Position numbers and translations under genes: made by a program
Source of the DNA: Vicinamibacterales bacterium
Lineage (GTDB): Bacteria > Acidobacteriota > Vicinamibacteria > Vicinamibacterales > JAMQPK01
Assembly: GCA_963825295.1 (NCBI GenBank)
Contig: CAWGSZ010000009.1
Span: 24,188-88,187, forward strand
Length of the DNA: 64,000 nucleotides
Direction of reading: 5' to 3'
Shown: positions 1 through 64,000 of the stretch, piece by piece
How the letters are laid out: each line of letters starts with the position of its first letter
How positions within the stretch are numbered: the stretch's first letter is position 1
Notes under the pieces: generated by a model
The model's database searches: none
Told to the model about the DNA's origin: nothing
The model's input: the letters and a program-made list of their open reading frames with translations, nothing else

Positions 1-1053
1 CCCAGAAGTCTGTCACCTCGAGGCCCAGGACGACGTCCGCTGTGGCGATGACGGCGTTCGCCCGCTCCGACTGATTGAGAGGGTGGAGCGAGGGGAAGTT
101 CATCCGTCCGCCCTTGTCGATGACGGCAGCCTGCAGCGTCTCCGCCAGCTCCACGAGCAGCGGCATCGCGGCCGGCGTCCGCGCGAGCCGATCGGCGACC
201 AGCACGGGATTTTCGGCGGCGACCAGCAGCCGCGCCAGCTCCGCCACAGCGGCCGCGTCGCCTTGAGGAGCCGTCGGCATCGTGAGCTTCGGAATCGAGA
301 GCTGGCCGCGGTCCTTGATGCCGTCCTCTTGAAGCGGGCCGTCGGCGACGATCACCACCGGCGCCATCGGCGGCGTCATGCCGATCCGGTACGCGCGCAC
401 CGCCGACTCGGCGAAGTGGCCGAGCGACCACGGCGTGTCGTCCCATTTCGTGTAGTCGCGAACCATGGCGGCGACGTCTTGCGCGCCGTGGTACCACTCG
501 GCTCCGCGACGGGTCGCGGCATCGGCGTAGTTGCCCAGGATGATGTACACGGGCACGCGGTCGCACCACGCGTTGTAGATCGCCATCGCCGCGTGCTGCA
601 GGCCGACCGTGCCGTGCGCCATCACGGCCAGCGGCTTGCCTTCAACTTTGAAGTAGCCGTGGCCCATGGCCACAGACGACTCTTCGTGACAGCAGGTGAT
701 GAGCTCGGGCTTCTGATTGCCGCCGTAGTTGATGACCGATTCGTGGAGACCGCGAAAGCTCGAACCGGGATTGGCGCAGATGTACTCGAACCCGAGCGAC
801 TTGATGACGTCCACCATGAAGTCGGACCCGGCGCTGTCTGTCGTGAGCCCGTCGTCTTCAGCGGCGGCGTCGCTTCGGCCGCCGCGGTCATGACGGGCGT
901 GGCTGGTGGGCGCGCGGTCTCGGGTGGCGTCGCTTGCTGAGCGCCGACGACATCAGCGGGGGCCATGAGCGTGGCCGCGCCCACCATCGCGCCGCTTTGC
1001 AGAAACTTCCGCCGCTCGATGGATGTCGTTTTGGGTAGCTTCGATCGCGCCAC
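1..1053 (-). CDS. Thiamine-pyrophosphate-dependent enzyme (acetolactate-synthase-like superfamily) with N-terminal twin-arginine (Tat) signal; C-terminus lies beyond position 1; one frame disruption near 856-860
   Basis: GTG at 1053 opens MARSKLPKTTSIERRKFLQSGAMVGAATLMAP (RRxFL Tat motif plus hydrophobic stretch). About 65 codons later the sensible reading moves to the adjacent frame: DDGLTTDSAGSDFMVDVIKSLGFEYICANPGSSFRGLHESVINYGG..CCHEESSVAMGHGY..HGTVGLQHAAMAIYNAWCDRVPVYIILGN. This is a typical TPP-enzyme N-terminal domain, and the frame stays open to the window edge. The 83..940 (+) track ORF is its antisense artefact. Confidence 0.75.
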
Positions 1054-1156
1054 GGCGCCACCTCTATCTTTCGGATGTCAGATGGTTGGAAACAGTAAGT
1101 AAGGATAGTTCCGCAGTCAATAGAGTGGGATGTATCATCCACGCGGAGGAGATGCC

Positions 1157-2683
1157 ATGAAGCTGGTGAGGATCACATTGTCGGCGGTGTGCGTAACCCT
1201 CTGGGTTTCGATCGAGGCGCTGACGGCCGCCGGCTCGTGCGAGAGCCTGTCGGCGTTGACAGCTGCCCAACACGACAATCACGATGGCGCAGTCGGTTGC
1301 TTCGGGCGGATTCTCGCCGCCGGCAGCCGGTGGCGGAGGACAGGCATTCAGCGGGCTGCCCGCATTCTGCCGCGTGGCCGCAACGATCAAGCCGACGTCC
1401 GATTCCGACATCAAAGTTGAAGTGTGGCTCCCCGCGTCCGGGTGGAACGGGAAGTACCAGGCGGTTGGAAACGGCGGGTGGGCCGGTTCAATCGGGTATG
1501 CCGCGATGGCTCGAGCCCTCCGCGACGGGTACGCGACGAGCTCCACCGACACAGGACACACCGGCAGGTCAGCGAGCTTTGCCCTCGGCCATCCCGAGAA
1601 ACTGATCGACTACGCCTATCGGTCTGTGCACGAGATGACCGTGAAGAGCAAGGCGATCGTCAACGCCTTCTACGGCACGGATGTGAAGCGCTCGGTACTT
1701 CAACGGGTGCTCGACCGGCGGACGGCAGGCCCTCGTCGCGGCACAGCGATTCCCGAACGACTTCGACGGCATCGTCGCCGGCGCCGCCGCCAATCCGAAG
1801 ACCCACCTCGACGCCTGGCGCGTCTGGATGACGCAGGCGATGTTGAAGGATCAGGCGAGCTTCATCCCGCCGGAAAAGCATCGCGTCATCCATCAGGCGG
1901 TGCTCGATGCGTGCGACACGCTCGACGGTGTCAAGGATGGACTCATCGAGAATCCGACGCGCTGCCGCTTCGACCCGGCCGTGCTCGCGTGCCGCGGCGC
2001 CGACGGTCCGAATTGCCTGACTGCCGCGCAACTGGAAGCCGCCAAGGTCGTCATGAGCCCGGTGAAGAATCGTCGCACCGGCGAGATGATCTTCCCCGGC
2101 TTCGAGCCGGGCACCGAGCTCGGGTGGACGCGCATGCTCGGCGGTCCGGACCCGTACGTGAATGCTCTGGAATCGTTCAAGTACGTCATCTTCAAGGATC
2201 CGAATTGGAACTGGCGGACGTTCGATCTCGAGCGGGATCTCGCGATTGCCGAAAAGGCTGGTCACGGCACGCTGTCGGCCGTCGATCCGAACCTGACGGC
2301 ATTCACCGCAGCGTGGCGGCAAGCTCCTCATGTATCACGGCTGGAGCGATCCGAGCATCGCGCCGCAGGCGAGCGTCAACTTCTACACGAGCGCGCTCGG
2401 TGCGACAAAGGCTCCCGCCAGCGGGTCCACTTGGTTGCGTCTCTACATGGTGCCGGGGATGGGCCACTGCGGCGGCGGGGAAGGGCCGGACACGTTCGAC
2501 ATGATGAGCGCGCTCGATTCCTGGGTCGAGAAGGGGCAGCTGCCGCAGCGGATCGAAGCGTCGAAGATCACCGCGGGGAAGGTGACCCGTACGCGTCCGC
2601 TCTGTCCGTATCCGCAGGTCGCACGCTACAAGGGCACGGGGAGCATCGACGAAGCGGCGAACTTCGCGTGCGTCGCGCCGTGA
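1157..2683 (+). CDS. Tannase/feruloyl-esterase-family alpha/beta hydrolase, secreted; three frame disruptions (near 1259, 1694, 2314)
   Basis: ATG 1157 follows GGAGGAG. Signal peptide is MKLVRITLSAVCVTLWVSIEALTAAGSC. Family motifs LPNTTIT, LPAFCRV, EVWLPASGWNGKYQAVGNGGWAG, STDTGH, YFNGCSTGGRQAL (nucleophile elbow), DFDGIVAGA, LLMYHGWSDP and PGMGHCGGG are spread over the four track ORFs 1130.., 1284.., 1828.. and 2330.. in different frames. Confidence 0.85.
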
Positions 2684-2684
2684 T

Positions 2685-3689
2685 CTGATCCTGGCCTCAT
2701 CTTCGACTCGTTCGCTCGATCGGAGTGTCGCGCTGATCGTCAGCGCTGTTGCGGCGCCCGCTGCGGCACAACCCGTCTATCAGCACCTCCGGATTATCGC
2801 GCCCGCGGCTCCGGGCGGAGGATGGGATCAGACTGCCCGCGTCATGCAGCAGGTACTGCAGCGCGCCGGCATCGTTCACACCTCATCTGTTGAAAATATT
2901 CCCGGCGCGGCAGGCACGATCGGCCTCGCGCGGTTCATCGGCGCCGAGCGTGGGAACGGCGACGTCGTGATGGTCTCGGGTCTGATCATGCTCGGCGCCA
3001 TCGTCACGCACGCATCACCGGTGACGCTCCGCGAGGTCACGCCCATTGCGCGGCTGACAGGCGAATACGAAGTCATCGTGGTTCCTGCGGCGTCACCGTT
3101 CCGATCGCTCGACGATCTCGTTCGAGCGTTCCGGGAACGGCCCGAGTCGATTTCGTGGGGAGGCGGATCGGCGGGTGGGACCGATCAGATGCTGGCCGGA
3201 CTCGTCGCCGACGCCGTCGGCGTGTCGCCGCGGCGCGTCAACTACATCGCATTCTCTGGTGGTGGCGAATCGATGTCTGCGATTCTCGGCGGACAGGTGT
3301 CGGCGGGCATCAACGGCCTGGCAGAGTTCGCTCCGCAGATTGCCGCGGGCACCGTGCGCGCGCTCGGCATCTCGAGCGCCGAGCGGTTGCCCGGCGTTGC
3401 GATCCCGACGCTCCGTGAGCAGGGTGTCGACGTCGAGCTCGAGAACTGGCGCTCGCTCGTTGCGCCGCCCGGTATCAGTTCTGTCGATCGGGAGCGTCTC
3501 GAGCGGGCCGTCGAGACCATGGTGCGGTCGGCCGAATGGCGTCAGGAGCTCGAGCGCTATCGCTGGATCGATCGCTATCTGGCCGGCGACGAGTTCACCC
3601 GATTCGCTCAATCTGAAGACCAGCGCGTGCGCGCGATCCTGACCAAACTCGGGTTGGGAACGGGTGAAACGACACCACGCACCGCCGGT
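2685..3689 (+). CDS. tctC: Tripartite tricarboxylate transporter substrate-binding protein (TctC/Bug family); start codon uncertain; no stop before tctB
   Basis: In-frame translation gives SSTRSLDRSVALIVSAVAAPAAAQP (signal-like), then RIIAPAAPGGGWDQTARVMQQVLQ..ENIPGAAGTIG..SWGGGSAGGTDQMLAG..NYIAFSGGGES, which is Bug-family architecture. No ATG/GTG/TTG lies upstream of the signal region in frame, so CTG 2685/2691 or ATC 2688 are the only candidates. The frame runs on into tctB without a stop. Confidence 0.7.
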
Positions 3690-4085
3690 ATGTATCCCCT
3701 GCTGGTGCTCGCTGGTGTGGTGTTCTGGGTCGGCGCAGCGGTGCTGGAGACTGTTCGAGCCCGTGCGGCATCACGGCGGAACGCCGACGATGGACCACCT
3801 CGCGCGCGCGCTACGGTGGGCAAGCGATCGACGATGGACGCTGGACGATGGCGACCGGCCGCATTGATGGCTGCGGGAATGGCTCTCGACCTGGCGCTGA
3901 TGGAGCAGGCCGGATTCGTGCTGGCGTCTGCAGCGCTCTTCTGGCTGACGGCACGGGCTTTCGACCGTCAGCACCCTGGACGCGATGCGCTGTTCGCGCT
4001 TGCGGTCTCGACCGGCGCATATCTCCTGTTTGTTCGCGTGCTCAACGTGACGCTGCCGGCAGGCGTCATCGCGCGCTGGCTCTGA
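3690..4085 (+). CDS. tctB: Tripartite tricarboxylate transporter small membrane subunit (TctB-like)
   Basis: ATG 3690 opens [71 protein letters not shown], about 130 aa with four hydrophobic helices. Its position between tctC and tctA and the adjacent tctA start (stop 4083-4085, tctA start codon at 4086) fit the canonical tctCBA order. Confidence 0.65.
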
Positions 4086-5583
4086 GTGGACACACTGCAC
4101 GCGCTCAGCCAGGGGTTTGCCAGCGCGCTCACACTGCCACACCTCGGGTGGGCGTTGGCGGGCGTCACGCTTGGTACTGCGGTCGGCGTGCTTCCAGGCA
4201 TTGGCCCTGCGCTGACGGTTGCGCTGCTCCTCCCCGCGACATTCACGCTCGAACCCACGAGCGCGTTCATCATGTTCGCCGGCATCTACTACGGCGCGAT
4301 GTACGGCGGGTCGACGACCAGCATCCTGCTGAACACGCCGGGCGAGACGGCGTCGATCGTCACCGCCATCGACGGACACATGATGGCGCGCCAGGGCCGC
4401 GGGGCGGCGGCGCTGACGACCGCGGCCATCGGATCGTTCGTGGCGGGCACGCTCGCCACGCTCGCGCTGGCGTTTTTCGCACCGCCGCTGGCGTCGTTCG
4501 CGCTGCGCTTCGGTCCGGCCGAATACTTCGCGCTGGCGGTCGTTGCGTTCACCACTGTCTCGGTGCTGCTCGGCTCGTCGATCGCCCGGGGGCTCGTCAG
4601 CCTCTTCCTGGGCCTGGCGCTGGGATTGGTCGGCATCGACCAACTGACGGGCGAGGCGCGGTTCTCGTTCGGGATCTCGCAACTGCTCGACGGCATCGAT
4701 GTCGTCATCTTCGTCATCGGATTGTTTGCGGTGGGGGAGACGCTGTTTCAGGCCTGGCGTCATGGCCGCGATGAAATGGAGGTCGTCACGCTGCACGACT
4801 TCACGGGCATGAGCGCGCGACGACTGGAAGCGATCGTGGAAGCCCTGGCTGCGGGGAACGGCCATCGGATTCCCATTGGGCGTGCTGCCATGCGGTGGCT
4901 CGGTGATCCCGACGTTCCTTTCGTATATGGTCGAGAAGCGGCTGAGCCGCGAGCCCGAACGATTCGGGCACGGCGCCATCGAAGGCGTGGCCGGCCCGGA
5001 GGCCGCCAACAACGCGGCGGCCGCGGGCGTGCTGGTGCCGCTGCTCACGCTCGGTCTGCCCTCGTCGGCGACGGCGGCGATCATGCTCGCGGCATTTCAG
5101 CAGTACGGCCTGCAGCCGGGTCCGCTGCTGTTCGCCTCGCGGCCAGACCTCGTCTGGACGCTGGTCGCGAGCCTGTTCATCGGCAACGTGATGCTGCTCG
5201 TCCTGAACCTGCCGCTCGCCGGTGTGTGGGCGCGCGTCATGCTGGTGCCCAGGCGGCTGCTCTTTGGCGTCATCCTCGTGCTGGCGTCGCTCGGGGCGTA
5301 CAGCCTCAACCGATCGGTGCTCGATCTGGCCGTGTTGTACGCGATCGGTATCGTTGGCTGCGCGATGCGCGCGAACGACGTCCCGATGGCACCAGCGGTG
5401 ATCGGCCTGATTCTCGGGCCGATGGCCGAGCAGCAGTTCCGGCGAGCCTTGGCGATCAGCGAAGGCGATCTCTCGGTCTTCGTCACGCGGCCGATCAGTG
5501 CCGCCCTCCTCGTTGTAGCCGTCGCGGTGCTTGCGGCGCCTCGCATTCTCGATCGATGGATGCCGCCGCGCGGCGAGGCGTAG
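4086..5583 (+). CDS. tctA: Tripartite tricarboxylate transporter large permease (TctA family); one frame disruption at 4813-4824
   Basis: The N-terminal half comes from ORF 4086.. ([48 protein letters not shown]). The C-terminal half comes from ORF 4876..5583 ([46 protein letters not shown]). Joining them needs a 1-nt correction inside GCGCGCGACGAC. The 973-aa track ORF 4086..7007 is an out-of-frame read-through. Confidence 0.85.
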
Positions 5584-5603
5584 ACCCCTTACAATGGGCG
5601 TCC

Positions 5604-7007
5604 GTGCCCTCCGGTGACGACCAGGATATCTACGACGTCGCGGTGCTTGGCGGCGGCAACGCGGGCCTCTGCGCCGCGCTGACCGCACGCGAAGCTGGCG
5701 CCCGCGTCATTGTCGTGGAGAGCGCGCCCCGGCACTTCCGCGGCGGAAACAGTCGCCACACGCGGAACCTCCGGTGCATGCACGCGACACCCAGTCAACT
5801 GCTGGCCGAGTCGTACTCTGAAGACGAGTTTGTCTCCGACCTGCTCCGCGCGAGCGGACCTGAGACCGACGAAGCGCTGGCGCGGCTGGTCATTCGCGGA
5901 TCGGCGGGCTGTCCTGAGTGGATGCGGCGATTCGGTGTCCGGTTTCAATCGCCCCTGCGGGGCACGCTGCATCTGGCGCGCACCAACGCGTTCTTTCTGG
6001 GCGGCGGGAAGGCGCTCATGAACAGCTACTACGCCGCCGCGGAGCGTGTCGGGATTCGGATCGTGTACGACGCCGAGGTCATTGGCCTCGATCTGCTCGA
6101 TGGGCAGTTTCGCGGTGCGACCGTGCAGACCGGTGGCCGCGACCGGACGATCCGCGCCAGGGCCGCGGTGATGGCAACAGGCGGGTTCGAGTCGAATCTC
6201 GACTGGCTGCGCGAGATCTGGGGTGACGCGGCGGCCAACTTCATCATCCGCGGAACACCGTACAACAAGGGCAGGCTCCTCAGGCTGATGCTCGACGCCG
6301 GCGCGCAGCCGGTCGGCGACGCGCGGGACTGTCACGCTGTCGCCGTCGATGCACGCGCGCCGAAGTTCGACGGCGGTATCGTGACGCGCCTCGACTGCCT
6401 CTCGCTCGGCATCGTCGTCAACAAACATGCCGAACGATTCTCAGACGAGGGCGAGGACTTCTGGCCGAAGCGCTACGCCGTCTGGGGCACGCTCGTCGCC
6501 CGGCAGCCAGACCAGATTGCGTTTTCGATCGTTGATGCCAAGGCAGCCGGCCAATTCATACCGTCGGTGTTTCCGCCGAAGGCCGCGAACTCCATCAGAG
6601 AGCTGGCGACGGAGCTGAACCTGTCGCCCGAGAAGCTCGAGGCGACAGTTGACGCCTTCAATCGGGCGGTGCGCCCCGGATCGTTCAACCACGCGTCCCT
6701 CGACGACTGCCGGACCGTCGGTGTCAGCCCCGAGAAAACGCACTGGGCGCAGCGCATCGATACGCCTCCGTACTGGGGCTATCCGCTCCGCCCTGGGATC
6801 ACGTTCACCTATCTTGGTTTGAAGGTGAACGAGCGCGCGCAAGTGCTGATGACCGGAGGAGAACCCGCATTCAACATCTGTGCGGCCGGGGAAATCATGG
6901 CGGGGAACATTCTTCGAAAGGGGTACGTCGCCGGTGTTGGCATGACCATCGGCACTGTGTTCGGCCGCATCGCCGGCGGGGAGGCCGCGCGGCATGCCGC
7001 ACGCTGA
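5604..7007 (+). CDS. tcuA: FAD-dependent tricarballylate dehydrogenase
   Basis: GTG 5604, then [32 protein letters not shown] (Rossmann FAD motif). Further motifs: [101 protein letters not shown]. As I recall the Salmonella TcuA sequence, this is colinear with it. Confidence 0.9.
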
Positions 7008-8088
7008 CCCGGTCGCACACGGCGCGCACGTGATGACCGTTTGTAACGCGTGCCGCTACTGCGAGCAATTCTGTCCGGTGTTTCCGGCGATGGAAAGCCG
7101 CCTGACGTTTGCGGAAGCGGATCTCGCGTATCTCGCCAACCTGTGTCACAACTGCGGCGAGTGTCTCTACGCCTGCCAGTATGCGCCGCCGCACGAGTTC
7201 GGTATCAACGTGCCGAGGGCGATGGCGGAGATTCGCGCGCAGTCGTACGAGGCCTATTGCTGGCCGTCTTCCCTGTCGAGCGCCTTCAGGCATCACAACC
7301 TGATGACCGGTCTCGTTCTCGCAGCCGCGCTGAGTGCGGTCATGTTTGCCGCCGCCTTGATCGTCAACGGGGGCGTGTTGCCTCGACCCGTTGGCCCCGG
7401 CGACTTCTACGCCGTCCTTCCGCATGGCTTCATGGTCGGTCTGTTCGGCGCTGTCTTTCTGTTCGTCGTTGCGGCGATTGGAATCGGGGTCATCCGGTTC
7501 TGGCGGGATGTGCTGGGCGCGGCCGCACGGAGGGTGACCGCGGCCGACGCCGGCCGGGCGTTCGGCGATGTGCTGACGCTTCGGCACCTGCAGGGTGGCG
7601 GCGTTGATTGCACCTCGGACGAGGAGCAGCGCGCACCGCTGCGACGCTGGTTCCACCACTGCACGTTCTACGGATTCCTGCTGTGCTTTGCGTCAACGTC
7701 GGTGGCGGCCCTCTATCACACGTGGTTCGGGTGGCTGGCGCCCTATGCTTACGGTAGTCTTCCCGTTCTGCTCGGGATGGCAGGCGGCGCGGGACTACTT
7801 ATCGGGCCGGCCGGGCTCCTGATTCTGCGAGGGCAACGGGACCCCGCGCTCGCCGATCCCGGCCAGCGCGGCATGGACGAGTCGTTCATGGCGCTCTTGT
7901 TCCTCACCAGCCTGACCGGATTTCTGCTGCTGGCGCTTCGCGAGCAGGCGGTGATGAGCGCAGTTCTTGTGGTGCACCTCGGCGTCGTGCTCGCCCTCTT
8001 TCTGACCCTTCCGTATGGGAAGTTCGTACACGGCATCTATCGAGCCGCAGCGCTGATTCACTACGCGATGGAGAGCCGGCGCGCGTGA
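6994..8088 (+). CDS. tcuB: Tricarballylate utilization protein B (membrane Fe-S protein)
   Basis: ATG 6994 overlaps the tcuA stop (translational coupling). Two Cys clusters are present ([15 protein letters not shown] and [15 protein letters not shown]), followed by several transmembrane helices. This is the TcuB layout. Confidence 0.85.
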
Positions 8089-8193
8089 ACTGAACGCGCT
8101 GCGGCGCTAATCGCGATAGAAACCGACACCGCTCGTCAGGAGTCTAAAGATTGGCGCTTGCCGGCACAGGGGGCGATGCCCCATAGTGTGCGC

Positions 8194-9150
8194 ATGCAGA
8201 AGCATTGTCTCGACCGCCGCGACTTCCTTATTCAGATGTCGGCCCTCGGCGCAGCCGTGCACGGGTTCGGTTCCGCCGCCCCGGCAGAGGCCCGGGCGGT
8301 CACCTACGATCCCGCGGCCAGGCTGGAGATCGCGGTCAGCGAAGTCGAGCTTCGCCGCAATCAGGCCGGACGGATGCTGATGGCCCGAATCTACCGACCG
8401 AATGGCGCAGGGCCGTTCCCGACCGTCCTCGATCTGCATGGCGGCGCCTGGAACGGCAAAGATCGCCGCGCGGAAGAACCGATGGATCGGGCGCTGGCCG
8501 CGAGCGGCGTCCTCGTCGTGGCGATCGACATGACGCTGGCGCCCGAGGCGCCCTACCCGGCGTGCGTGCAGGACGCCAACTACGCCGTGCGCTGGCTCAA
8601 GTCGAAGGCGGCATCCTGGAACGGCGACCCGTCGAAGATCGGCATCTACGGCAGCTCGAGCGGCGGCCACGTGGGCGAGCTCCTGGCGATGCGCCCCGGC
8701 GACGCGCGCTACAACGCGATTCCGCTGCCCGATGCGCCGAAGGTTGACGCGACAGTGGCGTACGTCGCGGCGCGTTCCCCGATCAGCGATCCGTTCGCAC
8801 GGTTCCAGAACGCAGAACGGCTGAAGCGCGAGCCCATGATCGCCAACCACACGACGTTCTTCAAACCGTGGGAGACGATCCACGAGAGCAATCCGCAGGA
8901 AATGCTCGAGCGCCGCGAGAAGGTGACGCTCGTGCCGATGCTCATCATGCAGGGAGCGCTCGACGACAACATGCTCCCGGCCATTCAAGAGAAGTTCGCG
9001 AAGACCTACAAGGCGGCCGGCGGTCAGTGCGACTACCAGCTCTTCGAGGGCAGTCCGCACGAATGGGTGGCCCAGCCAGGGCCGCAGACAGACCGTGCGC
9101 GCGATATGGTCAAGGCGTTTATCGCGCGGCAGATGAACGTCGCGCGATAA
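8194..9150 (+). CDS. Tat-exported alpha/beta hydrolase (HGG-type carboxylesterase/lipase fold)
   Basis: MQKHCLDRRDFLIQMSALGAAVHG is a Tat motif. Also present: an oxyanion HGGAW motif, the nucleophile elbow GSSSGG, and a C-terminal GSPHEW (His). Upstream alternative starts exist at 8158 and 8176. Confidence 0.8.
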   Translation: MQKHCLDRRDFLIQMSALGAAVHGFGSAAPAEARAVTYDPAARLEIAVSEVELRRNQAGRMLMARIYRPNGAGPFPTVLDLHGGAWNGKDRRAEEPMDRALAASGVLVVAIDMTLAPEAPYPACVQDANYAVRWLKSKAASWNGDPSKIGIYGSSSGGHVGELLAMRPGDARYNAIPLPDAPKVDATVAYVAARSPISDPFARFQNAERLKREPMIANHTTFFKPWETIHESNPQEMLERREKVTLVPMLIMQGALDDNMLPAIQEKFAKTYKAAGGQCDYQLFEGSPHEWVAQPGPQTDRARDMVKAFIARQMNVAR

Positions 9151-9397
9151 GCCACCTCAGCGGGCGATCGGAGCACTTGGGTTGGCATTGCTGCGGCGCG
9201 AATCCGTGCGCAGGCGGCCGAGGGGTGACAACTGACCGCGCGAGAAGCCCGAGGGCATCAAGCGAGGACAAATGGGCGGAAGAGGTGTCCTCGCGGCGTT
9301 GCGGCCCACGTCGGCATCGCAGCGCGCGTCCGGCCCCGGAGCTTCGGATTCGAGCGGCAGGAATGCCAGCCCAAGTGCGTCCCGCGGACGCTAGACG

Positions 9398-9451
9398 GTC
9401 CGGCTAAAGCCGGACACTACGTACTACGCCCTGGCTAAAGCCGGGCCCTAC
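9398..9451 (-). repeat. Two tandem REP-like hairpin elements (GTAG head + 5-6 bp stem + TTTA loop)
   Basis: The minus strand reads GTAGGGCCCGGCTTTAGCCAGGGC (9451..9428) and GTAGTGTCCGGCTTTAGCCGGAC (9420..9398). The second is identical to the plus-strand copy at 23734..23756. The site is intergenic between convergent genes. Confidence 0.7.
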
Positions 9452-9738
9452 TGGGACGGCGGAGGGGTAGGGACGTGGATTTCCTGCATCCACTCCTGAT
9501 ACTTCCGATTCGCGACGCTGCTTCTCGACGCGCGCAAACCCGCCAGCACTCGCCGCGCGATGCGGCGATCGGGCGAGTCCGCGTCATGGCGCGCGACGTC
9601 CAGGAGCGACGTCACGATCGGCTGCAGGCTCGCGAGCGCCGCGTCTGCCGCTTCCGGCCAGTTCAACTGCCGCACCAGCGAGTCGACTTCGTTCTGCACC
9701 CGCAGCTCACGCGCATCCTCGGCATCTTCCGCGTTCAT
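9448..9738 (-). CDS. Hypothetical small protein (96 aa), translationally coupled to the upstream esterase gene
   Basis: Its ATG overlaps the stop of 9735..10544 (ATGA). Third codon positions are GC-rich by eye, as in neighbouring genes. I recognise no family. Its TAG stop lies inside the GTAG head of a REP element. Confidence 0.5.
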   Translation of the reverse strand: MNAEDAEDARELRVQNEVDSLVRQLNWPEAADAALASLQPIVTSLLDVARHDADSPDRRIARRVLAGLRASRSSVANRKYQEWMQEIHVPTPPPSQ

Positions 9739-10544
9739 CGCGCGGCGACGTCCTGGCGCGCTTCGAGCGCGGCGGCCGACGCGACAACGGTTGCGACATC
9801 GCGGAGACCCTCGAAATCGGCGGCGACGTGCTTCAGCTCCCGCAGCTTCGACACGCCTTCAGGCTGCGCGTCGGCATGCGCCATTCGTTTCGAGAAGAGG
9901 CCGGCAACAAACGCGGCGTCCTGCGAGCGGAGGCCGCGCTTGATAGCCTGAATTTCCATCCACTCGACACCGCTGGTCGCTACCTCGACGGGCAGCCACG
10001 TGTGGCCGCCCTCGAAAATCTCGACACGATGCGGGCTCGTCATCAGCCGGTCGAGCGTGCGCATCTCGCGGTAGTTGAAGTCTTCCGTGCCGGCGCTGCC
10101 GAAGATGGGAAAGCGCTCGGCTCTGCGGAAGGCCGTCGAGTAGCCCGCGCTCGAGGCAAAGACCCCGGCGATCTCGGGTGAGTTCTGCGCGACCATGATC
10201 GCCACGCGTCCGCCTCCCGACATGCCGGCCGTGTACATCCGTTTGGGATCGATGGCAAAGCGCTGCCTGACGTCGGCGCTCATCGCCGCTGCCGCGTCGA
10301 GCCCCACATTCCATGGCCCGTTCCGCGAGTTGTTCGAGCCGGCCACGACGTAGCCGTACTGCTCGGCGGCATCGCGATAGCGCTCGACCCCCTCGCGGCC
10401 ACCGCCCCCGCCGTCGAAGGCAAAAATGACCGGCCACTGGCGTGACGAGGTGAAGTACGAGGGGAGGTAGAGCGCGTAGTGCTGGGACTCGTCCTGCTGG
10501 CACTTGACATCGTCGATGATCCTGCCGCTGGGCAAGGCCTGCAT
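9735..10544 (-). CDS. Alpha/beta hydrolase (esterase, PHB-depolymerase-like family)
   Basis: YALYLPSYF..WPVIFAFDGGGGG, nucleophile elbow GMSGGG, later EGGHTW. It is a complete ORF in the track. Confidence 0.7.
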   Translation of the reverse strand: MQALPSGRIIDDVKCQQDESQHYALYLPSYFTSSRQWPVIFAFDGGGGGREGVERYRDAAEQYGYVVAGSNNSRNGPWNVGLDAAAAMSADVRQRFAIDPKRMYTAGMSGGGRVAIMVAQNSPEIAGVFASSAGYSTAFRRAERFPIFGSAGTEDFNYREMRTLDRLMTSPHRVEIFEGGHTWLPVEVATSGVEWMEIQAIKRGLRSQDAAFVAGLFSKRMAHADAQPEGVSKLRELKHVAADFEGLRDVATVVASAAALEARQDVAAR

Positions 10545-10596
10545 GTCAGGACACTATGGTCCTGATTACACCGGGAGGCAAGCCGTTCCACTATAA

Positions 10597-13334
10597 TTGC
10601 GCCGCTTCCCATTGGCATTGATTTCCGGCACCCGGCTGGGCCCGTACAGATCGCCACCCAAATCGGCAAAGGTGGGATGGGTGAGGTGTATCGCGCGCTC
10701 GATCCCAACCTTGGGCGTCAGGTCGCCATCAAGGTTCTACCCGACACGTTCGCCCGCGACCCCGAACGGCTGGCGCGTTTCGAGCGCGAAGCGAAGACGC
10801 TTGCCGCACTGAACCATTCCAACATCGCGCAGATTTACGGGCTGGAGAAAGCGGACGGTGTCCGCGCGCTCGTAATGGAGCTGGTCGAGGGTTCCACGCT
10901 TGCCGAGCGCATTGCGCAGGGCCCGATTCCGGTGAACGAGGCGCTGGCCATCGCCCGGCAGATTGCCGAAGCGCTCGAAGCGGCGCACGAGCTCGGCATC
11001 GTTCATCGGGATCTGAAGCCGGCCAACATCAAAGTCAGGCCTGACGGCACGGTGAAGGTGCTGGACTTCGGTCTGGCAAAGGCGATGGACACAGCCGGAT
11101 CCACGGCGTCGGCCCCTGGCGCGCCCGGTCATCCTTCCGCGCTTTCGATGTCTCCGACCATCACGTCGCCGGCGCTGCTCACTGGCGCCGGCATCATCCT
11201 GGGTACCGCCTCGTACATGAGTCCGGAGCAGGCGCGCGGCAAGGCCGTCGACAAGCGCTCGGACGTGTGGGCGTTCGGTTGCGTGCTTTACGAAATGCTG
11301 ACCGGCCGGCGCGCCTTTGGCGGAGACGACGTGACCGATGTCCTCGCGCGCGTGCTCGAGCGCGATGTCGAGTTCGGGGCCATTCCCGCTTCAGTTCCGC
11401 CGGCGGTCCATCGTTTGTTGCGCCGGTGCCTGGCGAAGGATCCACGCCAGCGCCTGTCCGGCATCGAAGTGGCTCGGCTGGAGATCGACGATGCCTTGAC
11501 GGCGCGTCCGGAGATCTCGCAAACCGCGTCGGCGGGCTCGCGGTCGCGGTGGGAACGCGCGGCGTGGGCTGCCGGTGTCGTTGGCGCCGCAGCAGTTGCG
11601 GGTGGCGCGGCGTACTACAGTCGTCCTGTGCCGGCGCCGCCTCCTGAAGTGCACTTCGAGATACCCGTCACGCAGATGCGCTTCCTCAGCGACATCGCGA
11701 TATCGCCGGACGGCCGCCGCGTCGCGTTCGCAGCGGCGACGCCGAGCGGCCGCGACGGCATCTGGATTCGCGAGCTCGATGCACCCACGACGCGGCTGCT
11801 GGCCGGTACCGAGAATACCGTGCCGCAGCCCGTGTACCCGGCCTGGTCTCCCGACAGCCGATACCTCGTCTTTGCCGCGGATGGAAATCTGAAGAAGGTC
11901 GATATAACCGGCGGGCCGCCGCAAACGCTCACCGCGCTTGGCGGCCAGATTGGCGGGGCGACGTGGAATCGCGACAACGTCATCATCTTCGCCAGCAACG
12001 ATCACGGCCTGCGGAGAATCTCGGCGTCCGGGGGCGAGGTGAGTGCGGTCAGCGAACGCGACACGTCGCTCGAAGAGATCTTTCACGACAACCCCGTGTT
12101 CCTTCCCGATGGAAGGCACTTCCTGTATCTCGCCTGGAGCAACGCAAAACCGGAGAATCGCGCAATCTTCATCGGCTCGCTCGATTCGCCATCACGCACA
12201 CGGCTGATGACCGCCGAATCGAACGCGGCATACAGCCAGGGGCGTCTGCTGTTTCTCCGTGCCGATACGCTGGTAGCACAACCCTTCGATCCGGAAGGTC
12301 GGCGGTTCACCGGCGAGGCCGTGGCGCTCGGCGTGCGTGTGGCCAAGGTCGCCCAGGAGGTGGGCGCGTTTTCGGTGTCCGACACCGGTACGCTCATCTA
12401 CCGCGAGCCGGGTACCGGCGCGCCCACTCGACAGTTTCTGTGGATGGATCGCGAAGGCAAGACAGTCAAAGCCGCGGATGCCGAATTTTCCATGGCCCCC
12501 GGCATGAAGTTGTCGCCGAGCGGCAAGCAGATCGCGTTTATAGAAGGGATCCCTCCCGACATCTTTCTCTACGACCTCGATCGCCGCGTCAAGACGAGGT
12601 TGACGACCAACCCCGCGGTCGACCACAGCGCTGTATGGTCACCAGACGGCAGCAGGGTGGTGTTTGATTCGCATCGCCCCGATCCAGGTGGCAGGGGTGA
12701 GGGGGCCGGTCTGTACGAAAAGCCTTCGAATGGAGCGACCGCGGAGCAGCCGATTCTCGATCGTGAGAACGGCGTCCAGCACTCGCCGCGCGACTGGTCA
12801 AGCGACGGGAGCGTGCTCATCTTTGCCAGGCAGGGGCAGAACGGGCGCTGGAATCTGTGGGGGCTTCCGCTGACCGGCAACCGCAAACCGTTTCCGTATC
12901 GCAACGGCGACTTCAGCGAAAACGAAGCGTCGTTGTCGCCCAGCGGCCGGTTCCTCGCATTCACGTCGAACGAGTCGGGCAGGAACGAGGTCATCGTGCA
13001 GCCGTTTCCGGATCCCAGTGGCGGCCGCTGGCAGATTTCCACTGAGGGCGGTTCGGCCCCGCGATGGCGCCGCGACGGGCGGGAGTTGTACTACATCGAC
13101 TTGAAGGGCCGTCTCATCGGCGTGTCCGTAACCACGGTTCCCGACTTCAGCGTTCAGCAGACGACGCTGACGATCCAGACTCCTCTGCAGCTGCCGGTGC
13201 AAGTCGGCGGTGGGGGGTTCCCATACGATGTGGCGCCCGATGGACAACGCTTCCTGCTCACGGTGCCCGTCACGGGCATCACGGCGACGCCCATCAGCGT
13301 GCGCGTGAATTGGGCGGCTCTAGGGGGCAACTAG
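10597..13334 (+). CDS. Ser/Thr protein kinase fused to a TolB-like beta-propeller; one frame disruption at about 10648
   Basis: TTG 10597 gives ..ISGTRLGPY. After a 1-nt correction at CGTAC^AGATC the reading continues as (Q)IATQIGKGGMGEVYRALD..VAIKVL (P-loop and Lys). Further kinase motifs: HRDLKPANI, DFGLAK, YMSPEQ. One TM segment follows, then repeated WSPDG/PDGR-containing propeller blades. Confidence 0.85.
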
Positions 13335-13343
13335 CAGCGTTGA

Positions 13344-13365
13344 CAGGGCTGAAGCCCTGTGCCAC
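13344..13365 (-). repeat. REP-like hairpin (GTGG head variant, TTCA loop)
   Basis: The minus strand reads GTGGCACAGGGCTTCAGCCCTG, between convergent genes. It is the same core as the plus-strand copy at 54060..54082. Confidence 0.55.
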
Positions 13366-13392
13366 CGAGAACTGATTACTGAGAACTGATAA

Positions 13393-14037
13393 CTATTTGC
13401 CCAGGCTGCGAAGGATGCTGTCGGTCACCGCCGCGGCGAGCACTTCATATCCCTCTTGCGTGTAGTGCGTCCCATCAGGGCCCATCATCTTTTCCCGGCC
13501 GCGGGTTTCGACCAGAGTGTGCAGATCGTCGATCGGCACGCCGGCCTGCTTCATCACCGAGACCGCAGTGACGTTATATTTCTGTACGTCGGCCTCGAAG
13601 CGGTCGAACCCTGCTTTTCGTTGCGCATGCAGGTTGTCGATGATTGGCGTCGTCGTTCCGAATACGACGGTGGCCTTCGTTTCCTTCCGTATGCGATCGA
13701 GGATGGCCTTCAGGTTCTTCTCGTACTCGGAGAGCGGAACCTGATAGCCCTTGTCCGTCAGCTTCAGATCGTGGAGGCCGGCGTTCAGGTGAACGACGGC
13801 GGGCTTCGCCTTGATGACCCATTCGTCGAGGTTTCTGAGGACGTTGCCGCTGTCCTCGCCGTTCGGCTTCGCGCTGACGACGATCGCCTTGCCGGCGAGC
13901 AGCTTTGCCACAAAAGGCGCGTAGCCCATGCGGATGGAATCGCCGACCAGGACGACGGTGGGCAAGGGCTTCTCCTGCGCGGCGGCACCCGCGACCAGAA
14001 TCGAGACGAGAATCGCAGACCAGCAGCGCGTCAACAT
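13393..14037 (-). CDS. SGNH/GDSL-family hydrolase, secreted
   Basis: Signal peptide, then the block I motif VLVGDSI, LNAGLHD, and the C-terminal DGTHYT (Asp-x-x-His). Confidence 0.8.
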   Translation of the reverse strand: MLTRCWSAILVSILVAGAAAQEKPLPTVVLVGDSIRMGYAPFVAKLLAGKAIVVSAKPNGEDSGNVLRNLDEWVIKAKPAVVHLNAGLHDLKLTDKGYQVPLSEYEKNLKAILDRIRKETKATVVFGTTTPIIDNLHAQRKAGFDRFEADVQKYNVTAVSVMKQAGVPIDDLHTLVETRGREKMMGPDGTHYTQEGYEVLAAAVTDSILRSLGK

Positions 14038-14157
14038 GGCGGCTTCCTCCAGCGCGGTGCCGACATGATAACGCCTCCCGGTTGTGTGGTATAACGTCGG
14101 CCTCGAGTCAAATTCAGCGTTCCTGCGGAATCGGCAACACCGTTGAGAGGTGATTCC

Positions 14158-15069
14158 ATGGAAATCAAACGAAGAGAATTTCTGGCGACCGGTCTCGCGT
14201 TGAACCTCGGTGCGGCGGCGGCTGTGCTGGCTCAGGGTGGGGCGGCGCCCGCTCGTGCCGGCGGCGGTGGCAGGGGCCGCGGCTCTGTTCAGACCCGCGT
14301 TGGAAAGACGACCCGGATGTTCAAGTCCCCCGGCATGTATCCCAACGCGCTGGCCGTCATGACCGACGCACCAGGGGGGCTGTGGATCGGCCAGCAGAAG
14401 ATCACCGCCGACAACAGCAAGACGTACAACCTGCCGGTGGAGAAAGATCCCAGCGAGGCCGCATGGCTGGTCGATTGGAGCGGCAAGCTGGTCAAGACGG
14501 TCACGACGCAGGCGCGCAATACCTCCGGGATGGCCTACGGAGATGGCTACGTGTGGATGGGGGCGAACTCAGAGCCTTATGGCATCTTCCAGGTCGACCA
14601 GAACTCGAAGCAGATCTCGCACCGTCAGATTCCGCTCAGCATCGACGGCCGAGGCGGCGGGACGCATGGCGTGAAGTGGCACAAAGGCAAGCTCTGGATC
14701 GCAGCCCTGCGGCTGGGCGGCATCATGCGTGTCGATCCGAAGTCGTGGGCGCCCGAAGTCCTGATCCGGATCAGCTCCGAGGAGAGACCGCGCCTGCACG
14801 ACGTGGCCTTCGACAACGAGGACAACATCTGGGTCGTGAACGGCAACAACAGCACCAGCTATGCCGAAGGGAAGATGGCCATCAATAAGTATGACGGCCG
14901 GAGCGGCCAGCACCTGATGACGGTCGAGCTTGCGCCCGGATCGTGCGATCCGCACGGGCTCGTGTGGCACGAGGGGCGGCTCATCAGCTGTGATGCCGGC
15001 ATCCACCCCGGATGGAAGGGGTTAGAGAGCCCGCACAGCGGCTATATCTTCAGCATCGAGGTGGCGTAG
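14158..15069 (+). CDS. Tat-exported hypothetical protein, beta-propeller-like
   Basis: ATG 14158 follows GAGAGGTGA. MEIKRREFLATGLALNLGAAAAVLA is a Tat motif. The repeated hydrophobic/Gly/Trp pattern suggests a propeller. I cannot make a confident family assignment. Confidence 0.6.
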   Translation: MEIKRREFLATGLALNLGAAAAVLAQGGAAPARAGGGGRGRGSVQTRVGKTTRMFKSPGMYPNALAVMTDAPGGLWIGQQKITADNSKTYNLPVEKDPSEAAWLVDWSGKLVKTVTTQARNTSGMAYGDGYVWMGANSEPYGIFQVDQNSKQISHRQIPLSIDGRGGGTHGVKWHKGKLWIAALRLGGIMRVDPKSWAPEVLIRISSEERPRLHDVAFDNEDNIWVVNGNNSTSYAEGKMAINKYDGRSGQHLMTVELAPGSCDPHGLVWHEGRLISCDAGIHPGWKGLESPHSGYIFSIEVA

Positions 15070-15108
15070 AACCGCCCACGAACCGTCGCGCGCGCCTGCA
15101 TTATCCCG

Positions 15109-15138
15109 GAGGCGGCTCCGCTATGGTGGAGCCGCCTC
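15109..15138 (+). terminator. GC-rich stem-loop downstream of 14158..15069
   Basis: GAGGCGGCTCC (15109-15119) pairs perfectly with GGAGCCGCCTC (15128-15138) around an 8-nt loop. No T-tract follows. Confidence 0.3.
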
Positions 15139-15270
15139 GGTAATCTGTCCGACACACGATGGGCGAAGCGACTTGCCATCAACTATTTACGCAAGTGCCG
15201 GAATTCCGCTCCTTCTGGCCCCCCTCTTGCGATGTGCCGTCCGTTTGCCATCTTCTTAGGAGGAAAAGAC

Positions 15271-15831
15271 ATGATGAGTCGTTCCGCAGGTACCCAATTG
15301 ATGCTCGCCCTCGCCGTTGCCGCGTTCGTCGCGACCGCCGTGCCCGTTAGCGCACAGAAACCGGTGACGCAGGGCGCCGCCGTCAGCGAAAGCTTCACCA
15401 TCACCGCCATCGACTACAAGTCGCGGCTTGTCACCTTGCGCGACGCCAAGGGTGAGTCCGACACGATGTATTGCGGACCCGAGGTGACGCGCTTCGACAA
15501 GCTCAAGGTCGGCGACAAGGTCAACTTCCGCTATTACGAGTCTGTGGTCTACGCGATCCAGAAGCCCGGCTCGGCGAAGCCCGCCGCGTCGGAGACAGGC
15601 GGCCTCGTGCGGACGCCAGGAGAGAAGCCGGGCGGGACGCTCTCGCAGCAGATGACCGCGACGGTCACCGTCGCTGCGATCGACACAAAGGTCCCGTCGG
15701 TCACGATCACGGCAGCCGATGGCGCGAAGATGTCGTTCAAAGTGGAGAACCCCAAGAATCTCGAAGGCGTGAAGGTTGGCGACAAGGTCGACATCACGTA
15801 CACCCAGGCCCTGGTCATCAGCGTCGAGTAG
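15271..15831 (+). CDS. Secreted protein made of two homologous ~70-aa repeats (unknown family)
   Basis: ATG 15271 lies 7 nt after AGGAGGA and is followed by a signal peptide ending VSAQ. The two repeats are ITAIDYKSRLVTLRDAKGE..KLKVGDKVNFRY and VAAIDTKVPSVTITAADGA..GVKVGDKVDITY. Confidence 0.7.
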   Translation: MMSRSAGTQLMLALAVAAFVATAVPVSAQKPVTQGAAVSESFTITAIDYKSRLVTLRDAKGESDTMYCGPEVTRFDKLKVGDKVNFRYYESVVYAIQKPGSAKPAASETGGLVRTPGEKPGGTLSQQMTATVTVAAIDTKVPSVTITAADGAKMSFKVENPKNLEGVKVGDKVDITYTQALVISVE

Positions 15832-15865
15832 GTGTGTCATAGCCTCTCGATGGCTCCGTTCGGGC

Positions 15866-17095
15866 ATGGTTGTGTTGGCGTCGCTGGCGCTGACGCCCGA
15901 ACGTGCCTTGTGCCAGGCGCCGGCCGACCCCGCGGCTGAACAGCAGTCCGACCTCGTCAGCACCATGGACGTGGTCGACCTGATTCGCAAGCTGCGTCAC
16001 AAGGATCCGCCGCCACCGGCGGCGGCCAGCGATCGGCCAAAGATGCGCGCGATCGCGCCGGTGATCGGTGCGAAGCCATCGAGCGGCGTCATCGGGGGGG
16101 TGGCGGGGAATGTCGCCTTCTATCGGGGCGATCCCGCGACGACGCGCATCTCGTCGAGCGTGGTGAGCGCGACGGTCACGAGCAAGAAACAGGCGGGCAT
16201 CGGCGCGCACACGACGATGTACACCCGCGACGACGGCTGGCTGTTCGAAGGGGACTACCGGTTTCAGTGGACCTCTCAGGAAACCTTTGGACTGGGCACG
16301 AGCACCAGCTCGCCGACCGGCGATCTCGCGAAATTCGATTTCTACCGGCTCTATCAATCACTCTACCGCCGCCTGCGCCCGCATCTGTTCGCAGGTGGCG
16401 GCCTGTACTTCGACAGCCACACGGACGTAAGGCCCGGCGAAGACGCGGAAGACAGCTGGCCGCAGTCGCCGTACTACCTCTACAGCACCACGAACGGCCT
16501 GCCGCTCGACACCCAGATGTCGGTCGGGCCGAGCGTCGAGATCATGTGGGACACCCGCGACAGCTTCATCAACCCTGGTCGCGGCTGGCTCGCGCGCGCA
16601 GGCTATCGTGTGCACATCGACGGGCTGCTTGGCGGCAGCTCGAGCTGGGAGAAGGTCAATCTCGATCTGCGCAGCTACGCGCCGCTCTCATCGGATCGCC
16701 GGCACAGGCTTGCGGTGTGGGCGTACGCCGACCTCGTCGTTGATGGTGTCGCGCCGTATTTCGATCTGCCGACGACCGCCGGCGATTCGTACGGCCGTTC
16801 GGGCCGCGGCTACGCCGAGGGGCATTTTCGCGGAGAGAAGCTCGCGTTCCTCGAGCTCGAGTATCGCGGACCGCTAACGCGCAACGATCTTCTTGGTGTC
16901 GTGGCCTTCTTCAACACGACGACGATTTCCAATCATCAGGAAGGCGAGCGTCTCTTCGACAACTTCGCTCCGGGTGGAGGAGCCGGATTGCGGCTGCTCC
17001 TCAACAAACGATCGAAAACCAATCTCGCGTTCGACGTCGGGTTCGGCGAACGTGGAAACCGCGGCATCTACCTGATGGTCCAGGAAGCCTTCTGA
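15866..17095 (+). CDS. Omp85/BamA-family (bacterial surface antigen) outer-membrane beta-barrel without recognisable POTRA domains
   Basis: Signal peptide MVVLASLALTPERALCQA. The sequence has an alternating beta-strand pattern. The C-terminus is GGGAGLRLLLNKRSKTNLAFDVGFGERGNRGIYLMVQEAF, ending in Phe as is typical for OMP barrels. Confidence 0.65.
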   Translation: MVVLASLALTPERALCQAPADPAAEQQSDLVSTMDVVDLIRKLRHKDPPPPAAASDRPKMRAIAPVIGAKPSSGVIGGVAGNVAFYRGDPATTRISSSVVSATVTSKKQAGIGAHTTMYTRDDGWLFEGDYRFQWTSQETFGLGTSTSSPTGDLAKFDFYRLYQSLYRRLRPHLFAGGGLYFDSHTDVRPGEDAEDSWPQSPYYLYSTTNGLPLDTQMSVGPSVEIMWDTRDSFINPGRGWLARAGYRVHIDGLLGGSSSWEKVNLDLRSYAPLSSDRRHRLAVWAYADLVVDGVAPYFDLPTTAGDSYGRSGRGYAEGHFRGEKLAFLELEYRGPLTRNDLLGVVAFFNTTTISNHQEGERLFDNFAPGGGAGLRLLLNKRSKTNLAFDVGFGERGNRGIYLMVQEAF

Positions 17096-17284
17096 CGGCG
17101 TGCCGCTGGCCGGCATCTCCGCTTTCAACTCTGCACGTTCACTGTCCAACTTCCGCACAATTTCACGCGTCAACGGCGCGCTGCCTGAGAGGCCGTGTCC
17201 TAAACGCCGCGCCAAGTTGGGTTTAAGGACGCCCTCCAGAACGCCGTAGCGGTCTGTCATTTGCACTAAGGCTGCGGTCACCCA

Positions 17285-18286
17285 ATGGAACAAAGCGCGA
17301 AAGTGCTCGTTGTGGATGATTACGAACCGAATGCCAAGGGGATGCGCGACCTCCTCGTGGCGGCAGGCCACACTGTGCGCGTCGCGTACAACGGCATCGA
17401 CGCGCTGCAAGTTGCGTCGGAGGAGCCGCCCGACCTGATCGTGCTCGACGTGGTGATGCCGGGGATGTCCGGCGTGGAAGTCTGCCGCGAACTGAAGGCG
17501 CGCAGCCTCACGCGGTTGACGCCGGTTGTGCTAGTCACCGGCAATTCGGAGCACACGTACCGCCTCGACGGACTCGAGGCCGGCGCCGACGACTTCATCA
17601 AAAAGCCGCTCGATATCCCCGAGTTCCGTACGCGAGTCCGCTCGCTTCTCCGCATGAAGCGCCTGACCGATGAACTGGAATCGACCGAAGCGATCGTCTC
17701 GATGCTCGGACAAATCGTCGAGGCGCGCGATCCGTACACGGAAGGGCATTGCGAGCGTCTTGCCGCCTATGCGACCGGTCTTGGCGCGGCGCTGGGACTG
17801 TCAGACTTCGATCTCGACACGCTGAATCGCGGTGCGGTCCTGCACGACGTGGGAAAAATCGGCATTACCGACGGCGTGCTTCTCAAGCCGGGCCCGCTGA
17901 ACGCCGAGGAACTGATGCTGATGAGACAGCATCCGGTGATTGGCGACAGCCTGTGCCGCACCGTGCGATCGCTCGAACGCGTGCGGCCGATCGTCCGGTC
18001 GCACCACGAACGGGAAGACGGACGCGGATATCCCGACGGCCTCTGCCGCGGGGAAATCCCGCTGCTCGCCCAGATTGTCGGCGTTGTCGATGTCTTCGAC
18101 GCGCTGACGACCAACCGCCCGTACCGGAAGTCGCTGCCCACGCAGGCCGCGTACGACATCATGCTGAAGGACGCGGCGTCCGGCTGGTGTCGCAGTGAGC
18201 TCGTCGTCACCTTTGTCGAGCTTCACCGCAGCGGGCAGTTCGAGAAAGTCGCGGCGAGTCCAGCCTGCGTGAAGCGCACGCCGTAA
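17285..18286 (+). CDS. Response regulator with HD-GYP c-di-GMP phosphodiesterase domain (RpfG-like)
   Basis: Receiver domain motifs VLVVDD, DLIVLDVVMPGMSG (phospho-Asp) and DDFIKKP. HD-GYP motifs HDVGK and HHEREDGRGYPDGL. Confidence 0.9.
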   Translation: MEQSAKVLVVDDYEPNAKGMRDLLVAAGHTVRVAYNGIDALQVASEEPPDLIVLDVVMPGMSGVEVCRELKARSLTRLTPVVLVTGNSEHTYRLDGLEAGADDFIKKPLDIPEFRTRVRSLLRMKRLTDELESTEAIVSMLGQIVEARDPYTEGHCERLAAYATGLGAALGLSDFDLDTLNRGAVLHDVGKIGITDGVLLKPGPLNAEELMLMRQHPVIGDSLCRTVRSLERVRPIVRSHHEREDGRGYPDGLCRGEIPLLAQIVGVVDVFDALTTNRPYRKSLPTQAAYDIMLKDAASGWCRSELVVTFVELHRSGQFEKVAASPACVKRTP

Positions 18287-18357
18287 TAAATCCCCGATTT
18301 TCGACTACACTTATCACTCCAAGCGATACCAATAAGGGCGGGGGCTTTCCGGAGGGC

Positions 18358-20389
18358 ATGATGCTGTCACGAACTCTCTGCGCCATCCTGATCGTTCTGG
18401 TCACCATGTCGCCGGCCGTGGCCGAGGTCGTGCGGATCGAGGTCGCGTCGCGGGCCGACCTCGTCAATGGGAAGCCGTTCGGCGCGACCGGGCCCTATGA
18501 AAAACTGATGGGCCGCATCTACTTCGAAGTAGACCCTTCCAACGACGCCAACAAGATCATCACCGACATCGACAAGGCCCCGAGAAACGCACGCGGGCGC
18601 GTGGAGTTCTCGGCGGACTTCTATCTGATCAAGCCGAAAGAGATCGGGCGCGGCAACGGCACCGTGCTGTACGAAGTTTCGAATCGCGGCGGCAAGGGCA
18701 TGCTCGGCTTCTACAACCACGCTGCCGGGAGCCTGGATCCCGCCACCGACGAGCACATGGGCGACGGCTTCCTGATGAAGCAGGGCTTCACGCTGCTGTG
18801 GGTGGGGTGGCAATTCGATCCGCCGATGCGTGACGGCCTCGTCCACGTCTATCCGCCGGTTGCCACCAACAACGGATCGCCGCTCGTCGGCATCGTCCGC
18901 AGCGAGGTGATCGTCGCGAAAACAGCATTCGATGCGTCGCTCGCCGATCGCGACCATACCGCGTATCCCGTGGCCGACCCGAACGATCCGGCCAACACCT
19001 TGAGCGTGCGCGACACGATCGAGGGTTCGCGCCGCTTCATCCCGAGGAGCGACTGGAAGTTCGCGCGTCTCACGGATGGAAAGGTCGTGCCCGACCTGAC
19101 GCGCGTCTATCTCAACGGCGGCTTCCAGCCCGGCAAGATCTACGAAGTCGTTTACAAATCGCAGAATCCACCTGTCGTGGGTGTGGGCCCGGCGGCCGTG
19201 CGCGACGTGATCTCTCACCTGAAATACGCGTCGGCCGATCCGCTGTCGATTCCGGCCGGGTCGATTCAGCGCGCGATTGCGTTCGGCGTGTCTCAGAGCG
19301 GGCGCTTCCTGCGGACGTACCTGTACTACGGGTTCAACGAAGACGAGGGGCGCCGCAAGGTGTTCGACGGCGTCATGGCGCACGTGGCCGGCGCCGGCCG
19401 CGGCAGCTTCAATCTGCGCTTCGCGCAGGCCTCTCGCGACGGCCATCCGTTCCTGAACAAGTTCTACCCGACCGACATCTTCCCGTTCGCGGACCTCGCG
19501 CAGACGGACCCGAAGACGGGGGAGAAGGACGGGCTGCTGCTGCGCGTGAAGCCCGAGTTCACGCCGCGGATCTTCTACACGAACTCGTCATATGAGTACC
19601 TGGGGCCGTGCGGCGTCGCTGATTCACACCAGCGTCGACGGCAAACAGGATGCCCCGCTGCCGGACGGCACGCGCATCTACATGTTCGCGGGCGGCCAGC
19701 ACGGTCCTGGACCGTTTCCGCCGCGGCGGAGCATCGGGCAGCAGTTGAACAACCCGAACGACTACCGCTGGTCGATGCGCGCGCTCCTGCTGTCGATGAA
19801 CCGCTGGATCAAGGACGGCGTGGCGCCGCCGCCGAGCCGGTATCCACGGATCGCCGACAACACGCTGGTGCAGCTCGATTCGCTGAAGTTCCCAACGCTC
19901 GACGGCGTCGGCAAGCCGACCGAACCGCACAAGGCTTACCGCGTGTTCTACGGTCTCGACTTCGCGTCGAAGGGCATCATCAGCGTGGATCCGCCCGAGG
20001 TGAACGAAGCGTTCCCGATCCTCGTGCCCCAGGTTGATGCCGACGGCAACGAGCTGGCCGGACTGAAGATGCCAGAAGTCGCGGTGCCGCTGGCGACCTA
20101 CACGGGCTGGAACCTCTTCAACGCCGAATCGGGTCCCACGAACCTGCTGTCGAGCATGCAGGGGTCGTATATCCCGCTGTCCCGCACGCGCGCCGATCGC
20201 GAGCGCACCAAGGATCCGCGCCCATCGATCGAAGAGCGGTACCAGGGCAAGCAGCAGTATCTCGACCGCGTGACGGCGGTGGCCAGGGACCTGGTGCAGC
20301 AGGGTTATCTGCTTGAAGAGGACGTCAACACGCTCGTCCGGCACGCCGATGCGCAGTGGAGCTCGTTGACACCCGTCGCGGCGCATTGA
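18358..20389 (+). CDS. Secreted alpha/beta-hydrolase-domain protein (large uncharacterised hydrolase family); one frame disruption at about 19600
   Basis: ORF 18358.. reads sensibly up to ..FYTNSSYEY. ORF 19592..20389 continues WGRAASLIHTSVDG... Removing one C in GAGTAC[C]TGG joins them. GVSQSGRF is a candidate nucleophile elbow. Confidence 0.7.
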
Positions 20390-20573
20390 GCCGCTTTTCT
20401 CGAACCGTGATATGCTACTTACGGGATTCTGCTAGTGCTCTGCACTCTCTGGTCGAACGAGATTCTTCCCTGACTCGGTCCAGCCAAGCTCAGTCGAGTA
20501 ATGAACCAGCATTCCAAGAATGGCATCCGCACCGGATGCTGATAAGGCCGCATGTTAGGCGGCAGTGGGGTAG

Positions 20574-20924
20574 ATGATGGGTAGAAAACTGTTTGTCGGA
20601 AACCTTCCGTTCGACACCGCCGAGGGCGATCTCCAGGACTTGTTCGCGAAGACCGGCACCGTTGAATCGGTGAGGGTGATGCGCGACCAGATGACGGGCC
20701 GCGCACGAGGCTTTGCCTTCGTCGAAATGAGCACCGACGAGGAAGCTCAGCGGGCGATTGCCGAGCTGAACGAGACGCAGCTGGGCGGTCGCGCCCTGGC
20801 CGTCAACGAGGCCAGACCGAAGACCACCAGCGGCGGTGGTGGCGGTTTCGGTGGTGGCGGTGGCGGCGGCCGTTCCAAGGGTGGTGGCGGCGGCGGCTTC
20901 AAGAAGCGCGAGCCCCGCTGGTAA
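20574..20924 (+). CDS. RRM-type RNA-binding protein with Gly-rich tail
   Basis: KLFVGNLPF (RNP2) and RGFAFVEM (RNP1), with a C-terminal SGGGGGFGGGGGGGRSKGGGGGGF tail. Confidence 0.9.
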   Translation: MMGRKLFVGNLPFDTAEGDLQDLFAKTGTVESVRVMRDQMTGRARGFAFVEMSTDEEAQRAIAELNETQLGGRALAVNEARPKTTSGGGGGFGGGGGGGRSKGGGGGGFKKREPRW

Positions 20925-20936
20925 TCGGCAGATAGG

Positions 20937-20975
20937 AAAAGCCAGTGCCGTCAGGTACTGGCTTTCTTCTTTTCC
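20937..20975 (+). terminator. Rho-independent terminator after the RRM gene
   Basis: AAAAGCCAGT (20937-20946) pairs with ACTGGCTTTC, followed by the T-rich run TTCTTTT, 13 nt after the TAA stop. Confidence 0.6.
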
Positions 20976-20998
20976 GGTTCGGGCACACAATGTGCGGC

Positions 20999-22075
20999 AT
21001 GTCCAACGACATGTCGCGCCGTAAATTCTTCGGATTAGCTGCGGCGGCTGCGCCTCTTGCCGCTCGGCCCTCGAGTCAGGTGGCGTCCGCGCAGAGCGCG
21101 CCGGTCCCCGACAAGCCCATCGCCCCTCCCGAGGTTGCGACGGCCGGACGGCCACAGGGCACCGACACGTTCGGCCCGAGCGTCGACGGTATTCCGATCA
21201 TCGACGCGCACATTCACCTCTTCGACGGCACACGGCCGCAGGGCGCGGGCTACATGGGCTCGGCGGCGTATCGCGAGAAGTCCAGAACGTCGCTGCCGAA
21301 TCTCTACGCCCCGCTGGCACGTCCTTCGGGCATCGTCGGCGCCATCATCGTCGAATCCAGCGGGTGGGTGGAAGACAACCTCTGGTACCTGATGGTCTCG
21401 CAGGCCGATCCGATCATGGTCGGTGTCTCCGGCCGGCTCGATCCCTACAAGCCCGAGTTCGGCGAGTACGTCGAGCGGTATCACCGCAATCCGCTCTACC
21501 GCGCCATCCGCGCGAGCCGCTTCTACACCAACACCGATGGGAAGGTGACGCTCGACAAGGCCGCCGTGGACAACCTGAAGTTGCTGGCGCAGGCAGACCT
21601 CGCGCAGGACACGGCGAACCCCTCGATGCCGCTGATGACGGCCAACGTGATGCTCGCCGACGCGATTCCGAACGCGCGGATCATCATGGACCACCTGCCA
21701 TCGTTCGATCCCACGCCCGAGAACCAGGCTGCCTACGAGGCGGTCGTCAAGGAGATGGCGGCGCGTCCCAATATCTTCGTCAAGCTCTCGGAGGTCTACC
21801 ATCCGCGCATCGACACCAAGCAGGTGGTGGACGACTACGCGCGCCTGCGCGACCGGTTGGAATACCTCTTCGGCATGTTCGGCGAGGACCGCGTGATCTT
21901 CGGCACCGACTATCCGAATTCGTACGGCGTCGCCACGATTTCGGAAGAGGTCGGCCTGATGAAGAAGTTTTTCTCGACCAAAACGCGCGCGCAGGCAGAG
22001 AAGTATTTCTGGAGGAACGCCGCGCGCGTCTACAAGTACGTCAAGCGCACGAACGAGCAGCCAAGTCCGCTCTAG
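20999..22075 (+). CDS. Tat-exported amidohydrolase-2-family metal hydrolase
   Basis: MSNDMSRRKFFGLAAAAAPLAA is a Tat motif. IIDAHIHLF is the HxH metal motif, and a late FGTDYP is the conserved Asp. The 20945 start in the track would overlap the terminator. Confidence 0.75.
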   Translation: MSNDMSRRKFFGLAAAAAPLAARPSSQVASAQSAPVPDKPIAPPEVATAGRPQGTDTFGPSVDGIPIIDAHIHLFDGTRPQGAGYMGSAAYREKSRTSLPNLYAPLARPSGIVGAIIVESSGWVEDNLWYLMVSQADPIMVGVSGRLDPYKPEFGEYVERYHRNPLYRAIRASRFYTNTDGKVTLDKAAVDNLKLLAQADLAQDTANPSMPLMTANVMLADAIPNARIIMDHLPSFDPTPENQAAYEAVVKEMAARPNIFVKLSEVYHPRIDTKQVVDDYARLRDRLEYLFGMFGEDRVIFGTDYPNSYGVATISEEVGLMKKFFSTKTRAQAEKYFWRNAARVYKYVKRTNEQPSPL

Positions 22076-22121
22076 ATACCCAAGCAGTTTTCAGTTTTCA
22101 GTAGTCAGCTCTCAGTAACGT

Positions 22122-23724
22122 CTAGCGAGAGACGGACGCACTGAACCGGTGGAACGGCTGCATGTTGTCGAGCCGTTCTTCGGGCTCGTCCATTTTCCAG
22201 CTGAACATCTGCCCGTCGATGCGATCGTCGGTGAAATCGATGATGCAGAAGCCGTTCTTCTCGAGCGGGTTCAGCCCCGCGTCGAGCTCGATCCCGGTCG
22301 GCGTGCGCGGCGGCGTGCCGCGCCACGCGGATGGCCAGGCCTTGGGGCCGGTGCTGATCGGGCCGGTCAGCACGGAAACGATGGGGTTCTTCCGCATGTC
22401 GAGGCTGCCGTAGCGATGGATTCGCCCTTCGCCGAGCGCGTGCAGGTCGCCGCTCAGGAAAAGCGGAATGCCCCGCATGGCCGACGCGGCCTGCAGCAGG
22501 CGGTTGTGCTGCAGGTTCCAGCCGGACTGCCACAGGTACTTCGGTGTCGTCACGCCCAGTTGGCCGTTCTGGAGGAGGTCCGGGTACCATTCGCCCCACT
22601 TGCCGGCGCTCCAGCCGACCGGCGTGGACGGCAGGTTCACGACGTGGCGGGTTTCCTGCGCAGCCATGCGCCTCATCAGCCACGCCTCGACCGTCTCGGG
22701 CACGAATCCCCCCACCGGACCAGTCAGCGTCATGTAGCGCCGGCAGTCGTACATCAGGATTTCCAGCAGCCTGCCGAATCGCAAGGTCCCGAACGATTCC
22801 GACACGCCTGATGCGCGATCGGCGGATCCGCTCGACGGCAGGCCCTCGGGGCGGCCGGCATCTGGCAGGAATTCCGGGTAGTACAACCGCTGTGTCGCGC
22901 GCGCGAGCCGGAGCATGAAGTCGTCGGGCGGAAACGTCACCATCTGCTCGGTGGCTTCGTCGTTCTCGAAGTAGTCGTGATCGTCCTGCACGAAGAACAC
23001 CGGCGTGGAGCGAAAATCCGTGCCGTAGAGATCGCCGATCTGCGGCGTGGCGACGAGCTTGAGCTTGCGCTCGTTGTCGGTGCCGAGGACGGGGATGTCG
23101 CGCGTGAACTGGCCGACGAGCTTCTGCGCTTCCGGCGCGTTGCCGAGCATCAGCGACCCCACCGGCGAGCGCAAATCCCAGTAGACGTGGTCGCCGATCG
23201 CGATCATGGCGTCGGGCTTGTGCGACAGCCCGGTCAGCAGCATCTTTCGCCGATTCGCGATCGAGACCCAGTACGGACGATTGGTATCGGGATTCCAGGT
23301 GGCCGGATGACCGCCGGCGCAGGTGAACACGAACAACCGGAAGCGCTTCGGCTGCGCGTCGGGGCCGGGAAAGGTCGTAATCGGCCACGGATCGCAGAGA
23401 GCACGGCCTCCCGCGTCTTCAAGCACCAGTTGATACGTGCGCTCGGGTTCCAGCGAGGTCAGATCGAACGAGTAGAACTCGCCGCCGGTGTCGAGACGGT
23501 ACCCCTGCCGCTTTCCGCGATCCGGCGCGCAGGATCGGCAGTGCTGAAAGCGGTCGAACGAAGCTGGCCTTCAGCAGCACGCGATTGTGGCTGACGCCCG
23601 GGAGCAGGTGGCGAACCGAACCTGCGTTCCATTTCTGTGTTTGAGCTCGCCCCGTGATCGTGAGGCCAGCTGCACCTGAAATCGTGGCAGCCAGCCACTG
23701 GCGGCGCGAAAGGGGTGTGGACAT
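22122..23724 (-). CDS. PhoD-like (alkaline phosphatase D family) metallophosphatase with Tat signal; one frame disruption at about 23503-23510
   Basis: ORF 23419..23724 gives MSTPLSRRQWLAATISGAAGLTITG (Tat) ..VSHNRVLLKASF..LRAGSRK. After a 1-nt correction next to GGTACC it continues (Q)GYRLDTGGEFYSFDLTSLEPERTYQLVLEDAGG.. into ORF 22122..23426 (GDHVYWD, VQDDHDYFEND, SGDLHA). Confidence 0.8.
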
Positions 23725-23733
23725 GATCAGTAC

Positions 23734-23756
23734 GTAGTGTCCGGCTTTAGCCGGAC
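23734..23756 (+). repeat. REP-like hairpin (GTAG head)
   Basis: GTAGTGTCCGGCTTTAGCCGGAC is an exact inverted copy of 9398..9420. Confidence 0.7.
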
Positions 23757-23803
23757 TCTGTCCGAACGCCGACCATTCTATGCGACTGACCAGCTGCGGG
23801 CAG

Positions 23804-24187
23804 TCATCTGCGCGCCGAAATAATCAACCCCACCAGCGATCCGATGCCGGCGCCGGTGCAGACGAACATCGGAATGTACGCGCCGTGGGGTTCGCCGCCG
23901 CTTGCGCCCGGAATTACCGCCGCTTCGATCGCAAGGCCTGCGCCTGCACCGACGAGCGCGCCGAACAGCACCGGATGCCGGCCCGGCCAGCTTCGCTTTT
24001 TCGCAGGTTGCTGGGGCAGCGCAGGCGGACGTGTTGCCAACCGGTAAGGCGACTCTTCAGCCTTCCAGTCTGCCAATCCACCAATCTGCGAATCTGCGAA
24101 TTCGCGTATCCCAACCCTCGCCTGGGCCAATCCGGCCGCCGGGGTCATGACCACACCAACGATGAGCGCCACGAGAATCCTGTGCAT
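23804..24187 (-). CDS. Small exported/membrane protein with Gly-zipper C-terminus (hypothetical)
   Basis: ATG 24187 lies 5 nt after GGAGG. Signal-like start MHRILVALIVGVVMTPAAGLAQA. The C-terminal part is VLFGALVGAGAGLAIEAAV..CTGAGIGSLVGLII. Confidence 0.55.
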   Translation of the reverse strand: MHRILVALIVGVVMTPAAGLAQARVGIREFADSQIGGLADWKAEESPYRLATRPPALPQQPAKKRSWPGRHPVLFGALVGAGAGLAIEAAVIPGASGGEPHGAYIPMFVCTGAGIGSLVGLIISARR

Positions 24188-24335
24188 GTTGGCCTCCATG
24201 TCATCGAATGCGTGCAATCGTCCTCAGACGGCTCAGCGTTCCTTCAGCGCCGGACTTTCCGGTTGACCGCGACCCCTCGCGGCCGGAAGAATGCCGTCGA
24301 CGGAAGGAGCGCCCGAGAGATGAAGTAATCGCTGG

Positions 24336-25463
24336 ATGCAGTGGACTCTGCTGTCAGTGACCGTGGGCTGCCTGATTGCGGTCGTGGTGAACGGACACAC
24401 CCTCGTCGCGCAGGAGAAGGGCGGTGCGGAGGTCACCGGACCGTACAAGTACGTCGAGAACTGGCCGTTGCCGGTGCATGCCGACGGATGGACGTGGGGC
24501 TCGATACCGGCCGTGTGGGCCGAGTCGGAAGATCGCGTGCTCGTCTTCATGCGTGGGGAAAAGCCCGCCATGAAAGAGGTGCCCGCACGAGGCGACATCA
24601 AAGGGCGGGCGCTCGGCCTCCTGGAAGGTGTCCGCGCGCAGGTGAGCCAGCAGGGCCGGTTCGACGAGCATGCGCTGATGATCTTCGATCGCCGCGGCAA
24701 GCTGATCGATTCCTGGGGCCAGCACAAGAACCTCTTCACCGACGGAGGGGCCCATCGCATTCAGATCAGTCCCTACGATCCCGAGAAACACGTCTGGCTG
24801 GTCGAGCACCTCAGCCACCAGATCATGAAATTCACCAACGACGGATCGAAGCTCGTCATGCGGCTGGGCGAGAAGGGCGTTCCCGGCAACGACAAGACCC
24901 ACTTCAATCAGCCGTCGGACATGCTGTTCATGCCCAACGGCGATTTCTACGTGACCGACGGCTATCGCAATACGCGCGTCGTGAAGTTTTCGAAGGACGG
25001 GAAGTACCTGATGGAGTGGGGCAAGCCCGGATCAGGACCGGGGGAGTTCCAGACCGTCCACGGGATTGCCATCGACGCGAAGCGGCGCATCTATGTTGGC
25101 GATCGCGAGAACGCGCGGATCCAGATCTTCGACGAGAACGGCAAGTACCTCGACGAGTGGCCGAACATTCCGCATCCCTATTTTCTGTACATGGCCAGGG
25201 ATCAGCACCTGTGGGTCGGCGACGGGCTCATACACAAGATCATGAAATTCGATCTCGACGGCCGCCTGCTGTACTCGTGGGGCACGTTCGGCCGGATGCC
25301 GGGGTTCCTGTGGGGACCGCATCAGCTGAACGTGGACAACGCCGGGAATCTCTACGTCGCCAACGCGCAGGGCAACAACGTCGCGAAGTTCCGGCCGAAA
25401 AAGAACGCCGATCCAGCCAGGCTGGTCGGGCCTCCCTTTGTGCTGCCGGCGGAGGGCCGGTAA
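24336..25463 (+). CDS. NHL-repeat six-bladed beta-propeller protein (peptidylglycine-amidating-lyase-like fold), secreted
   Basis: Repeated blades are visible: FNQPSDMLFMPNGDFYVTDGYRNTRVVKFSKDGKYL, GEFQTVHGIAIDAKRRIYVGDRENARIQIFDENGKYL, LWGPHQLNVDNAGNLYVA. Confidence 0.75.
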   Translation: MQWTLLSVTVGCLIAVVVNGHTLVAQEKGGAEVTGPYKYVENWPLPVHADGWTWGSIPAVWAESEDRVLVFMRGEKPAMKEVPARGDIKGRALGLLEGVRAQVSQQGRFDEHALMIFDRRGKLIDSWGQHKNLFTDGGAHRIQISPYDPEKHVWLVEHLSHQIMKFTNDGSKLVMRLGEKGVPGNDKTHFNQPSDMLFMPNGDFYVTDGYRNTRVVKFSKDGKYLMEWGKPGSGPGEFQTVHGIAIDAKRRIYVGDRENARIQIFDENGKYLDEWPNIPHPYFLYMARDQHLWVGDGLIHKIMKFDLDGRLLYSWGTFGRMPGFLWGPHQLNVDNAGNLYVANAQGNNVAKFRPKKNADPARLVGPPFVLPAEGR

Positions 25464-25466
25464 GCC

Positions 25467-25928
25467 ATGCGAATCATTCAAGGACTTCTCACGTCGCTCG
25501 TGCTGGTGATGCTCGGAGCCGTACCCGCCGCCGGGCAAGGACCGATGCCCTCGCAAGCGGCGGTGGACGAGATCGTCAGGGTCTACTGCGAGGCCTGGGG
25601 CGAGCCTGATGTCGCGAAACGGCGTCAACTGCTGCAGCGTGTGTGGACCGACGAGGCGTCGTATACCGATCCCGTGACGGATGTTGCTGGCCGCGAGGCG
25701 CTCGTGAACCGGATCTCGACGCACCTTCAGAAGTTTCCCGGAAGCAGGATCGTCCCCGCGAGCCATGCCGACGTGCATCACGGCATGCTGCGATTCGCAT
25801 GGAAGTTCATCGTCGCCGACGGCAAGGTCCAGACCGAAGGCGTTGATTTTGCCGAGGTGACGGCGGACGGACGGCTCAGGAAAGTCGTGGGCTTCTTCGG
25901 CTCGCTCAAGCCGCTGCCGGCGCAATAG
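25467..25928 (+). CDS. NTF2/SnoaL-like small secreted protein
   Basis: Signal peptide, then a ~125-aa domain containing ..VRVYCEAWGEPD..RRQLLQRVWTDEASYTDP... Assignment rests on size and pattern only. Confidence 0.55.
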   Translation: MRIIQGLLTSLVLVMLGAVPAAGQGPMPSQAAVDEIVRVYCEAWGEPDVAKRRQLLQRVWTDEASYTDPVTDVAGREALVNRISTHLQKFPGSRIVPASHADVHHGMLRFAWKFIVADGKVQTEGVDFAEVTADGRLRKVVGFFGSLKPLPAQ

Positions 25929-25951
25929 CATGGGGTCCCGACCCCTGATTC

Positions 25952-28900
25952 CTACCGCGCGGTTGGGGCGGGACGGAAGCGGCCGATTGTGGCGGCCGAT
26001 ACCCTGCCCAGCCAGGCCTTCGCTCCGTCCCCGATGAACGCACGCTCGAGCGCGTCGAATTTCACGTAGGCCACCGGCACGAGCAGCAGCGTCAGCAGCA
26101 GGCACAGCGACTGTCCGCCGATGATCGTCACGGCGATGGCGGCGCGGCCCGTCCCGCCGATCCCGATGCCGAGCGACGTGGGGATCAGCCCCGCGATGAT
26201 GGCGGTCGTCGTCATCAGAATCGGGCGCAGCCGTGTCCGGCACGATTCGACGATGGCCTCGCGCAGCGGCAGACCGCGGGCCCGCAGCACGTTCGCGTAG
26301 TCCACCTGCAGAATCGAGTTCTTCTTGACGATGCCGAGCAGCAGCAGCATGCCGAGCGCGCTCCACAGGTTCAGCGTGCGCCCGGTCGCCCACAGCGTGA
26401 AGAGCGCGAACGGGACGGCAATCGGCAGCGCCATCATGATGACGATGGGCTGCAGGAAGCTCTCGAACTGCGACGCGAGCACCATGTAGACGAAGATCAT
26501 CGCGAGGCCGATCGCCATGATCAGGTTGGCGGTCGTCTCGTCGAGAATTCTCGACTGGCCCTGCAGTCGATACGACATCGTGCCCGGCAGCTGCAGGCCG
26601 GCGAGCATCCGGCGCACGTCGCTGGCCGCTTCGTCGAGCGCATGCCCCGCGGCCACGTCCGAAATCAACATCACCGTGAACTGCCGGTTCGATCGCGACA
26701 GCGTGGACGGACCGACGCCGCGCCGAAGCGTGGCGATGTTGTCGACCCGCACGGGACCGGTTGCCGACGGAACCGTGAGCCGTCCAATCTCCTCGATGTC
26801 GCGGCGCTGTTCCTCGAGGACGCGCATCTTGACCGGGTATTGTTCGGCCCCCTCCTTGTAGAAGGAGATCTGATCGTCTCCCGAGACCGCCATCCGCAGC
26901 GTGTTGCCGACGGTGGACATCCGCACCCCGAGGTCGGCGGCGCGCTTGCGGTCGACGGCCACGTGCACCTCGGGATTCGACAGGCTGAGGTTGATCTTGG
27001 CGTCGGCCAGGCTGGGGATCTTCTGCGCCGCTGCGAGCGCCCTTGTCGAGTATTCGGCGATTTGCGGGAGATCGGGCCCGAGGATGTTCGCCGAAATCGC
27101 GAAGCCGCCCGTGCCTTCGCCGCTGCCGAGCGCGTTGCGCGCCGTGATGCTCGGGCGGTACGCAGGGAACGCCGCGAGGCGTTTGCGCATCTCGTTGATC
27201 ATCTGGGCTTGCGTGCTCTTGCGCTGGTCGAGCGGCAGCGCCTGACACATCAGGTGAACGTGCGTGGACGCACCAGAACCGCCTGAGACGCCGATGGAGG
27301 GCTGGATGGCCGCAATTCCCTCGATGCCCTGCATGGCCCTGACCAGCTTGAACCCGATTTCCGCCGATCCTTCGAGCGACGTGCCCTCGGGGGCGTCGAG
27401 GTGGACAATCCATTCGCCCATGTCTTCGTTCGGCACGAACTCGCGGCCCACCATGTAGTTCAAGGGCACCGCCATCAGGACGACGACGGCGGAAATCGCG
27501 AAGATGTGGCGCGGATGATCGAGCGACCAGTTCAACATCCCCATGTACCGCTGGTCGAGCCAGTGGAAGAAGCCGGATTCCTTCGACTTGTGATCCGCCT
27601 CGCCGTCCGATGGCTTCAGGAACCGCGAGCTGAGCATCGGCGTCATCGTGAAGCTGACGAGCATCGACACGAGAATGGCGAACGCCATCGTCCAGCCGAA
27701 CGGGTAGATGAATCGCTCGGCGTATCCCTGCATGAAGGCAATCGGCAGGAAGATGACCACGAGCGACAGCGTGGTGGCCATGACCGGCAGGGCCACCTCG
27801 CGCGTGCCCTGGATGGCCGCCTCGAACGGCGAGCACTTCTTCTCTTCGATGTAGCGGAAGATGTTCTCGAGCACGACGATCGCATCGTCGATGACGATGC
27901 CGACGGCGAGCGTGATGGCCAGGAGCGTCATGTTGTTCAGCGTGAACCCCATGATGCGCATCAGCGTGAAGGTGGCGATGATCGAGGCCGGAATCGCGAG
28001 CGCCGAGATGATGACGGCGCGGAGATTCCGGATGAAGAACATGACCACGATGGCGGCGAACAGCGCGCCGAACACCAGGTGCTCTTCGAGCGATGCCACC
28101 GACGCGTAGATGAAGCGCGAGTCGTCGCGGATGATGGTCACGTCGATGCCGGGCGGGAGCGTGCGTTCGATTCGCGCGAGCGCCCCGCGGACCCCCTCGA
28201 CCACGGCGACAGTGTTTTCGCCCATCGCGCGGCGAATGTCGATCATCACGGCCGGATCTTCGCCGAGCCAGACGGCGCTCGTCGGACGCTCGAAGGTGTC
28301 TTCGGCGCGCCCGATGTCGGCGATGCGAATCGGGGTCGCGTCCTTGGTGGCGATGACGATGTTGTTGAAATCCGCGGACGCGTCCACGCGGCCCAGCGTG
28401 CGCAGCAGCAGCTGGCCCTTGCCCTGCTCGATCGTGCCGCCGGGAATCTCGACGTTCTCCGAGATGACCGCCTCGCGCACCTGGTTCATCGACAGCCCGT
28501 ACGAGTTGAGCTTCTCGATGTCGACGACGATGTGAATTTCGCGCGCACGGCCGCCGGTCAGGCTCACCTCGCCGACGCCGTTGATCGTCTGGATGCCGCG
28601 TGCGATCTGCTTGTCGGCCAGCTCGGTCAGCGTGCGCAGGCTCATCGTCTTGGACGAGACGATCAGCGACATGACCGGATCGGCGTCGGGATCGATCTTC
28701 GTGATGACCGGCGGAAGCAGCGTGGGCGGCACGGTCCGGAGGGCGCCGGCCACTTTTTCGCGGACGTCGCTGACCGCTTCGTTCAGATCGCGCTCGAGGA
28801 CGAATCGCACGATGATGCGCGCGCTGCCCTCGGCAATGCGTGCCTGAATTTCGTCGATGCCCGACACGCCGCTGATGGCCTGTTCCATCGGCTCGACGAC

Positions 28901-29083
28901 CGACGTGGACATCTCGTCGGGGCTCGCCCCCGGCAGCGACAACGAAACGCTGACCGTCGCGGGATCGGCCCTGGGGAACAGGTCGACGCCGAGATCGCGG
29001 AACGAGAACGTTCCCAGCACGACGAGCGACATGATCAGCATGGTCGCCGAGACGGGCCGACGGACGCAGAATTCCGACAACAT
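25952..29083 (-). CDS. RND-family efflux transporter permease (AcrB/HAE-type, 1043 aa)
   Basis: FCVRRPVSATMLIMSLVVLG at the N-terminus, 12-TM architecture with two large periplasmic loops, and motifs such as AIGLVVDDAIVVLENI-like (AVGIVIDDAIVVLENI). Confidence 0.92.
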   Translation of the reverse strand: MLSEFCVRRPVSATMLIMSLVVLGTFSFRDLGVDLFPRADPATVSVSLSLPGASPDEMSTSVVEPMEQAISGVSGIDEIQARIAEGSARIIVRFVLERDLNEAVSDVREKVAGALRTVPPTLLPPVITKIDPDADPVMSLIVSSKTMSLRTLTELADKQIARGIQTINGVGEVSLTGGRAREIHIVVDIEKLNSYGLSMNQVREAVISENVEIPGGTIEQGKGQLLLRTLGRVDASADFNNIVIATKDATPIRIADIGRAEDTFERPTSAVWLGEDPAVMIDIRRAMGENTVAVVEGVRGALARIERTLPPGIDVTIIRDDSRFIYASVASLEEHLVFGALFAAIVVMFFIRNLRAVIISALAIPASIIATFTLMRIMGFTLNNMTLLAITLAVGIVIDDAIVVLENIFRYIEEKKCSPFEAAIQGTREVALPVMATTLSLVVIFLPIAFMQGYAERFIYPFGWTMAFAILVSMLVSFTMTPMLSSRFLKPSDGEADHKSKESGFFHWLDQRYMGMLNWSLDHPRHIFAISAVVVLMAVPLNYMVGREFVPNEDMGEWIVHLDAPEGTSLEGSAEIGFKLVRAMQGIEGIAAIQPSIGVSGGSGASTHVHLMCQALPLDQRKSTQAQMINEMRKRLAAFPAYRPSITARNALGSGEGTGGFAISANILGPDLPQIAEYSTRALAAAQKIPSLADAKINLSLSNPEVHVAVDRKRAADLGVRMSTVGNTLRMAVSGDDQISFYKEGAEQYPVKMRVLEEQRRDIEEIGRLTVPSATGPVRVDNIATLRRGVGPSTLSRSNRQFTVMLISDVAAGHALDEAASDVRRMLAGLQLPGTMSYRLQGQSRILDETTANLIMAIGLAMIFVYMVLASQFESFLQPIVIMMALPIAVPFALFTLWATGRTLNLWSALGMLLLLGIVKKNSILQVDYANVLRARGLPLREAIVESCRTRLRPILMTTTAIIAGLIPTSLGIGIGGTGRAAIAVTIIGGQSLCLLLTLLLVPVAYVKFDALERAFIGDGAKAWLGRVSAATIGRFRPAPTAR

Positions 29084-29103
29084 AGGATCTCCCGAAGACT
29101 GCT

Positions 29104-30297
29104 TTAACTCGTCGCGACGACGAACTCGCCGCCGTTCAACGTTTCGACATCCGAGACCACGACCCGCTCGCCGGGTTTGACGCCGCTCATGATTTCAATG
29201 CGGTCGCCCAGCCGCTCGCCGACCTGCAGCTCGCGCATCTCGAGTCGATCGCCGTTCACCACGAAGACGCGATTGACGCCGTATCGATACTGAAGCGCGC
29301 TGTACGGCAGCGTGAGCACTTCGTCCACCTTGCCGCTCTCGACGTGAACGCGCGCGAACGTGCCGGGTTTGAGGGCGCCGTCCGAATTGGGCACGGCGGC
29401 CTCGAACGGGAACGCGCGCGTGCCGGTGTTCACCGCCGGGCTGATGCGCGTCACCTTGCCGACGAAGGCCCGCGTGGGATACGCGTCGACGCGCAGCTCG
29501 ACCGGGCGGCCGTCGTCGATCCAGGGCGCCATGCGCTCGGGAATCTCGGCGATCACCTTCAAGGGATCGAGCCGCACGATGGACATGACGGGCATCTGCG
29601 ACTTGACCAGCTCGCCGAGATTCACGAGCCGCCGTTCGACATATCCCTCGAAGGGCGCGCGAATGTCGGTGTCGCGAAGCCGGCGTTCGGCGAGCTTCAT
29701 CTCGGCCTCGGCGGCCTGGATGTTGGCGGTCAGATTCCGGGCGTTCTGCAGCGCGACTTCATAACCCGCCTGCTTGGTTTTCAGCTCGGCGTGGGCGTCG
29801 TCGAAGGCCTGCTGCGCCACGAGCTCGCGCTTGAGGAGCGTCTGCGCGCGATCGAACGCGCTCTGCGCCTGCGCCAGCTCGGCGCTCGCGCGCCGCACGT
29901 CGGGCGTGTTTTCGGGGTCGGGCAGATGCTGGGGATCTTTGGCCCCGTACTGCGCGAGCGTGCGTGCCAGCGCGGCTTGTTGCTGTTGAAACGCGTACTG
30001 CTGACGTTCGTTGTCGATCTTGACGAGGATTTGCCCCGTCTGCACCCGATCGCCGAGGTCGGCCAGGATGGCGCGCACCGTGCCTTCGGCTTCCGACGAC
30101 ACCGTCACCTGGTCCACGGCAGTCAGGGTGCCAACCACGTCGACCGCTCGACGAACGGAGTCGCGCTTCACCGGCACCACCGACACCTGTTTGGGCTGAC
30201 CATCGGTTGTTCCAGCCCGTGCGGAGTCGGAGCCTGAACAGGCGGCACCGGCCGCCGCGAGGATGACAACGAGAGCGAGTGGACGAGGTCCGGGCAT
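29104..30297 (-). CDS. RND periplasmic adaptor (membrane fusion protein, HlyD family)
   Basis: Lipoprotein-like start ..AAGAACSG, a coiled-coil hairpin region, and beta-barrel motifs (IRAPFEGYV, GTFARVHV). It lies 20 nt upstream of the RND permease gene. Confidence 0.88.
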   Translation of the reverse strand: MPGPRPLALVVILAAAGAACSGSDSARAGTTDGQPKQVSVVPVKRDSVRRAVDVVGTLTAVDQVTVSSEAEGTVRAILADLGDRVQTGQILVKIDNERQQYAFQQQQAALARTLAQYGAKDPQHLPDPENTPDVRRASAELAQAQSAFDRAQTLLKRELVAQQAFDDAHAELKTKQAGYEVALQNARNLTANIQAAEAEMKLAERRLRDTDIRAPFEGYVERRLVNLGELVKSQMPVMSIVRLDPLKVIAEIPERMAPWIDDGRPVELRVDAYPTRAFVGKVTRISPAVNTGTRAFPFEAAVPNSDGALKPGTFARVHVESGKVDEVLTLPYSALQYRYGVNRVFVVNGDRLEMRELQVGERLGDRIEIMSGVKPGERVVVSDVETLNGGEFVVATS

Positions 30298-30515
30298 AGC
30301 TATCTCTATAAGGATGTGAACTTACAAGAAGTATACGAGATCGCCGCCCGTCAGCCGGGCCCGCTTGTCGCAGGTTGTATCGCCGAAGGAGTTCGCTCGG
30401 CGGGGGCGATGTTACATCAGACGAGTCTATTGGTTAGCGGAATTAACCCGGACGGAACCGACGTTTTACGCAACCGACACACCCGTGGGCGATCCTGTGG
30501 GCCGAGGTATTCCAT

Positions 30516-30737
30516 ATGTCCATGTCGTCAGCCGCACCTGTTCTCGATGTCGATCGTCGAAGTGCCAACCGGCTGGAAACTCCCGCGTGTCCGCATTGCG
30601 GGAGCGACCGGTTCGTCGTGGCGGTCATCCGCACGACGAAGTTCGTGTTCTTCCGGTGTCAGTCCTGCCGCGAGCGGGAGCTGCTGCCGAAGGTGATTCC
30701 CGGCGTCGCCTCGAATCCCGGGCTGTTGTTCATCTGA
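30516..30737 (+). CDS. Possible small zinc-ribbon protein (73 aa)
   Basis: CPHC..(17 aa)..CQSC forms a Cys4 pair. Third codon positions are GC-rich by eye. It overlaps the 3' end of the convergent gene by 8 nt. No clear RBS. Confidence 0.4.
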   Translation: MSMSSAAPVLDVDRRSANRLETPACPHCGSDRFVVAVIRTTKFVFFRCQSCRERELLPKVIPGVASNPGLLFI

Positions 30738-32747
30738 TCCGCTCCGCCGCCCGAGCGAAGCGGCTCGCGATCGAAAAGGTTTGTGAGGTCTGGGTGAGCT
30801 CGGGCCTGCTCACACTGGTGACACGAATCCTGGCGCGAGACGTTTCGTCCGCCAATTCCCGTCCAGTCATAAAACCCCACGTTTCCTGCCTCATCGACCA
30901 ACCTCGTCCAGCTCGCCCCGTCGTCGCGCGACAGATCGATAGAAACGCCGCCCCCAACGCCGCGCAGCGTCCATTGGACGGTGTTGTTGCGCCCGATCCA
31001 GAACGTCGTCCCTCCGTCTGGCCGGCGAAGCGCCAGGGTGGGGGAGTGCCTGACGCCGCGCGTCGTCGTCACCGCAGAGGATTCCTGTTTCGCCCCGTCT
31101 TCGGTCGTCGCGGTGGCCAGCGCCGTGCTCACGAAGTCGCCTTCGCTCGCCGCGCGAACCGAGACGACGACGAATGCCTCGGATCCTGGAGCGAGGCTCC
31201 CCAGGTTGCAGCTCGCGATAGCGGTGACCGTGCACTCGCCCTGCGACGCGCGCGCCGACATCAGCTGCGCCGCCGACGGCGGCATCTCGATGACATTCGT
31301 CCCGGCAACCCGACCTGGTCCATGGTTGGTCACCATCACGACAAACGACCACTCCCGATCGATCGGCACGGCGTTGCCAGGTCCCAGCTATCGTCACGCG
31401 GAGGCCGGTCGGCAGACCCTGAGGCGTCGCGCGCGGCCTGACGACGAACAGGCCCTGCTCGATGCCGTTGACGACGACCGATCCGCTCGCGAAAAAGGGA
31501 TAGTTGGACCAGGCGCCGTTGTAGGCCGGCTGGTCGTCGAACGGAAAAATGTCGAAGAATCCGACCTCGCGCAGCACGCCCTGCGCGATCTCGCTCGCGT
31601 CGAGCACCCGCAGTCCGCTCCGGTAGTTCGACTCGTAGACGAGATTGCCGCGAACGTAGAGATTGTGATCGATCGACGGAGTGGCGCCTTCGTAGTGACT
31701 CGCGAGCACCGGCGCGTCGATATCGGACACGTCCCAGATCCACGTTCGAGTCGGATGACCGAAGGCCGCTTCGTCGCCTTCATCGTTCACGAGGAAGAAC
31801 CGCTGATCTTCCGTGAGCCATCCCTGGTGTGTGTACGCGCTCCCGTCATAGCCGGTCCGCGACAGCTGAACCTGTTCGAGCTTATCGGAGACATCCACGA
31901 TTGTCAGCGTGTCTTCGTTGGAGTTGAAGCAGATCTCGCGCCCTTGATAGAAGGTGTCGGGACCGTTGTAGACGACGCACTGCGCTTCGTGAGTGTAGCC
32001 ATCGAAGCTGAAGCAGCCGGCCGCGCGCGGCGCGGCCGGCGTGCGGACGTCGACCGCGTGCAGGCCGCCTTCGCACGTGCGTGTGCCGGCGGCATATGCG
32101 AATCCGGTGCGAGTGTTTATCGCGAGCGTATGCGTCGATCCAAAGCCCGCATAGTGCGCGGTCTCTGTGAAGGTGACCGGCGGAGACGCCACGTCGCGAA
32201 GCTGTCTGAGGTCGAAGACCTGCATCCCGTGGTTGAGCGCTTCGCTGACGATGAAGGCATGGTCGGCGAATACCTTGATGCCGCGCCATGTCGAGCTGTC
32301 GGTCTTTGTCGGCAGGTTGCCAATGTAAACAGGCTGGGTCGGAAGGGAAATATCGACGAATGCGGTGCCGGTTGAGCGGCCAACCAGCGCGTACTCGCGG
32401 CCGGTCAACGGATCGGACCATCCCCAGATGTCGTTGCCGCTCCCGCCGCCGATCTCGAAGTGCGAGAGGAACGCCAGCAGGTCGATGTCGCGACAGGGGA
32501 AGGGCCCCGCAAAGCCGTCTGCACAACTGAGGTCGAGGAACCCGTCGAGGCGCCGCACGGGCTGCGCGTCAACCTTGAGCGAGCACCCGCACGAGCACCG
32601 GCGGCCGTTCGAATCGAGCGGGCAGACGCCGCGGTTGCACGCACAATGCGAGCCGAGTGGTGGATCCGAAAAGGGAATGCCCGCCGTCACCGTCACCGCC
32701 GCGAGAGCGATGACGCCGGCGACCGCCGCGAGTATGATGCGGAGCAT
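30730..32747 (-). CDS. Choice-of-anchor-B (LVIVD-repeat) propeller protein with C-terminal DUF11-type and Ig-like domains; two frame disruptions (about 31369 and 30853-30862)
   Basis: ORF 30891..32747 carries a signal peptide, a Cys-rich stretch, then DIWGWSDPLTGREYALVG, GMQVFDL, LTIVDVSD, GLRVLD. It continues in ORF 30659..31369 (VPIDREWSFVVMVTNHGPG..CNLGSLAPGSEAFVVVSV, DUF11-like; WTLRGVGGGVSIDLSRDDGASWT). The end is in ORF 30730..30957 (ETSRARIRVTSVS..FSIA). Confidence 0.7.
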
Positions 32748-32774
32748 CTGGCACCTGGAGATCGACTGACCTAT

Positions 32775-32803
32775 GAACTAATGATCTTGTGAACTAATGA
32801 TCT
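32775..32803. repeat. 13-bp direct repeat GAACTAATGATCT x2 in an AT-rich promoter region
   Basis: Copies lie at 32775-32787 and 32791-32803, 28-56 nt upstream of the 32747 start codon (minus strand). The region is unusually AT-rich for this window. Confidence 0.6.
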
Positions 32804-32850
32804 ATTGATCTGACAGGCGTTGCCAGCAAAAAGTCTGTGGTAGGGCAGTC

Positions 32851-32930
32851 ATGGCAGACGGCAGATGGATGATGGCAGAACTCGACGACGTGCCACGCCG
32901 GTCTGCCATCTGCCCTCCGCCATCTGCCAT
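32851..32930. repeat. Imperfect 29-nt inverted repeat built from GGCAGA(T/C)GG units
   Basis: ATGGCAGACGGCAGATGGATGATGGCAGA (32851-32879) is set against TCTGCCATCTGCCCTCCGCCATCTGCCAT (32902-32930). By hand alignment 23 of 29 positions are complementary, with a 22-nt spacer. It lies between the beta-helix gene stop and the next promoter. Confidence 0.6.
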
Positions 32931-32960
32931 AGCATCAGCGCCGAAGCGGTCGGTAACGTT

Positions 32961-34058
32961 TTACTTGATGCACCTGGCGGATCTGGTGCCAAAAATGTTC
33001 TTGTACCACGTGGTGCTGCAGTCGCTCTCGTCCACCAGGTCGAGCCCGGTGCCGATCGGGTTGCCCAGGGCATCCAGTCCGATGAGTACTCCGAAGTTGT
33101 CGGCTGCCGTGTTGCGCGAAACGATGTTGCCTTCCGCCGACTCCGTGAGATGAATGCCGTAGATACCGTTGCGGATCGAGAGGTTCCCCTCGAGGTGGTT
33201 GCCGGATCCCTCGACGACGAATCCTGACGCGGCCAGATCAGCCGCCGGCTCGTCGCCGTTCTCGAGGCTTTTGTTGCCCTTGAGAACGTTGCCGTGTGCC
33301 TCTTCAGCCACGACGAAGCCGTGGTCTTCGTTCTTGAGGGCGGTGTTGTCGCTCAGCAGGTTTCCGCGACCCTGCACGAGGTACCCATAGCCGGCGTTGT
33401 CTTTGCTGATGTTGTCTTTCAGGTGGTTCTCGTTGCCCTCGATGGTGAAGCCGCCTTCATCGTCACTGTCATTGTCCGATGCGACGTTTCCCAGCAGTTC
33501 GTTCTGGTCTCCAGAGACCAGAAAGCCGCTGCCCTCGATGGGATCGGAGTTGGCCCAGGGCAGAGCCTGCCGCACGATATTGCCCACCAGCGTGTTCCCG
33601 TCGGACTCGATGACAAAGGCGCCGCTCGAGCTCCTGGTGACGGTGACACCCTGAACAGAGTGATCGCCCTCGCCGTTCAAGACGACGCCCTGCTCACAAC
33701 CTGTTACGCCGTGGACTCCGAAGGGTGGTCTGGTACCGCCGATGAGGCTCGCTCCCTTTCCTTCCAGGAGTATTCCGATCGTTGGATTCTCCGACTCTTC
33801 AACTGCCGGCGCGCAGCTGACGGTGTGCCCGTTCAGTTTCAGTTTGGCTGGCCCGACGACCCTGATGGCCGGCGTGCCCTCGCCACAATCCAGGACGTCC
33901 GAGACGAGGACGTAAGTCTCGTCGCCCGTCAGGTAAGCGCCGCATCCGATAACCGACTCCACTGTGGCCTGTGCCCGGGCCGCCGAGAAGCCGACAACCG
34001 CCACGACTGCCAGCGCCCCCAATACCCATCTGAGCCGCCGCGCGCATGTTCCTGTCAT
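32961..34058 (-). CDS. Secreted right-handed parallel beta-helix repeat protein (NosD/pectin-lyase-fold like)
   Basis: ATG 34058 lies 6 nt after GGAG (alternative ATG at 34070). Signal peptide RRLRWVLGALAVVAVVGFSAARA. Repeated ~22-aa units include GN.V.GN / N.L..N (GNTLVGNIV, NELLGNVAS, NHLKDNISK, NLLSDNTAL, NVLKGNKSL, NHLEGNLSI, NIVSRNTAA). Confidence 0.75.
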   Translation of the reverse strand: MTGTCARRLRWVLGALAVVAVVGFSAARAQATVESVIGCGAYLTGDETYVLVSDVLDCGEGTPAIRVVGPAKLKLNGHTVSCAPAVEESENPTIGILLEGKGASLIGGTRPPFGVHGVTGCEQGVVLNGEGDHSVQGVTVTRSSSGAFVIESDGNTLVGNIVRQALPWANSDPIEGSGFLVSGDQNELLGNVASDNDSDDEGGFTIEGNENHLKDNISKDNAGYGYLVQGRGNLLSDNTALKNEDHGFVVAEEAHGNVLKGNKSLENGDEPAADLAASGFVVEGSGNHLEGNLSIRNGIYGIHLTESAEGNIVSRNTAADNFGVLIGLDALGNPIGTGLDLVDESDCSTTWYKNIFGTRSARCIK

Positions 34059-34262
34059 CTTGGTCTCCATTCCCTCACGTGATCTGTGGTTTGCGGTGCT
34101 CTCGTTCGCGTGTTGTGACTGGCAGTTCGACATGCCTAAGTGCTGCGAATTGCAGGACATGTGTACTCGCCAGACAGAGGACTCGTCTAGTCCCCAAGAG
34201 ACGTAGGCGAGCGGGTTAGTTCGATTGAGGGAGTCGATTTGCGTGGGATGGGGAGTGAAGTT

Positions 34263-34526
34263 CTATTGCTTGAACCAGCGCGCCAGTTCTTCTGCGGCCG
34301 CCGTGGTGACCAGTTGCTCGGCGGCCATCGAGCCCGTCGCTCGGTGCTCTTCCGGTACGCACGTCGCTGGGGGCTCTCCCGGCACGCCCGCCGCCTGGGG
34401 CTCTGCCGGTGACGAGCCCGTCGCCTCGGGCTGTTTCGGTTGCGAACCGTCACGGAGCCCGTCGAGAAAACGGCGGACCACTTCTCTGTGCGGCAACGAG
34501 CGATTCGTCAATGGATTCGGATTCAT
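34263..34526 (-). CDS. Hypothetical small protein (87 aa) with Pro/Glu/Ala-rich internal repeats
   Basis: The ATG lies 13 nt after the stop of the 32-codon ORF upstream. The middle contains PEATGSSPAEPQAAGVPGEPPATCVPEEHRATGS, encoded by imperfect DNA repeats (GAGCCCGTCGC occurs three times). Confidence 0.35.
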   Translation of the reverse strand: MNPNPLTNRSLPHREVVRRFLDGLRDGSQPKQPEATGSSPAEPQAAGVPGEPPATCVPEEHRATGSMAAEQLVTTAAAEELARWFKQ

Positions 34527-34538
34527 CGGAGCGATGCC

Positions 34539-34637
34539 CTATGACTCGGCTGTGTCTGACGGCCTCGATGCCCACGCGGCCCCGAGCACGAACCCAATCG
34601 ACCCTGCGAGATAGGCGCAGATAACCAACGCAATCAT
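34539..34637 (-). CDS. Possible 32-aa single-TM micropeptide
   Basis: ATG 34637 lies 8 nt after GGGGGAAG. The peptide is MIALVICAYLAGSIGFVLGAAWASRPSDTAES. It is too short for the ORF track and was found by manual translation. Confidence 0.35.
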   Translation of the reverse strand: MIALVICAYLAGSIGFVLGAAWASRPSDTAES

Positions 34638-34853
34638 TGGCGTCTTCCCCCTTTCGAGTTGGCCAGGATTCTGCCGAATTCGCCGGTATCGATCAATGCC
34701 CTCAACGCATTAGCCGGGTTAAGTAACCCGAAGTGAGTAATTCCGCTCCACGCCGCGCTTCGGCGACAGGCCGTGAGTGCATGAAGGCCGGATGAAGCAG
34801 TGGCGCGTGATGCGTTCACCGTCTCTTCATCTGTGGTGTGAAGAATACTCCTC

Positions 34854-35915
34854 GTGATGAAAGCCGCGTTCTACCTCTCGCTATTCTGCCTCGCCCTGAT
34901 CCTCAGACCGTCGGACGCGAGGGCGCAGGAGAGACCACCGGCACAACAGGAAAACCAGACCGTGTTCGGCCACGTGACTTTCAGCGGCCTGCTGCAAGCC
35001 TGGTATCTCAGCGGCAGCGGAGACTTCGACGATACGTTGAAACTCCGGCGCTCGGAGCTGAAGTTGACCGGCGTGGTTTCACCGAAGGTCAAGTGGACGT
35101 TGATGGTGGACCCGGCAAAGGCGCTGTCGATCATGAGGAATCCGCCAGCACGGCGCGATGACAGCATCGCGACCGGCATCGTGCAGGATGTGTTTGTCAC
35201 ACTGACCTTCCACCAGCGCCTGAACGTAAGTGTCGGGCAGTTCAAGGTCCCCCTGAGCCTCGAGGGCCTGGAGTCCTCGGCAGCGCTCGACACCGAACGC
35301 GCCCTTTTCATCTCCGATCGGGCCCGCGGCGGTGCATACGGAGACATTCGTAATATCGGCGTAATGGCGTACGGGCCGCTCACCGATCGACTCGACTACC
35401 AGGTCGGCCTCTTTGACGGCATCGGCGATACGCCGGATGACGGCATCAACTACGATCAGAAAGCGATTGCGGGTCGCCTGGTCTATCGGCCCGGCGTCGT
35501 GCCGGGGCTGCAGGTCGGGACTTCACGCGTGTGGGGGAGCGGCACCAGCGACGCGCGTGCGCGTCGAGACCGTCTGGGGGCGGAGGTGCGCTACATCAAT
35601 GGTCCGCTGACCTTGAAAGCAGAGTACATGACGGGCCAGGATGGCTTGCTCGAGCGCGAAGGGCACTACGCCCACTTCGCCTACAAGCTCACTCCGAAGT
35701 GGGAAGCGACCCTGCGCTACGACGCATGGGATCCTGACAGGCATCTCGAGGCGACGCCCGCCAGCGTGACCGAGCGCGACTATATCGCCGGGTTCAACTA
35801 TTTCCTCGACGGCCGCTACGTGAAGTTGCAGGTCAACTGCGTGCGCAAGACGTTCAATGACGAGGTTGTCAGCCCCTATTATCTTGGGGCGACGCGGCTA
35901 CAGGTTTCCTGGTAG
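34854..35915 (+). CDS. Phosphate-selective porin O/P family outer-membrane porin
   Basis: Signal peptide, then FGHVTFSGLLQAWY.., RRSELKLTG, VGQFKVPLSLEG.., and the C-terminal ..YLGATRLQVSW. Confidence 0.7.
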   Translation: MMKAAFYLSLFCLALILRPSDARAQERPPAQQENQTVFGHVTFSGLLQAWYLSGSGDFDDTLKLRRSELKLTGVVSPKVKWTLMVDPAKALSIMRNPPARRDDSIATGIVQDVFVTLTFHQRLNVSVGQFKVPLSLEGLESSAALDTERALFISDRARGGAYGDIRNIGVMAYGPLTDRLDYQVGLFDGIGDTPDDGINYDQKAIAGRLVYRPGVVPGLQVGTSRVWGSGTSDARARRDRLGAEVRYINGPLTLKAEYMTGQDGLLEREGHYAHFAYKLTPKWEATLRYDAWDPDRHLEATPASVTERDYIAGFNYFLDGRYVKLQVNCVRKTFNDEVVSPYYLGATRLQVSW

Positions 35916-36008
35916 TCAACCCGCATCCGGCTTAACTCGATTTTCACTGTCAAGCCGCGCCAGCGCGGTAGCGAACCTGCCTGCCGCACTGGCGCGGTTC
36001 ACCCGCGA

Positions 36009-36955
36009 TTACCTGGCTCGTCGTTCCGCCGTCGCGGCGACGCGCGGCGCCTCGGCCTGATTCGGAGAAGGCAGAACACCCGTGAGCGGCACGCCCATCG
36101 GGCCGACCGGGATGTACACCGTCGTGTGATTGGGTGAGTTCACCATCAGCTTCTGCGCCTCGATGGCTTCGTGTTGAATGTAGAGGGCGCTCAGTTGACC
36201 GCGGATAATCTGCATCGCGTTCGCGATGCCCGCCGCCTGGACCTCGCGTTTTGTCCGCTCCTTCCGCTCGATCTCGATTTCCGTGTCCTTACGCTCGAGC
36301 TCCTGTGTCGCGGCGAGTTTCCGTGAGACCGCATCCGCGATTTCCGACGGATACTGGACATTCCCGACGACGACGCTGCTGATGACGAAGGGGCTCGCGT
36401 CGGCATACCCGCGAATGCGGGCGAGAACGGCGTCGCCGATCGGGATCAGCTCGTCCTTGACCGACAAGCCGTTGCGGCGCTGCACCTCATCGCGTGCGTA
36501 GGTGCGCAGCGGTTCGCGGACGAAGTGCGCGTACGCCACCCGCACAATGGCGTCGGGCGATTTCTCGGCGTCCCCGTTGGTGACGGTCGTGCTGAACCGC
36601 TCCATGAACAACGGCACGCGTTGGTCGTCGAGGCGCCACACGGTGTGCACCGCGAAGGAGATCTTCAGGTTGTCGCGGCTGAGCACCGCCTGATCGCCGA
36701 CGAACTCCTCGGTGTACGTGTAGGGCGTGACGCTGACGTTGGTGACGTCGACGAGCCAGCTGCGGCCGGGCGACGTCGGTCCCCGCTGGATGCCGTAGAA
36801 GCGGCTTTGTCCGAAGACCGCTCCCTTAGTGAGATAACCGACGTACCCGGCGGGTGTGTAGGGATTGCGAGATCCCAGCACCCAGACAACGGAGGCGAGA
36901 TGCCGCCTAAGAGGAACAGGAGCACCAGCCCAATTGGAACGCCGCGACGAAGCAT
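36009..36955 (-). CDS. SPFH/Band-7 (prohibitin/HflC-like) lipoprotein; one frame disruption at about 36874-36880
   Basis: ORF 36665..37024 contains MLRRGVPIGLVLLFLLGGISPPLSGC (lipobox LSGC). The reading then moves to ORF 36009..37022 at ..SRNPYTPAGYVGYL.., SRDNLKISF, an Ala/Glu-rich coiled coil, and NHTTVYIPVG. Confidence 0.75.
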
Positions 36956-37292
36956 GGATCGGAGAGACGCGACGGCAGAATCGCCATCGCCATGACGGAA
37001 CGGCAACACGGCAGGCCTCCACACGCCGGCGAGGTTAGCTGACGGGCTCGAGCCTGGAGTTGCTCTATCCGCGTTCCGGTTCGCCCTTCACAGAAGGTCA
37101 GAAGAGAACCGTTCAGCGGAATTCGCCCCGGTGCGCGTTGATTCGCGCCGTGGGTCCCCCGCGACGCCCGGTGGGCGTCTTAGACGTACTACGCAACATA
37201 CGCCTGCGCCCGAACGGCGTCAAGCCATGCAGTTAAAGTCGTGCATTGTCAATTAGTTACGAGGCCATGCCCGGGCGTGCCGTGTGAAAGCG

Positions 37293-37321
37293 GAGCGGGC
37301 GGCCTTTGAGACCGCCCGCTC
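37293..37321 (-). terminator. GC-rich stem-loop 18 nt downstream of the G1 stop codon
   Basis: GAGCGGGCGG (37293-37302) pairs perfectly with CCGCCCGCTC (37312-37321) around a 9-nt loop. On the minus-strand RNA it is followed by CGCUUUC. Confidence 0.5.
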
Positions 37322-37338
37322 AGCCTATCGTCGGGGCG

Positions 37339-40300
37339 CTAGTCCGGCACTTGCTTCCACGCGAGCGAGAAGTACACCCCGGGGTCGTTGCCGTCGCTCG
37401 TGCGGACAACCGTTCCGGTCGCTCCGGTCGTGGTGAAGACCCGGTAGGCGAGTGACAACGACGTGTCTTCGCCTTGCGTGTTGCGCCACTGCTGGGTGCC
37501 CGGCACGCTCCAGCCCGCGGTCGGCGCCGTCCACGTGTTGTTCTCGTTCGAGAGCCAGCCGGCCAGTACCAGCTGTTCCGGCCGTATTGGTCATCAGGCT
37601 TGGCACCGTCACCGGTACTGCTGCCGCTGAAGCCCCCGGAGGTCACCGGCACGTCTATCTCCGGGTGCATGCCGGCCGACATCGCGAACGCGAAGCTATA
37701 GACGGTCAGCGCTTCGGTTCCCGACGTGTTGGTCACCGATGGCGTTCCGGCCCAGGTGCCGTTGAAGCGGGTCCAGAAGACGCGTGCCGTCACGCCGTTG
37801 GCCTGCGATTGCGCCTCGGACGTCCATGTCTGCCCGCCCGTCGCCGAGAGGCTCAGCGTTGCGGTCCCGCGATACGCCGCCACCATGACGTACAAGTCGC
37901 CGGTCTGCAGCGTCGCCGGCGGTGTCACCGCGCGTGGTCCCGGACCCGCGCCCGCTGTGTTGTCCATGGTCGGGAAGTGCGTGCCGACCGAGCGGAACGT
38001 GAACGGAACGGGTGGCGGTGGCGGTGGCGTGGGCGTCAGCGCGTACGCGATGTTCGAGGGGTTCGACGGACTGAACAGGTTGAAGGCCCGCACCTGATAG
38101 CCATAGTGCGTCGAGCCGGCAACCGTCGTGTCGTTGTAGCTCAGCACGTTCGGTCCGACCACACCGATCTGAGTGAAGTTGGTGGTGCAGCCCTCCCCGA
38201 GGCAGCGCTCGACGGTGAATCCGGCTTCGTTCGTTGCGTGGTCCAGCCAGGTCAGGGCCACCTGTCCTGCCGAGGCCACGGCCTCCAGGTTCGACGGATC
38301 GGCCGGCGGGTTCGCCGGAATTTCCAGCGCGCGGAACGCCATCCGGAAGTAGATGCCGTTGTCCGGCCCGCTCGCACTCTGTGTGCGAACGATGTTTCCG
38401 GATGGACCGGCCTGACCCAGCAGCCGGTACGCGAACGAGACCGAGCTGTCCGATCCGTTGCTGTTGCGCCACTGCGCCTGACCGCCCGGCGTGCTCCATC
38501 CTGCCGTCGGCGCACCCCACGAGTTGTTGTCACCGGAGATCCACCCGATTAGTGCCAGAGCCCCCTCGGTGTTTGAGTTGAAGGTCGGCACCGTAATCGT
38601 TCCGCCGGCGTGGGTGCCCGAGGCAAACGGGACGTCGACCACCGGATACAGCCCTGACGCCATGTCGAACGCAAAGCCGTAGACCGTCAGCGGCAACGTT
38701 CCAGAGGTGTTCGTCACCGCCGGATTCGCCGTCCAGAAGCCATTGAAGTGAGACCAGAACACGCGCACTGTCTGACCGTTGGCCTGGGTATTCGGCTCGC
38801 TCGTCCAGACCTGCCCTCCGGTCTCGCTCATCGTCAGGGTCGCGGTTCCCCGATATGCGGCGACGATTACCATGAGGTCGCCGGTCGCAAGCGTTGCCGG
38901 CGGTGTGATCGCCCGCGGTCCAGGTCCGCCTCCCTGATCGGCGTTTTCCACGCTCGGGAAGTGCGCGCCGACCGCGCGGAACGTGAAGGGTGGGGTTGGC
39001 GTCGTGGCATCGGCGATCTCCGGTACTGGGAGGTGCCGAGCGCGTTGACGGCCCTGACGCGATACCGGTAGGTCGTCGAGTTGGCGACGGTCGTGTCGTT
39101 GTGACTCGTCGTGTTCGATCCAAGAGCGACGATCGGCACGAAGTTCGTGCACGCCTCGGTTGCGCAGCGCTCGATCTGGAACGCGGATTCGTTCGTCGCA
39201 CCGTCCTGCCACGACAGGCTGACCTGGCCCAGCGATGCGCTGGCCAGCAGGTTCGCCGGCGCACCGGGCGCCGCCGCGGGGTTGATCAGCGTCGCCTTGA
39301 ACGCCATCCGGAAGTAGAGACCGCTGTCGGGCCCAAGTGTGGCCTGGGTACGGGCGATCGTTCCGGTCGTGCCCATTGAGGGCACGTTCCGGAAGGCGAG
39401 CGCGATCGAATTGTCGGAGCCATTGGCGTTGCGCCATTGCGATTGCGAACCCGGCGTGCTCCAACCCGCGGTCGGCGCACCCCACGTGTTGTCGTCGCTC
39501 GAGATCCATCCCACCAGTGCCAGCGCGCTATTCGAGTTGGTGCTGAAGGCCGGCACCGTGGCCGTGCCGCCGGTGTGAGTGCCGGAGCCGAAGGGCACGT
39601 CGATCTCGGGATACGTACCCGGCGCCATGCGGACCGCGAAGCTGTAAACCGTGAGCGGCGACGTGCCCGTGGTGTTCGTCACCGCGGGGTTCCCCGACCA
39701 GATGCCGTTGAACTGGGTCCAGAAGACACGTACCGTCTGAGTGTTCGCCTGAGTATTGGCCTCCGAGGTCCACACCTGTCCGCCCGTCTGGGCCATCGTC
39801 AGGGTGGCCGTGCCGCGGTACGCCGCGACAACCACCACCAGGTCGCCGAGCTGAACGGCCGGCGGAGTAATCGCCCGCGGGCCGGGCCCGGCGCCCTGGT
39901 CGGCGGCGTCTACGGTCGGGAAGTGCGTGCCCACGCCAAGCGGCGTGAACAGCACCGGTGGAGCGACCGTGATCGAGATAGTGGCGGCACTCGAGTCGAC
40001 GCTGGGGCCGAAGGCATTGCTGACGCGGACCCAGTAGCTGGTCTCGGTGGTCAGCGCCGGTGTGGTGAAGTTGGCGCTGTTACCGCCAACCTGAGTGCTC
40101 GTCACGCCGGACGGGCCCTGGTACCACTGGTAGGTCAGATTCGTGCCCGTCGCGCCGACGCTGAGATTGGCGGTGGCGCCTGACGCGATCGTCTGACTCT
40201 GCGGCTGCGTAATGATGGACGGCGCGGCGCCGATCGTAATCACCGCGGCGGCGGAGTTCACGCCGCCAAGTGTGTTGCTTACGCGGACCCAGTAGCTCGT

Positions 40301-43300
40301 CGTGGTGGTCAGCGACGGCGTGGTGAAGTTGGCACTGTTGCCGCCGACCGACGTGGTCGTCACGCCGGGCGCACCTTGGTACCACTGATAGGTCAGATCC
40401 GTGCCGGTGGCTCCGACGCTGAGATTGGCCGACGCCCCCGCTGCGATCGTCTGACTCTGCGGCTGCGTGTTGATAGCGGCGGGGACGCCGATCGAGATGA
40501 TGGCGGTCGCCGAATCGACGCTGGGCCCGAAGGCATTGCTGACGCGGACCCAGTAGCTGGTCTGTGTGGTCAGCGCCGGGGTGGTGAAGTTCGCGCTGTT
40601 GGTGCCTACGAGATTCGTTGTATCCGGCGCGGTGCCGCGATACCACTGATACGACAGGTTCGTGCCGGTGGCCGCGACGCTGAGATTGGCCGTTGTGTTG
40701 GACGCAATCGTCTGGCTCTGCGGCGACGTGCCAATGGCGGCACCCACGCCGATGGAGATGGTGGAGGTGCTCGAGCTGGCGGTGCCGTAGGTATTGCTGA
40801 CGCGGACCCAGTAGCTGGTCTGCGTGGTCAGCTCGGGAGTGGTGAAGCTGGCGCTGTCGGTGCCGACCGGGATCGAGACATCTGGCGCCGTCCCCTGGAA
40901 CCACTGATAGGTGAGCGGGGCCGTTCCGGTGGCTACAACGCTGAGGTTGGCAGTCGCGCCGGAGGCAACCGTTTGATTCTGGGGCGACGTGGCGATCGCC
41001 GCGCCAGCGCCGATCGTGATGGTAGCGGCGCTGGAGTCGACCGTGCCGAAGCTGCTGTTGACCCGCACCCAATAGCTCGTGGTCGTGGTCAGATTCGGCG
41101 TGGTGAAGTTGGGGCTATTTGTGCCCACCAGCGTCGTCGTCACGCCGGATGCCCCTTGATACCACTGATAAGAGAGATTGGTGCCGGTCGCGCCGACGCT
41201 GAGATTGGCCGACGTGCCCGATGCGATTGTTTGAGCCTGCGGCTGCGTGTTGATGCCTGGGCCGGCGCCGATCGAGATGATGGCGGTCGCCGAATCGACG
41301 CTGGGCCCGAAGGCATTACTAACACGCACCCAGTAGCTGGTCTGGGTAGTCAGCGCCGGGGTGGTGAAGTTGGCGCTGTTACTGCCGACGAGATTCGTTG
41401 TATCCGGCGCGGTACCGCGATACCACTGATAGGTGAGCGGGGCCGTCCCGGTGGCCGTGACGCTGAGCGCGGCCGCGGAGTTGGACGCAATCGTCTGGCT
41501 CTGCGGCGATGTTCCAATGGCGGCACCCACCCCGATGGAGATGGTGGCCGTGCTCGAGTTGGCGGTGCCGTACGGGTTGCTGACGCGGACCCAGTAGTTG
41601 GTCTGCGTGGTCAACGGCGGAGTCGTGAAGCTGGCGCTGTTGGTGCCGACCGGGGTCGAGACATTGGGCGCCGTCCCCTGGAACCACTCATAGGTGAGCG
41701 GGGCCGTCCCGGTGGCCGACACGCTGAGGTTGGCCGTCGCGCCGGAGGCGATCGTCTGGTTCTGGGGTGAGGTGCCAATGGCGGCGCCGACGCCGATCGA
41801 GATGACCGCGGTTGCCGAATCGACACTGGGGCCGAAGGCATTGCCGACACGTACCCAGTAACTGGTCTGCGTGGTCAGATTCGGCGTGGTGAAGTTGGGG
41901 CTATTTGTGCCCACGAGATTCGTCGTGTTGGGGGCTGTGCCGCGATACCACTGATACGTGAGATTGGTGCCGGTGGCGCCCACGCTGAGATTGGCCGTGG
42001 CGTTCGATGCGATCGTCTGACTCTGCGGCTGCGTGCCGATGGCGGCGGCGGCGCCGATCGAGATGACGGCCGTCGCTGAATCGACACCAGGCCCGAAGGC
42101 ATTGCTGACACGCACCCAGTAGCTGGTCTGTGTGGTCAGCGCGGGGGTGGTGAAGTTGGGGCTATTACTGCCTACGAGATTCGTTGTGTCCGGCGCGGTG
42201 CCGCGATACCACTGATAGGTAAGCGGGGCCGTCCCGGTGGCCGTGACGCTGAGCGAGGCCGCGGTGTTGGACGCAATCGTCTGACTTTGCGGCGATGTGC
42301 CAACCGCGGCACCCACGCCGATCGAGATCGTGGCCGTGTTCGAGTCGGCCGTGCCTTCCGCGTTGCTGACGCGGACCCAGTAACTGGCCTGCGTAGTCAA
42401 TGCGGGCGTGGTGAAGCTGGCGCTGTTGGTGCCGATCGGGGTCGAGGCATCCGGCGCCGTTCCTTGGTACCACTGATAGGCGAGCGGGGCCGTCCCGGTG
42501 GCAACGACGCTGAGATTGGCCGTCGCCCCCGACAAGATTGTCTGGCTCTGGGGGTGCGTGCCGATGCTTGGCGGGGTGCCGGGCGCGGCCGTCGTGAACG
42601 ACCAGGTTGGCCCGGTCACCGTCTGGTTCCCGTCGCTGACCGTCGCGTACCACTGATATTGAGTATTCGGTGTCCGGCCAGCCCACGCGATCTCAGCCGG
42701 CGTGCCCGACGGCACGCTGTTGTCCGTCCCGATCTGCGTGAACGGCACACCTTGCATGTTGAAGTCGAGCACGAACTGGCTGTTCGCGTCGGTTTCGAAC
42801 TGGCTGAGCTTTGGTGAGTAGGTGTAGACGTAGATCTTGTTCTCGGACGGCTTGAACGTCATGTAGCGCAGCCAGCCGTCGCCGCCGTTGATGCGGCTCT
42901 GGTAATCCGACTCGAGCTGGTGAACCGTGCGGCTCGGGCAGGCGGCGTTGGTCGGCGTCGCATCCGTCCGGTTCGCCTCTCCCGGATAGTGTCCATTCAG
43001 CACCATGACGACATTGCAGTTTGGAACGATCAGATTGGTCCAGACGGTCGCGGCCGGCGTGCCATCCGTCGTCCGGTTGAGCACCGTCGTTGGACGGCTG
43101 CCCGAGTCGCTCAGGAACAGGTGCGTGGCGATGATGGCCTTACGATTCGGGAATGCCTTGAGCACCCGGTCCGCCCACGCCACCGAGTAGGTCGGCATGT
43201 CGGTACTCGAGGTGGATGACGACGAAATCCATCCCGCCTGCGGAGAACAGCGAGAAGTTGTTCTTGTTCTGACGGTTGATGGGATCGGGGCCGAAGAGGT

Positions 43301-46300
43301 TCTGACCAAGATAGCCGCCATCTACGCCAATTGTCGGATAGAACCACATTCGTTCCAGCGGAAATTTGATGTCGTAGTTGGTCGAGACTCCAGCCGAGCT
43401 CATGTCGTGATTGCCGGGGGCAATCCCGTACGGCACATCCGCGTTGTCGAGCACTTGCATGCTCGTACTTGCCCGGTCCCATTCGATGGTCTGAGCGTCG
43501 ATGTGTTCGACGATATCTCCGAGATGCGAGACCCAGATGGTATTCAATGCGCTCTTACTGCTGACAATCCATTCCGTTTGCTGGGTAAACGTCGCAGCAT
43601 TGGCCGCGTTGTCGACGTAGTGCTGCGTATCGGGGATCGCGACGATGGTGAAGTCAGCCGCCGGCGGCCCGTTAACGGCCCGGCCGAAGAACGTCACGTT
43701 CAGCGGCTGGCTCTCGGGATCCAATACGCTGACGCTCAGGCTTGGTGAGGTGGTCTCCCCAGTGGCGCCGTTAGCCGGCGTGTTCAGCACCGGCATGCTC
43801 GGGGCGCTGTTGAACACCAGGTTGAACGGCGCACCGGCCACGCGCGTCCACCCGCTCCCGCTGATCGTGCCGTTCACCACAGGGTTGTAAATGATCGAGT
43901 TGACAACGGTTGTCCCGCCGCCGGTCTCGTTGAGGCCAAACCGGCCGATGAGATTTCCGTCATTCAAGATTGGGGTGTTGATGCGCGCCTGCAGTTCGGC
44001 CAGCGACAGCGCACGATTCCAGATGCGGACCTCGTCGATGACGCCGTTGAAGAGGCCCTCAAATGTTCCACCCGCGTTGAGCGCGGAGCCGATGGAGGCA
44101 TGCTGAATGCTGTCGGACCGTGGCAGGAACTGGTCTTGATTGCCGACGGGCGTCGTGGTGTCAAGCGCGCCGTCGAGATACAGACGCCAATCCTTACCGT
44201 CGTAGGTCGCTGCAGCGTGATGCCACACGCCGTCTGCTGGAACGGGTTTCAGACCCCTGGCCGGATGATTGAGTCCTGTGGCGTTGTCCTCGAAGTCGGC
44301 GCCCAGCACATCGGGAGCACCACCGGTGCCCGGCACGATGCCGAGGAAATAGTTCATGTTGTTGGTTGTGGCTTCGTCCTGGGCGCGCCCTTTGGTGACT
44401 ATCGGCACCGCGATGAAGCCCCCGGAGCCGGTATCGGCCGTCGTGCCTGCTCCGTCACGCCGGAACCAGGCCTCGATGGTCAGCTTCGACGCGCCGAGCT
44501 GAGGCGCCACACCTAATGTCACGTACGCGTTGGTGCCTGTGAAATCGATCGCGTTGTTCGGCTCGACCGGATTGACGGTGACGGTCAGCTCATCAAAACC
44601 GTTGAGCTCTCCGTCGTTGGCCGTCAGCCGAAGTACGTAGGTTCCAGGACCTGAGAAGGTCGCCGTCGTCGTGGTCGTGTCGGGGTCGGCGAACGTAACC
44701 GTTCCAACGGCCGGCGTCCGGTTCGTCCACTGCGGGCTGATGTCGATGCCCGTGAAACCGTCGTCGTTGATCGTTCCGGAAAGCGACACACCGTTGGGCA
44801 GCGCGATCGTCTGATCAGGTCCGGCGTAGACCATCGGCGGCAAGTTGCCCGAGGCGGCCGTCACGGCAATGTTGACCGTATCGCTGCGGACGTAGAGACC
44901 GTCGTTGGCGGTCAATTGCAGAACATAGGTGCCGGCGGCGGGGAAGCCGACGGACGTCACCGCGGAGTTGGCATTACCGAACACCGCTGTTGCCGGCCCG
45001 CTCACCTGACTCCATGTCGTCGTGTTCGGGCCGTCATCGGTGACGCTGCCGTTCAGCTCGGCCGCACCGGCGCCGACGGTCTGATCGGCTCCCGCATTCA
45101 CGACAGGCGGTTGGTTCCAGGCGCGCCGTGCACGGTTCCAGAACCCGAATCCGTGAATGCCGGCTGCTCTCCGGCAACCTGGTAGAACTGCCAGTCGTAA
45201 CGAGTTGTCCTTCAGCGTGAACTTCATGACGCCGTGCGCGGTGTTGTTCCGTACCTGACTCGTCGTGCGTTGGTTTGGAAAGGCTGCCGCTCACGGGGAC
45301 TCCGCCGGTGCCGATGACGAACGTCCGGATGCCGAAGTTGTCGTCGGGCTGACCGGATGCGCCTATGGGTGCCAGCCGCTCGTAGTTGTGCCAGTGTCCG
45401 CCCAGTGAGATGTCGACGCCGTAGTCGTACATCGCCTGCCAGAGCGGCTGCACGTACGCGTGCGCGGCGTCGTCACTGCTCGAGCTGTAGCGCGGCCTGT
45501 GCCACATCGCGATGATGTTGTTCGTCGGGCTGTTCGCCAGGTCGTTGCGCAGCCACTGCTCCTGCGGCGAACCGGGGCGCACCCGTTCGTGTTCCAGAGA
45601 TTGACGTGCACTCGCTGTTGAGCACGACGATGTGCCAGTTGCCGACGTTGTAGCTGTAGTAGCCGCCAGGCGTGCGATCGCCGGCAGGGCCGGTCTGCAC
45701 GCCGTCGCCGTTGAAGTAGTCGTAGTAACCGGTCGCGCCCGGCGTGTTGTAGTCGTGATTGCCGGTGACCGGCCGCGTGCGCGACTTGATGCTGGGACGG
45801 CCCCAGGTCGGCGTGTAGCAGGTGTCGAACTCGGCAGCCGTGCCGTTCACGTACGAGTTGTCGCCGAGCGTGAAGATCGGACCGGGCAGTCCCCTCGAGC
45901 AGCGTGGCGGTGGCGAGCGAGTTGGTCAGCGAATCTCCCACGATGCAGTTCGGGGCGAGGTCGCCAGCGCCGATGAGTACCGAAGTTGACGGTGACCGTC
46001 ATCTCGTCGAACGCCGATTTCGCGCCGTCGTCCGCGGTGAGCCGGAGCACGTACGTGCCTGGTTCTGTGAGCGTGGCGTTGGTCGCCGGAGAATTCGCAT
46101 TGCCAAACGTTACGGCGGCGGGTCCGCTGATCTGCGTCCAGGTTGCGATGAACGCCCCGTCATCGGTGGCCGCACCGGCTAGCGGGACGGTGCCGGCAAA
46201 GTCGATGACCCTGTCGTCGCCCGCGGTTACGACGGGGGTCTGGTTCAGGCTCGCAAGCGGTGTCGCGTTGGCTTCATTCGACGGCGACGACTGAGTGCCG

Positions 46301-48477
46301 AACGAGTTAACCGCCGTGACAACGTAGAAGTACGGCGTGCCGTTGGTAAGACCGAGATTGAGATAGTTGGGTAAGGTCAGCGGCGTCGAGCCATTCAACG
46401 GCGGATCGGCGAGGGAGACCGGACTCGACGTGCTGCGATAGACGTTGTATCCGACGGGTTCGGCATCTGGCGTCCACGTGAGCGAGACGCGCGCATTGCC
46501 CGGGTCGGCGACGAGATCCTGCGGTGCTGCCGGCGGTGTCGTGTACCCCGGGTACGGATACCCGGCGGTCCAGGTCGGCGTGCCCATCAGCGTGCCGGGG
46601 ATATTTCTTGTGGAAGAAGCCGCGATTGGGCCCGATGCCTCGTTCAATTTCCAATATCCAATCAGGGTGGTTATTGCCGGGTCTGACGGGTTGACCTCCT
46701 GAAACATCTTCGCCTGAATGTCTGCCTGGCTTCGCGCTACGTTCCAGATCCGCACTTCGTCCATCAGGCCGGCGAAGTAGCCCTGCGGGCTTCCGGGTGT
46801 GCCGGCTCTGGTGAGCGCGGTTCCGATGGCGGCATGTTGAGTACTCAGGGATTCCGGTGTGAACGCTCCGACATTCAGCGTGCCATCCGCTTGGCCGTCA
46901 AGATACAGTCGCCACGTGGAGCCGTCATAGGTCGCCGCTGCGTGGTGCCACTCGGTGGTGCTGATCGGAATTGGCGTGTTGCCGGTGATCGGATGGTTGC
47001 CACCGTTTACCGTGTCTTCGAAGTCGGCTACGAGGCGACCGCTCGCAGCACTGATGCCAAGGAAATAGTTCATGTTGGCTTCGACGGGCGTTTCAGCCTC
47101 GGCCATGCCTTTGCTGATGAGGGGAATCACGTTGGTGACGCCCGGCAACGTTCCACCGGTCCCTGTCGAAGTCACGGCGCCAGATCCCGTGCGCTTGAAC
47201 CAGGTTTCGAGCGTGAAGGTTTGCGCACCGAGCGCGCCGGTTCCGGCCGCTGCACCGAAGGTGACGTACTGATTGGTACCATTGAACTGCATGCCCGCTC
47301 CCAGCAACGCGCCTGGTGTGGCGGTTACCGCACTCGATGGGGCGGACAGGTTGGAGGCCGTGTCGATGGCCTTGACGGTATAGCTGTACAACGTGCCATT
47401 GGTGACAGTGTTGTCGGTATAGATGGGGCTCGTCAGCGGTGCGATGTTAAGAGGAGTGCCAGTGCCCGACGCGTTCCTGTATACGTTGTAGCCCGTCAGA
47501 TCGAACGCGGGAGTGTGATCCCACGTAATCGTGACGAGACTGTTCCCAGTGTTGGCGGCGACATTCTGCGGCGCTGATGGTGCTACGGTGTCGGCGGGGA
47601 CGCCACCGACGATCCGGGCCGCCGCCGCTGCGTTCAGGAGTGTTCCATGCGGGCGGTCAGCAACAGAATTGAAAACTGCTCCTCCACTTCCCTCGTTCAG
47701 GCCCCAGCGCCCAATCAAGCCAGCTCCGGAGGTCAACTCCTGGTTCATGCTGGCGACGACCTGTGCCTGGGTGCGCGCGACGTTCCAGATGCGCACTTCG
47801 TCGATGACACCGTTGAAGAACCCGGCGGCAGTTCCGTTTGAGGTGAGCGCGCTTCCGATTGATGCGTGCTGAATGCTGTCGGCCCTGGGCGAACGATCGC
47901 CGGCCGGGACATTTGTGATACCAACTTGAACGCCGTCAAGATACAAAATGAATGCGCCTGTCGTGCTGTCGTACGACGCGGCCGCGTGATGCCAGACATT
48001 AGGACTGATGACGGTCGTAGACGTTACGGGACGATTGGCGCCAGCCGCAGCGGTTTGTCCGGCTGCTTCCTCGAAATCGGCCGCAAGCGTGTTCGCGACA
48101 TTCGGAGACGTGGCGGACGTGTTTATCCCTAGAAAGTAGTTGAGATCAACATTGGTCCCGTCCGACTCTCCTCGACCCTTTGATACAAGCGGTACGACCG
48201 ATGTGAGTGCTCCAGTGCTGGTGGGTGCGCCTGTCGGGGTCGTTTCCCGCTTGAACCACAGTTCGAGAGTGAAGTCTGTGGCGTTTAGGCCATTCGGTCC
48301 GGTAGCGGCACCGAACGTGACGTAGTCGTCTACGCCATCAAAATCAATCGCGTTGGGGAGCGTGGCGATCTGCCCCGCGGGCCGATCCCCGCTCATCAGC
48401 GCAAGCACCACAACGGCGAAAGCCATCACTCCGAAGCGCGTGGCTCTGGTGAATCTGGCGCGGGCTCGTTGCGTCAT
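37339..48477 (-). CDS. Giant exported multidomain protein G1 (~3,700 codons): signal anchor, LamG, FN3, LamG, FN3, PKD-like, metallophosphoesterase-1, PKD-like x2, LamG, metallophosphoesterase-2, 10 Ig-like repeats, then (unknown ~220-aa module + FN3) x2 + unknown module; 11 frame disruptions
   Basis: ATG 48477 lies 7 nt after [36 protein letters not shown] is a signal/anchor. LamG signatures: [19 protein letters not shown](S/T)[17 protein letters not shown]3: LTW..GYNVYR. Metallophosphoesterase motifs: GAGD/LGDNSY/GNHD/WHRP/GHWHNYE and IPDTQH/LGDIVE/GNHD/NGHYPGE. The track ORFs 45847..48477, 45363..45941, 45473..45850, 45034..45582, 43140..45227, 38867..43321, 37320..39509 and 37325..37612 join end to end with no domain lost. 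The true stop TAG is at 37341-37339. Confidence 0.7.
37342..39949 (-). repeat. Three copies of an unassigned ~220-aa module (X1 39295-39949, X2 38328-38987, X3 37342-38003) separated by FN3 domains
   Basis: Shared motifs: F(T/P)F..VG(T/A)HFP(T/S)(V/M)(D/E)N, GPGPRA(I/V)[56 protein letters not shown](I/L)S..N.W.APTAGWS.PG.Q.QWRN, G.YF(R/S)(M/L)AF/W. Confidence 0.75.
39968..42574 (-). repeat. Ten tandem Ig-like domain repeats (~87 aa, ~261 bp) with a three-repeat (~783 bp) higher-order unit
   Basis: Each unit follows the pattern (S/T)(S/Q)PQ(S/N)QTI(A/L)S..(A/T)A.LSV.ATGT..L.YQW(Y/F)(Q/R)G......[20 protein letters not shown]...S..A.I(S/T)IG. DNA blocks starting near 40501, 41281 and 42065 are nearly identical over hundreds of nt by eye. 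Confidence 0.85.
42763..43652 (-). other. Metallophosphoesterase module 2 of G1 (one frame disruption at about 43204)
   Basis: [36 protein letters not shown]|[30 protein letters not shown]. The junction GAGTAC[C]GAC needs a 1-nt correction. Confidence 0.75.
45115..45981 (-). other. Metallophosphoesterase module 1 of G1, interrupted by seven frame disruptions
   Basis: Reconstructed reading: [21 protein letters not shown]|[40 protein letters not shown]|.[11 protein letters not shown]|[42 protein letters not shown]..|[29 protein letters not shown]|[26 protein letters not shown]|.WNQPPVV. All catalytic motifs are intact at the residue level. Confidence 0.7.
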
Positions 48478-48584
48478 CGACAGGTCCTCTTTTGGGCAAG
48501 GGGGAAGGTGGACTCCGGCCAGAGTTCGACCGTGTGACTACTATTCGTGCAAGCACCATTGAAAATCCATGAAAGCGCCCGATG

Positions 48585-48611
48585 GCGCGCATCGCGCGCA
48601 TCGCGCGCATC
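48585..48611. repeat. Perfect 9-bp tandem repeat GCGCGCATC x3 in the G1 upstream region
   Basis: Copies lie at 48585-48593, 48594-48602 and 48603-48611, followed by the degenerate GACGCGCGT. The array is 108-134 nt upstream of the G1 start codon and 44 nt downstream of the HTH gene stop. Confidence 0.85.
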
Positions 48612-48654
48612 GACGCGCGTAGCGGAAAGGACGAAAGTGAGAGGAGGTGACGAA

Positions 48655-48958
48655 CTACAGGAGGCCGAGGGCTCTGGCGTAGCGACGGGCTTCGTGCGGG
48701 GCGATGCGGAACACACGCTTCCGTCCGCGGCCGACCGCGATCGGCCCGAAGATAGCCGGACGCGATTTCCTTGCGGATGAACGTCGCGCTCATCCCGATC
48801 ATCCGGGCGAGCTCGGTGGTCGTCAGCGGAGGGCCCGATCTGTGCGCCAGATCCTTGAGCTTCGGAGCGGCCTCAGAGTGCCGGCGAGGGACGCTCCTGG
48901 CGCCGTTTTGCGAGGGCGGAGACGGCTCGGGCGCGAGCGGCCCTGATGCGTGTTTCAT
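48655..48958 (-). CDS. Small excisionase/MerR-type helix-turn-helix DNA-binding protein; one frame disruption at about 48741-48745
   Basis: ATG 48958 gives ..PLTTTELARMIGMSATFIRKEIASGYLRA. After a 1-nt correction it continues IAVGRGRKRVFRIAPHEARRYARALGLL, stop TAG at 48657-48655. This is the typical excisionase-family HTH wording, with an Arg-rich wing. The remainder of track ORF 48344..48958 is out of frame. Confidence 0.6.
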
Positions 48959-49003
48959 GACTGGCCTCGCGGCAATTGCAGGATCGCTGCCGCGAGGCCA
49001 GTC
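48959..49003. promoter_or_regulatory. Perfect 16-bp inverted repeat (13-nt spacer) abutting the HTH gene start codon; candidate operator or leader hairpin
   Basis: GACTGGCCTCGCGGCA (48959-48974) and TGCCGCGAGGCCAGTC (48988-49003). The repeat ends at the base next to the ATG (48958). No Shine-Dalgarno sequence is visible. Confidence 0.5.
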
Positions 49004-49016
49004 AGATATCCGATGT

Positions 49017-49046
49017 ATTTGTCAGATTCGCGCTGACACAGGTCAA
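49017..49046 (-). promoter_or_regulatory. Candidate sigma70-type promoter for the HTH gene / G1
   Basis: The minus strand reads TTGACC (49046-49041), an 18-nt spacer, then ACAAAT (49022-49017). This is weak pattern matching only. Confidence 0.25.
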
Positions 49047-49103
49047 CAAAGTCTTCGCGTGGGACGACTAAGCCCGTCGGAAAGGAGACTTTGCCGTCCC
49101 GTC

Positions 49104-49730
49104 CTACTTCGCGCCGAACCCGTCGATGTGCACCTCGAGCTGGTGGTTGACGCGAATGCCGTAGATGCCGTCGGTCTTCGCCGTGAGACCGGTCTTGGGC
49201 GTCGTGTGCACGGTCGTTCCGTTAACCACGTATTCGATCTTGTCGGCGGTCACCCGTACTTCGAGCGTATTGGTGGACTGACCCGTGGCATCGGGTTTCT
49301 TCACCGCGTCGTTGGCCGCTTTTTCCGCGACGTTCTGCGTCTCCTTGTCGCCAGTGCGTCGCTTGACGAGCCAGGTGCCGTCCTGCGCGACCAGAAAGTA
49401 CAGATAGTTCTGAGTGGCGCCTTCGAGATCGCTGCCGCCGAAGACGAGGCCGTAGTAGTTCGTGTGACCGCTCGGCTTCTGGAGGACGAACGTGCCCCTG
49501 AGCGTGTAATTGCCGGTCGCCGTGTTGACGGGATTCCAGTACACGGCCGCTTGAGGATTGGTCGCATGGAAGCCTTTTCCCATGCTGACGAACTTGATGG
49601 CGCCTGCCGCGTCCGGATCGGACGCGCTCGTGCTGCGATCGGCGCGCACCATCCAGCCCTTCGGCGCCTGTGCGAGGAGAGGAGCGATAACCAGCAGCGC
49701 GAATGTTGCGGCGAGTACGGTGCGTTTCAT
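49104..49730 (-). CDS. Secreted hypothetical protein, concanavalin/LamG-like jelly-roll suspected
   Basis: ATG 49730 lies 8 nt after AGGAGA. Signal peptide MKRTVLAATFALLVIAPLLAQA. The beta-rich sequence contains YYGLVFGG..YLYFLVAQDGTWLVKR..LEVRVTADKIEYVVNG..GIRVNHQLEVHIDGF. Confidence 0.6.
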   Translation of the reverse strand: MKRTVLAATFALLVIAPLLAQAPKGWMVRADRSTSASDPDAAGAIKFVSMGKGFHATNPQAAVYWNPVNTATGNYTLRGTFVLQKPSGHTNYYGLVFGGSDLEGATQNYLYFLVAQDGTWLVKRRTGDKETQNVAEKAANDAVKKPDATGQSTNTLEVRVTADKIEYVVNGTTVHTTPKTGLTAKTDGIYGIRVNHQLEVHIDGFGAK

Positions 49731-49755
49731 GTGTGTTTCTCCTGAATAGTGTTTC

Positions 49756-49797
49756 GCTCGACTAAAGTCGAGCCCTACCTCTAAAGTCGAGCACTAC
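49756..49797 (-). repeat. REP-like elements (one complete, one half) overlapping the stop codon of 49794..51056
   Basis: The minus strand reads GTAGTGCTCGACTTTAGAG (49797-49779) and GTAGGGCTCGACTTTAGTCGAGC (49778-49756). Confidence 0.65.
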
Positions 49798-51056
49798 TTT
49801 GGCGCGAGCATTTTGGTGACGCGGCCCACGCTCGTGTCCCCCGCATACAGGTTGTTCTGTTTGTCGAACACCCAGTAGCTGGCCTCGATGAACTGGCCGT
49901 GGCCGATGCCCATGCCGTTGCCGATCGCGCCAAGCACTTTGCCGTTCCGATCGAGCTTCAGGAACTGCCCGTCCTGCCCGCTCGCCATCCAGGGCTGGCC
50001 TTGCGGATCGAATTTCAACGCGCACACGAGATTTCTCGTCTGGATCGTCTTGAGGAATTTGCCATCGCCGCTGTAGATGACGATGCGATAGTCCTCGCGA
50101 TCGCCGATCCACACGTCGCCGTTGCTGGGATCGACGGCGAGGCCGTGCGCGGAATTGAACTTGCCCATGCCTACTTCGTTGCCGTACCACTGGTTCTTGA
50201 ACTTGCCGTTCTTGTCGAGATGAATGATGCGCGACGCGCCGATGCTGTTGGCCGCGTCGTTCGAATCGGTGTCGTTCGGGCTCTCGTTGCCGTGCCCCTC
50301 TGCAATGTAAACGTCGCCGTTCGGCGCGAACGCCACCATCACCGGCTCCCACAGCAGCCGTTGTCCCTTGGCTTCATCCCAGTCACCCCGGCGTCCCGTC
50401 TCGCCGATCTTGAGAAGCAGCTTGCCTTCTGGACTGATCTTCAACACGGTCGCGCTGCCCGCGGCCGTAATCCAGACGTTGTCTTCCGGGTCGACGGCCA
50501 TGCCGTGCGCCTTCGTCTGGTAGCCGATCACATCGGGTGCGACCTGAAGGATGAGCTTGAAGTTCGGATCGAATTTGAAGAGTTGCGGCTTGCCGACGTC
50601 CGCGCGCTGGAACACCCAGAGGTTGCCCTTCGAATCGAGCGCGACGGCAGGCACGCCGCCAAAGCCCGGAGGAAGAACGACCGGATACGTGAACGTGTAC
50701 CCCATCGTCTGCTTCCATTGCACGCGCTGCATCTGCCCGCGCGGGAAGCCGCCTCGCCGGCCGCACACGGGCGACTGGCGGCATGGCGGCACCTGGACAA
50801 CCGGCGAGTTCGCACCGTCCGCGGCGCCGGCGCCACGCCCCGGCCCCCCGCTGCGGGCCGGCACCGTGACGTTGCCTTTGTCGTCGACAATCGTTCGTCC
50901 GGTCGGGTCGGGAAACGACCCCTGCAGGAACCAGGCAGGCGAGCCGTCGGCAGCCGGACCTTCGACTGGCGGCTTCGTTTGAGAGAACGTCAGCGTCGTG
51001 GCCCACATCACACCCGCAGCCACACAGACGACTCCGGCAACAGCGCGTCCCTTCAT
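49794..51056 (-). CDS. NHL-repeat beta-propeller protein, secreted (paralog of 24336..25463)
   Basis: ATG 51056 lies 6 nt after AGGAGG. Signal peptide MKGRAVAGVVCVAAGVMWATTLTFSQ. Blades: AHGMAVDPEDNVWITA, FNSAHGLAVDPSNGDVWIGDREDYRIVIYSGDGKFL, FIEASYWVFDKQNNLYAGD. Confidence 0.75.
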   Translation of the reverse strand: MKGRAVAGVVCVAAGVMWATTLTFSQTKPPVEGPAADGSPAWFLQGSFPDPTGRTIVDDKGNVTVPARSGGPGRGAGAADGANSPVVQVPPCRQSPVCGRRGGFPRGQMQRVQWKQTMGYTFTYPVVLPPGFGGVPAVALDSKGNLWVFQRADVGKPQLFKFDPNFKLILQVAPDVIGYQTKAHGMAVDPEDNVWITAAGSATVLKISPEGKLLLKIGETGRRGDWDEAKGQRLLWEPVMVAFAPNGDVYIAEGHGNESPNDTDSNDAANSIGASRIIHLDKNGKFKNQWYGNEVGMGKFNSAHGLAVDPSNGDVWIGDREDYRIVIYSGDGKFLKTIQTRNLVCALKFDPQGQPWMASGQDGQFLKLDRNGKVLGAIGNGMGIGHGQFIEASYWVFDKQNNLYAGDTSVGRVTKMLAPK

Positions 51057-51174
51057 TTCAGCCTCCTGCAAACGAGTTGGTGAGACGAGAGTGTCGCACA
51101 GTTGATCGGCAAGAGTCACTTCCAGCCGTGCCCCCGGGCACGCGCGGGGGCAGCTTCAGCTGGGCCCTGAAGGC

Positions 51175-51570
51175 TTATTGAAGAACGAGCAGGTCTTCGA
51201 ACGCCAGCGCGCCGTGATACTGAACGCGCTCGCTCGTGAGCGTGGCCACGTGACATCGGAGCACGGTGGCCTTGACCCTGTACGGGGCCGTCACGCTGCC
51301 CAACTGCAGTTCGACCCGCATGCCTGGGAACATCCGGCATTCGGTCTCGAGCAGCACGCCCCCGGGGCTGACATCGACGATGCGGGCGCTTCGACCGGGT
51401 CGCAGGCGGCCGGTGGACATGCCGGTCCAGTCCGCGGTCGAGACGCGGGGCCAGGCTCTTCGTTCGGGAGTTTCGGTGGGGTACTGCTTCGGCCACGGAA
51501 GTGACCAAAGATACGACAGTGGCCCCTGGCAGGCAATCCTCCATCGGGCTAATGCCAACGGGTTAGCCAC
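51175..51570 (-). CDS. PilZ-domain (c-di-GMP-binding) protein
   Basis: RRAWPR (RRxxxR) is followed by DVSPGG (DxSxxG), then a beta-barrel-like remainder. The start (GTG 51570) is uncertain. Confidence 0.65.
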   Translation of the reverse strand: MANPLALARWRIACQGPLSYLWSLPWPKQYPTETPERRAWPRVSTADWTGMSTGRLRPGRSARIVDVSPGGVLLETECRMFPGMRVELQLGSVTAPYRVKATVLRCHVATLTSERVQYHGALAFEDLLVLQ

Positions 51571-51623
51571 CGCAGCCTATTATGATCTCCTTTTCGTCTA
51601 ATTCCCCCGAGGAGGATCCCCGC

Positions 51624-54032
51624 ATGAGCGGCATCGTCCAGGACCTGCGGTACGCGCTTCGCGGTTTGAGAAGAAACCCGGCGTTCACGTCGGTCGCGCT
51701 CGTCACCCTGGCGCTCGGCATCGGCGCCAACACCGCGATGTTCAGCGTGCTCAACGCCGTGTTGCTGAGGCCGCTTCCATATCCGGCTCCCCACGAGCTC
51801 GCGATGTTGTGGACGGAGCGGCCGAACCAGAACCTGCGAGAGGGGCGGTCGGCCTACCGCGACGTCGAAGAATGGCGCGCGCGCAGCCGCACGCTGGCAG
51901 ACGTCGGGGTTTTCGATCCGATGACGGCCAGGCTGACCGCACCGGGCGAGCTGGAGCGAATCAGTACACTGCGCCTCTCGCCGAATGTTTTTACGATACT
52001 GGGCATACAGGCTTTTCGGGGGCGGGTGTTTTCGAGTGAGGAAGCCGACGATCGCCGCAGGGTAGCCGTCGTCAGCTACCGCTTCTGGCAGTCCCGCCTC
52101 GGTGGCGCCGACAACGTTATCGGCTCGACGATCGAGCTCGACGGCCTTCCGTCCGAAGTGATCGGTATTCTGCCCGCGGATTTCCGGTGGTCCGACTCCG
52201 ACGTGTGGGAACCGCACACCTTGTTTCCCGACTGGGACGTCCGTCGAGGCGAGCAGGGCGGTGCGTCCTGGTTGGTGGTTGCGCGGTTCAGGCCGAACGT
52301 CACGATCGAGCAGGGTCAGGCCGAGCTGAGCGCCATCGCGCGGGGCCTCGACGAACGGAGGAGCGCGTCAGAACAGGGGCGCGGCATCAGCGTGATGCCC
52401 ATGGGCCTGTACCTCATCGGCGCTCGATGGCGGCTCGCTCTGTGGATGTTGACGGGCGCCGTGTTCTTCGTGCTGCTCATCGGCGTGACCAACATCACCA
52501 GCCTGTCACTGGCCCGCAGCGCCGGCCGGACGCGCGAGTTCGCGCTTCGCGCCGCGCTCGGGGCCAGCCGTGGCCGGGTGGTGCGTCAGTTGTTTGCCGA
52601 GAGCCTGGTACTGGCGGCCCTCGCGGGTATTGCCGGGCTCGTTGTCGCGTGGGCCGCGCTTCCGATCATCATCGCGTTCAAGCCGGCCGCCCTGGTGACG
52701 CTGGGAGACATCCGTCTCGACGTGCCCACGTTCGCGTGGACGTTCGGGCTGTCCCTCCTCACCGGTGTGCTCGTGGGGCTCGTTCCGGCGGCCACGACGA
52801 CTCGCTGGAATCTGCAGGCGTCGCTGCACGAAGCCGGACGAGGGACGTCGGCCAGCGCATCAGCGCGTCTCACACGCCGGTCGCTCGTGGTGGCGGAATT
52901 TGCGCTGGCCATCGTGCTGCTCGTCGGCGCAGGGCTGCTGACTCGGAGCCTGATGAACGTGCAGCACATCAATCCTGGCTTCAGCTCCGAGCGCGTGCTC
53001 TCGATGCAGCTCGCGATTCCTCCGCTCGAGACGACGAGCCAGCGGGCCGACTACTACCAGCAGGTCCTCGATCGTGTCTCGGCCACGGGCGGCGTTGAAA
53101 GCGCCGGCGTCATCGGCGACCTCTTCATCAATGGGAGCCCTGAACAGATTGTCACGGTCGAAGGCAACGCGCGCGGCGCCGAGCGGTTGCGGCTGCGGCG
53201 CGACGAGGTGAGCAGCGGCCTCTTCGACACCCTTCGGATTCCAATCGTGCGGGGCCGCTCGTTCTCGTCGGAAGATGGGCCGAACGCGCCGAGGGCGGCC
53301 ATCGTCAACGAAGCCATGGCGCGCCGGTTGTGGCCGGAGCAGGATTCCGTCGGCAAACGATTCAAGATGGGCGGGGCCTCGGCTGATGGGCCCTGGTTCA
53401 CGGTGGTCGGCGTGGTCGGCGACGTACGCCGGCAGGGGCTCGAAGAAGAGCCGGCCGCACAGATGTTCGAGCCCGTCGCCCAGAACCCGTCGCGGCTCGC
53501 GACCCTTCTGGTGCGGACCTCGAACCAGCCGATCGGGATGGCTGCCACGTTGCGCTCGGCCATCCATGAGGTCGATCGGCGCGGGTTGGTGTACGGCACG
53601 AACACTCTTAGCGCGCGGCTCTCGGGGTTTCAGGCAGAGCGGCGATTCCAGACGTCGCTCCTGATGGTGTTCTCCGCCCTCGCGCTGCTTCTGGCCGCGA
53701 TTGGGATCTACGGCGTGGTGCAGTATTCGATTTCGACGCGCACTCGGGAAATCGGCGTGCGCATGGCGGTCGGCGCCGATCATCGCGACATCTTCAAGAT
53801 GGTGGTGGGGGAAGGGCTGAAGATGAGCCTGACCGGTCTGGCGCTCGGTCTCGTTGGAGCCCTGTGGCTGGGACACCTGGGATCGAGCCTGCTCTTCGGC
53901 GTCTCGTCGATGGACCCGGTGACATACGTCGGCGTCTCGCTGCTCTTGACGACGGTGGCGCTCGCCGGCTGTTACTTTCCCGCGCGCCGCGCCGCGCGTA
54001 TCGATCCGCTCGTCGCGCTCAAGTACGAATAG
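51624..54032 (+). CDS. ADOP-family duplicated FtsX/MacB-type permease
   Basis: ATG 51624 lies 7 nt after GAGGAGG. MSGIVQDLRYALRGLRRNPAFT is the family-typical N-terminus. There are two MacB-periplasmic plus FtsX 4-TM halves, and the C-terminal end is ARRAARIDPLVALKYE. Confidence 0.88.
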   Translation: MSGIVQDLRYALRGLRRNPAFTSVALVTLALGIGANTAMFSVLNAVLLRPLPYPAPHELAMLWTERPNQNLREGRSAYRDVEEWRARSRTLADVGVFDPMTARLTAPGELERISTLRLSPNVFTILGIQAFRGRVFSSEEADDRRRVAVVSYRFWQSRLGGADNVIGSTIELDGLPSEVIGILPADFRWSDSDVWEPHTLFPDWDVRRGEQGGASWLVVARFRPNVTIEQGQAELSAIARGLDERRSASEQGRGISVMPMGLYLIGARWRLALWMLTGAVFFVLLIGVTNITSLSLARSAGRTREFALRAALGASRGRVVRQLFAESLVLAALAGIAGLVVAWAALPIIIAFKPAALVTLGDIRLDVPTFAWTFGLSLLTGVLVGLVPAATTTRWNLQASLHEAGRGTSASASARLTRRSLVVAEFALAIVLLVGAGLLTRSLMNVQHINPGFSSERVLSMQLAIPPLETTSQRADYYQQVLDRVSATGGVESAGVIGDLFINGSPEQIVTVEGNARGAERLRLRRDEVSSGLFDTLRIPIVRGRSFSSEDGPNAPRAAIVNEAMARRLWPEQDSVGKRFKMGGASADGPWFTVVGVVGDVRRQGLEEEPAAQMFEPVAQNPSRLATLLVRTSNQPIGMAATLRSAIHEVDRRGLVYGTNTLSARLSGFQAERRFQTSLLMVFSALALLLAAIGIYGVVQYSISTRTREIGVRMAVGADHRDIFKMVVGEGLKMSLTGLALGLVGALWLGHLGSSLLFGVSSMDPVTYVGVSLLLTTVALAGCYFPARRAARIDPLVALKYE

Positions 54033-54035
54033 TTG

Positions 54036-54082
54036 GGTGCGACAGGTGCGGTGGGTGCGGTCGCGCAGGGCTTCAGCCCTGC
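54036..54082 (+). repeat. 9-bp tandem repeat GGTGCG(NNN) x3 running into a REP-like hairpin
   Basis: GGTGCGACA, GGTGCGGTG and GGTGCGGTC span 54036-54062. GTCGCGCAGGGCTTCAGCCCTGC then follows at 54060-54082. The array starts 4 nt after the ADOP stop codon. Confidence 0.6.
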
Positions 54083-54120
54083 CTTGCTGACGAATACCCT
54101 GTGGTAAGGTCCTTTTCAGG

Positions 54121-54812
54121 ATGCACGACGAGGTGATTCTCAACGATCAGGTTGCGTACTACCGCGAGCGAGCCGGCGAGTACGACCAGTGGTTCCTTCG
54201 CGAAGGACGCTACGATCGCGGCGCCAGAACACCGTGCGCAATGGTTTGGCGAGATCGCCGACGATACGACGTGCGCTGAGCGCGTCAGTGAACGATCGGA
54301 ACGTGCTCGAGCTGGCGTGCGGCACGGGACTCTGGACCGGGCAGCTCGCACGGGAGAATCGCGGTGTCCTCGCCGTCGATGCTTCACCCGAAGTCATCGC
54401 CATCAACCAGACCAGGGTTCACGCCCCGCATGTGCGATACGAATCGGCAGACATCTTTTCCTGGACGCCGCCCACGCTGTTCGATGCGGTCTTCTTTGCG
54501 TTCTGGCTCTCGCACGTCCCTGCGAGCCGGTTCGAGAGCTTCTGGCAGACCGTCAGAGCATCGGTCGAGCCTGGCGGGACGGTGTTCTTTGTCGACAGCC
54601 TGCTCGAGCAAACCTCAACCGCGACCGATCACCCTGCAATAGACGACTCGGGTGTCGTCCGACGGAAGCTGAACGACGGCCGCGAGTTCGAGATCGTGAA
54701 AATGTTTTACCAACCGGAAGAGCTGGAACGGCGCCTCTCGCAGCTGGGCTGGCAGGCTAGAGTTCAGTCGAGTGGGAAGTTCTTTCTGTTCGGCGAGTGC
54801 AGTCGCGCGTAG
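54121..54812 (+). CDS. Class I SAM-dependent methyltransferase; two frame disruptions (about 54236 and 54260)
   Basis: ATG 54121 gives MHDEVILNDQVAYYRERAGEYDQWFLREGRYDRGA | EHRAQWFGEIA | TIRRALSASVNDRNVLELACGTGLWT (motif I), ..AVDASPEV, ..FFAFWLSHV, GGTVFFVD. Confidence 0.75.
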
Positions 54813-54912
54813 ACGGCGATCGGGCAGGGCTAACCACCTCCGCCAAGGCTACGGTGGTCCGCCGAAGCCTTGCGCGAAGGCGGAAGCCCTGCGCCACCGA
54901 TGGGGCGGCATG

Positions 54913-54935
54913 GCAGGACTAAAGTCCTGCGCTAC
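54913..54935 (-). repeat. REP-like hairpin (GTAG head)
   Basis: The minus strand reads GTAGCGCAGGACTTTAGTCCTGC. Confidence 0.65.
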
Positions 54936-54944
54936 CAGTGAGCA

Positions 54945-55069
54945 CTCTCGGACTCCCTGGACTCTCCAGACTCTCGGACTCTCCAGACTCTCGGACTCTC
55001 CCAGACTCTCCAGACTCCCGGACTCTCCAGACTCCCCGGACTCTTCAGACTCTCCCAAGACTCTGTAGA
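54945..55069. repeat. Degenerate minisatellite, ~14 units of GACTC(T/C)C(N1-3), period 8-10 bp (17-bp GACTCTCCAGACTCTCG super-unit)
   Basis: It reads ..CG GACTCCCTG GACTCTCCA GACTCTCG GACTCTCCA GACTCTCG GACTCTCCCA GACTCTCCA GACTCCCG GACTCTCCA GACTCCCCG GACTCTTCA GACTCTCCCAA GACTCTGTA GAC. It ends about 40 nt upstream of the EamA start codon. Open frames on both strands across it are artefacts. Confidence 0.85.
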
Positions 55070-55109
55070 CCCGCACCCGTCGCACACAACGCACCTATAG
55101 ACTCTGTTC

Positions 55110-55940
55110 ATGTCTCCCGGAGTCCTTCTCGCCCTCATCTCCGCCATCGTGTGGGGTAGTGGCGACTTTGTCGGCGGCGCCGCGACCAGGCGCAGCCATC
55201 AGTTTCAGGTCCTGGCCCTCTCGGCGCTCTCGGGCATCGTGCTGTTGACGATGCTCGCGTGGATCTTCGAGCCTTTTCCATCGCGCGCGAACGCGGCGTG
55301 GGCGGCCGCGGCCGGTCTGGCGGGCGCGGTCGGCATCGCCTCGCTCTATCACGGGCTGGCTGTCGGCGGCGCGGCGATGGTGGCGCCGGTCGCCGCCGTC
55401 GTGACGGCGGCGATTCCCGCTATCTACACAGCCCTTGCCGTCGCCCCGCCGAGTCCATGGCAGCTGGCCGGGTTTCTGGCGGCGGTCGCCGGCATCTGGC
55501 TCGTCACACGCCAGCCGCGGGCGGCCGACGCACCGTCGCGCAAGGGCATCAGGCAGGCCCTTGCCGCAGGAATCGGATTCGGGACGTTCCTGATTTTGAT
55601 CGCACAGGTGGACCGCACGCTCGTGTTCGGCCCACTGGTCGTCGCGCGGACGGTCATGCTGGCCATGGGCCTTGTGCTGATGATCGTCCGCGGCATCAGC
55701 TTCCCCGGGCTGACGTCCAATCCGCTCGCGCTGGTGGCCGGCGCGCTCGACGCGGGCGGCAACATCTTCTTCGTGTTGGCGCGCCAGCACACGCGGCTCG
55801 ACGTGGCCGCGGTGCTGTCGTCCCTGTATCCGGTCGCCACGGTCGTGCTGGCCCGCATCGTCTGGCGGGAGCCTGTCGCGCCGCAGCAATGGGCGGGTGT
55901 TGGAATGTGTCTGCTGGCGGTGGCCTTGATGGCAGAATGA
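55110..55940 (+). CDS. EamA/DMT-superfamily transporter (10 TM)
   Basis: Two EamA halves are present. The N-terminus is LLALISAIVWGSGDFVGG, and the protein is hydrophobic throughout. Confidence 0.8.
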   Translation: MSPGVLLALISAIVWGSGDFVGGAATRRSHQFQVLALSALSGIVLLTMLAWIFEPFPSRANAAWAAAAGLAGAVGIASLYHGLAVGGAAMVAPVAAVVTAAIPAIYTALAVAPPSPWQLAGFLAAVAGIWLVTRQPRAADAPSRKGIRQALAAGIGFGTFLILIAQVDRTLVFGPLVVARTVMLAMGLVLMIVRGISFPGLTSNPLALVAGALDAGGNIFFVLARQHTRLDVAAVLSSLYPVATVVLARIVWREPVAPQQWAGVGMCLLAVALMAE

Positions 55941-55947
55941 AGCAGCG

Positions 55948-58377
55948 ATGATGAGCGGGTTTCTGGAGCATGTCCGGTACGCGCTGCGGAGCTTGATGAA
56001 GTCGCCCGGCTTCACCCTGCTGACGGTGCTGATCCTCGCCATCGGCATCGCAGGAACGGCGGTGATGGTCGCGCTCGTCCAGGGCGTGCTCGTCAGGCCG
56101 CTGCCGGTACGCGATGAGGACCGCCTCATCGTCGCGTGGACAGAGTTGCGGTCGTCGGGTTACGCCCACTATCCGTTCGGCGATACCGGTATTGAAGAGG
56201 CTGCCCGATCGAGCCGGCTTCTCGAGAGCGTGGCGGGTGTGAGCACCAATGGTGTCTCGCGCTCCGCGGTCGATGACGAAGGCACCACCGACTATGTGAA
56301 CGATGCGCTGGTCACCGGAGGATTCTTCGAGGTCCTTGGTGTCAAGCCCATCCTGGGCCGGACACTTACCCGTGCCCACGATGCGGATGGGGCCGAGCGC
56401 GTGGTCGTCATCAGCTACGCCCTGTGGCAGCGTCGCTATCACGGATCGCGAGATGTCATCGGACGCCGCATCTGGGGCAAAGATGGCTTCGCCATCGTCG
56501 GCGTCATGCCGCCCGACCTCGACTACCCGAGAGGAGTGGACATCTGGCGAACCCCGCGATCCTTGAAGGGGGAATTCAAAGACGCCGCACTGAGGGAAGT
56601 CGATCTGATCGCCAGGCTTCGGCCGGGCGTCACGCAAGAGCAGGCCGCCAGCGAGCTCGCGGTGTTGATACGCCAGCTCGAATCGCAGGCACCGCCTGAC
56701 GCGCCTCGAGGACTCCTTCCCGTCGTCCATCCCTTCAAAGACGAAGTCATCGGAAACGTCCGGTTGACGATGCTGGCTCTCTCGGCCGCGGTTCTGCTCA
56801 TGCTGCTGATTGCGAGCGCGAACGCGGCGAACCTGCTGCTGATGCGGAACGAAGCACGCAGGTCGGAACTGGCCGTGCGCATGGCGCTCGGGGCGGGACG
56901 CGGACGGATTGTGGCGCAGGTGCTGACCGAGAGCCTGGTGCTGGGGGTTGCCGCGGGCGCCGCGGGGCTGGCGCTGACATGGTGGTCGCTTCAGCCCCTC
57001 GTGCGGCTTGTTCCAGACGGACTGCCGCGAGTCGAGTCGGTCCGCGTCGATTGGACGGTTTGCCTGATGGCGATTGGGATCGCGCTCACGACCGCGGCGA
57101 TCTCCGGACTGGCGCCGGCCCTGTCGATCAGCTCCGATCTCGTCTCGCACTTGAGAAGCGCGGGCCGCGGGGCGACGGGATCGGCATCGCGAGCTCTTCG
57201 CAGAGCCTTCGTCGTGGTGCAGGTGGCGCTGGCGGTCACGATCATTGCCGCGGCGGGGTTGCTGACCCGCACGGTCCTGAACCTGCAGTCCATCGACACG
57301 GGCCTGGCCGCGGATCGACTGGTCCTGGTCGAGCTCAGCGTGCCGTGGGCGGAAAACGCCGATCAGGTGGCGCGCCACTCTCAGTTCCTGAATACCGTCG
57401 TGCAACGGCTCGAGGCGCTTCCTTTTGTCGAGGCGGCGACGCCCATCAACATGCCGCCATTTTCGGGGACCGTCGGGTGGGCGGTCCCGAGAATCGCGGC
57501 CGAAGGGCAGACTGCCGAACAAGCCGCGACGAATCCGTCGATGAACTTCGAGTCGATCTACCCGAACTACTTCCGGACGTTCGGCGCGAGGATCGCCGCC
57601 GGGCGTCCCTTCACCGACGCGGATCGGGAAGGCGCGCAGAAGGTGGCCATCATCAGTGAGGATGTTGCGCGCGGCACGTGGCCCGGCCAGAACCCCATCG
57701 GCAAGCGCATGAAGCTCGGTGGGCCGTCGTCGACAGACGACTGGCTCACCGTGGTAGGCGTGACGGCCCCCTTGCGGTACCGAGCGCTGACCGAGGCCAC
57801 TCCGATGTTGTATCTCCCGGCGGCGCAATTCCTCGTCACCGCCCAGATTCTTGCCGTACGCACCGCAGCGCCGCTCGACCAGGTGATGTCGGTCGCGCGC
57901 ACGCACGTCGAAGCCGCCAATCCGCGCGCACACGTCATGCGCGTCAGCTCGTTCGCCTCGCTGATGGACGCGCCGCTGGCGGCCCCGAGATTCAACGCGT
58001 TTCTGCTGAATCTGTTCGGGATCGTCGCCGTGCTGCTGTCGGCCATCGGCCTGTACGCCGTGATGAGCACGTACGTTCGCCAGCGGGATCGCGATATTGC
58101 CGTCCGCAGGGCGCTGGGTGCGACGACCGCTGATGTGCAGCGGCTCGTGTTCGGGGAAGCCGTGTCTTTGGCCGGCCTCGGTGCGGCCATCGGCCTGGGC
58201 GGGGCTTTGGGTGCTGCACGCCTCGTGCAGGGCATGCTCTACGGCGTCGATTCGCTGGATCCCGTGACGATGTCTGGTGCGGCAGGCGTGATGATTGCCG
58301 CATCCGTGCTTGCCGCGTATTTACCTGTTCGTCGTGCGACCCACATCGATCCGCTCGTGGCGCTGCGCTACGAATGA
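55948..58377 (+). CDS. ADOP-family duplicated FtsX/MacB-type permease (second copy)
   Basis: MMSGFLEHVRYALRSLMKSPGFT at the N-terminus, the same two-half architecture as 51624..54032, and a C-terminal end VRRATHIDPLVALRYE. Confidence 0.88.
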   Translation: MMSGFLEHVRYALRSLMKSPGFTLLTVLILAIGIAGTAVMVALVQGVLVRPLPVRDEDRLIVAWTELRSSGYAHYPFGDTGIEEAARSSRLLESVAGVSTNGVSRSAVDDEGTTDYVNDALVTGGFFEVLGVKPILGRTLTRAHDADGAERVVVISYALWQRRYHGSRDVIGRRIWGKDGFAIVGVMPPDLDYPRGVDIWRTPRSLKGEFKDAALREVDLIARLRPGVTQEQAASELAVLIRQLESQAPPDAPRGLLPVVHPFKDEVIGNVRLTMLALSAAVLLMLLIASANAANLLLMRNEARRSELAVRMALGAGRGRIVAQVLTESLVLGVAAGAAGLALTWWSLQPLVRLVPDGLPRVESVRVDWTVCLMAIGIALTTAAISGLAPALSISSDLVSHLRSAGRGATGSASRALRRAFVVVQVALAVTIIAAAGLLTRTVLNLQSIDTGLAADRLVLVELSVPWAENADQVARHSQFLNTVVQRLEALPFVEAATPINMPPFSGTVGWAVPRIAAEGQTAEQAATNPSMNFESIYPNYFRTFGARIAAGRPFTDADREGAQKVAIISEDVARGTWPGQNPIGKRMKLGGPSSTDDWLTVVGVTAPLRYRALTEATPMLYLPAAQFLVTAQILAVRTAAPLDQVMSVARTHVEAANPRAHVMRVSSFASLMDAPLAAPRFNAFLLNLFGIVAVLLSAIGLYAVMSTYVRQRDRDIAVRRALGATTADVQRLVFGEAVSLAGLGAAIGLGGALGAARLVQGMLYGVDSLDPVTMSGAAGVMIAASVLAAYLPVRRATHIDPLVALRYE

Positions 58378-58405
58378 TCAGAACGCGAATCCGGCGAGTG
58401 CTGAT

Positions 58406-58435
58406 GTAGGGCGGGTCTTGTTCTGTAGACCCGCC
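58406..58435 (+). repeat. REP-like hairpin with longer stem (GTAG head)
   Basis: GTAG GGCGGGTCT tgttctgt AGACCCGCC. A right-half copy (CTGTAGACCCGC) also ends the minisatellite at 55062-55073. Confidence 0.6.
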
Positions 58436-58632
58436 AGAGAGTCATCTCCCGTGATGACTCTGTATCACTGGTGCATCGGGGTTGTATCCGCTCCGTAACG
58501 AGCGGGAGGGCTGCAAATATCCCGGTTGGCGCAGACAAATCCGACAATAGTCCTGAACAAAGCAGAATTTCCGCCGAAAATCCGTCCGGTCAATAGGGGA
58601 TAACAACAGTTTTCGCACCTGTCGGGTCAGGC

Positions 58633-61600
58633 ATGGCCGTTGCTGAATGGGACACCATGCTGACCCCGCTGGGCTTGTTTGGCCCGTCGCCTACCCGTGC
58701 GTCGCGACTCTCCATCGTCGGACGTCTTGCTTTCATTCTGCAGATTGTTCTCGGCCCGCTCATGCTTGTCCGGGTCTGCCGTGTTAGACGCGCAGGAGAC
58801 GTGGACAGTGCTTCCGACGATTGCCACGTCGGAAGACACGTCCACGACGGTCCAGTCGAAGGTTTGGTTCCACGGTCACACGTGGTGGGCCGTGTTGCCA
58901 ACCAGCACGCCGAGCAATGGCTCGTGGCTGTTCCGGCTGGAGGCCAACAACACGTGGACGCCCGTCTTGCGGGTGTCTTCGATGAAGGGCAGAGCCGACA
59001 CCAAGGCCAACGGGAATCTGACGCACGTGCTCATCGTGGGTAGCAGTGCGCAAGTCGTGACCATCGAGTACATGCCCGAGCTTCAGACCTATCGCTTGTG
59101 GCCCGACAATCCCACGCCGGCATCGGTGTTCGTCGGCGAAACGGGAAGCCTCGAAGTCGACTCAACAGGCAGACTGTGGCTCGCGACAGACCACTTCAAC
59201 TGGGTATACGTGTATTACGCGGACTATCCGTTCTCGACATTCACCGGTCCAATCCTCCTGACCGAGGAAACCGGCCTCGGCGACGTCAACCAAATCGTCG
59301 CGTTCCCGAACAACACGATTGGTGTTTTCTGGGGAAATGGCGTCGTTGAGCACTTTGGATTTCGGGTGCACGTCGACGGGACCGACCCTACGGTGTGGCT
59401 CGCGGATGAAACGCCCGGTGCGGCGTATGCCGGCCAGGAAATGGCCGACGACCACATCAATCTCGCAGTCTCAGGGAATGGTAACTCTGTACGCGGCCCT
59501 CAAAGCCAAGCACCCGTCCACGACCGTGCCACCGGTGTACATGATGGTGCGACGCCCGAATCCCAGCGGACCTGGCGGCACCTGGGACAACACGCTGTAT
59601 CCAATTGACGCGATAACTCCCGGCCAAAGCGAATCTGGCAGCGGCCGGCGGCCGCTCGTGGTGGTGAACGATGATGCGCACACCCTGCGCGTCTTCTATC
59701 ACGATTCTGGAGGCCGGATTTATTTCCGGGAGTCCGACGCGACAGAGGTCAGCTTCGGACCGCGGAACCAGGTGCTGGACGGTGGATTCGAGTATGTGAC
59801 CAGCACCAAAGATCCCTGGTCGGGGCGGCTCGTCGTGCTGGCGACGAATTCCGGCACTGGCGGTGTGCTGATTTCCACCGACCCCAGTCTGGTCGGCTAC
59901 TGGAAGATGGACGAAGGCAGCGGCTCGATTGCAAAGGACGCATCAGGATGGGGCAACCACGCGAACCTCGTCGGATCGCCGACGTGGTCGCCAAGCCCGA
60001 AAGAACTTGCCGTTAATTTCAACGGTTCCACGAGCTATGGTGTCGTGTCCGATCAATGGGCGCTCGATCCGACGACGAGCTTGACGCTGTCCGCATGGAT
60101 CAAACCAGAGGCCCAGGGCAGCCTCGACATCATCAGCCGGGCAATGGCCGGAAGTGTCGATGGATACGCCTTGTCGCTGACGCCGTCGAATGCCCCGACG
60201 AACCCTCGCACGGTCGTGATGCAGCTGAACGAGGCGAGCTCGGGCAACACCTATCGCGTCAACTCAACCACGCAATACCCGACCAACGGAAGCACGTGGA
60301 TGCACATTGCGGCCACCTATGACGGCACCGCAATGCGCATGTATATCAACGGAGAAGAAGAGCGGTCCGAGCTCGGGCCACCTTCAATCGCGGCCAATCT
60401 CATCAACGTGGGTCTCGGCGCGCAAAGCGACGGCGCTCGCAAATTCCGCGGGCACCTGGATGACGTGCGGATCTACCGCCGGGCGCTGAGCGCCGTGGAG
60501 ATTACCGAGCTGGCGAGAGTGCCGTTCGGCGATCTCGTCATCACGAAGAGCGACGGCATTTCGAACATATTGGCGGGCCAGTCGACGACCTACACCATTC
60601 AAGTCAACAACCTTGGTCCGGATGGTGTGAAGGCGGTGATATCAGATGTGCTGCCATCGAGAGTGGCAGCGGCGACCTGGACGTGCACATCCAGCGGCGG
60701 TGCGTCTTGCACGAACAGCGGGACGGGAGGCCTCAACGAGATTGCGGACATGCCGGTCGGGAGCAGCGTCACCTATTCACTCACGGCGACGGTAAGTGCA
60801 GGGCCAGCCGGAACCCTCGTTAACACGGCGACTGTGTCGGCCACCAACGGCATCGATCCACAGCCGAACAATAACAGCGCGACCGACACGGATAGCATTC
60901 AGCAGCCTCCTGCGCCGCAGATTTTGACGCAGCCTTCGAATCAGACGGTCACCGCTCCGCAACCGGCAACGTTCACGGTTGTGGCCAGCGGCCCCGCACC
61001 GCTCAGTTATCAGTGGCGGCGCAATGGATCCAATATCGCCGGTGCCACCAGCGCGACATACGTTCGCACACCGACGGCGGTCAGCGACACAGGCTCGACT
61101 TACAGCGTCGTGGTCTCCAACGGCGGCGGCAGCCTTACAAGCACGGCCGCCAGTCTCACGGTGAGCCCCGCGCCCGTTCCACCGAGCATCACCACGCAGC
61201 CGTCCAGCACGATGGCGTTCGAACCGAATGCCGCATCGTTCTCGGTGGTCGCCACAGGCACGTCGCCGCTCAGCTATCAGTGGCATCGCAACGGCGCGCC
61301 CATTCCCGGCGCCACCAGCAGCAGCTACGTCGTCAGTCCCACGACGGCCGCGCTCAACGCCTCGTCTTTCACCGTCGTCGTGTCGAACGTGGCCGGCAGC
61401 GTCACAAGCTCGGCCGCCATGCTTTCGGTGTTCGGCAGCGGCAGCGGAACGGTGACGCTCGTCGAAGCACATTTCGACAGCGATGCGAATGGTTTCGCGT
61501 ATGTTGACGACGCCTTCCGGGGCTCAAATCAGCCGGGCTATGCAAACGGGGCGTACTTGTCGAGCGGCGGCTTTACAACTGGAGCCGTCCAGGTGACGGT

Positions 61601-64000
61601 CGGCGGGATCAACAGCCAGAACGTGTTGAACATGTCGGGCGGCTGGACGCGCAGCTTCACGATAGGAAGCTCCGTGTCTCTCGCACTCGTGTTCAGGCAT
61701 CGGTTGACCGAACTGCCGACCTACGAGACCGACGAGTTCAGTCAGACGCTGGTCAGTTTCGATGGCGTGTTGCGCGGGCTGGCGCCCAACGATTACATCG
61801 CCCAGGTCGTCGGCGGCGGTCCGACCACGACAGGCTGGCAGCTCGTGCAGATCGATCTCGGCATTGTGGCGCCCGGCACACATGTGCTGACCCTCGGCGC
61901 TTACAACAACAAGAAGAGCTATCACGACGAAACCGCCGACGTGCTCATCGACGACGTGTTGCTGCTGGCGAACACAGTCGCAAGCGGACCGCCGAGCATC
62001 ACAGCACAGCCCGCGAGTGCGACCGTCACTGCGGGAAGCCCGGCGAGCTTCACGGTTGGGGCGACCGGCGCCGCACCGCTCGCCTATCAATGGCGACGGA
62101 ACGGCTCGGCTATCCCAGGCGCGACCGCGACGTCCTATAACCTCGCCTCGACGTCGATGAGCGACAACGGAGCCACGTTCGATTGCGTGGTGTCCAACGG
62201 CGCGGGCAATGCCACCAGCGCAGCAGCCACGCTCACGGTAAATGGGGCAGCCACCGCACCCAGCATCACGACGCAACCTGCGAGTGCGACGGTGACGGTG
62301 CCTGCAGGTGCAACGTTCTCTGTGGTCGCGGCGGGAACGGCACCACTCAGTTACCAGTGGCGGCGCAACGGCGGTCCGATTCCGGGAGCCACGGGCTCGT
62401 CTTATACGCTCGCGACGACGGTGCTCGCCGACAACGGCGCATCGTTCACGGTCTTCGTTTCCAATAGCGTGGGCAACGTCACCAGCGCGGCGGCTACATT
62501 GACGGTGAATTCAGGGCCGGTTGCGCCATCGATCACCACGCAGCCGTCTGGCCAGAGCGTCACCGTCGGTACGCCGGCAACCTTCTCGGTCGTCGCGGCA
62601 GGCACGGCACCGCTCAGTTATCAGTGGCGGCGCAATGGCGGAGCGATTCCGGGAGCGACCGGCCCGTCGTACACCATTCCGTCGACCGTGCTTGCCGACA
62701 ATGGCGCATCGTTCGACGTCTTCGTCTCCAACTCGGTGGGGAACGTCACGAGCGCGGCGGCCACACTGACGGTGTCGAGCGGCGGTGGCGGAACCTCGAC
62801 GCTTATCGAGGCGCATTTCGACGCCGATGCCAACGGCTTCGCGTATGCCGACGATCTGTTCCGCGGCAGCAACGCGCCTAACTACGCCAGCGGCGTGTGG
62901 ATTGGCAGCGGCGGCTTTACCGGCGGTGGTTTGCGTGTCAACGTGGGCGGTATCAACAGCCAGAACATCTCGAACATGTCCGGCGGTTGGTCACGCAGCT
63001 TCACGTTGCCGGTCGCCGCGCCTGTGACGTTGACATTCCGTCAGCGATTGACAGAGCAGCCCACGTACGAGACAGACGAGTTCGTTCAAATGCTCGTGAG
63101 CCTCGATGGCGTCCTGCGGGGCGTGGCGCCCAACGACTACGTTGCGCAGGTCGTTGGTGGAGGACCGACCACGACCGGCTGGCAGCTCGTGCAGATCGAT
63201 CTGGGCACGCTTGGAGCCGGCAATCACGTGGTGGCGCTCGGCGCCTACAACAACAAGAAGACCGCTTTGGATGAATTGGCGGAGGTAGTGATCGACGACG
63301 TCCTCGTCGTGCAGGGGGGTGGCTCGGCGCCAACGCCGCCGAGCATTACCACACCGCCGTCCAATCTGACGGTCACCGCACCTGCTCAGGCGACCTTCTC
63401 AGTGGTTGCCGCCGGCACCGCGCCGCTGAGCTATGTGTGGCGGCGGGATGGCATGCCGATCCCGGGCGCTACCGGTGCGTCGTACACCCTCACGCCCACA
63501 ACAACGGTCGACAACGGCGCGATCTTCGATGTCGTCGTATCGAATTCCGCAGGCAACGCGACGAGCGCGGCTGCCACGCTGACGGTGAACGCCGCGCCCA
63601 CTGCGCCGAGCATTACGACGCAGCCTGCGAGCGTAACCGTCACAGTGGGAGCTCCCGCCAGCTTCTCAGTTGTGGCCGAGGGATCGGCGCCTCTGAGTTA
63701 TCAGTGGCGGCGGAATAATGCGCCGATGGCAGGCGCCACCAGCGCGACCTACACGCTGAATTCGACGGCGCTTGCTGACAACGGCGCGTTCTTTGATGTC
63801 GTCGTGACCAACGGCGTAGGCAATGTCACAAGCTCGGTGGCTGTGCTGACGGTGAATCAGGCACCAGTTGCGCCAAGCATTACGACGCAACCTGCGAATG
63901 TCACCGTGACCGCCCCGGCCCAGGCCACCTTCTCGGTCGTCGCCGCCGGCACGGCCCCGCTGAGTTATCAGTGGCGGCGCAACGGCACGGCGATCCCTGG
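58633..64000 (+). CDS. Giant exported multidomain protein G2 (5' part; continues beyond the window): propeller-like N-domain, LamG, DUF11, then Ig-like repeats interleaved with a ~175-aa jelly-roll-like module; one firm (about 59484) and one tentative (about 58770) frame disruption
   Basis: The hydrophobic leader RLSIVGRLAFILQIVLGPLMLV is in the 58633 frame. QETWTVLPT..HINLAVSGNG is in the 58679 frame. From 59478 a single frame stays open to 64000 (checked by hand at eight anchor points). LamG: LVGYWKMDEGSG..WMHIAATYDG..LDDVRIYRRAL. DUF11: DLVITKSDG..YTIQVNNLGPDG..TWTC. Ig units carry the pattern P.ITTQP...TV..G..A.FSV.A.G..PLSYQWRRNG..I.GAT...Y. Confidence 0.7.
60909..64000 (+). repeat. Repeat architecture of G2: Ig x2 (60909-61440), Y1 (61452-61970), Ig x3 (61980-62780), Y2 (62795-63313), Ig x3 or more (63330->64000)
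   Basis: Ig-like units are ~88-90 aa. The Y modules share AHFD.DANGFAY.DD.FRGSN.P.YA.G......GGFT.G...V.VGGINSQN..NMSGGW.RSFT, then TYETDEF.Q.LVS.DGVLRG.APNDY.AQVVGGGPTTTGWQLVQIDLG, LGAYNNKK and IDDVL. The Y-to-Y period is about 1343 nt. Confidence 0.8.

Follow-up and report, generated by a model that had tools for sequence, protein, structure and literature searches.

The X module, which occurs three times at the C-terminal end of the giant protein G1, is predicted to be a self-contained all-beta domain and belongs to a large unannotated family. The family is undescribed, though its kind is familiar. Judged by the contexts in which its homologues are found (pilus tip, phage tail and giant surface protein), X is probably a ligand-recognition or adhesion domain, which would be trivalent in G1. 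The G1 gene lies on the minus strand of the window (the whole 64-kb stretch of DNA that was analysed). Its features, from the N-terminus to the C-terminus of the protein, were as follows:

37342..48477, minus strand: G1, a giant secreted multidomain protein of ~3,700 aa, with at least 8 frame changes (tblastn chain to the orthologue at locus L005)
48370..48477, minus strand: N-terminal basic and hydrophobic segment ([36 protein letters not shown]; read from the sequence)
45217..45892, minus strand: first calcineurin-like metallophosphoesterase domain, split over three frames (frame-by-frame translation)
approx. 42990..43570, minus strand: probable second metallophosphoesterase domain (DTQH, GDIVEH and GNHD; motifs in the translation)
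39950..42586, minus strand: stalk of 11 Ig-like repeats (Pfam Ig_7, CHU_C-associated; Ig_7 E 5e-78, 11 stretches)
39295..39949, minus strand: X1 module, 218 aa (tblastn and AlphaFold2 model)
38988..39294, minus strand: FN3-like spacer 1, with an ERCATEAC pair and a 1-base deletion at 39022 (Pfam fn3; alignment with locus L001)
38328..38987, minus strand: X2 module, 220 aa (tblastn; 69% identical to X1)
38004..38327, minus strand: FN3-like spacer 2 (ERCLGEGC), followed by a Pro-rich linker (translation)
37342..38003, minus strand: X3 module, 220 aa after correction; the protein ends in ...AWKQVPD, then a stop (tblastn)
37615 and 37572, minus strand: two single-base insertions, an extra C each, giving a double frame shift inside X3 (alignment with locus L001)

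The X Modules and Their Triplication

When X1 was searched against the window with tblastn, exactly three copies were found, all on the minus strand: X1 itself (39949-39296), X2 (38987-38331, E 7e-101) and X3, which was matched in two pieces (37988-37354, 54-70% identity, E 2e-56). When the six-frame translation of the 64 kb was scanned with a family HMM, no fourth copy appeared. Pairwise identity among the copies ranged from 60 to 69%, which bore out the three homologous modules that the earlier note had described here. After the extra C was removed at both positions, X3 was full length and 60% identical to X1 and X2, and the protein P0012 is its intact orthologue. The sequence motifs said to be common to the modules were present, X3 showing small deviations (ARVFW for [18 protein letters not shown]; YFSLAW for YFRMAF). 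An alignment of 15 copies from five genomes contained 73 invariant positions, and the lack of Cys noted for the copies in the window held in all 15.

Across five Vicinamibacterales genomes, orthologous X copies shared 75-85% identity and paralogous copies 58-72%, and the copies clustered by position, across species. The dN/dS values of X were 0.08-0.22, the lowest of these belonging to X1 and its closest relative, which differ at 2 residues. Given this grouping by position and these dN/dS values, the triplication is therefore old and under purifying selection. An assembly duplication artefact was considered as the source of the triplication and rejected: the copies are only 60-69% identical, and the position-specific trio is also present in five other genomes.

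Architecture and Neighborhood of G1

G1 is colinear over its full length with the intact 3,686-aa orthologue at L005 (tblastn chain, 56-81% aa identity). Its N-terminal segment is probably a signal peptide or signal anchor. The stretch of L005 orthologous to the first metallophosphoesterase domain matched Pfam Metallophos with E 3e-11. The equivalent of the second matched the same family with E 9e-4 and 20.1 bits, just below the cut-off of 21.5, and in G1 this probable domain is broken by a frameshift near 43200-43260. LamG and PKD modules are also carried upstream of X, and the Pfam match to Laminin_G_3 in G1 lies outside X.

The modules had been described as spaced by FN3 domains with an unusual ERC....C pair. 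The pair is present in the spacers, while the likeness to FN3 is sub-threshold only: spacer 1 matched Pfam fn3 with E 4e-4 and 20.9 bits, below the cut-off of 25, and spacer 2 had no Pfam match. The best spacer matches among PDB sequences were all FN3 domains (DCC with E 0.0018, FN3con and titin).

Translations of the ORFs neighbouring G1 (36-54 kb) were read, and they comprised an SPFH-like protein, an unassigned 441-aa protein and a membrane permease-like protein, with no pilin-type sequences among them. No phage genes were found around G1, which is a cellular gene, and neither G1 nor its intact orthologue matched DUF6701. The lack of a pilus or phage context and of DUF6701 runs against an adhesin reading for G1 itself.

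Frame Changes in the G1 Gene

The X copies had been placed at the C-terminus of G1, and this needs a correction: the gene is frame-broken in this assembly. Compared with the intact orthologue, G1 as sequenced is not one ORF and has at least eight frame changes in 11.1 kb. Three of the changes fall in the X region, where alignment with L001 showed that the first spacer has lost one base, at 39022, and that X3 has gained a C at 37615 and another at 37572; the frame must accordingly be corrected twice before X3 can be read. The orthologues at L004 and L005 are single stop-free frames (3,977 and 3,686 aa) with all three X modules in frame, and the C-terminal order in the Vicinamibacterales orthologues is X1-FN3-X2-FN3-X3, with FN3 denoting an FN3-like spacer. 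With this number of frame breaks G1 may be non-functional in this organism, a point that also speaks against an adhesin reading.

One explanation of the frame changes is that G1 is a decaying pseudogene here, so that X would have no current function in this genome, whatever the family does elsewhere. It would account for so many changes within 11.1 kb, for the five other ORFs of >800 aa in the window that stay unbroken, and for breaks that concentrate in two stretches, 46.0-45.2 kb and 39.0-37.6 kb, leaving the most repetitive Ig region unbroken. We nevertheless consider it doubtful. No in-frame stops or large deletions were seen in G1, colinearity with the intact orthologue persists at 56-81% aa identity, and X1 is only 2 residues away from its closest relative, with a dN/dS of 0.08. 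Furthermore, the closest relatives were assembled as Nanopore MAGs, and among the six orthologous loci L002-L007 frame breaks were found in four. The breaks lie at differing places in L002, L003 and L006; L007 is disrupted and retains only a single chimeric X copy. A broken efflux-pump gene lies near L001, which belongs to the same record as L002, and two of the break sites have a common GTAC(C)GG context. This pattern points to consensus errors.

Family Placement of X

X1 and X2 matched no family at E<=1 in Pfam-A 2025 or PHROGs v4, X1 matched none in NCBIfam 20.0, and the X regions of at least 20 homologues were likewise unmatched by curated profile libraries. The homologues were all named 'hypothetical protein', and their precomputed Pfam fields were empty. 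Profiles from three alignments of X (A2, A3 and A4) were run against PDB sequences with hmmsearch, and the best E values were 0.17-0.37. The AlphaFold2 model of X1 was confident (pLDDT 85.4, pTM 0.86) and all-beta, with 14 predicted strands, and Foldseek found no significant match to it in the PDB (best E 0.025, probability 0.30, TM <=0.33). A ConA/LamG home for X was rejected (Foldseek E 0.25-0.43, TM ~0.15; no Pfam LamG or CBM match), as were cupin and viral jelly-roll assignments (Foldseek insignificant, TM <=0.33). The literature search found no paper describing the X domain. The earlier note could place X in no family known to its reader, and the Pfam, NCBIfam, PHROGs and PDB searches agreed with this; a confident match to a described family of known function, which it had named as the contrary outcome, was looked for and not found.

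The X profile search gave 995 clusters (50% identity) at E<=1e-3 and 518 at E<=1e-30. These ~1,000 clusters came from Acidobacteriota, Thermodesulfobacteriota, Bacteroidota, Proteobacteria, Nitrospirota and viral contigs. In the homologues, X was found directly after signal peptides, at C-termini, mid-protein and as a stand-alone protein, and tandem stand-alone X genes occur. The idea of a new domain on a giant protein was thus correct as regards an undescribed family, but X is not special to G1, given the ~995 clusters and the structural relatives in phages. X has no name, Pfam entry or solved structure, and defining the family would annotate thousands of 'hypothetical' proteins.

Homologues in Pilus Operons

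The operon at locus L026 encodes MshE, MshG, six N_methyl pilins and a PilX_N protein, and then a 1,855-aa protein comprising X, G8, LamG and DUF6701. This protein occupies the mshQ position, as the last gene of an MSHA-type operon. Proteins P0035 and P0041 have the related architecture of signal peptide, X, LamG and DUF6701. MshQ has been proposed as a PilY1-like tip adhesin that docks via its extreme C-terminus (PMC12918778), and in the MshQ-like proteins X lies at the end of the polypeptide opposite this predicted docking C-terminus. Ice-binding DUF3494 domains also precede the C-terminal DUF6701 in proteins of this type (PMC11645318), and the region ahead of DUF6701 can therefore be a surface-binding module. 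From its place at the N-terminal end of MshQ-like proteins, X is a candidate for the surface-contacting part of MSHA-type pili.

A second pilus context was found in a Syntrophaceae operon (L013) with the order T2SSF, three pseudopilins, X-protein, PilMN, PilO and secretin, in which X is fused to a fourth pilin-like protein. Protein P0036 has a GFALLE prepilin motif upstream of X, and the pilin-X fusion had weak NCBIfam matches to ComGE and GspK. The AlphaFold model of the fusion P0020 was mediocre (pLDDT 69), and a fold search with it found no match in the PDB. Its assignment as a pilin therefore depends on the surrounding operon, the N-terminal motifs, the hydrophobic N-terminal helix and the weak NCBIfam matches.

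Homologues in Phages

A Foldseek search of the X model against BFVD gave 37 matches at E<=1e-3 (probability 1.00, TMq 0.5-0.77, ~210-250 columns). The matched proteins were uncharacterised Caudoviricetes proteins with 13-24% identity, including mycobacteriophage 'minor tail proteins' (Hawkeye X2KSL9, Tweety A5YJY9, Myrna B5LJB8 and PP A0A2Z5XVD2). As the structural matches are predicted, uncharacterised phage proteins, no function was transferred from them. X in the strict sense, searched with the narrower alignment A6, was found in 21 IMG/VR viral contigs; it directly follows a tail-fibre-like protein in L038 and a virion structural protein in L044. By hhalign, X was also linked to the N-terminal domains of P0040, P0153 and similar proteins (84% probability, E 7e-6, 171 columns), and the proteins of this wider domain family have other phage-like parts. 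Searches of GenBank phages with X1 and P0067 (tblastn) gave no match, and P0112 matched phage records solely outside its X domain. The presence of X in phage tail modules suggests host-recognition modules common to pili and phages.

Proposed Function of X

We propose that X is probably a ligand-binding head domain, which bacteria and phages would display on the outer tips of elongated surface structures. The C-terminal and presumably distal end of the secreted, ~3,700-aa G1 consists of its three diverged paralogous modules, which alternate with FN3-like spacers. Carried on the long Ig stalk, the modules would serve in ligand recognition and adhesion, and the ligand would probably be a glycan or other surface polymer. 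Three copies could allow multivalent and possibly heterovalent binding, which would keep G1, catalytic domains included, attached to the surface of a substrate or partner. The Vicinamibacterales are an abundant, poorly understood soil group, and X indicates possible substrate targeting of their giant secreted phosphoesterase-bearing proteins. The earlier note had suggested a binding or an anchoring role. The homologue contexts (MshQ-like tip, minor-pilin fusion and phage tail modules) favour the former, as a putative binding or adhesin domain, whereas anchoring is not favoured, X being found at mature N-termini, at C-termini, mid-protein and alone.

The close-family alignment shows six conserved Trp positions (W60, W77, W84, W156, W163 and the W of QWRN, the last being Y in the wider family), and many of the conserved polar residues fall in predicted loops. 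Conserved Trp together with polar residues in loops is a pattern common in carbohydrate-binding sites. However, D14, Q58, N81, D117, Q171, R173, N174 and S181 are conserved or nearly invariant across very different hosts and contexts. Conservation of such breadth would suit a catalytic or metal site better than an adhesin adapting to varied receptors, and this counts against the binding reading.

This polar set, nearly invariant family-wide, would also suit an enzyme domain (e.g., a glycan-cleaving domain or an esterase, like the phage-tail depolymerases) acting on a common polymer, in which case the trio would add catalytic capacity beside the phosphoesterases. Protein P0033 pairs the X family with polysaccharide-lyase-like and malectin domains, and the structural relative ValentiniPuff has a GDPD enzyme domain; enzymes are also frequent on phage tail proteins. 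Even so, an enzymatic role appears unlikely to us. No enzyme-fold likeness was found in the PDB (best Foldseek E 0.025, TM <=0.33), and X has no Pfam, NCBIfam or PDB sequence match. Conserved His, Cys and Glu are absent and no catalytic motif is recognisable, consistent with the initial impression that there was no obvious catalytic triad. A tandem trio of paralogues on spacers is, moreover, typical of binding modules and not of catalytic ones. The C-terminal position of X in G1, where no PEP-CTERM, TM helix or sortase motif is visible, together with an N-terminus resembling a cleavable signal peptide, would instead fit an anchor or self-association domain, which would tie G1 to the producer's own envelope, EPS or S-layer, or to another G1, and leave the LamG and phosphoesterase part displayed outward. 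Tandem repeats of wall-binding modules are a common anchoring solution (SLH, LysM). We regard such an anchor as quite improbable, because most family members have X after the signal peptide of long proteins, at the protein start, or alone. In addition, X of the MshQ-like proteins sits opposite the predicted pilus-docking extreme C-terminus, and in viral contigs X lies beside tail-fibre genes, where an anchor to one's own envelope makes little sense.

A ligand-recognition or adhesion domain thus remains our preferred reading of X. In a more specific form, which we put forward tentatively and as a possibility, X would be the receptor-binding head of MshQ-type tip adhesins, some minor pilins and many phage tail proteins, with a beta fold unrepresented in the PDB and a conserved polar, Trp-rich pocket for a common glycan. 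The three specialised copies in the acidobacterial G1 proteins, made of a module exchanged between phages and pili, would then hold the extracellular phosphoesterases on polymer surfaces.

Comparison with Known Systems

The MshQ-like proteins (DUF6701), proposed PilC/PilY1-like tip adhesins of MSHA-type type IV pili, have X in common with G1, as their N-terminal module, and both are large multidomain surface proteins containing LamG. However, MshQ-like proteins contain DUF6701 and are encoded after the minor pilins of an MshE/MshG operon, and G1 has neither feature; they carry X once, at the N-terminus, whereas G1 carries it three times, at the C-terminus. G1 is not an MshQ/PilY1-like tip adhesin by these features, and the X module alone is common to the two. 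Among minor pilins of the PilX/GspK class, Syntrophaceae and Thermodesulfobacteriota MAGs encode a pilin-like protein whose C-terminal globular domain is X, and its gene closes a row of four pilin genes in the operon running from T2SSF to PilMNO and secretin; G1, by contrast, has no pilin N-terminus. Like the ConA-like/LamG carbohydrate-binding modules on giant adhesins, X is all-beta, ~200 residues long, repeated, spaced by FN3-like or Ig domains and rich in conserved Trp, and its giant carrier G1 also has true LamG domains; X differs from them in having no sequence or fold match (ConA Foldseek E 0.25, TM 0.16). The phage tail and host-recognition proteins matched here have a predicted fold in common with X, and X also occurs in IMG/VR contigs beside tail-fibre or virion structural genes. 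These phage proteins are uncharacterised, with no solved structure that matches, and G1 has no phage genes nearby.

X modules and spacers at the C-terminus of G1

A tblastn search with the first module (X1) recovered three copies in the window, all on the minus strand at the end of G1, the gene for a giant secreted multidomain protein.

Matches to the X1 query (tblastn)
39949–39296, minus strand: X1
38987–38331, minus strand: X2, 69% identity, E 7e-101
37988–37647 and 37572–37354, minus strand: X3 in two pieces, 54–70% identity, E 2e-56

No further copy was found in the 64 kb by the family HMM run over the six-frame translation. The motifs reported in the earlier note were seen in the translations, slightly altered in X3, and its remark that X lacks cysteine held for all 15 copies compared, which came from five genomes. 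The modules are separated by spacers of ~100 residues each, which carry the ERC....C pair that the same note described, plus a Pro-rich linker. The FN3 identity it gave them was weak: spacer 1 matched Pfam fn3 at E 4e-4 (20.9 bits, cut-off 25), spacer 2 had no match to fn3, and the top matches of the spacers among PDB sequences were all FN3 domains (DCC at E 0.0018).

Size, conservation, and fold of the X family

X had no match in Pfam, PHROGs, or NCBIfam even at E ≤ 1, and its profiles matched none of the PDB sequences. Against 1.84 billion representatives, the X profile found 995 clusters at E ≤ 1e-3 and 518 at E ≤ 1e-30; X is a widespread family and not peculiar to G1. The source-named homologues were all called "hypothetical protein," and none had a precomputed Pfam domain. 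Among the best 150 matches plus earlier ones, X followed immediately on the N-terminal signal peptide of proteins as long as 7,731 aa, began at Met1 without a signal peptide, formed C-termini, or stood alone in proteins of ~250 aa. The residues kept across the set were P-x-D near the start, TPP, GDLV, GGQ-W, NGTW...P, VFR, D, DDNTW, GW, Q-RN, G-D-S, and G-D-G.

In profile-profile comparison X matched a divergent N-terminal domain of P0040, P0153, and similar proteins (84% probability, E 7e-6), some of which match phage families or phage genomes in other parts. The superfamily probably extends far beyond the 995 clusters. This X-like domain occupied the N-terminal ~200 aa of P0040, P0153, P0158, P0123, P0150, and P0251, with NDILIA, GDLLV, or similar motifs close to its beginning, and in several proteins it lay ahead of a canonical X; the only PHROG match among these six was to phrog_6813 (unknown function). 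Paralogue arrays indicated that X is readily duplicated: four stand-alone genes lay in tandem in a Brevundimonas MAG (L020, 30–3369), two directly downstream of a 9,665-aa protein (L030, 7067–8753), and five copies were distributed among several large ORFs of a further Acidobacteriota MAG (L019, 953–18507).

The AlphaFold2 model of X1, from a 12-sequence alignment, was confident (pLDDT 85.4, pTM 0.86) and all-beta, with 14 strands. Foldseek gave no significant match to solved structures (best E 0.025, TM ≤ 0.33), and it gave 37 matches to predicted viral structures (E ≤ 1e-3, probability 1.0, TM up to 0.77). All 37 were uncharacterised; several carried the annotation of a minor tail protein of mycobacteriophages, and one was fused to a glycerophosphodiester phosphodiesterase.

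Reading frame of G1

The earlier note had treated G1 as one giant protein, to which a correction must be added, as the gene is frame-broken in this assembly. X1 and X2 lie in different frames as sequenced, and X3 runs through three. The closest relatives are Vicinamibacterales (Acidobacteriota) MAGs of the Microflora Danica Nanopore project. Compared with the closest locus (L001, 92.6% DNA identity here), the causes were single bases: one lost at 39022 and an extra C at both 37615 and 37572. L001 has its own extra base within X2, equivalent to window position 38532. To keep the whole of G1 colinear with an intact orthologue of 3,686 aa, the frame had to be changed at least eight times.

Frame changes in G1 (match to the intact orthologue)
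near 45988, 45892, 45580, 45240, 43200, 39022, 37615, and 37572, minus strand

In two orthologous loci (L004 and L005) the gene is uninterrupted by stops, encodes 3,977 and 3,686 aa in a single frame, and ends with X1-FN3-X2-FN3-X3. The other four of the six examined (L002–L007) were disrupted, each at other positions: L002, L003, and L006 were broken at sites differing between genomes, and L007 retained a sole, chimeric X2/X3 copy. In the latter (10001–10813, P0001), the first two-thirds were X2-like and the last third X3-like, replacing the three copies, which is either inter-repeat recombination or assembly collapse. The RND efflux-pump gene (ACR_tran) adjoining the L001 orthologue (15402–19150) was called as fragments of 188, 205, and 338 aa; the frameshifts in L001 are thus not limited to G1.

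The breaks could be consensus errors, as their positions differ from genome to genome, two indel sites share the context GTAC(C)GG, and the neighbouring efflux-pump gene of L001 is broken too. They could also reflect real decay, as five other window ORFs longer than 800 aa are unbroken, or they could reflect strain mixture. The 4.2 kb of Ig repeats in G1 contained no frame break. Pseudogene status of G1 in this one genome is less likely than not, though a fair possibility. The X-spacer architecture is real despite the frame breaks.

Age of the triplication

Orthologous X copies shared 75–85% identity across species, and paralogues within a genome 58–72%. This indicated that the three copies predate species divergence and were not homogenised. 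The dN/dS of the window copies against their orthologues was 0.08–0.22; 73 aligned positions were invariant in 15 of 15 copies, and only eight were fixed differently between copy types. The triplication is thus old and under selection. The earlier description of X as an unassigned, conserved, and triplicated module was broadly right.

Domain organization of G1

The domain order was read from G1 together with its orthologue.

Domains of G1 (minus strand)
N-terminus: basic and hydrophobic leader
after the leader: LamG, FN3, and PKD modules
45217–45892: calcineurin-like phosphoesterase (E 3e-11 in the orthologue)
after the first phosphoesterase: further PKD and LamG modules
~42990–43570: probable second phosphoesterase (20.1 bits, slightly below cut-off)
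after the second phosphoesterase: 10–11 Ig_7 repeats
C-terminal end: X-spacer array

No C-terminal anchor was recognisable in G1. Its calcineurin-like metallophosphoesterase domains, the first clear and the second probable, suggest that the body of the protein acts as an extracellular phosphoesterase or nuclease. The gene directly downstream (36009–37022, minus strand) encodes a product that resembles SPFH/band-7 proteins, as judged by eye from the translation.

X in pilus and phage contexts

In a betaproteobacterial MAG (L026), genes for an MshE-type ATPase, a T2SSF platform protein, six N_methyl pilins, and a PilX_N protein precede that of a 1,855-aa protein composed of X, G8, LamG, and DUF6701, an order which is the mshDOPQ arrangement. 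The complete MSHA-type operon spans 2727–15310, with a T2SSE ATPase bearing an MshEN domain and the X gene last; behind it, at 15334–20085, lies another ORF, of 1,583 aa. AlphaFold modelling has led to the proposal that MshQ is a tip adhesin of the PilC/PilY1 type, docking on the minor-pilin complex through its extreme C-terminus (PMC12918778). X in the L026 protein lies at the opposite polypeptide end from this predicted docking C-terminus, and P0035 and P0041 have the layout signal peptide-X-LamG-DUF6701. In Colwellia and other bacteria, the ice-binding DUF3494 is found upstream of a C-terminal DUF6701 (PMC11645318), so the region ahead of DUF6701 can be a surface-binding module.

A second pilus-like context was found in a Syntrophaceae locus (L013), where a 358-aa protein combines a hydrophobic N-terminus resembling that of pilins with X as its C-terminal domain; genes for three GFTLIE pseudopilins precede its gene, and those for PilM/N, PilO, secretin, and an ExeA-like ATPase come after it. 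In P0036, X is preceded by a GFALLE prepilin motif. Furthermore, X was present in 21 IMG/VR viral contigs (32–59% identity), in one of which (L038) the gene immediately upstream encodes a 1,255-aa protein with a tail-fibre PHROG match; in another (L044) the X gene lies after that of a 1,167-aa virion structural protein.

Putative function of X

In both the pilus-tip and the phage contexts, X is in the protein part expected to face outside. G1 carries three diverged X modules on FN3-like spacers, and an Ig stalk of 11 repeats leads up to them. On the simplest reading, which we consider the probable one, X is a ligand-recognition (adhesin or lectin-like) head, trivalent in G1, and would keep the protein, phosphoesterase domains included, attached to a surface or polymer. 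What speaks most against this is the set of invariant polar residues, which adhesins meeting diverse receptors do not usually show; such a set would also suit catalysis, the binding of a structural metal, or recognition of one ubiquitous ligand. An enzymatic role for X seems unlikely. The earlier note had proposed either binding or anchoring. X probably binds something, so that the note was broadly right here, too; anchoring to the envelope of the producer itself is the less likely of the two, and an improbable one, because X occurs at either protein end, alone, and in phages.

With binding as its putative function, X offers a sound starting point for the definition of a new domain family and for probing the ligands of some phage tail proteins and of MSHA-type pili at their exposed end. 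MshQ-like tip proteins share the X domain with G1, whereas G1 has neither DUF6701 nor a pilus operon; a phage tail protein cluster shares the fold of X, whereas no phage genes lie near G1. G1 is thus a member of neither class, and every test run placed X outside the LamG/ConA, CBM, FN3, and Ig domains. Therefore, X is a domain family not described before, and its functional kind, that of beta-sandwich tip or adhesion modules, is a familiar one.
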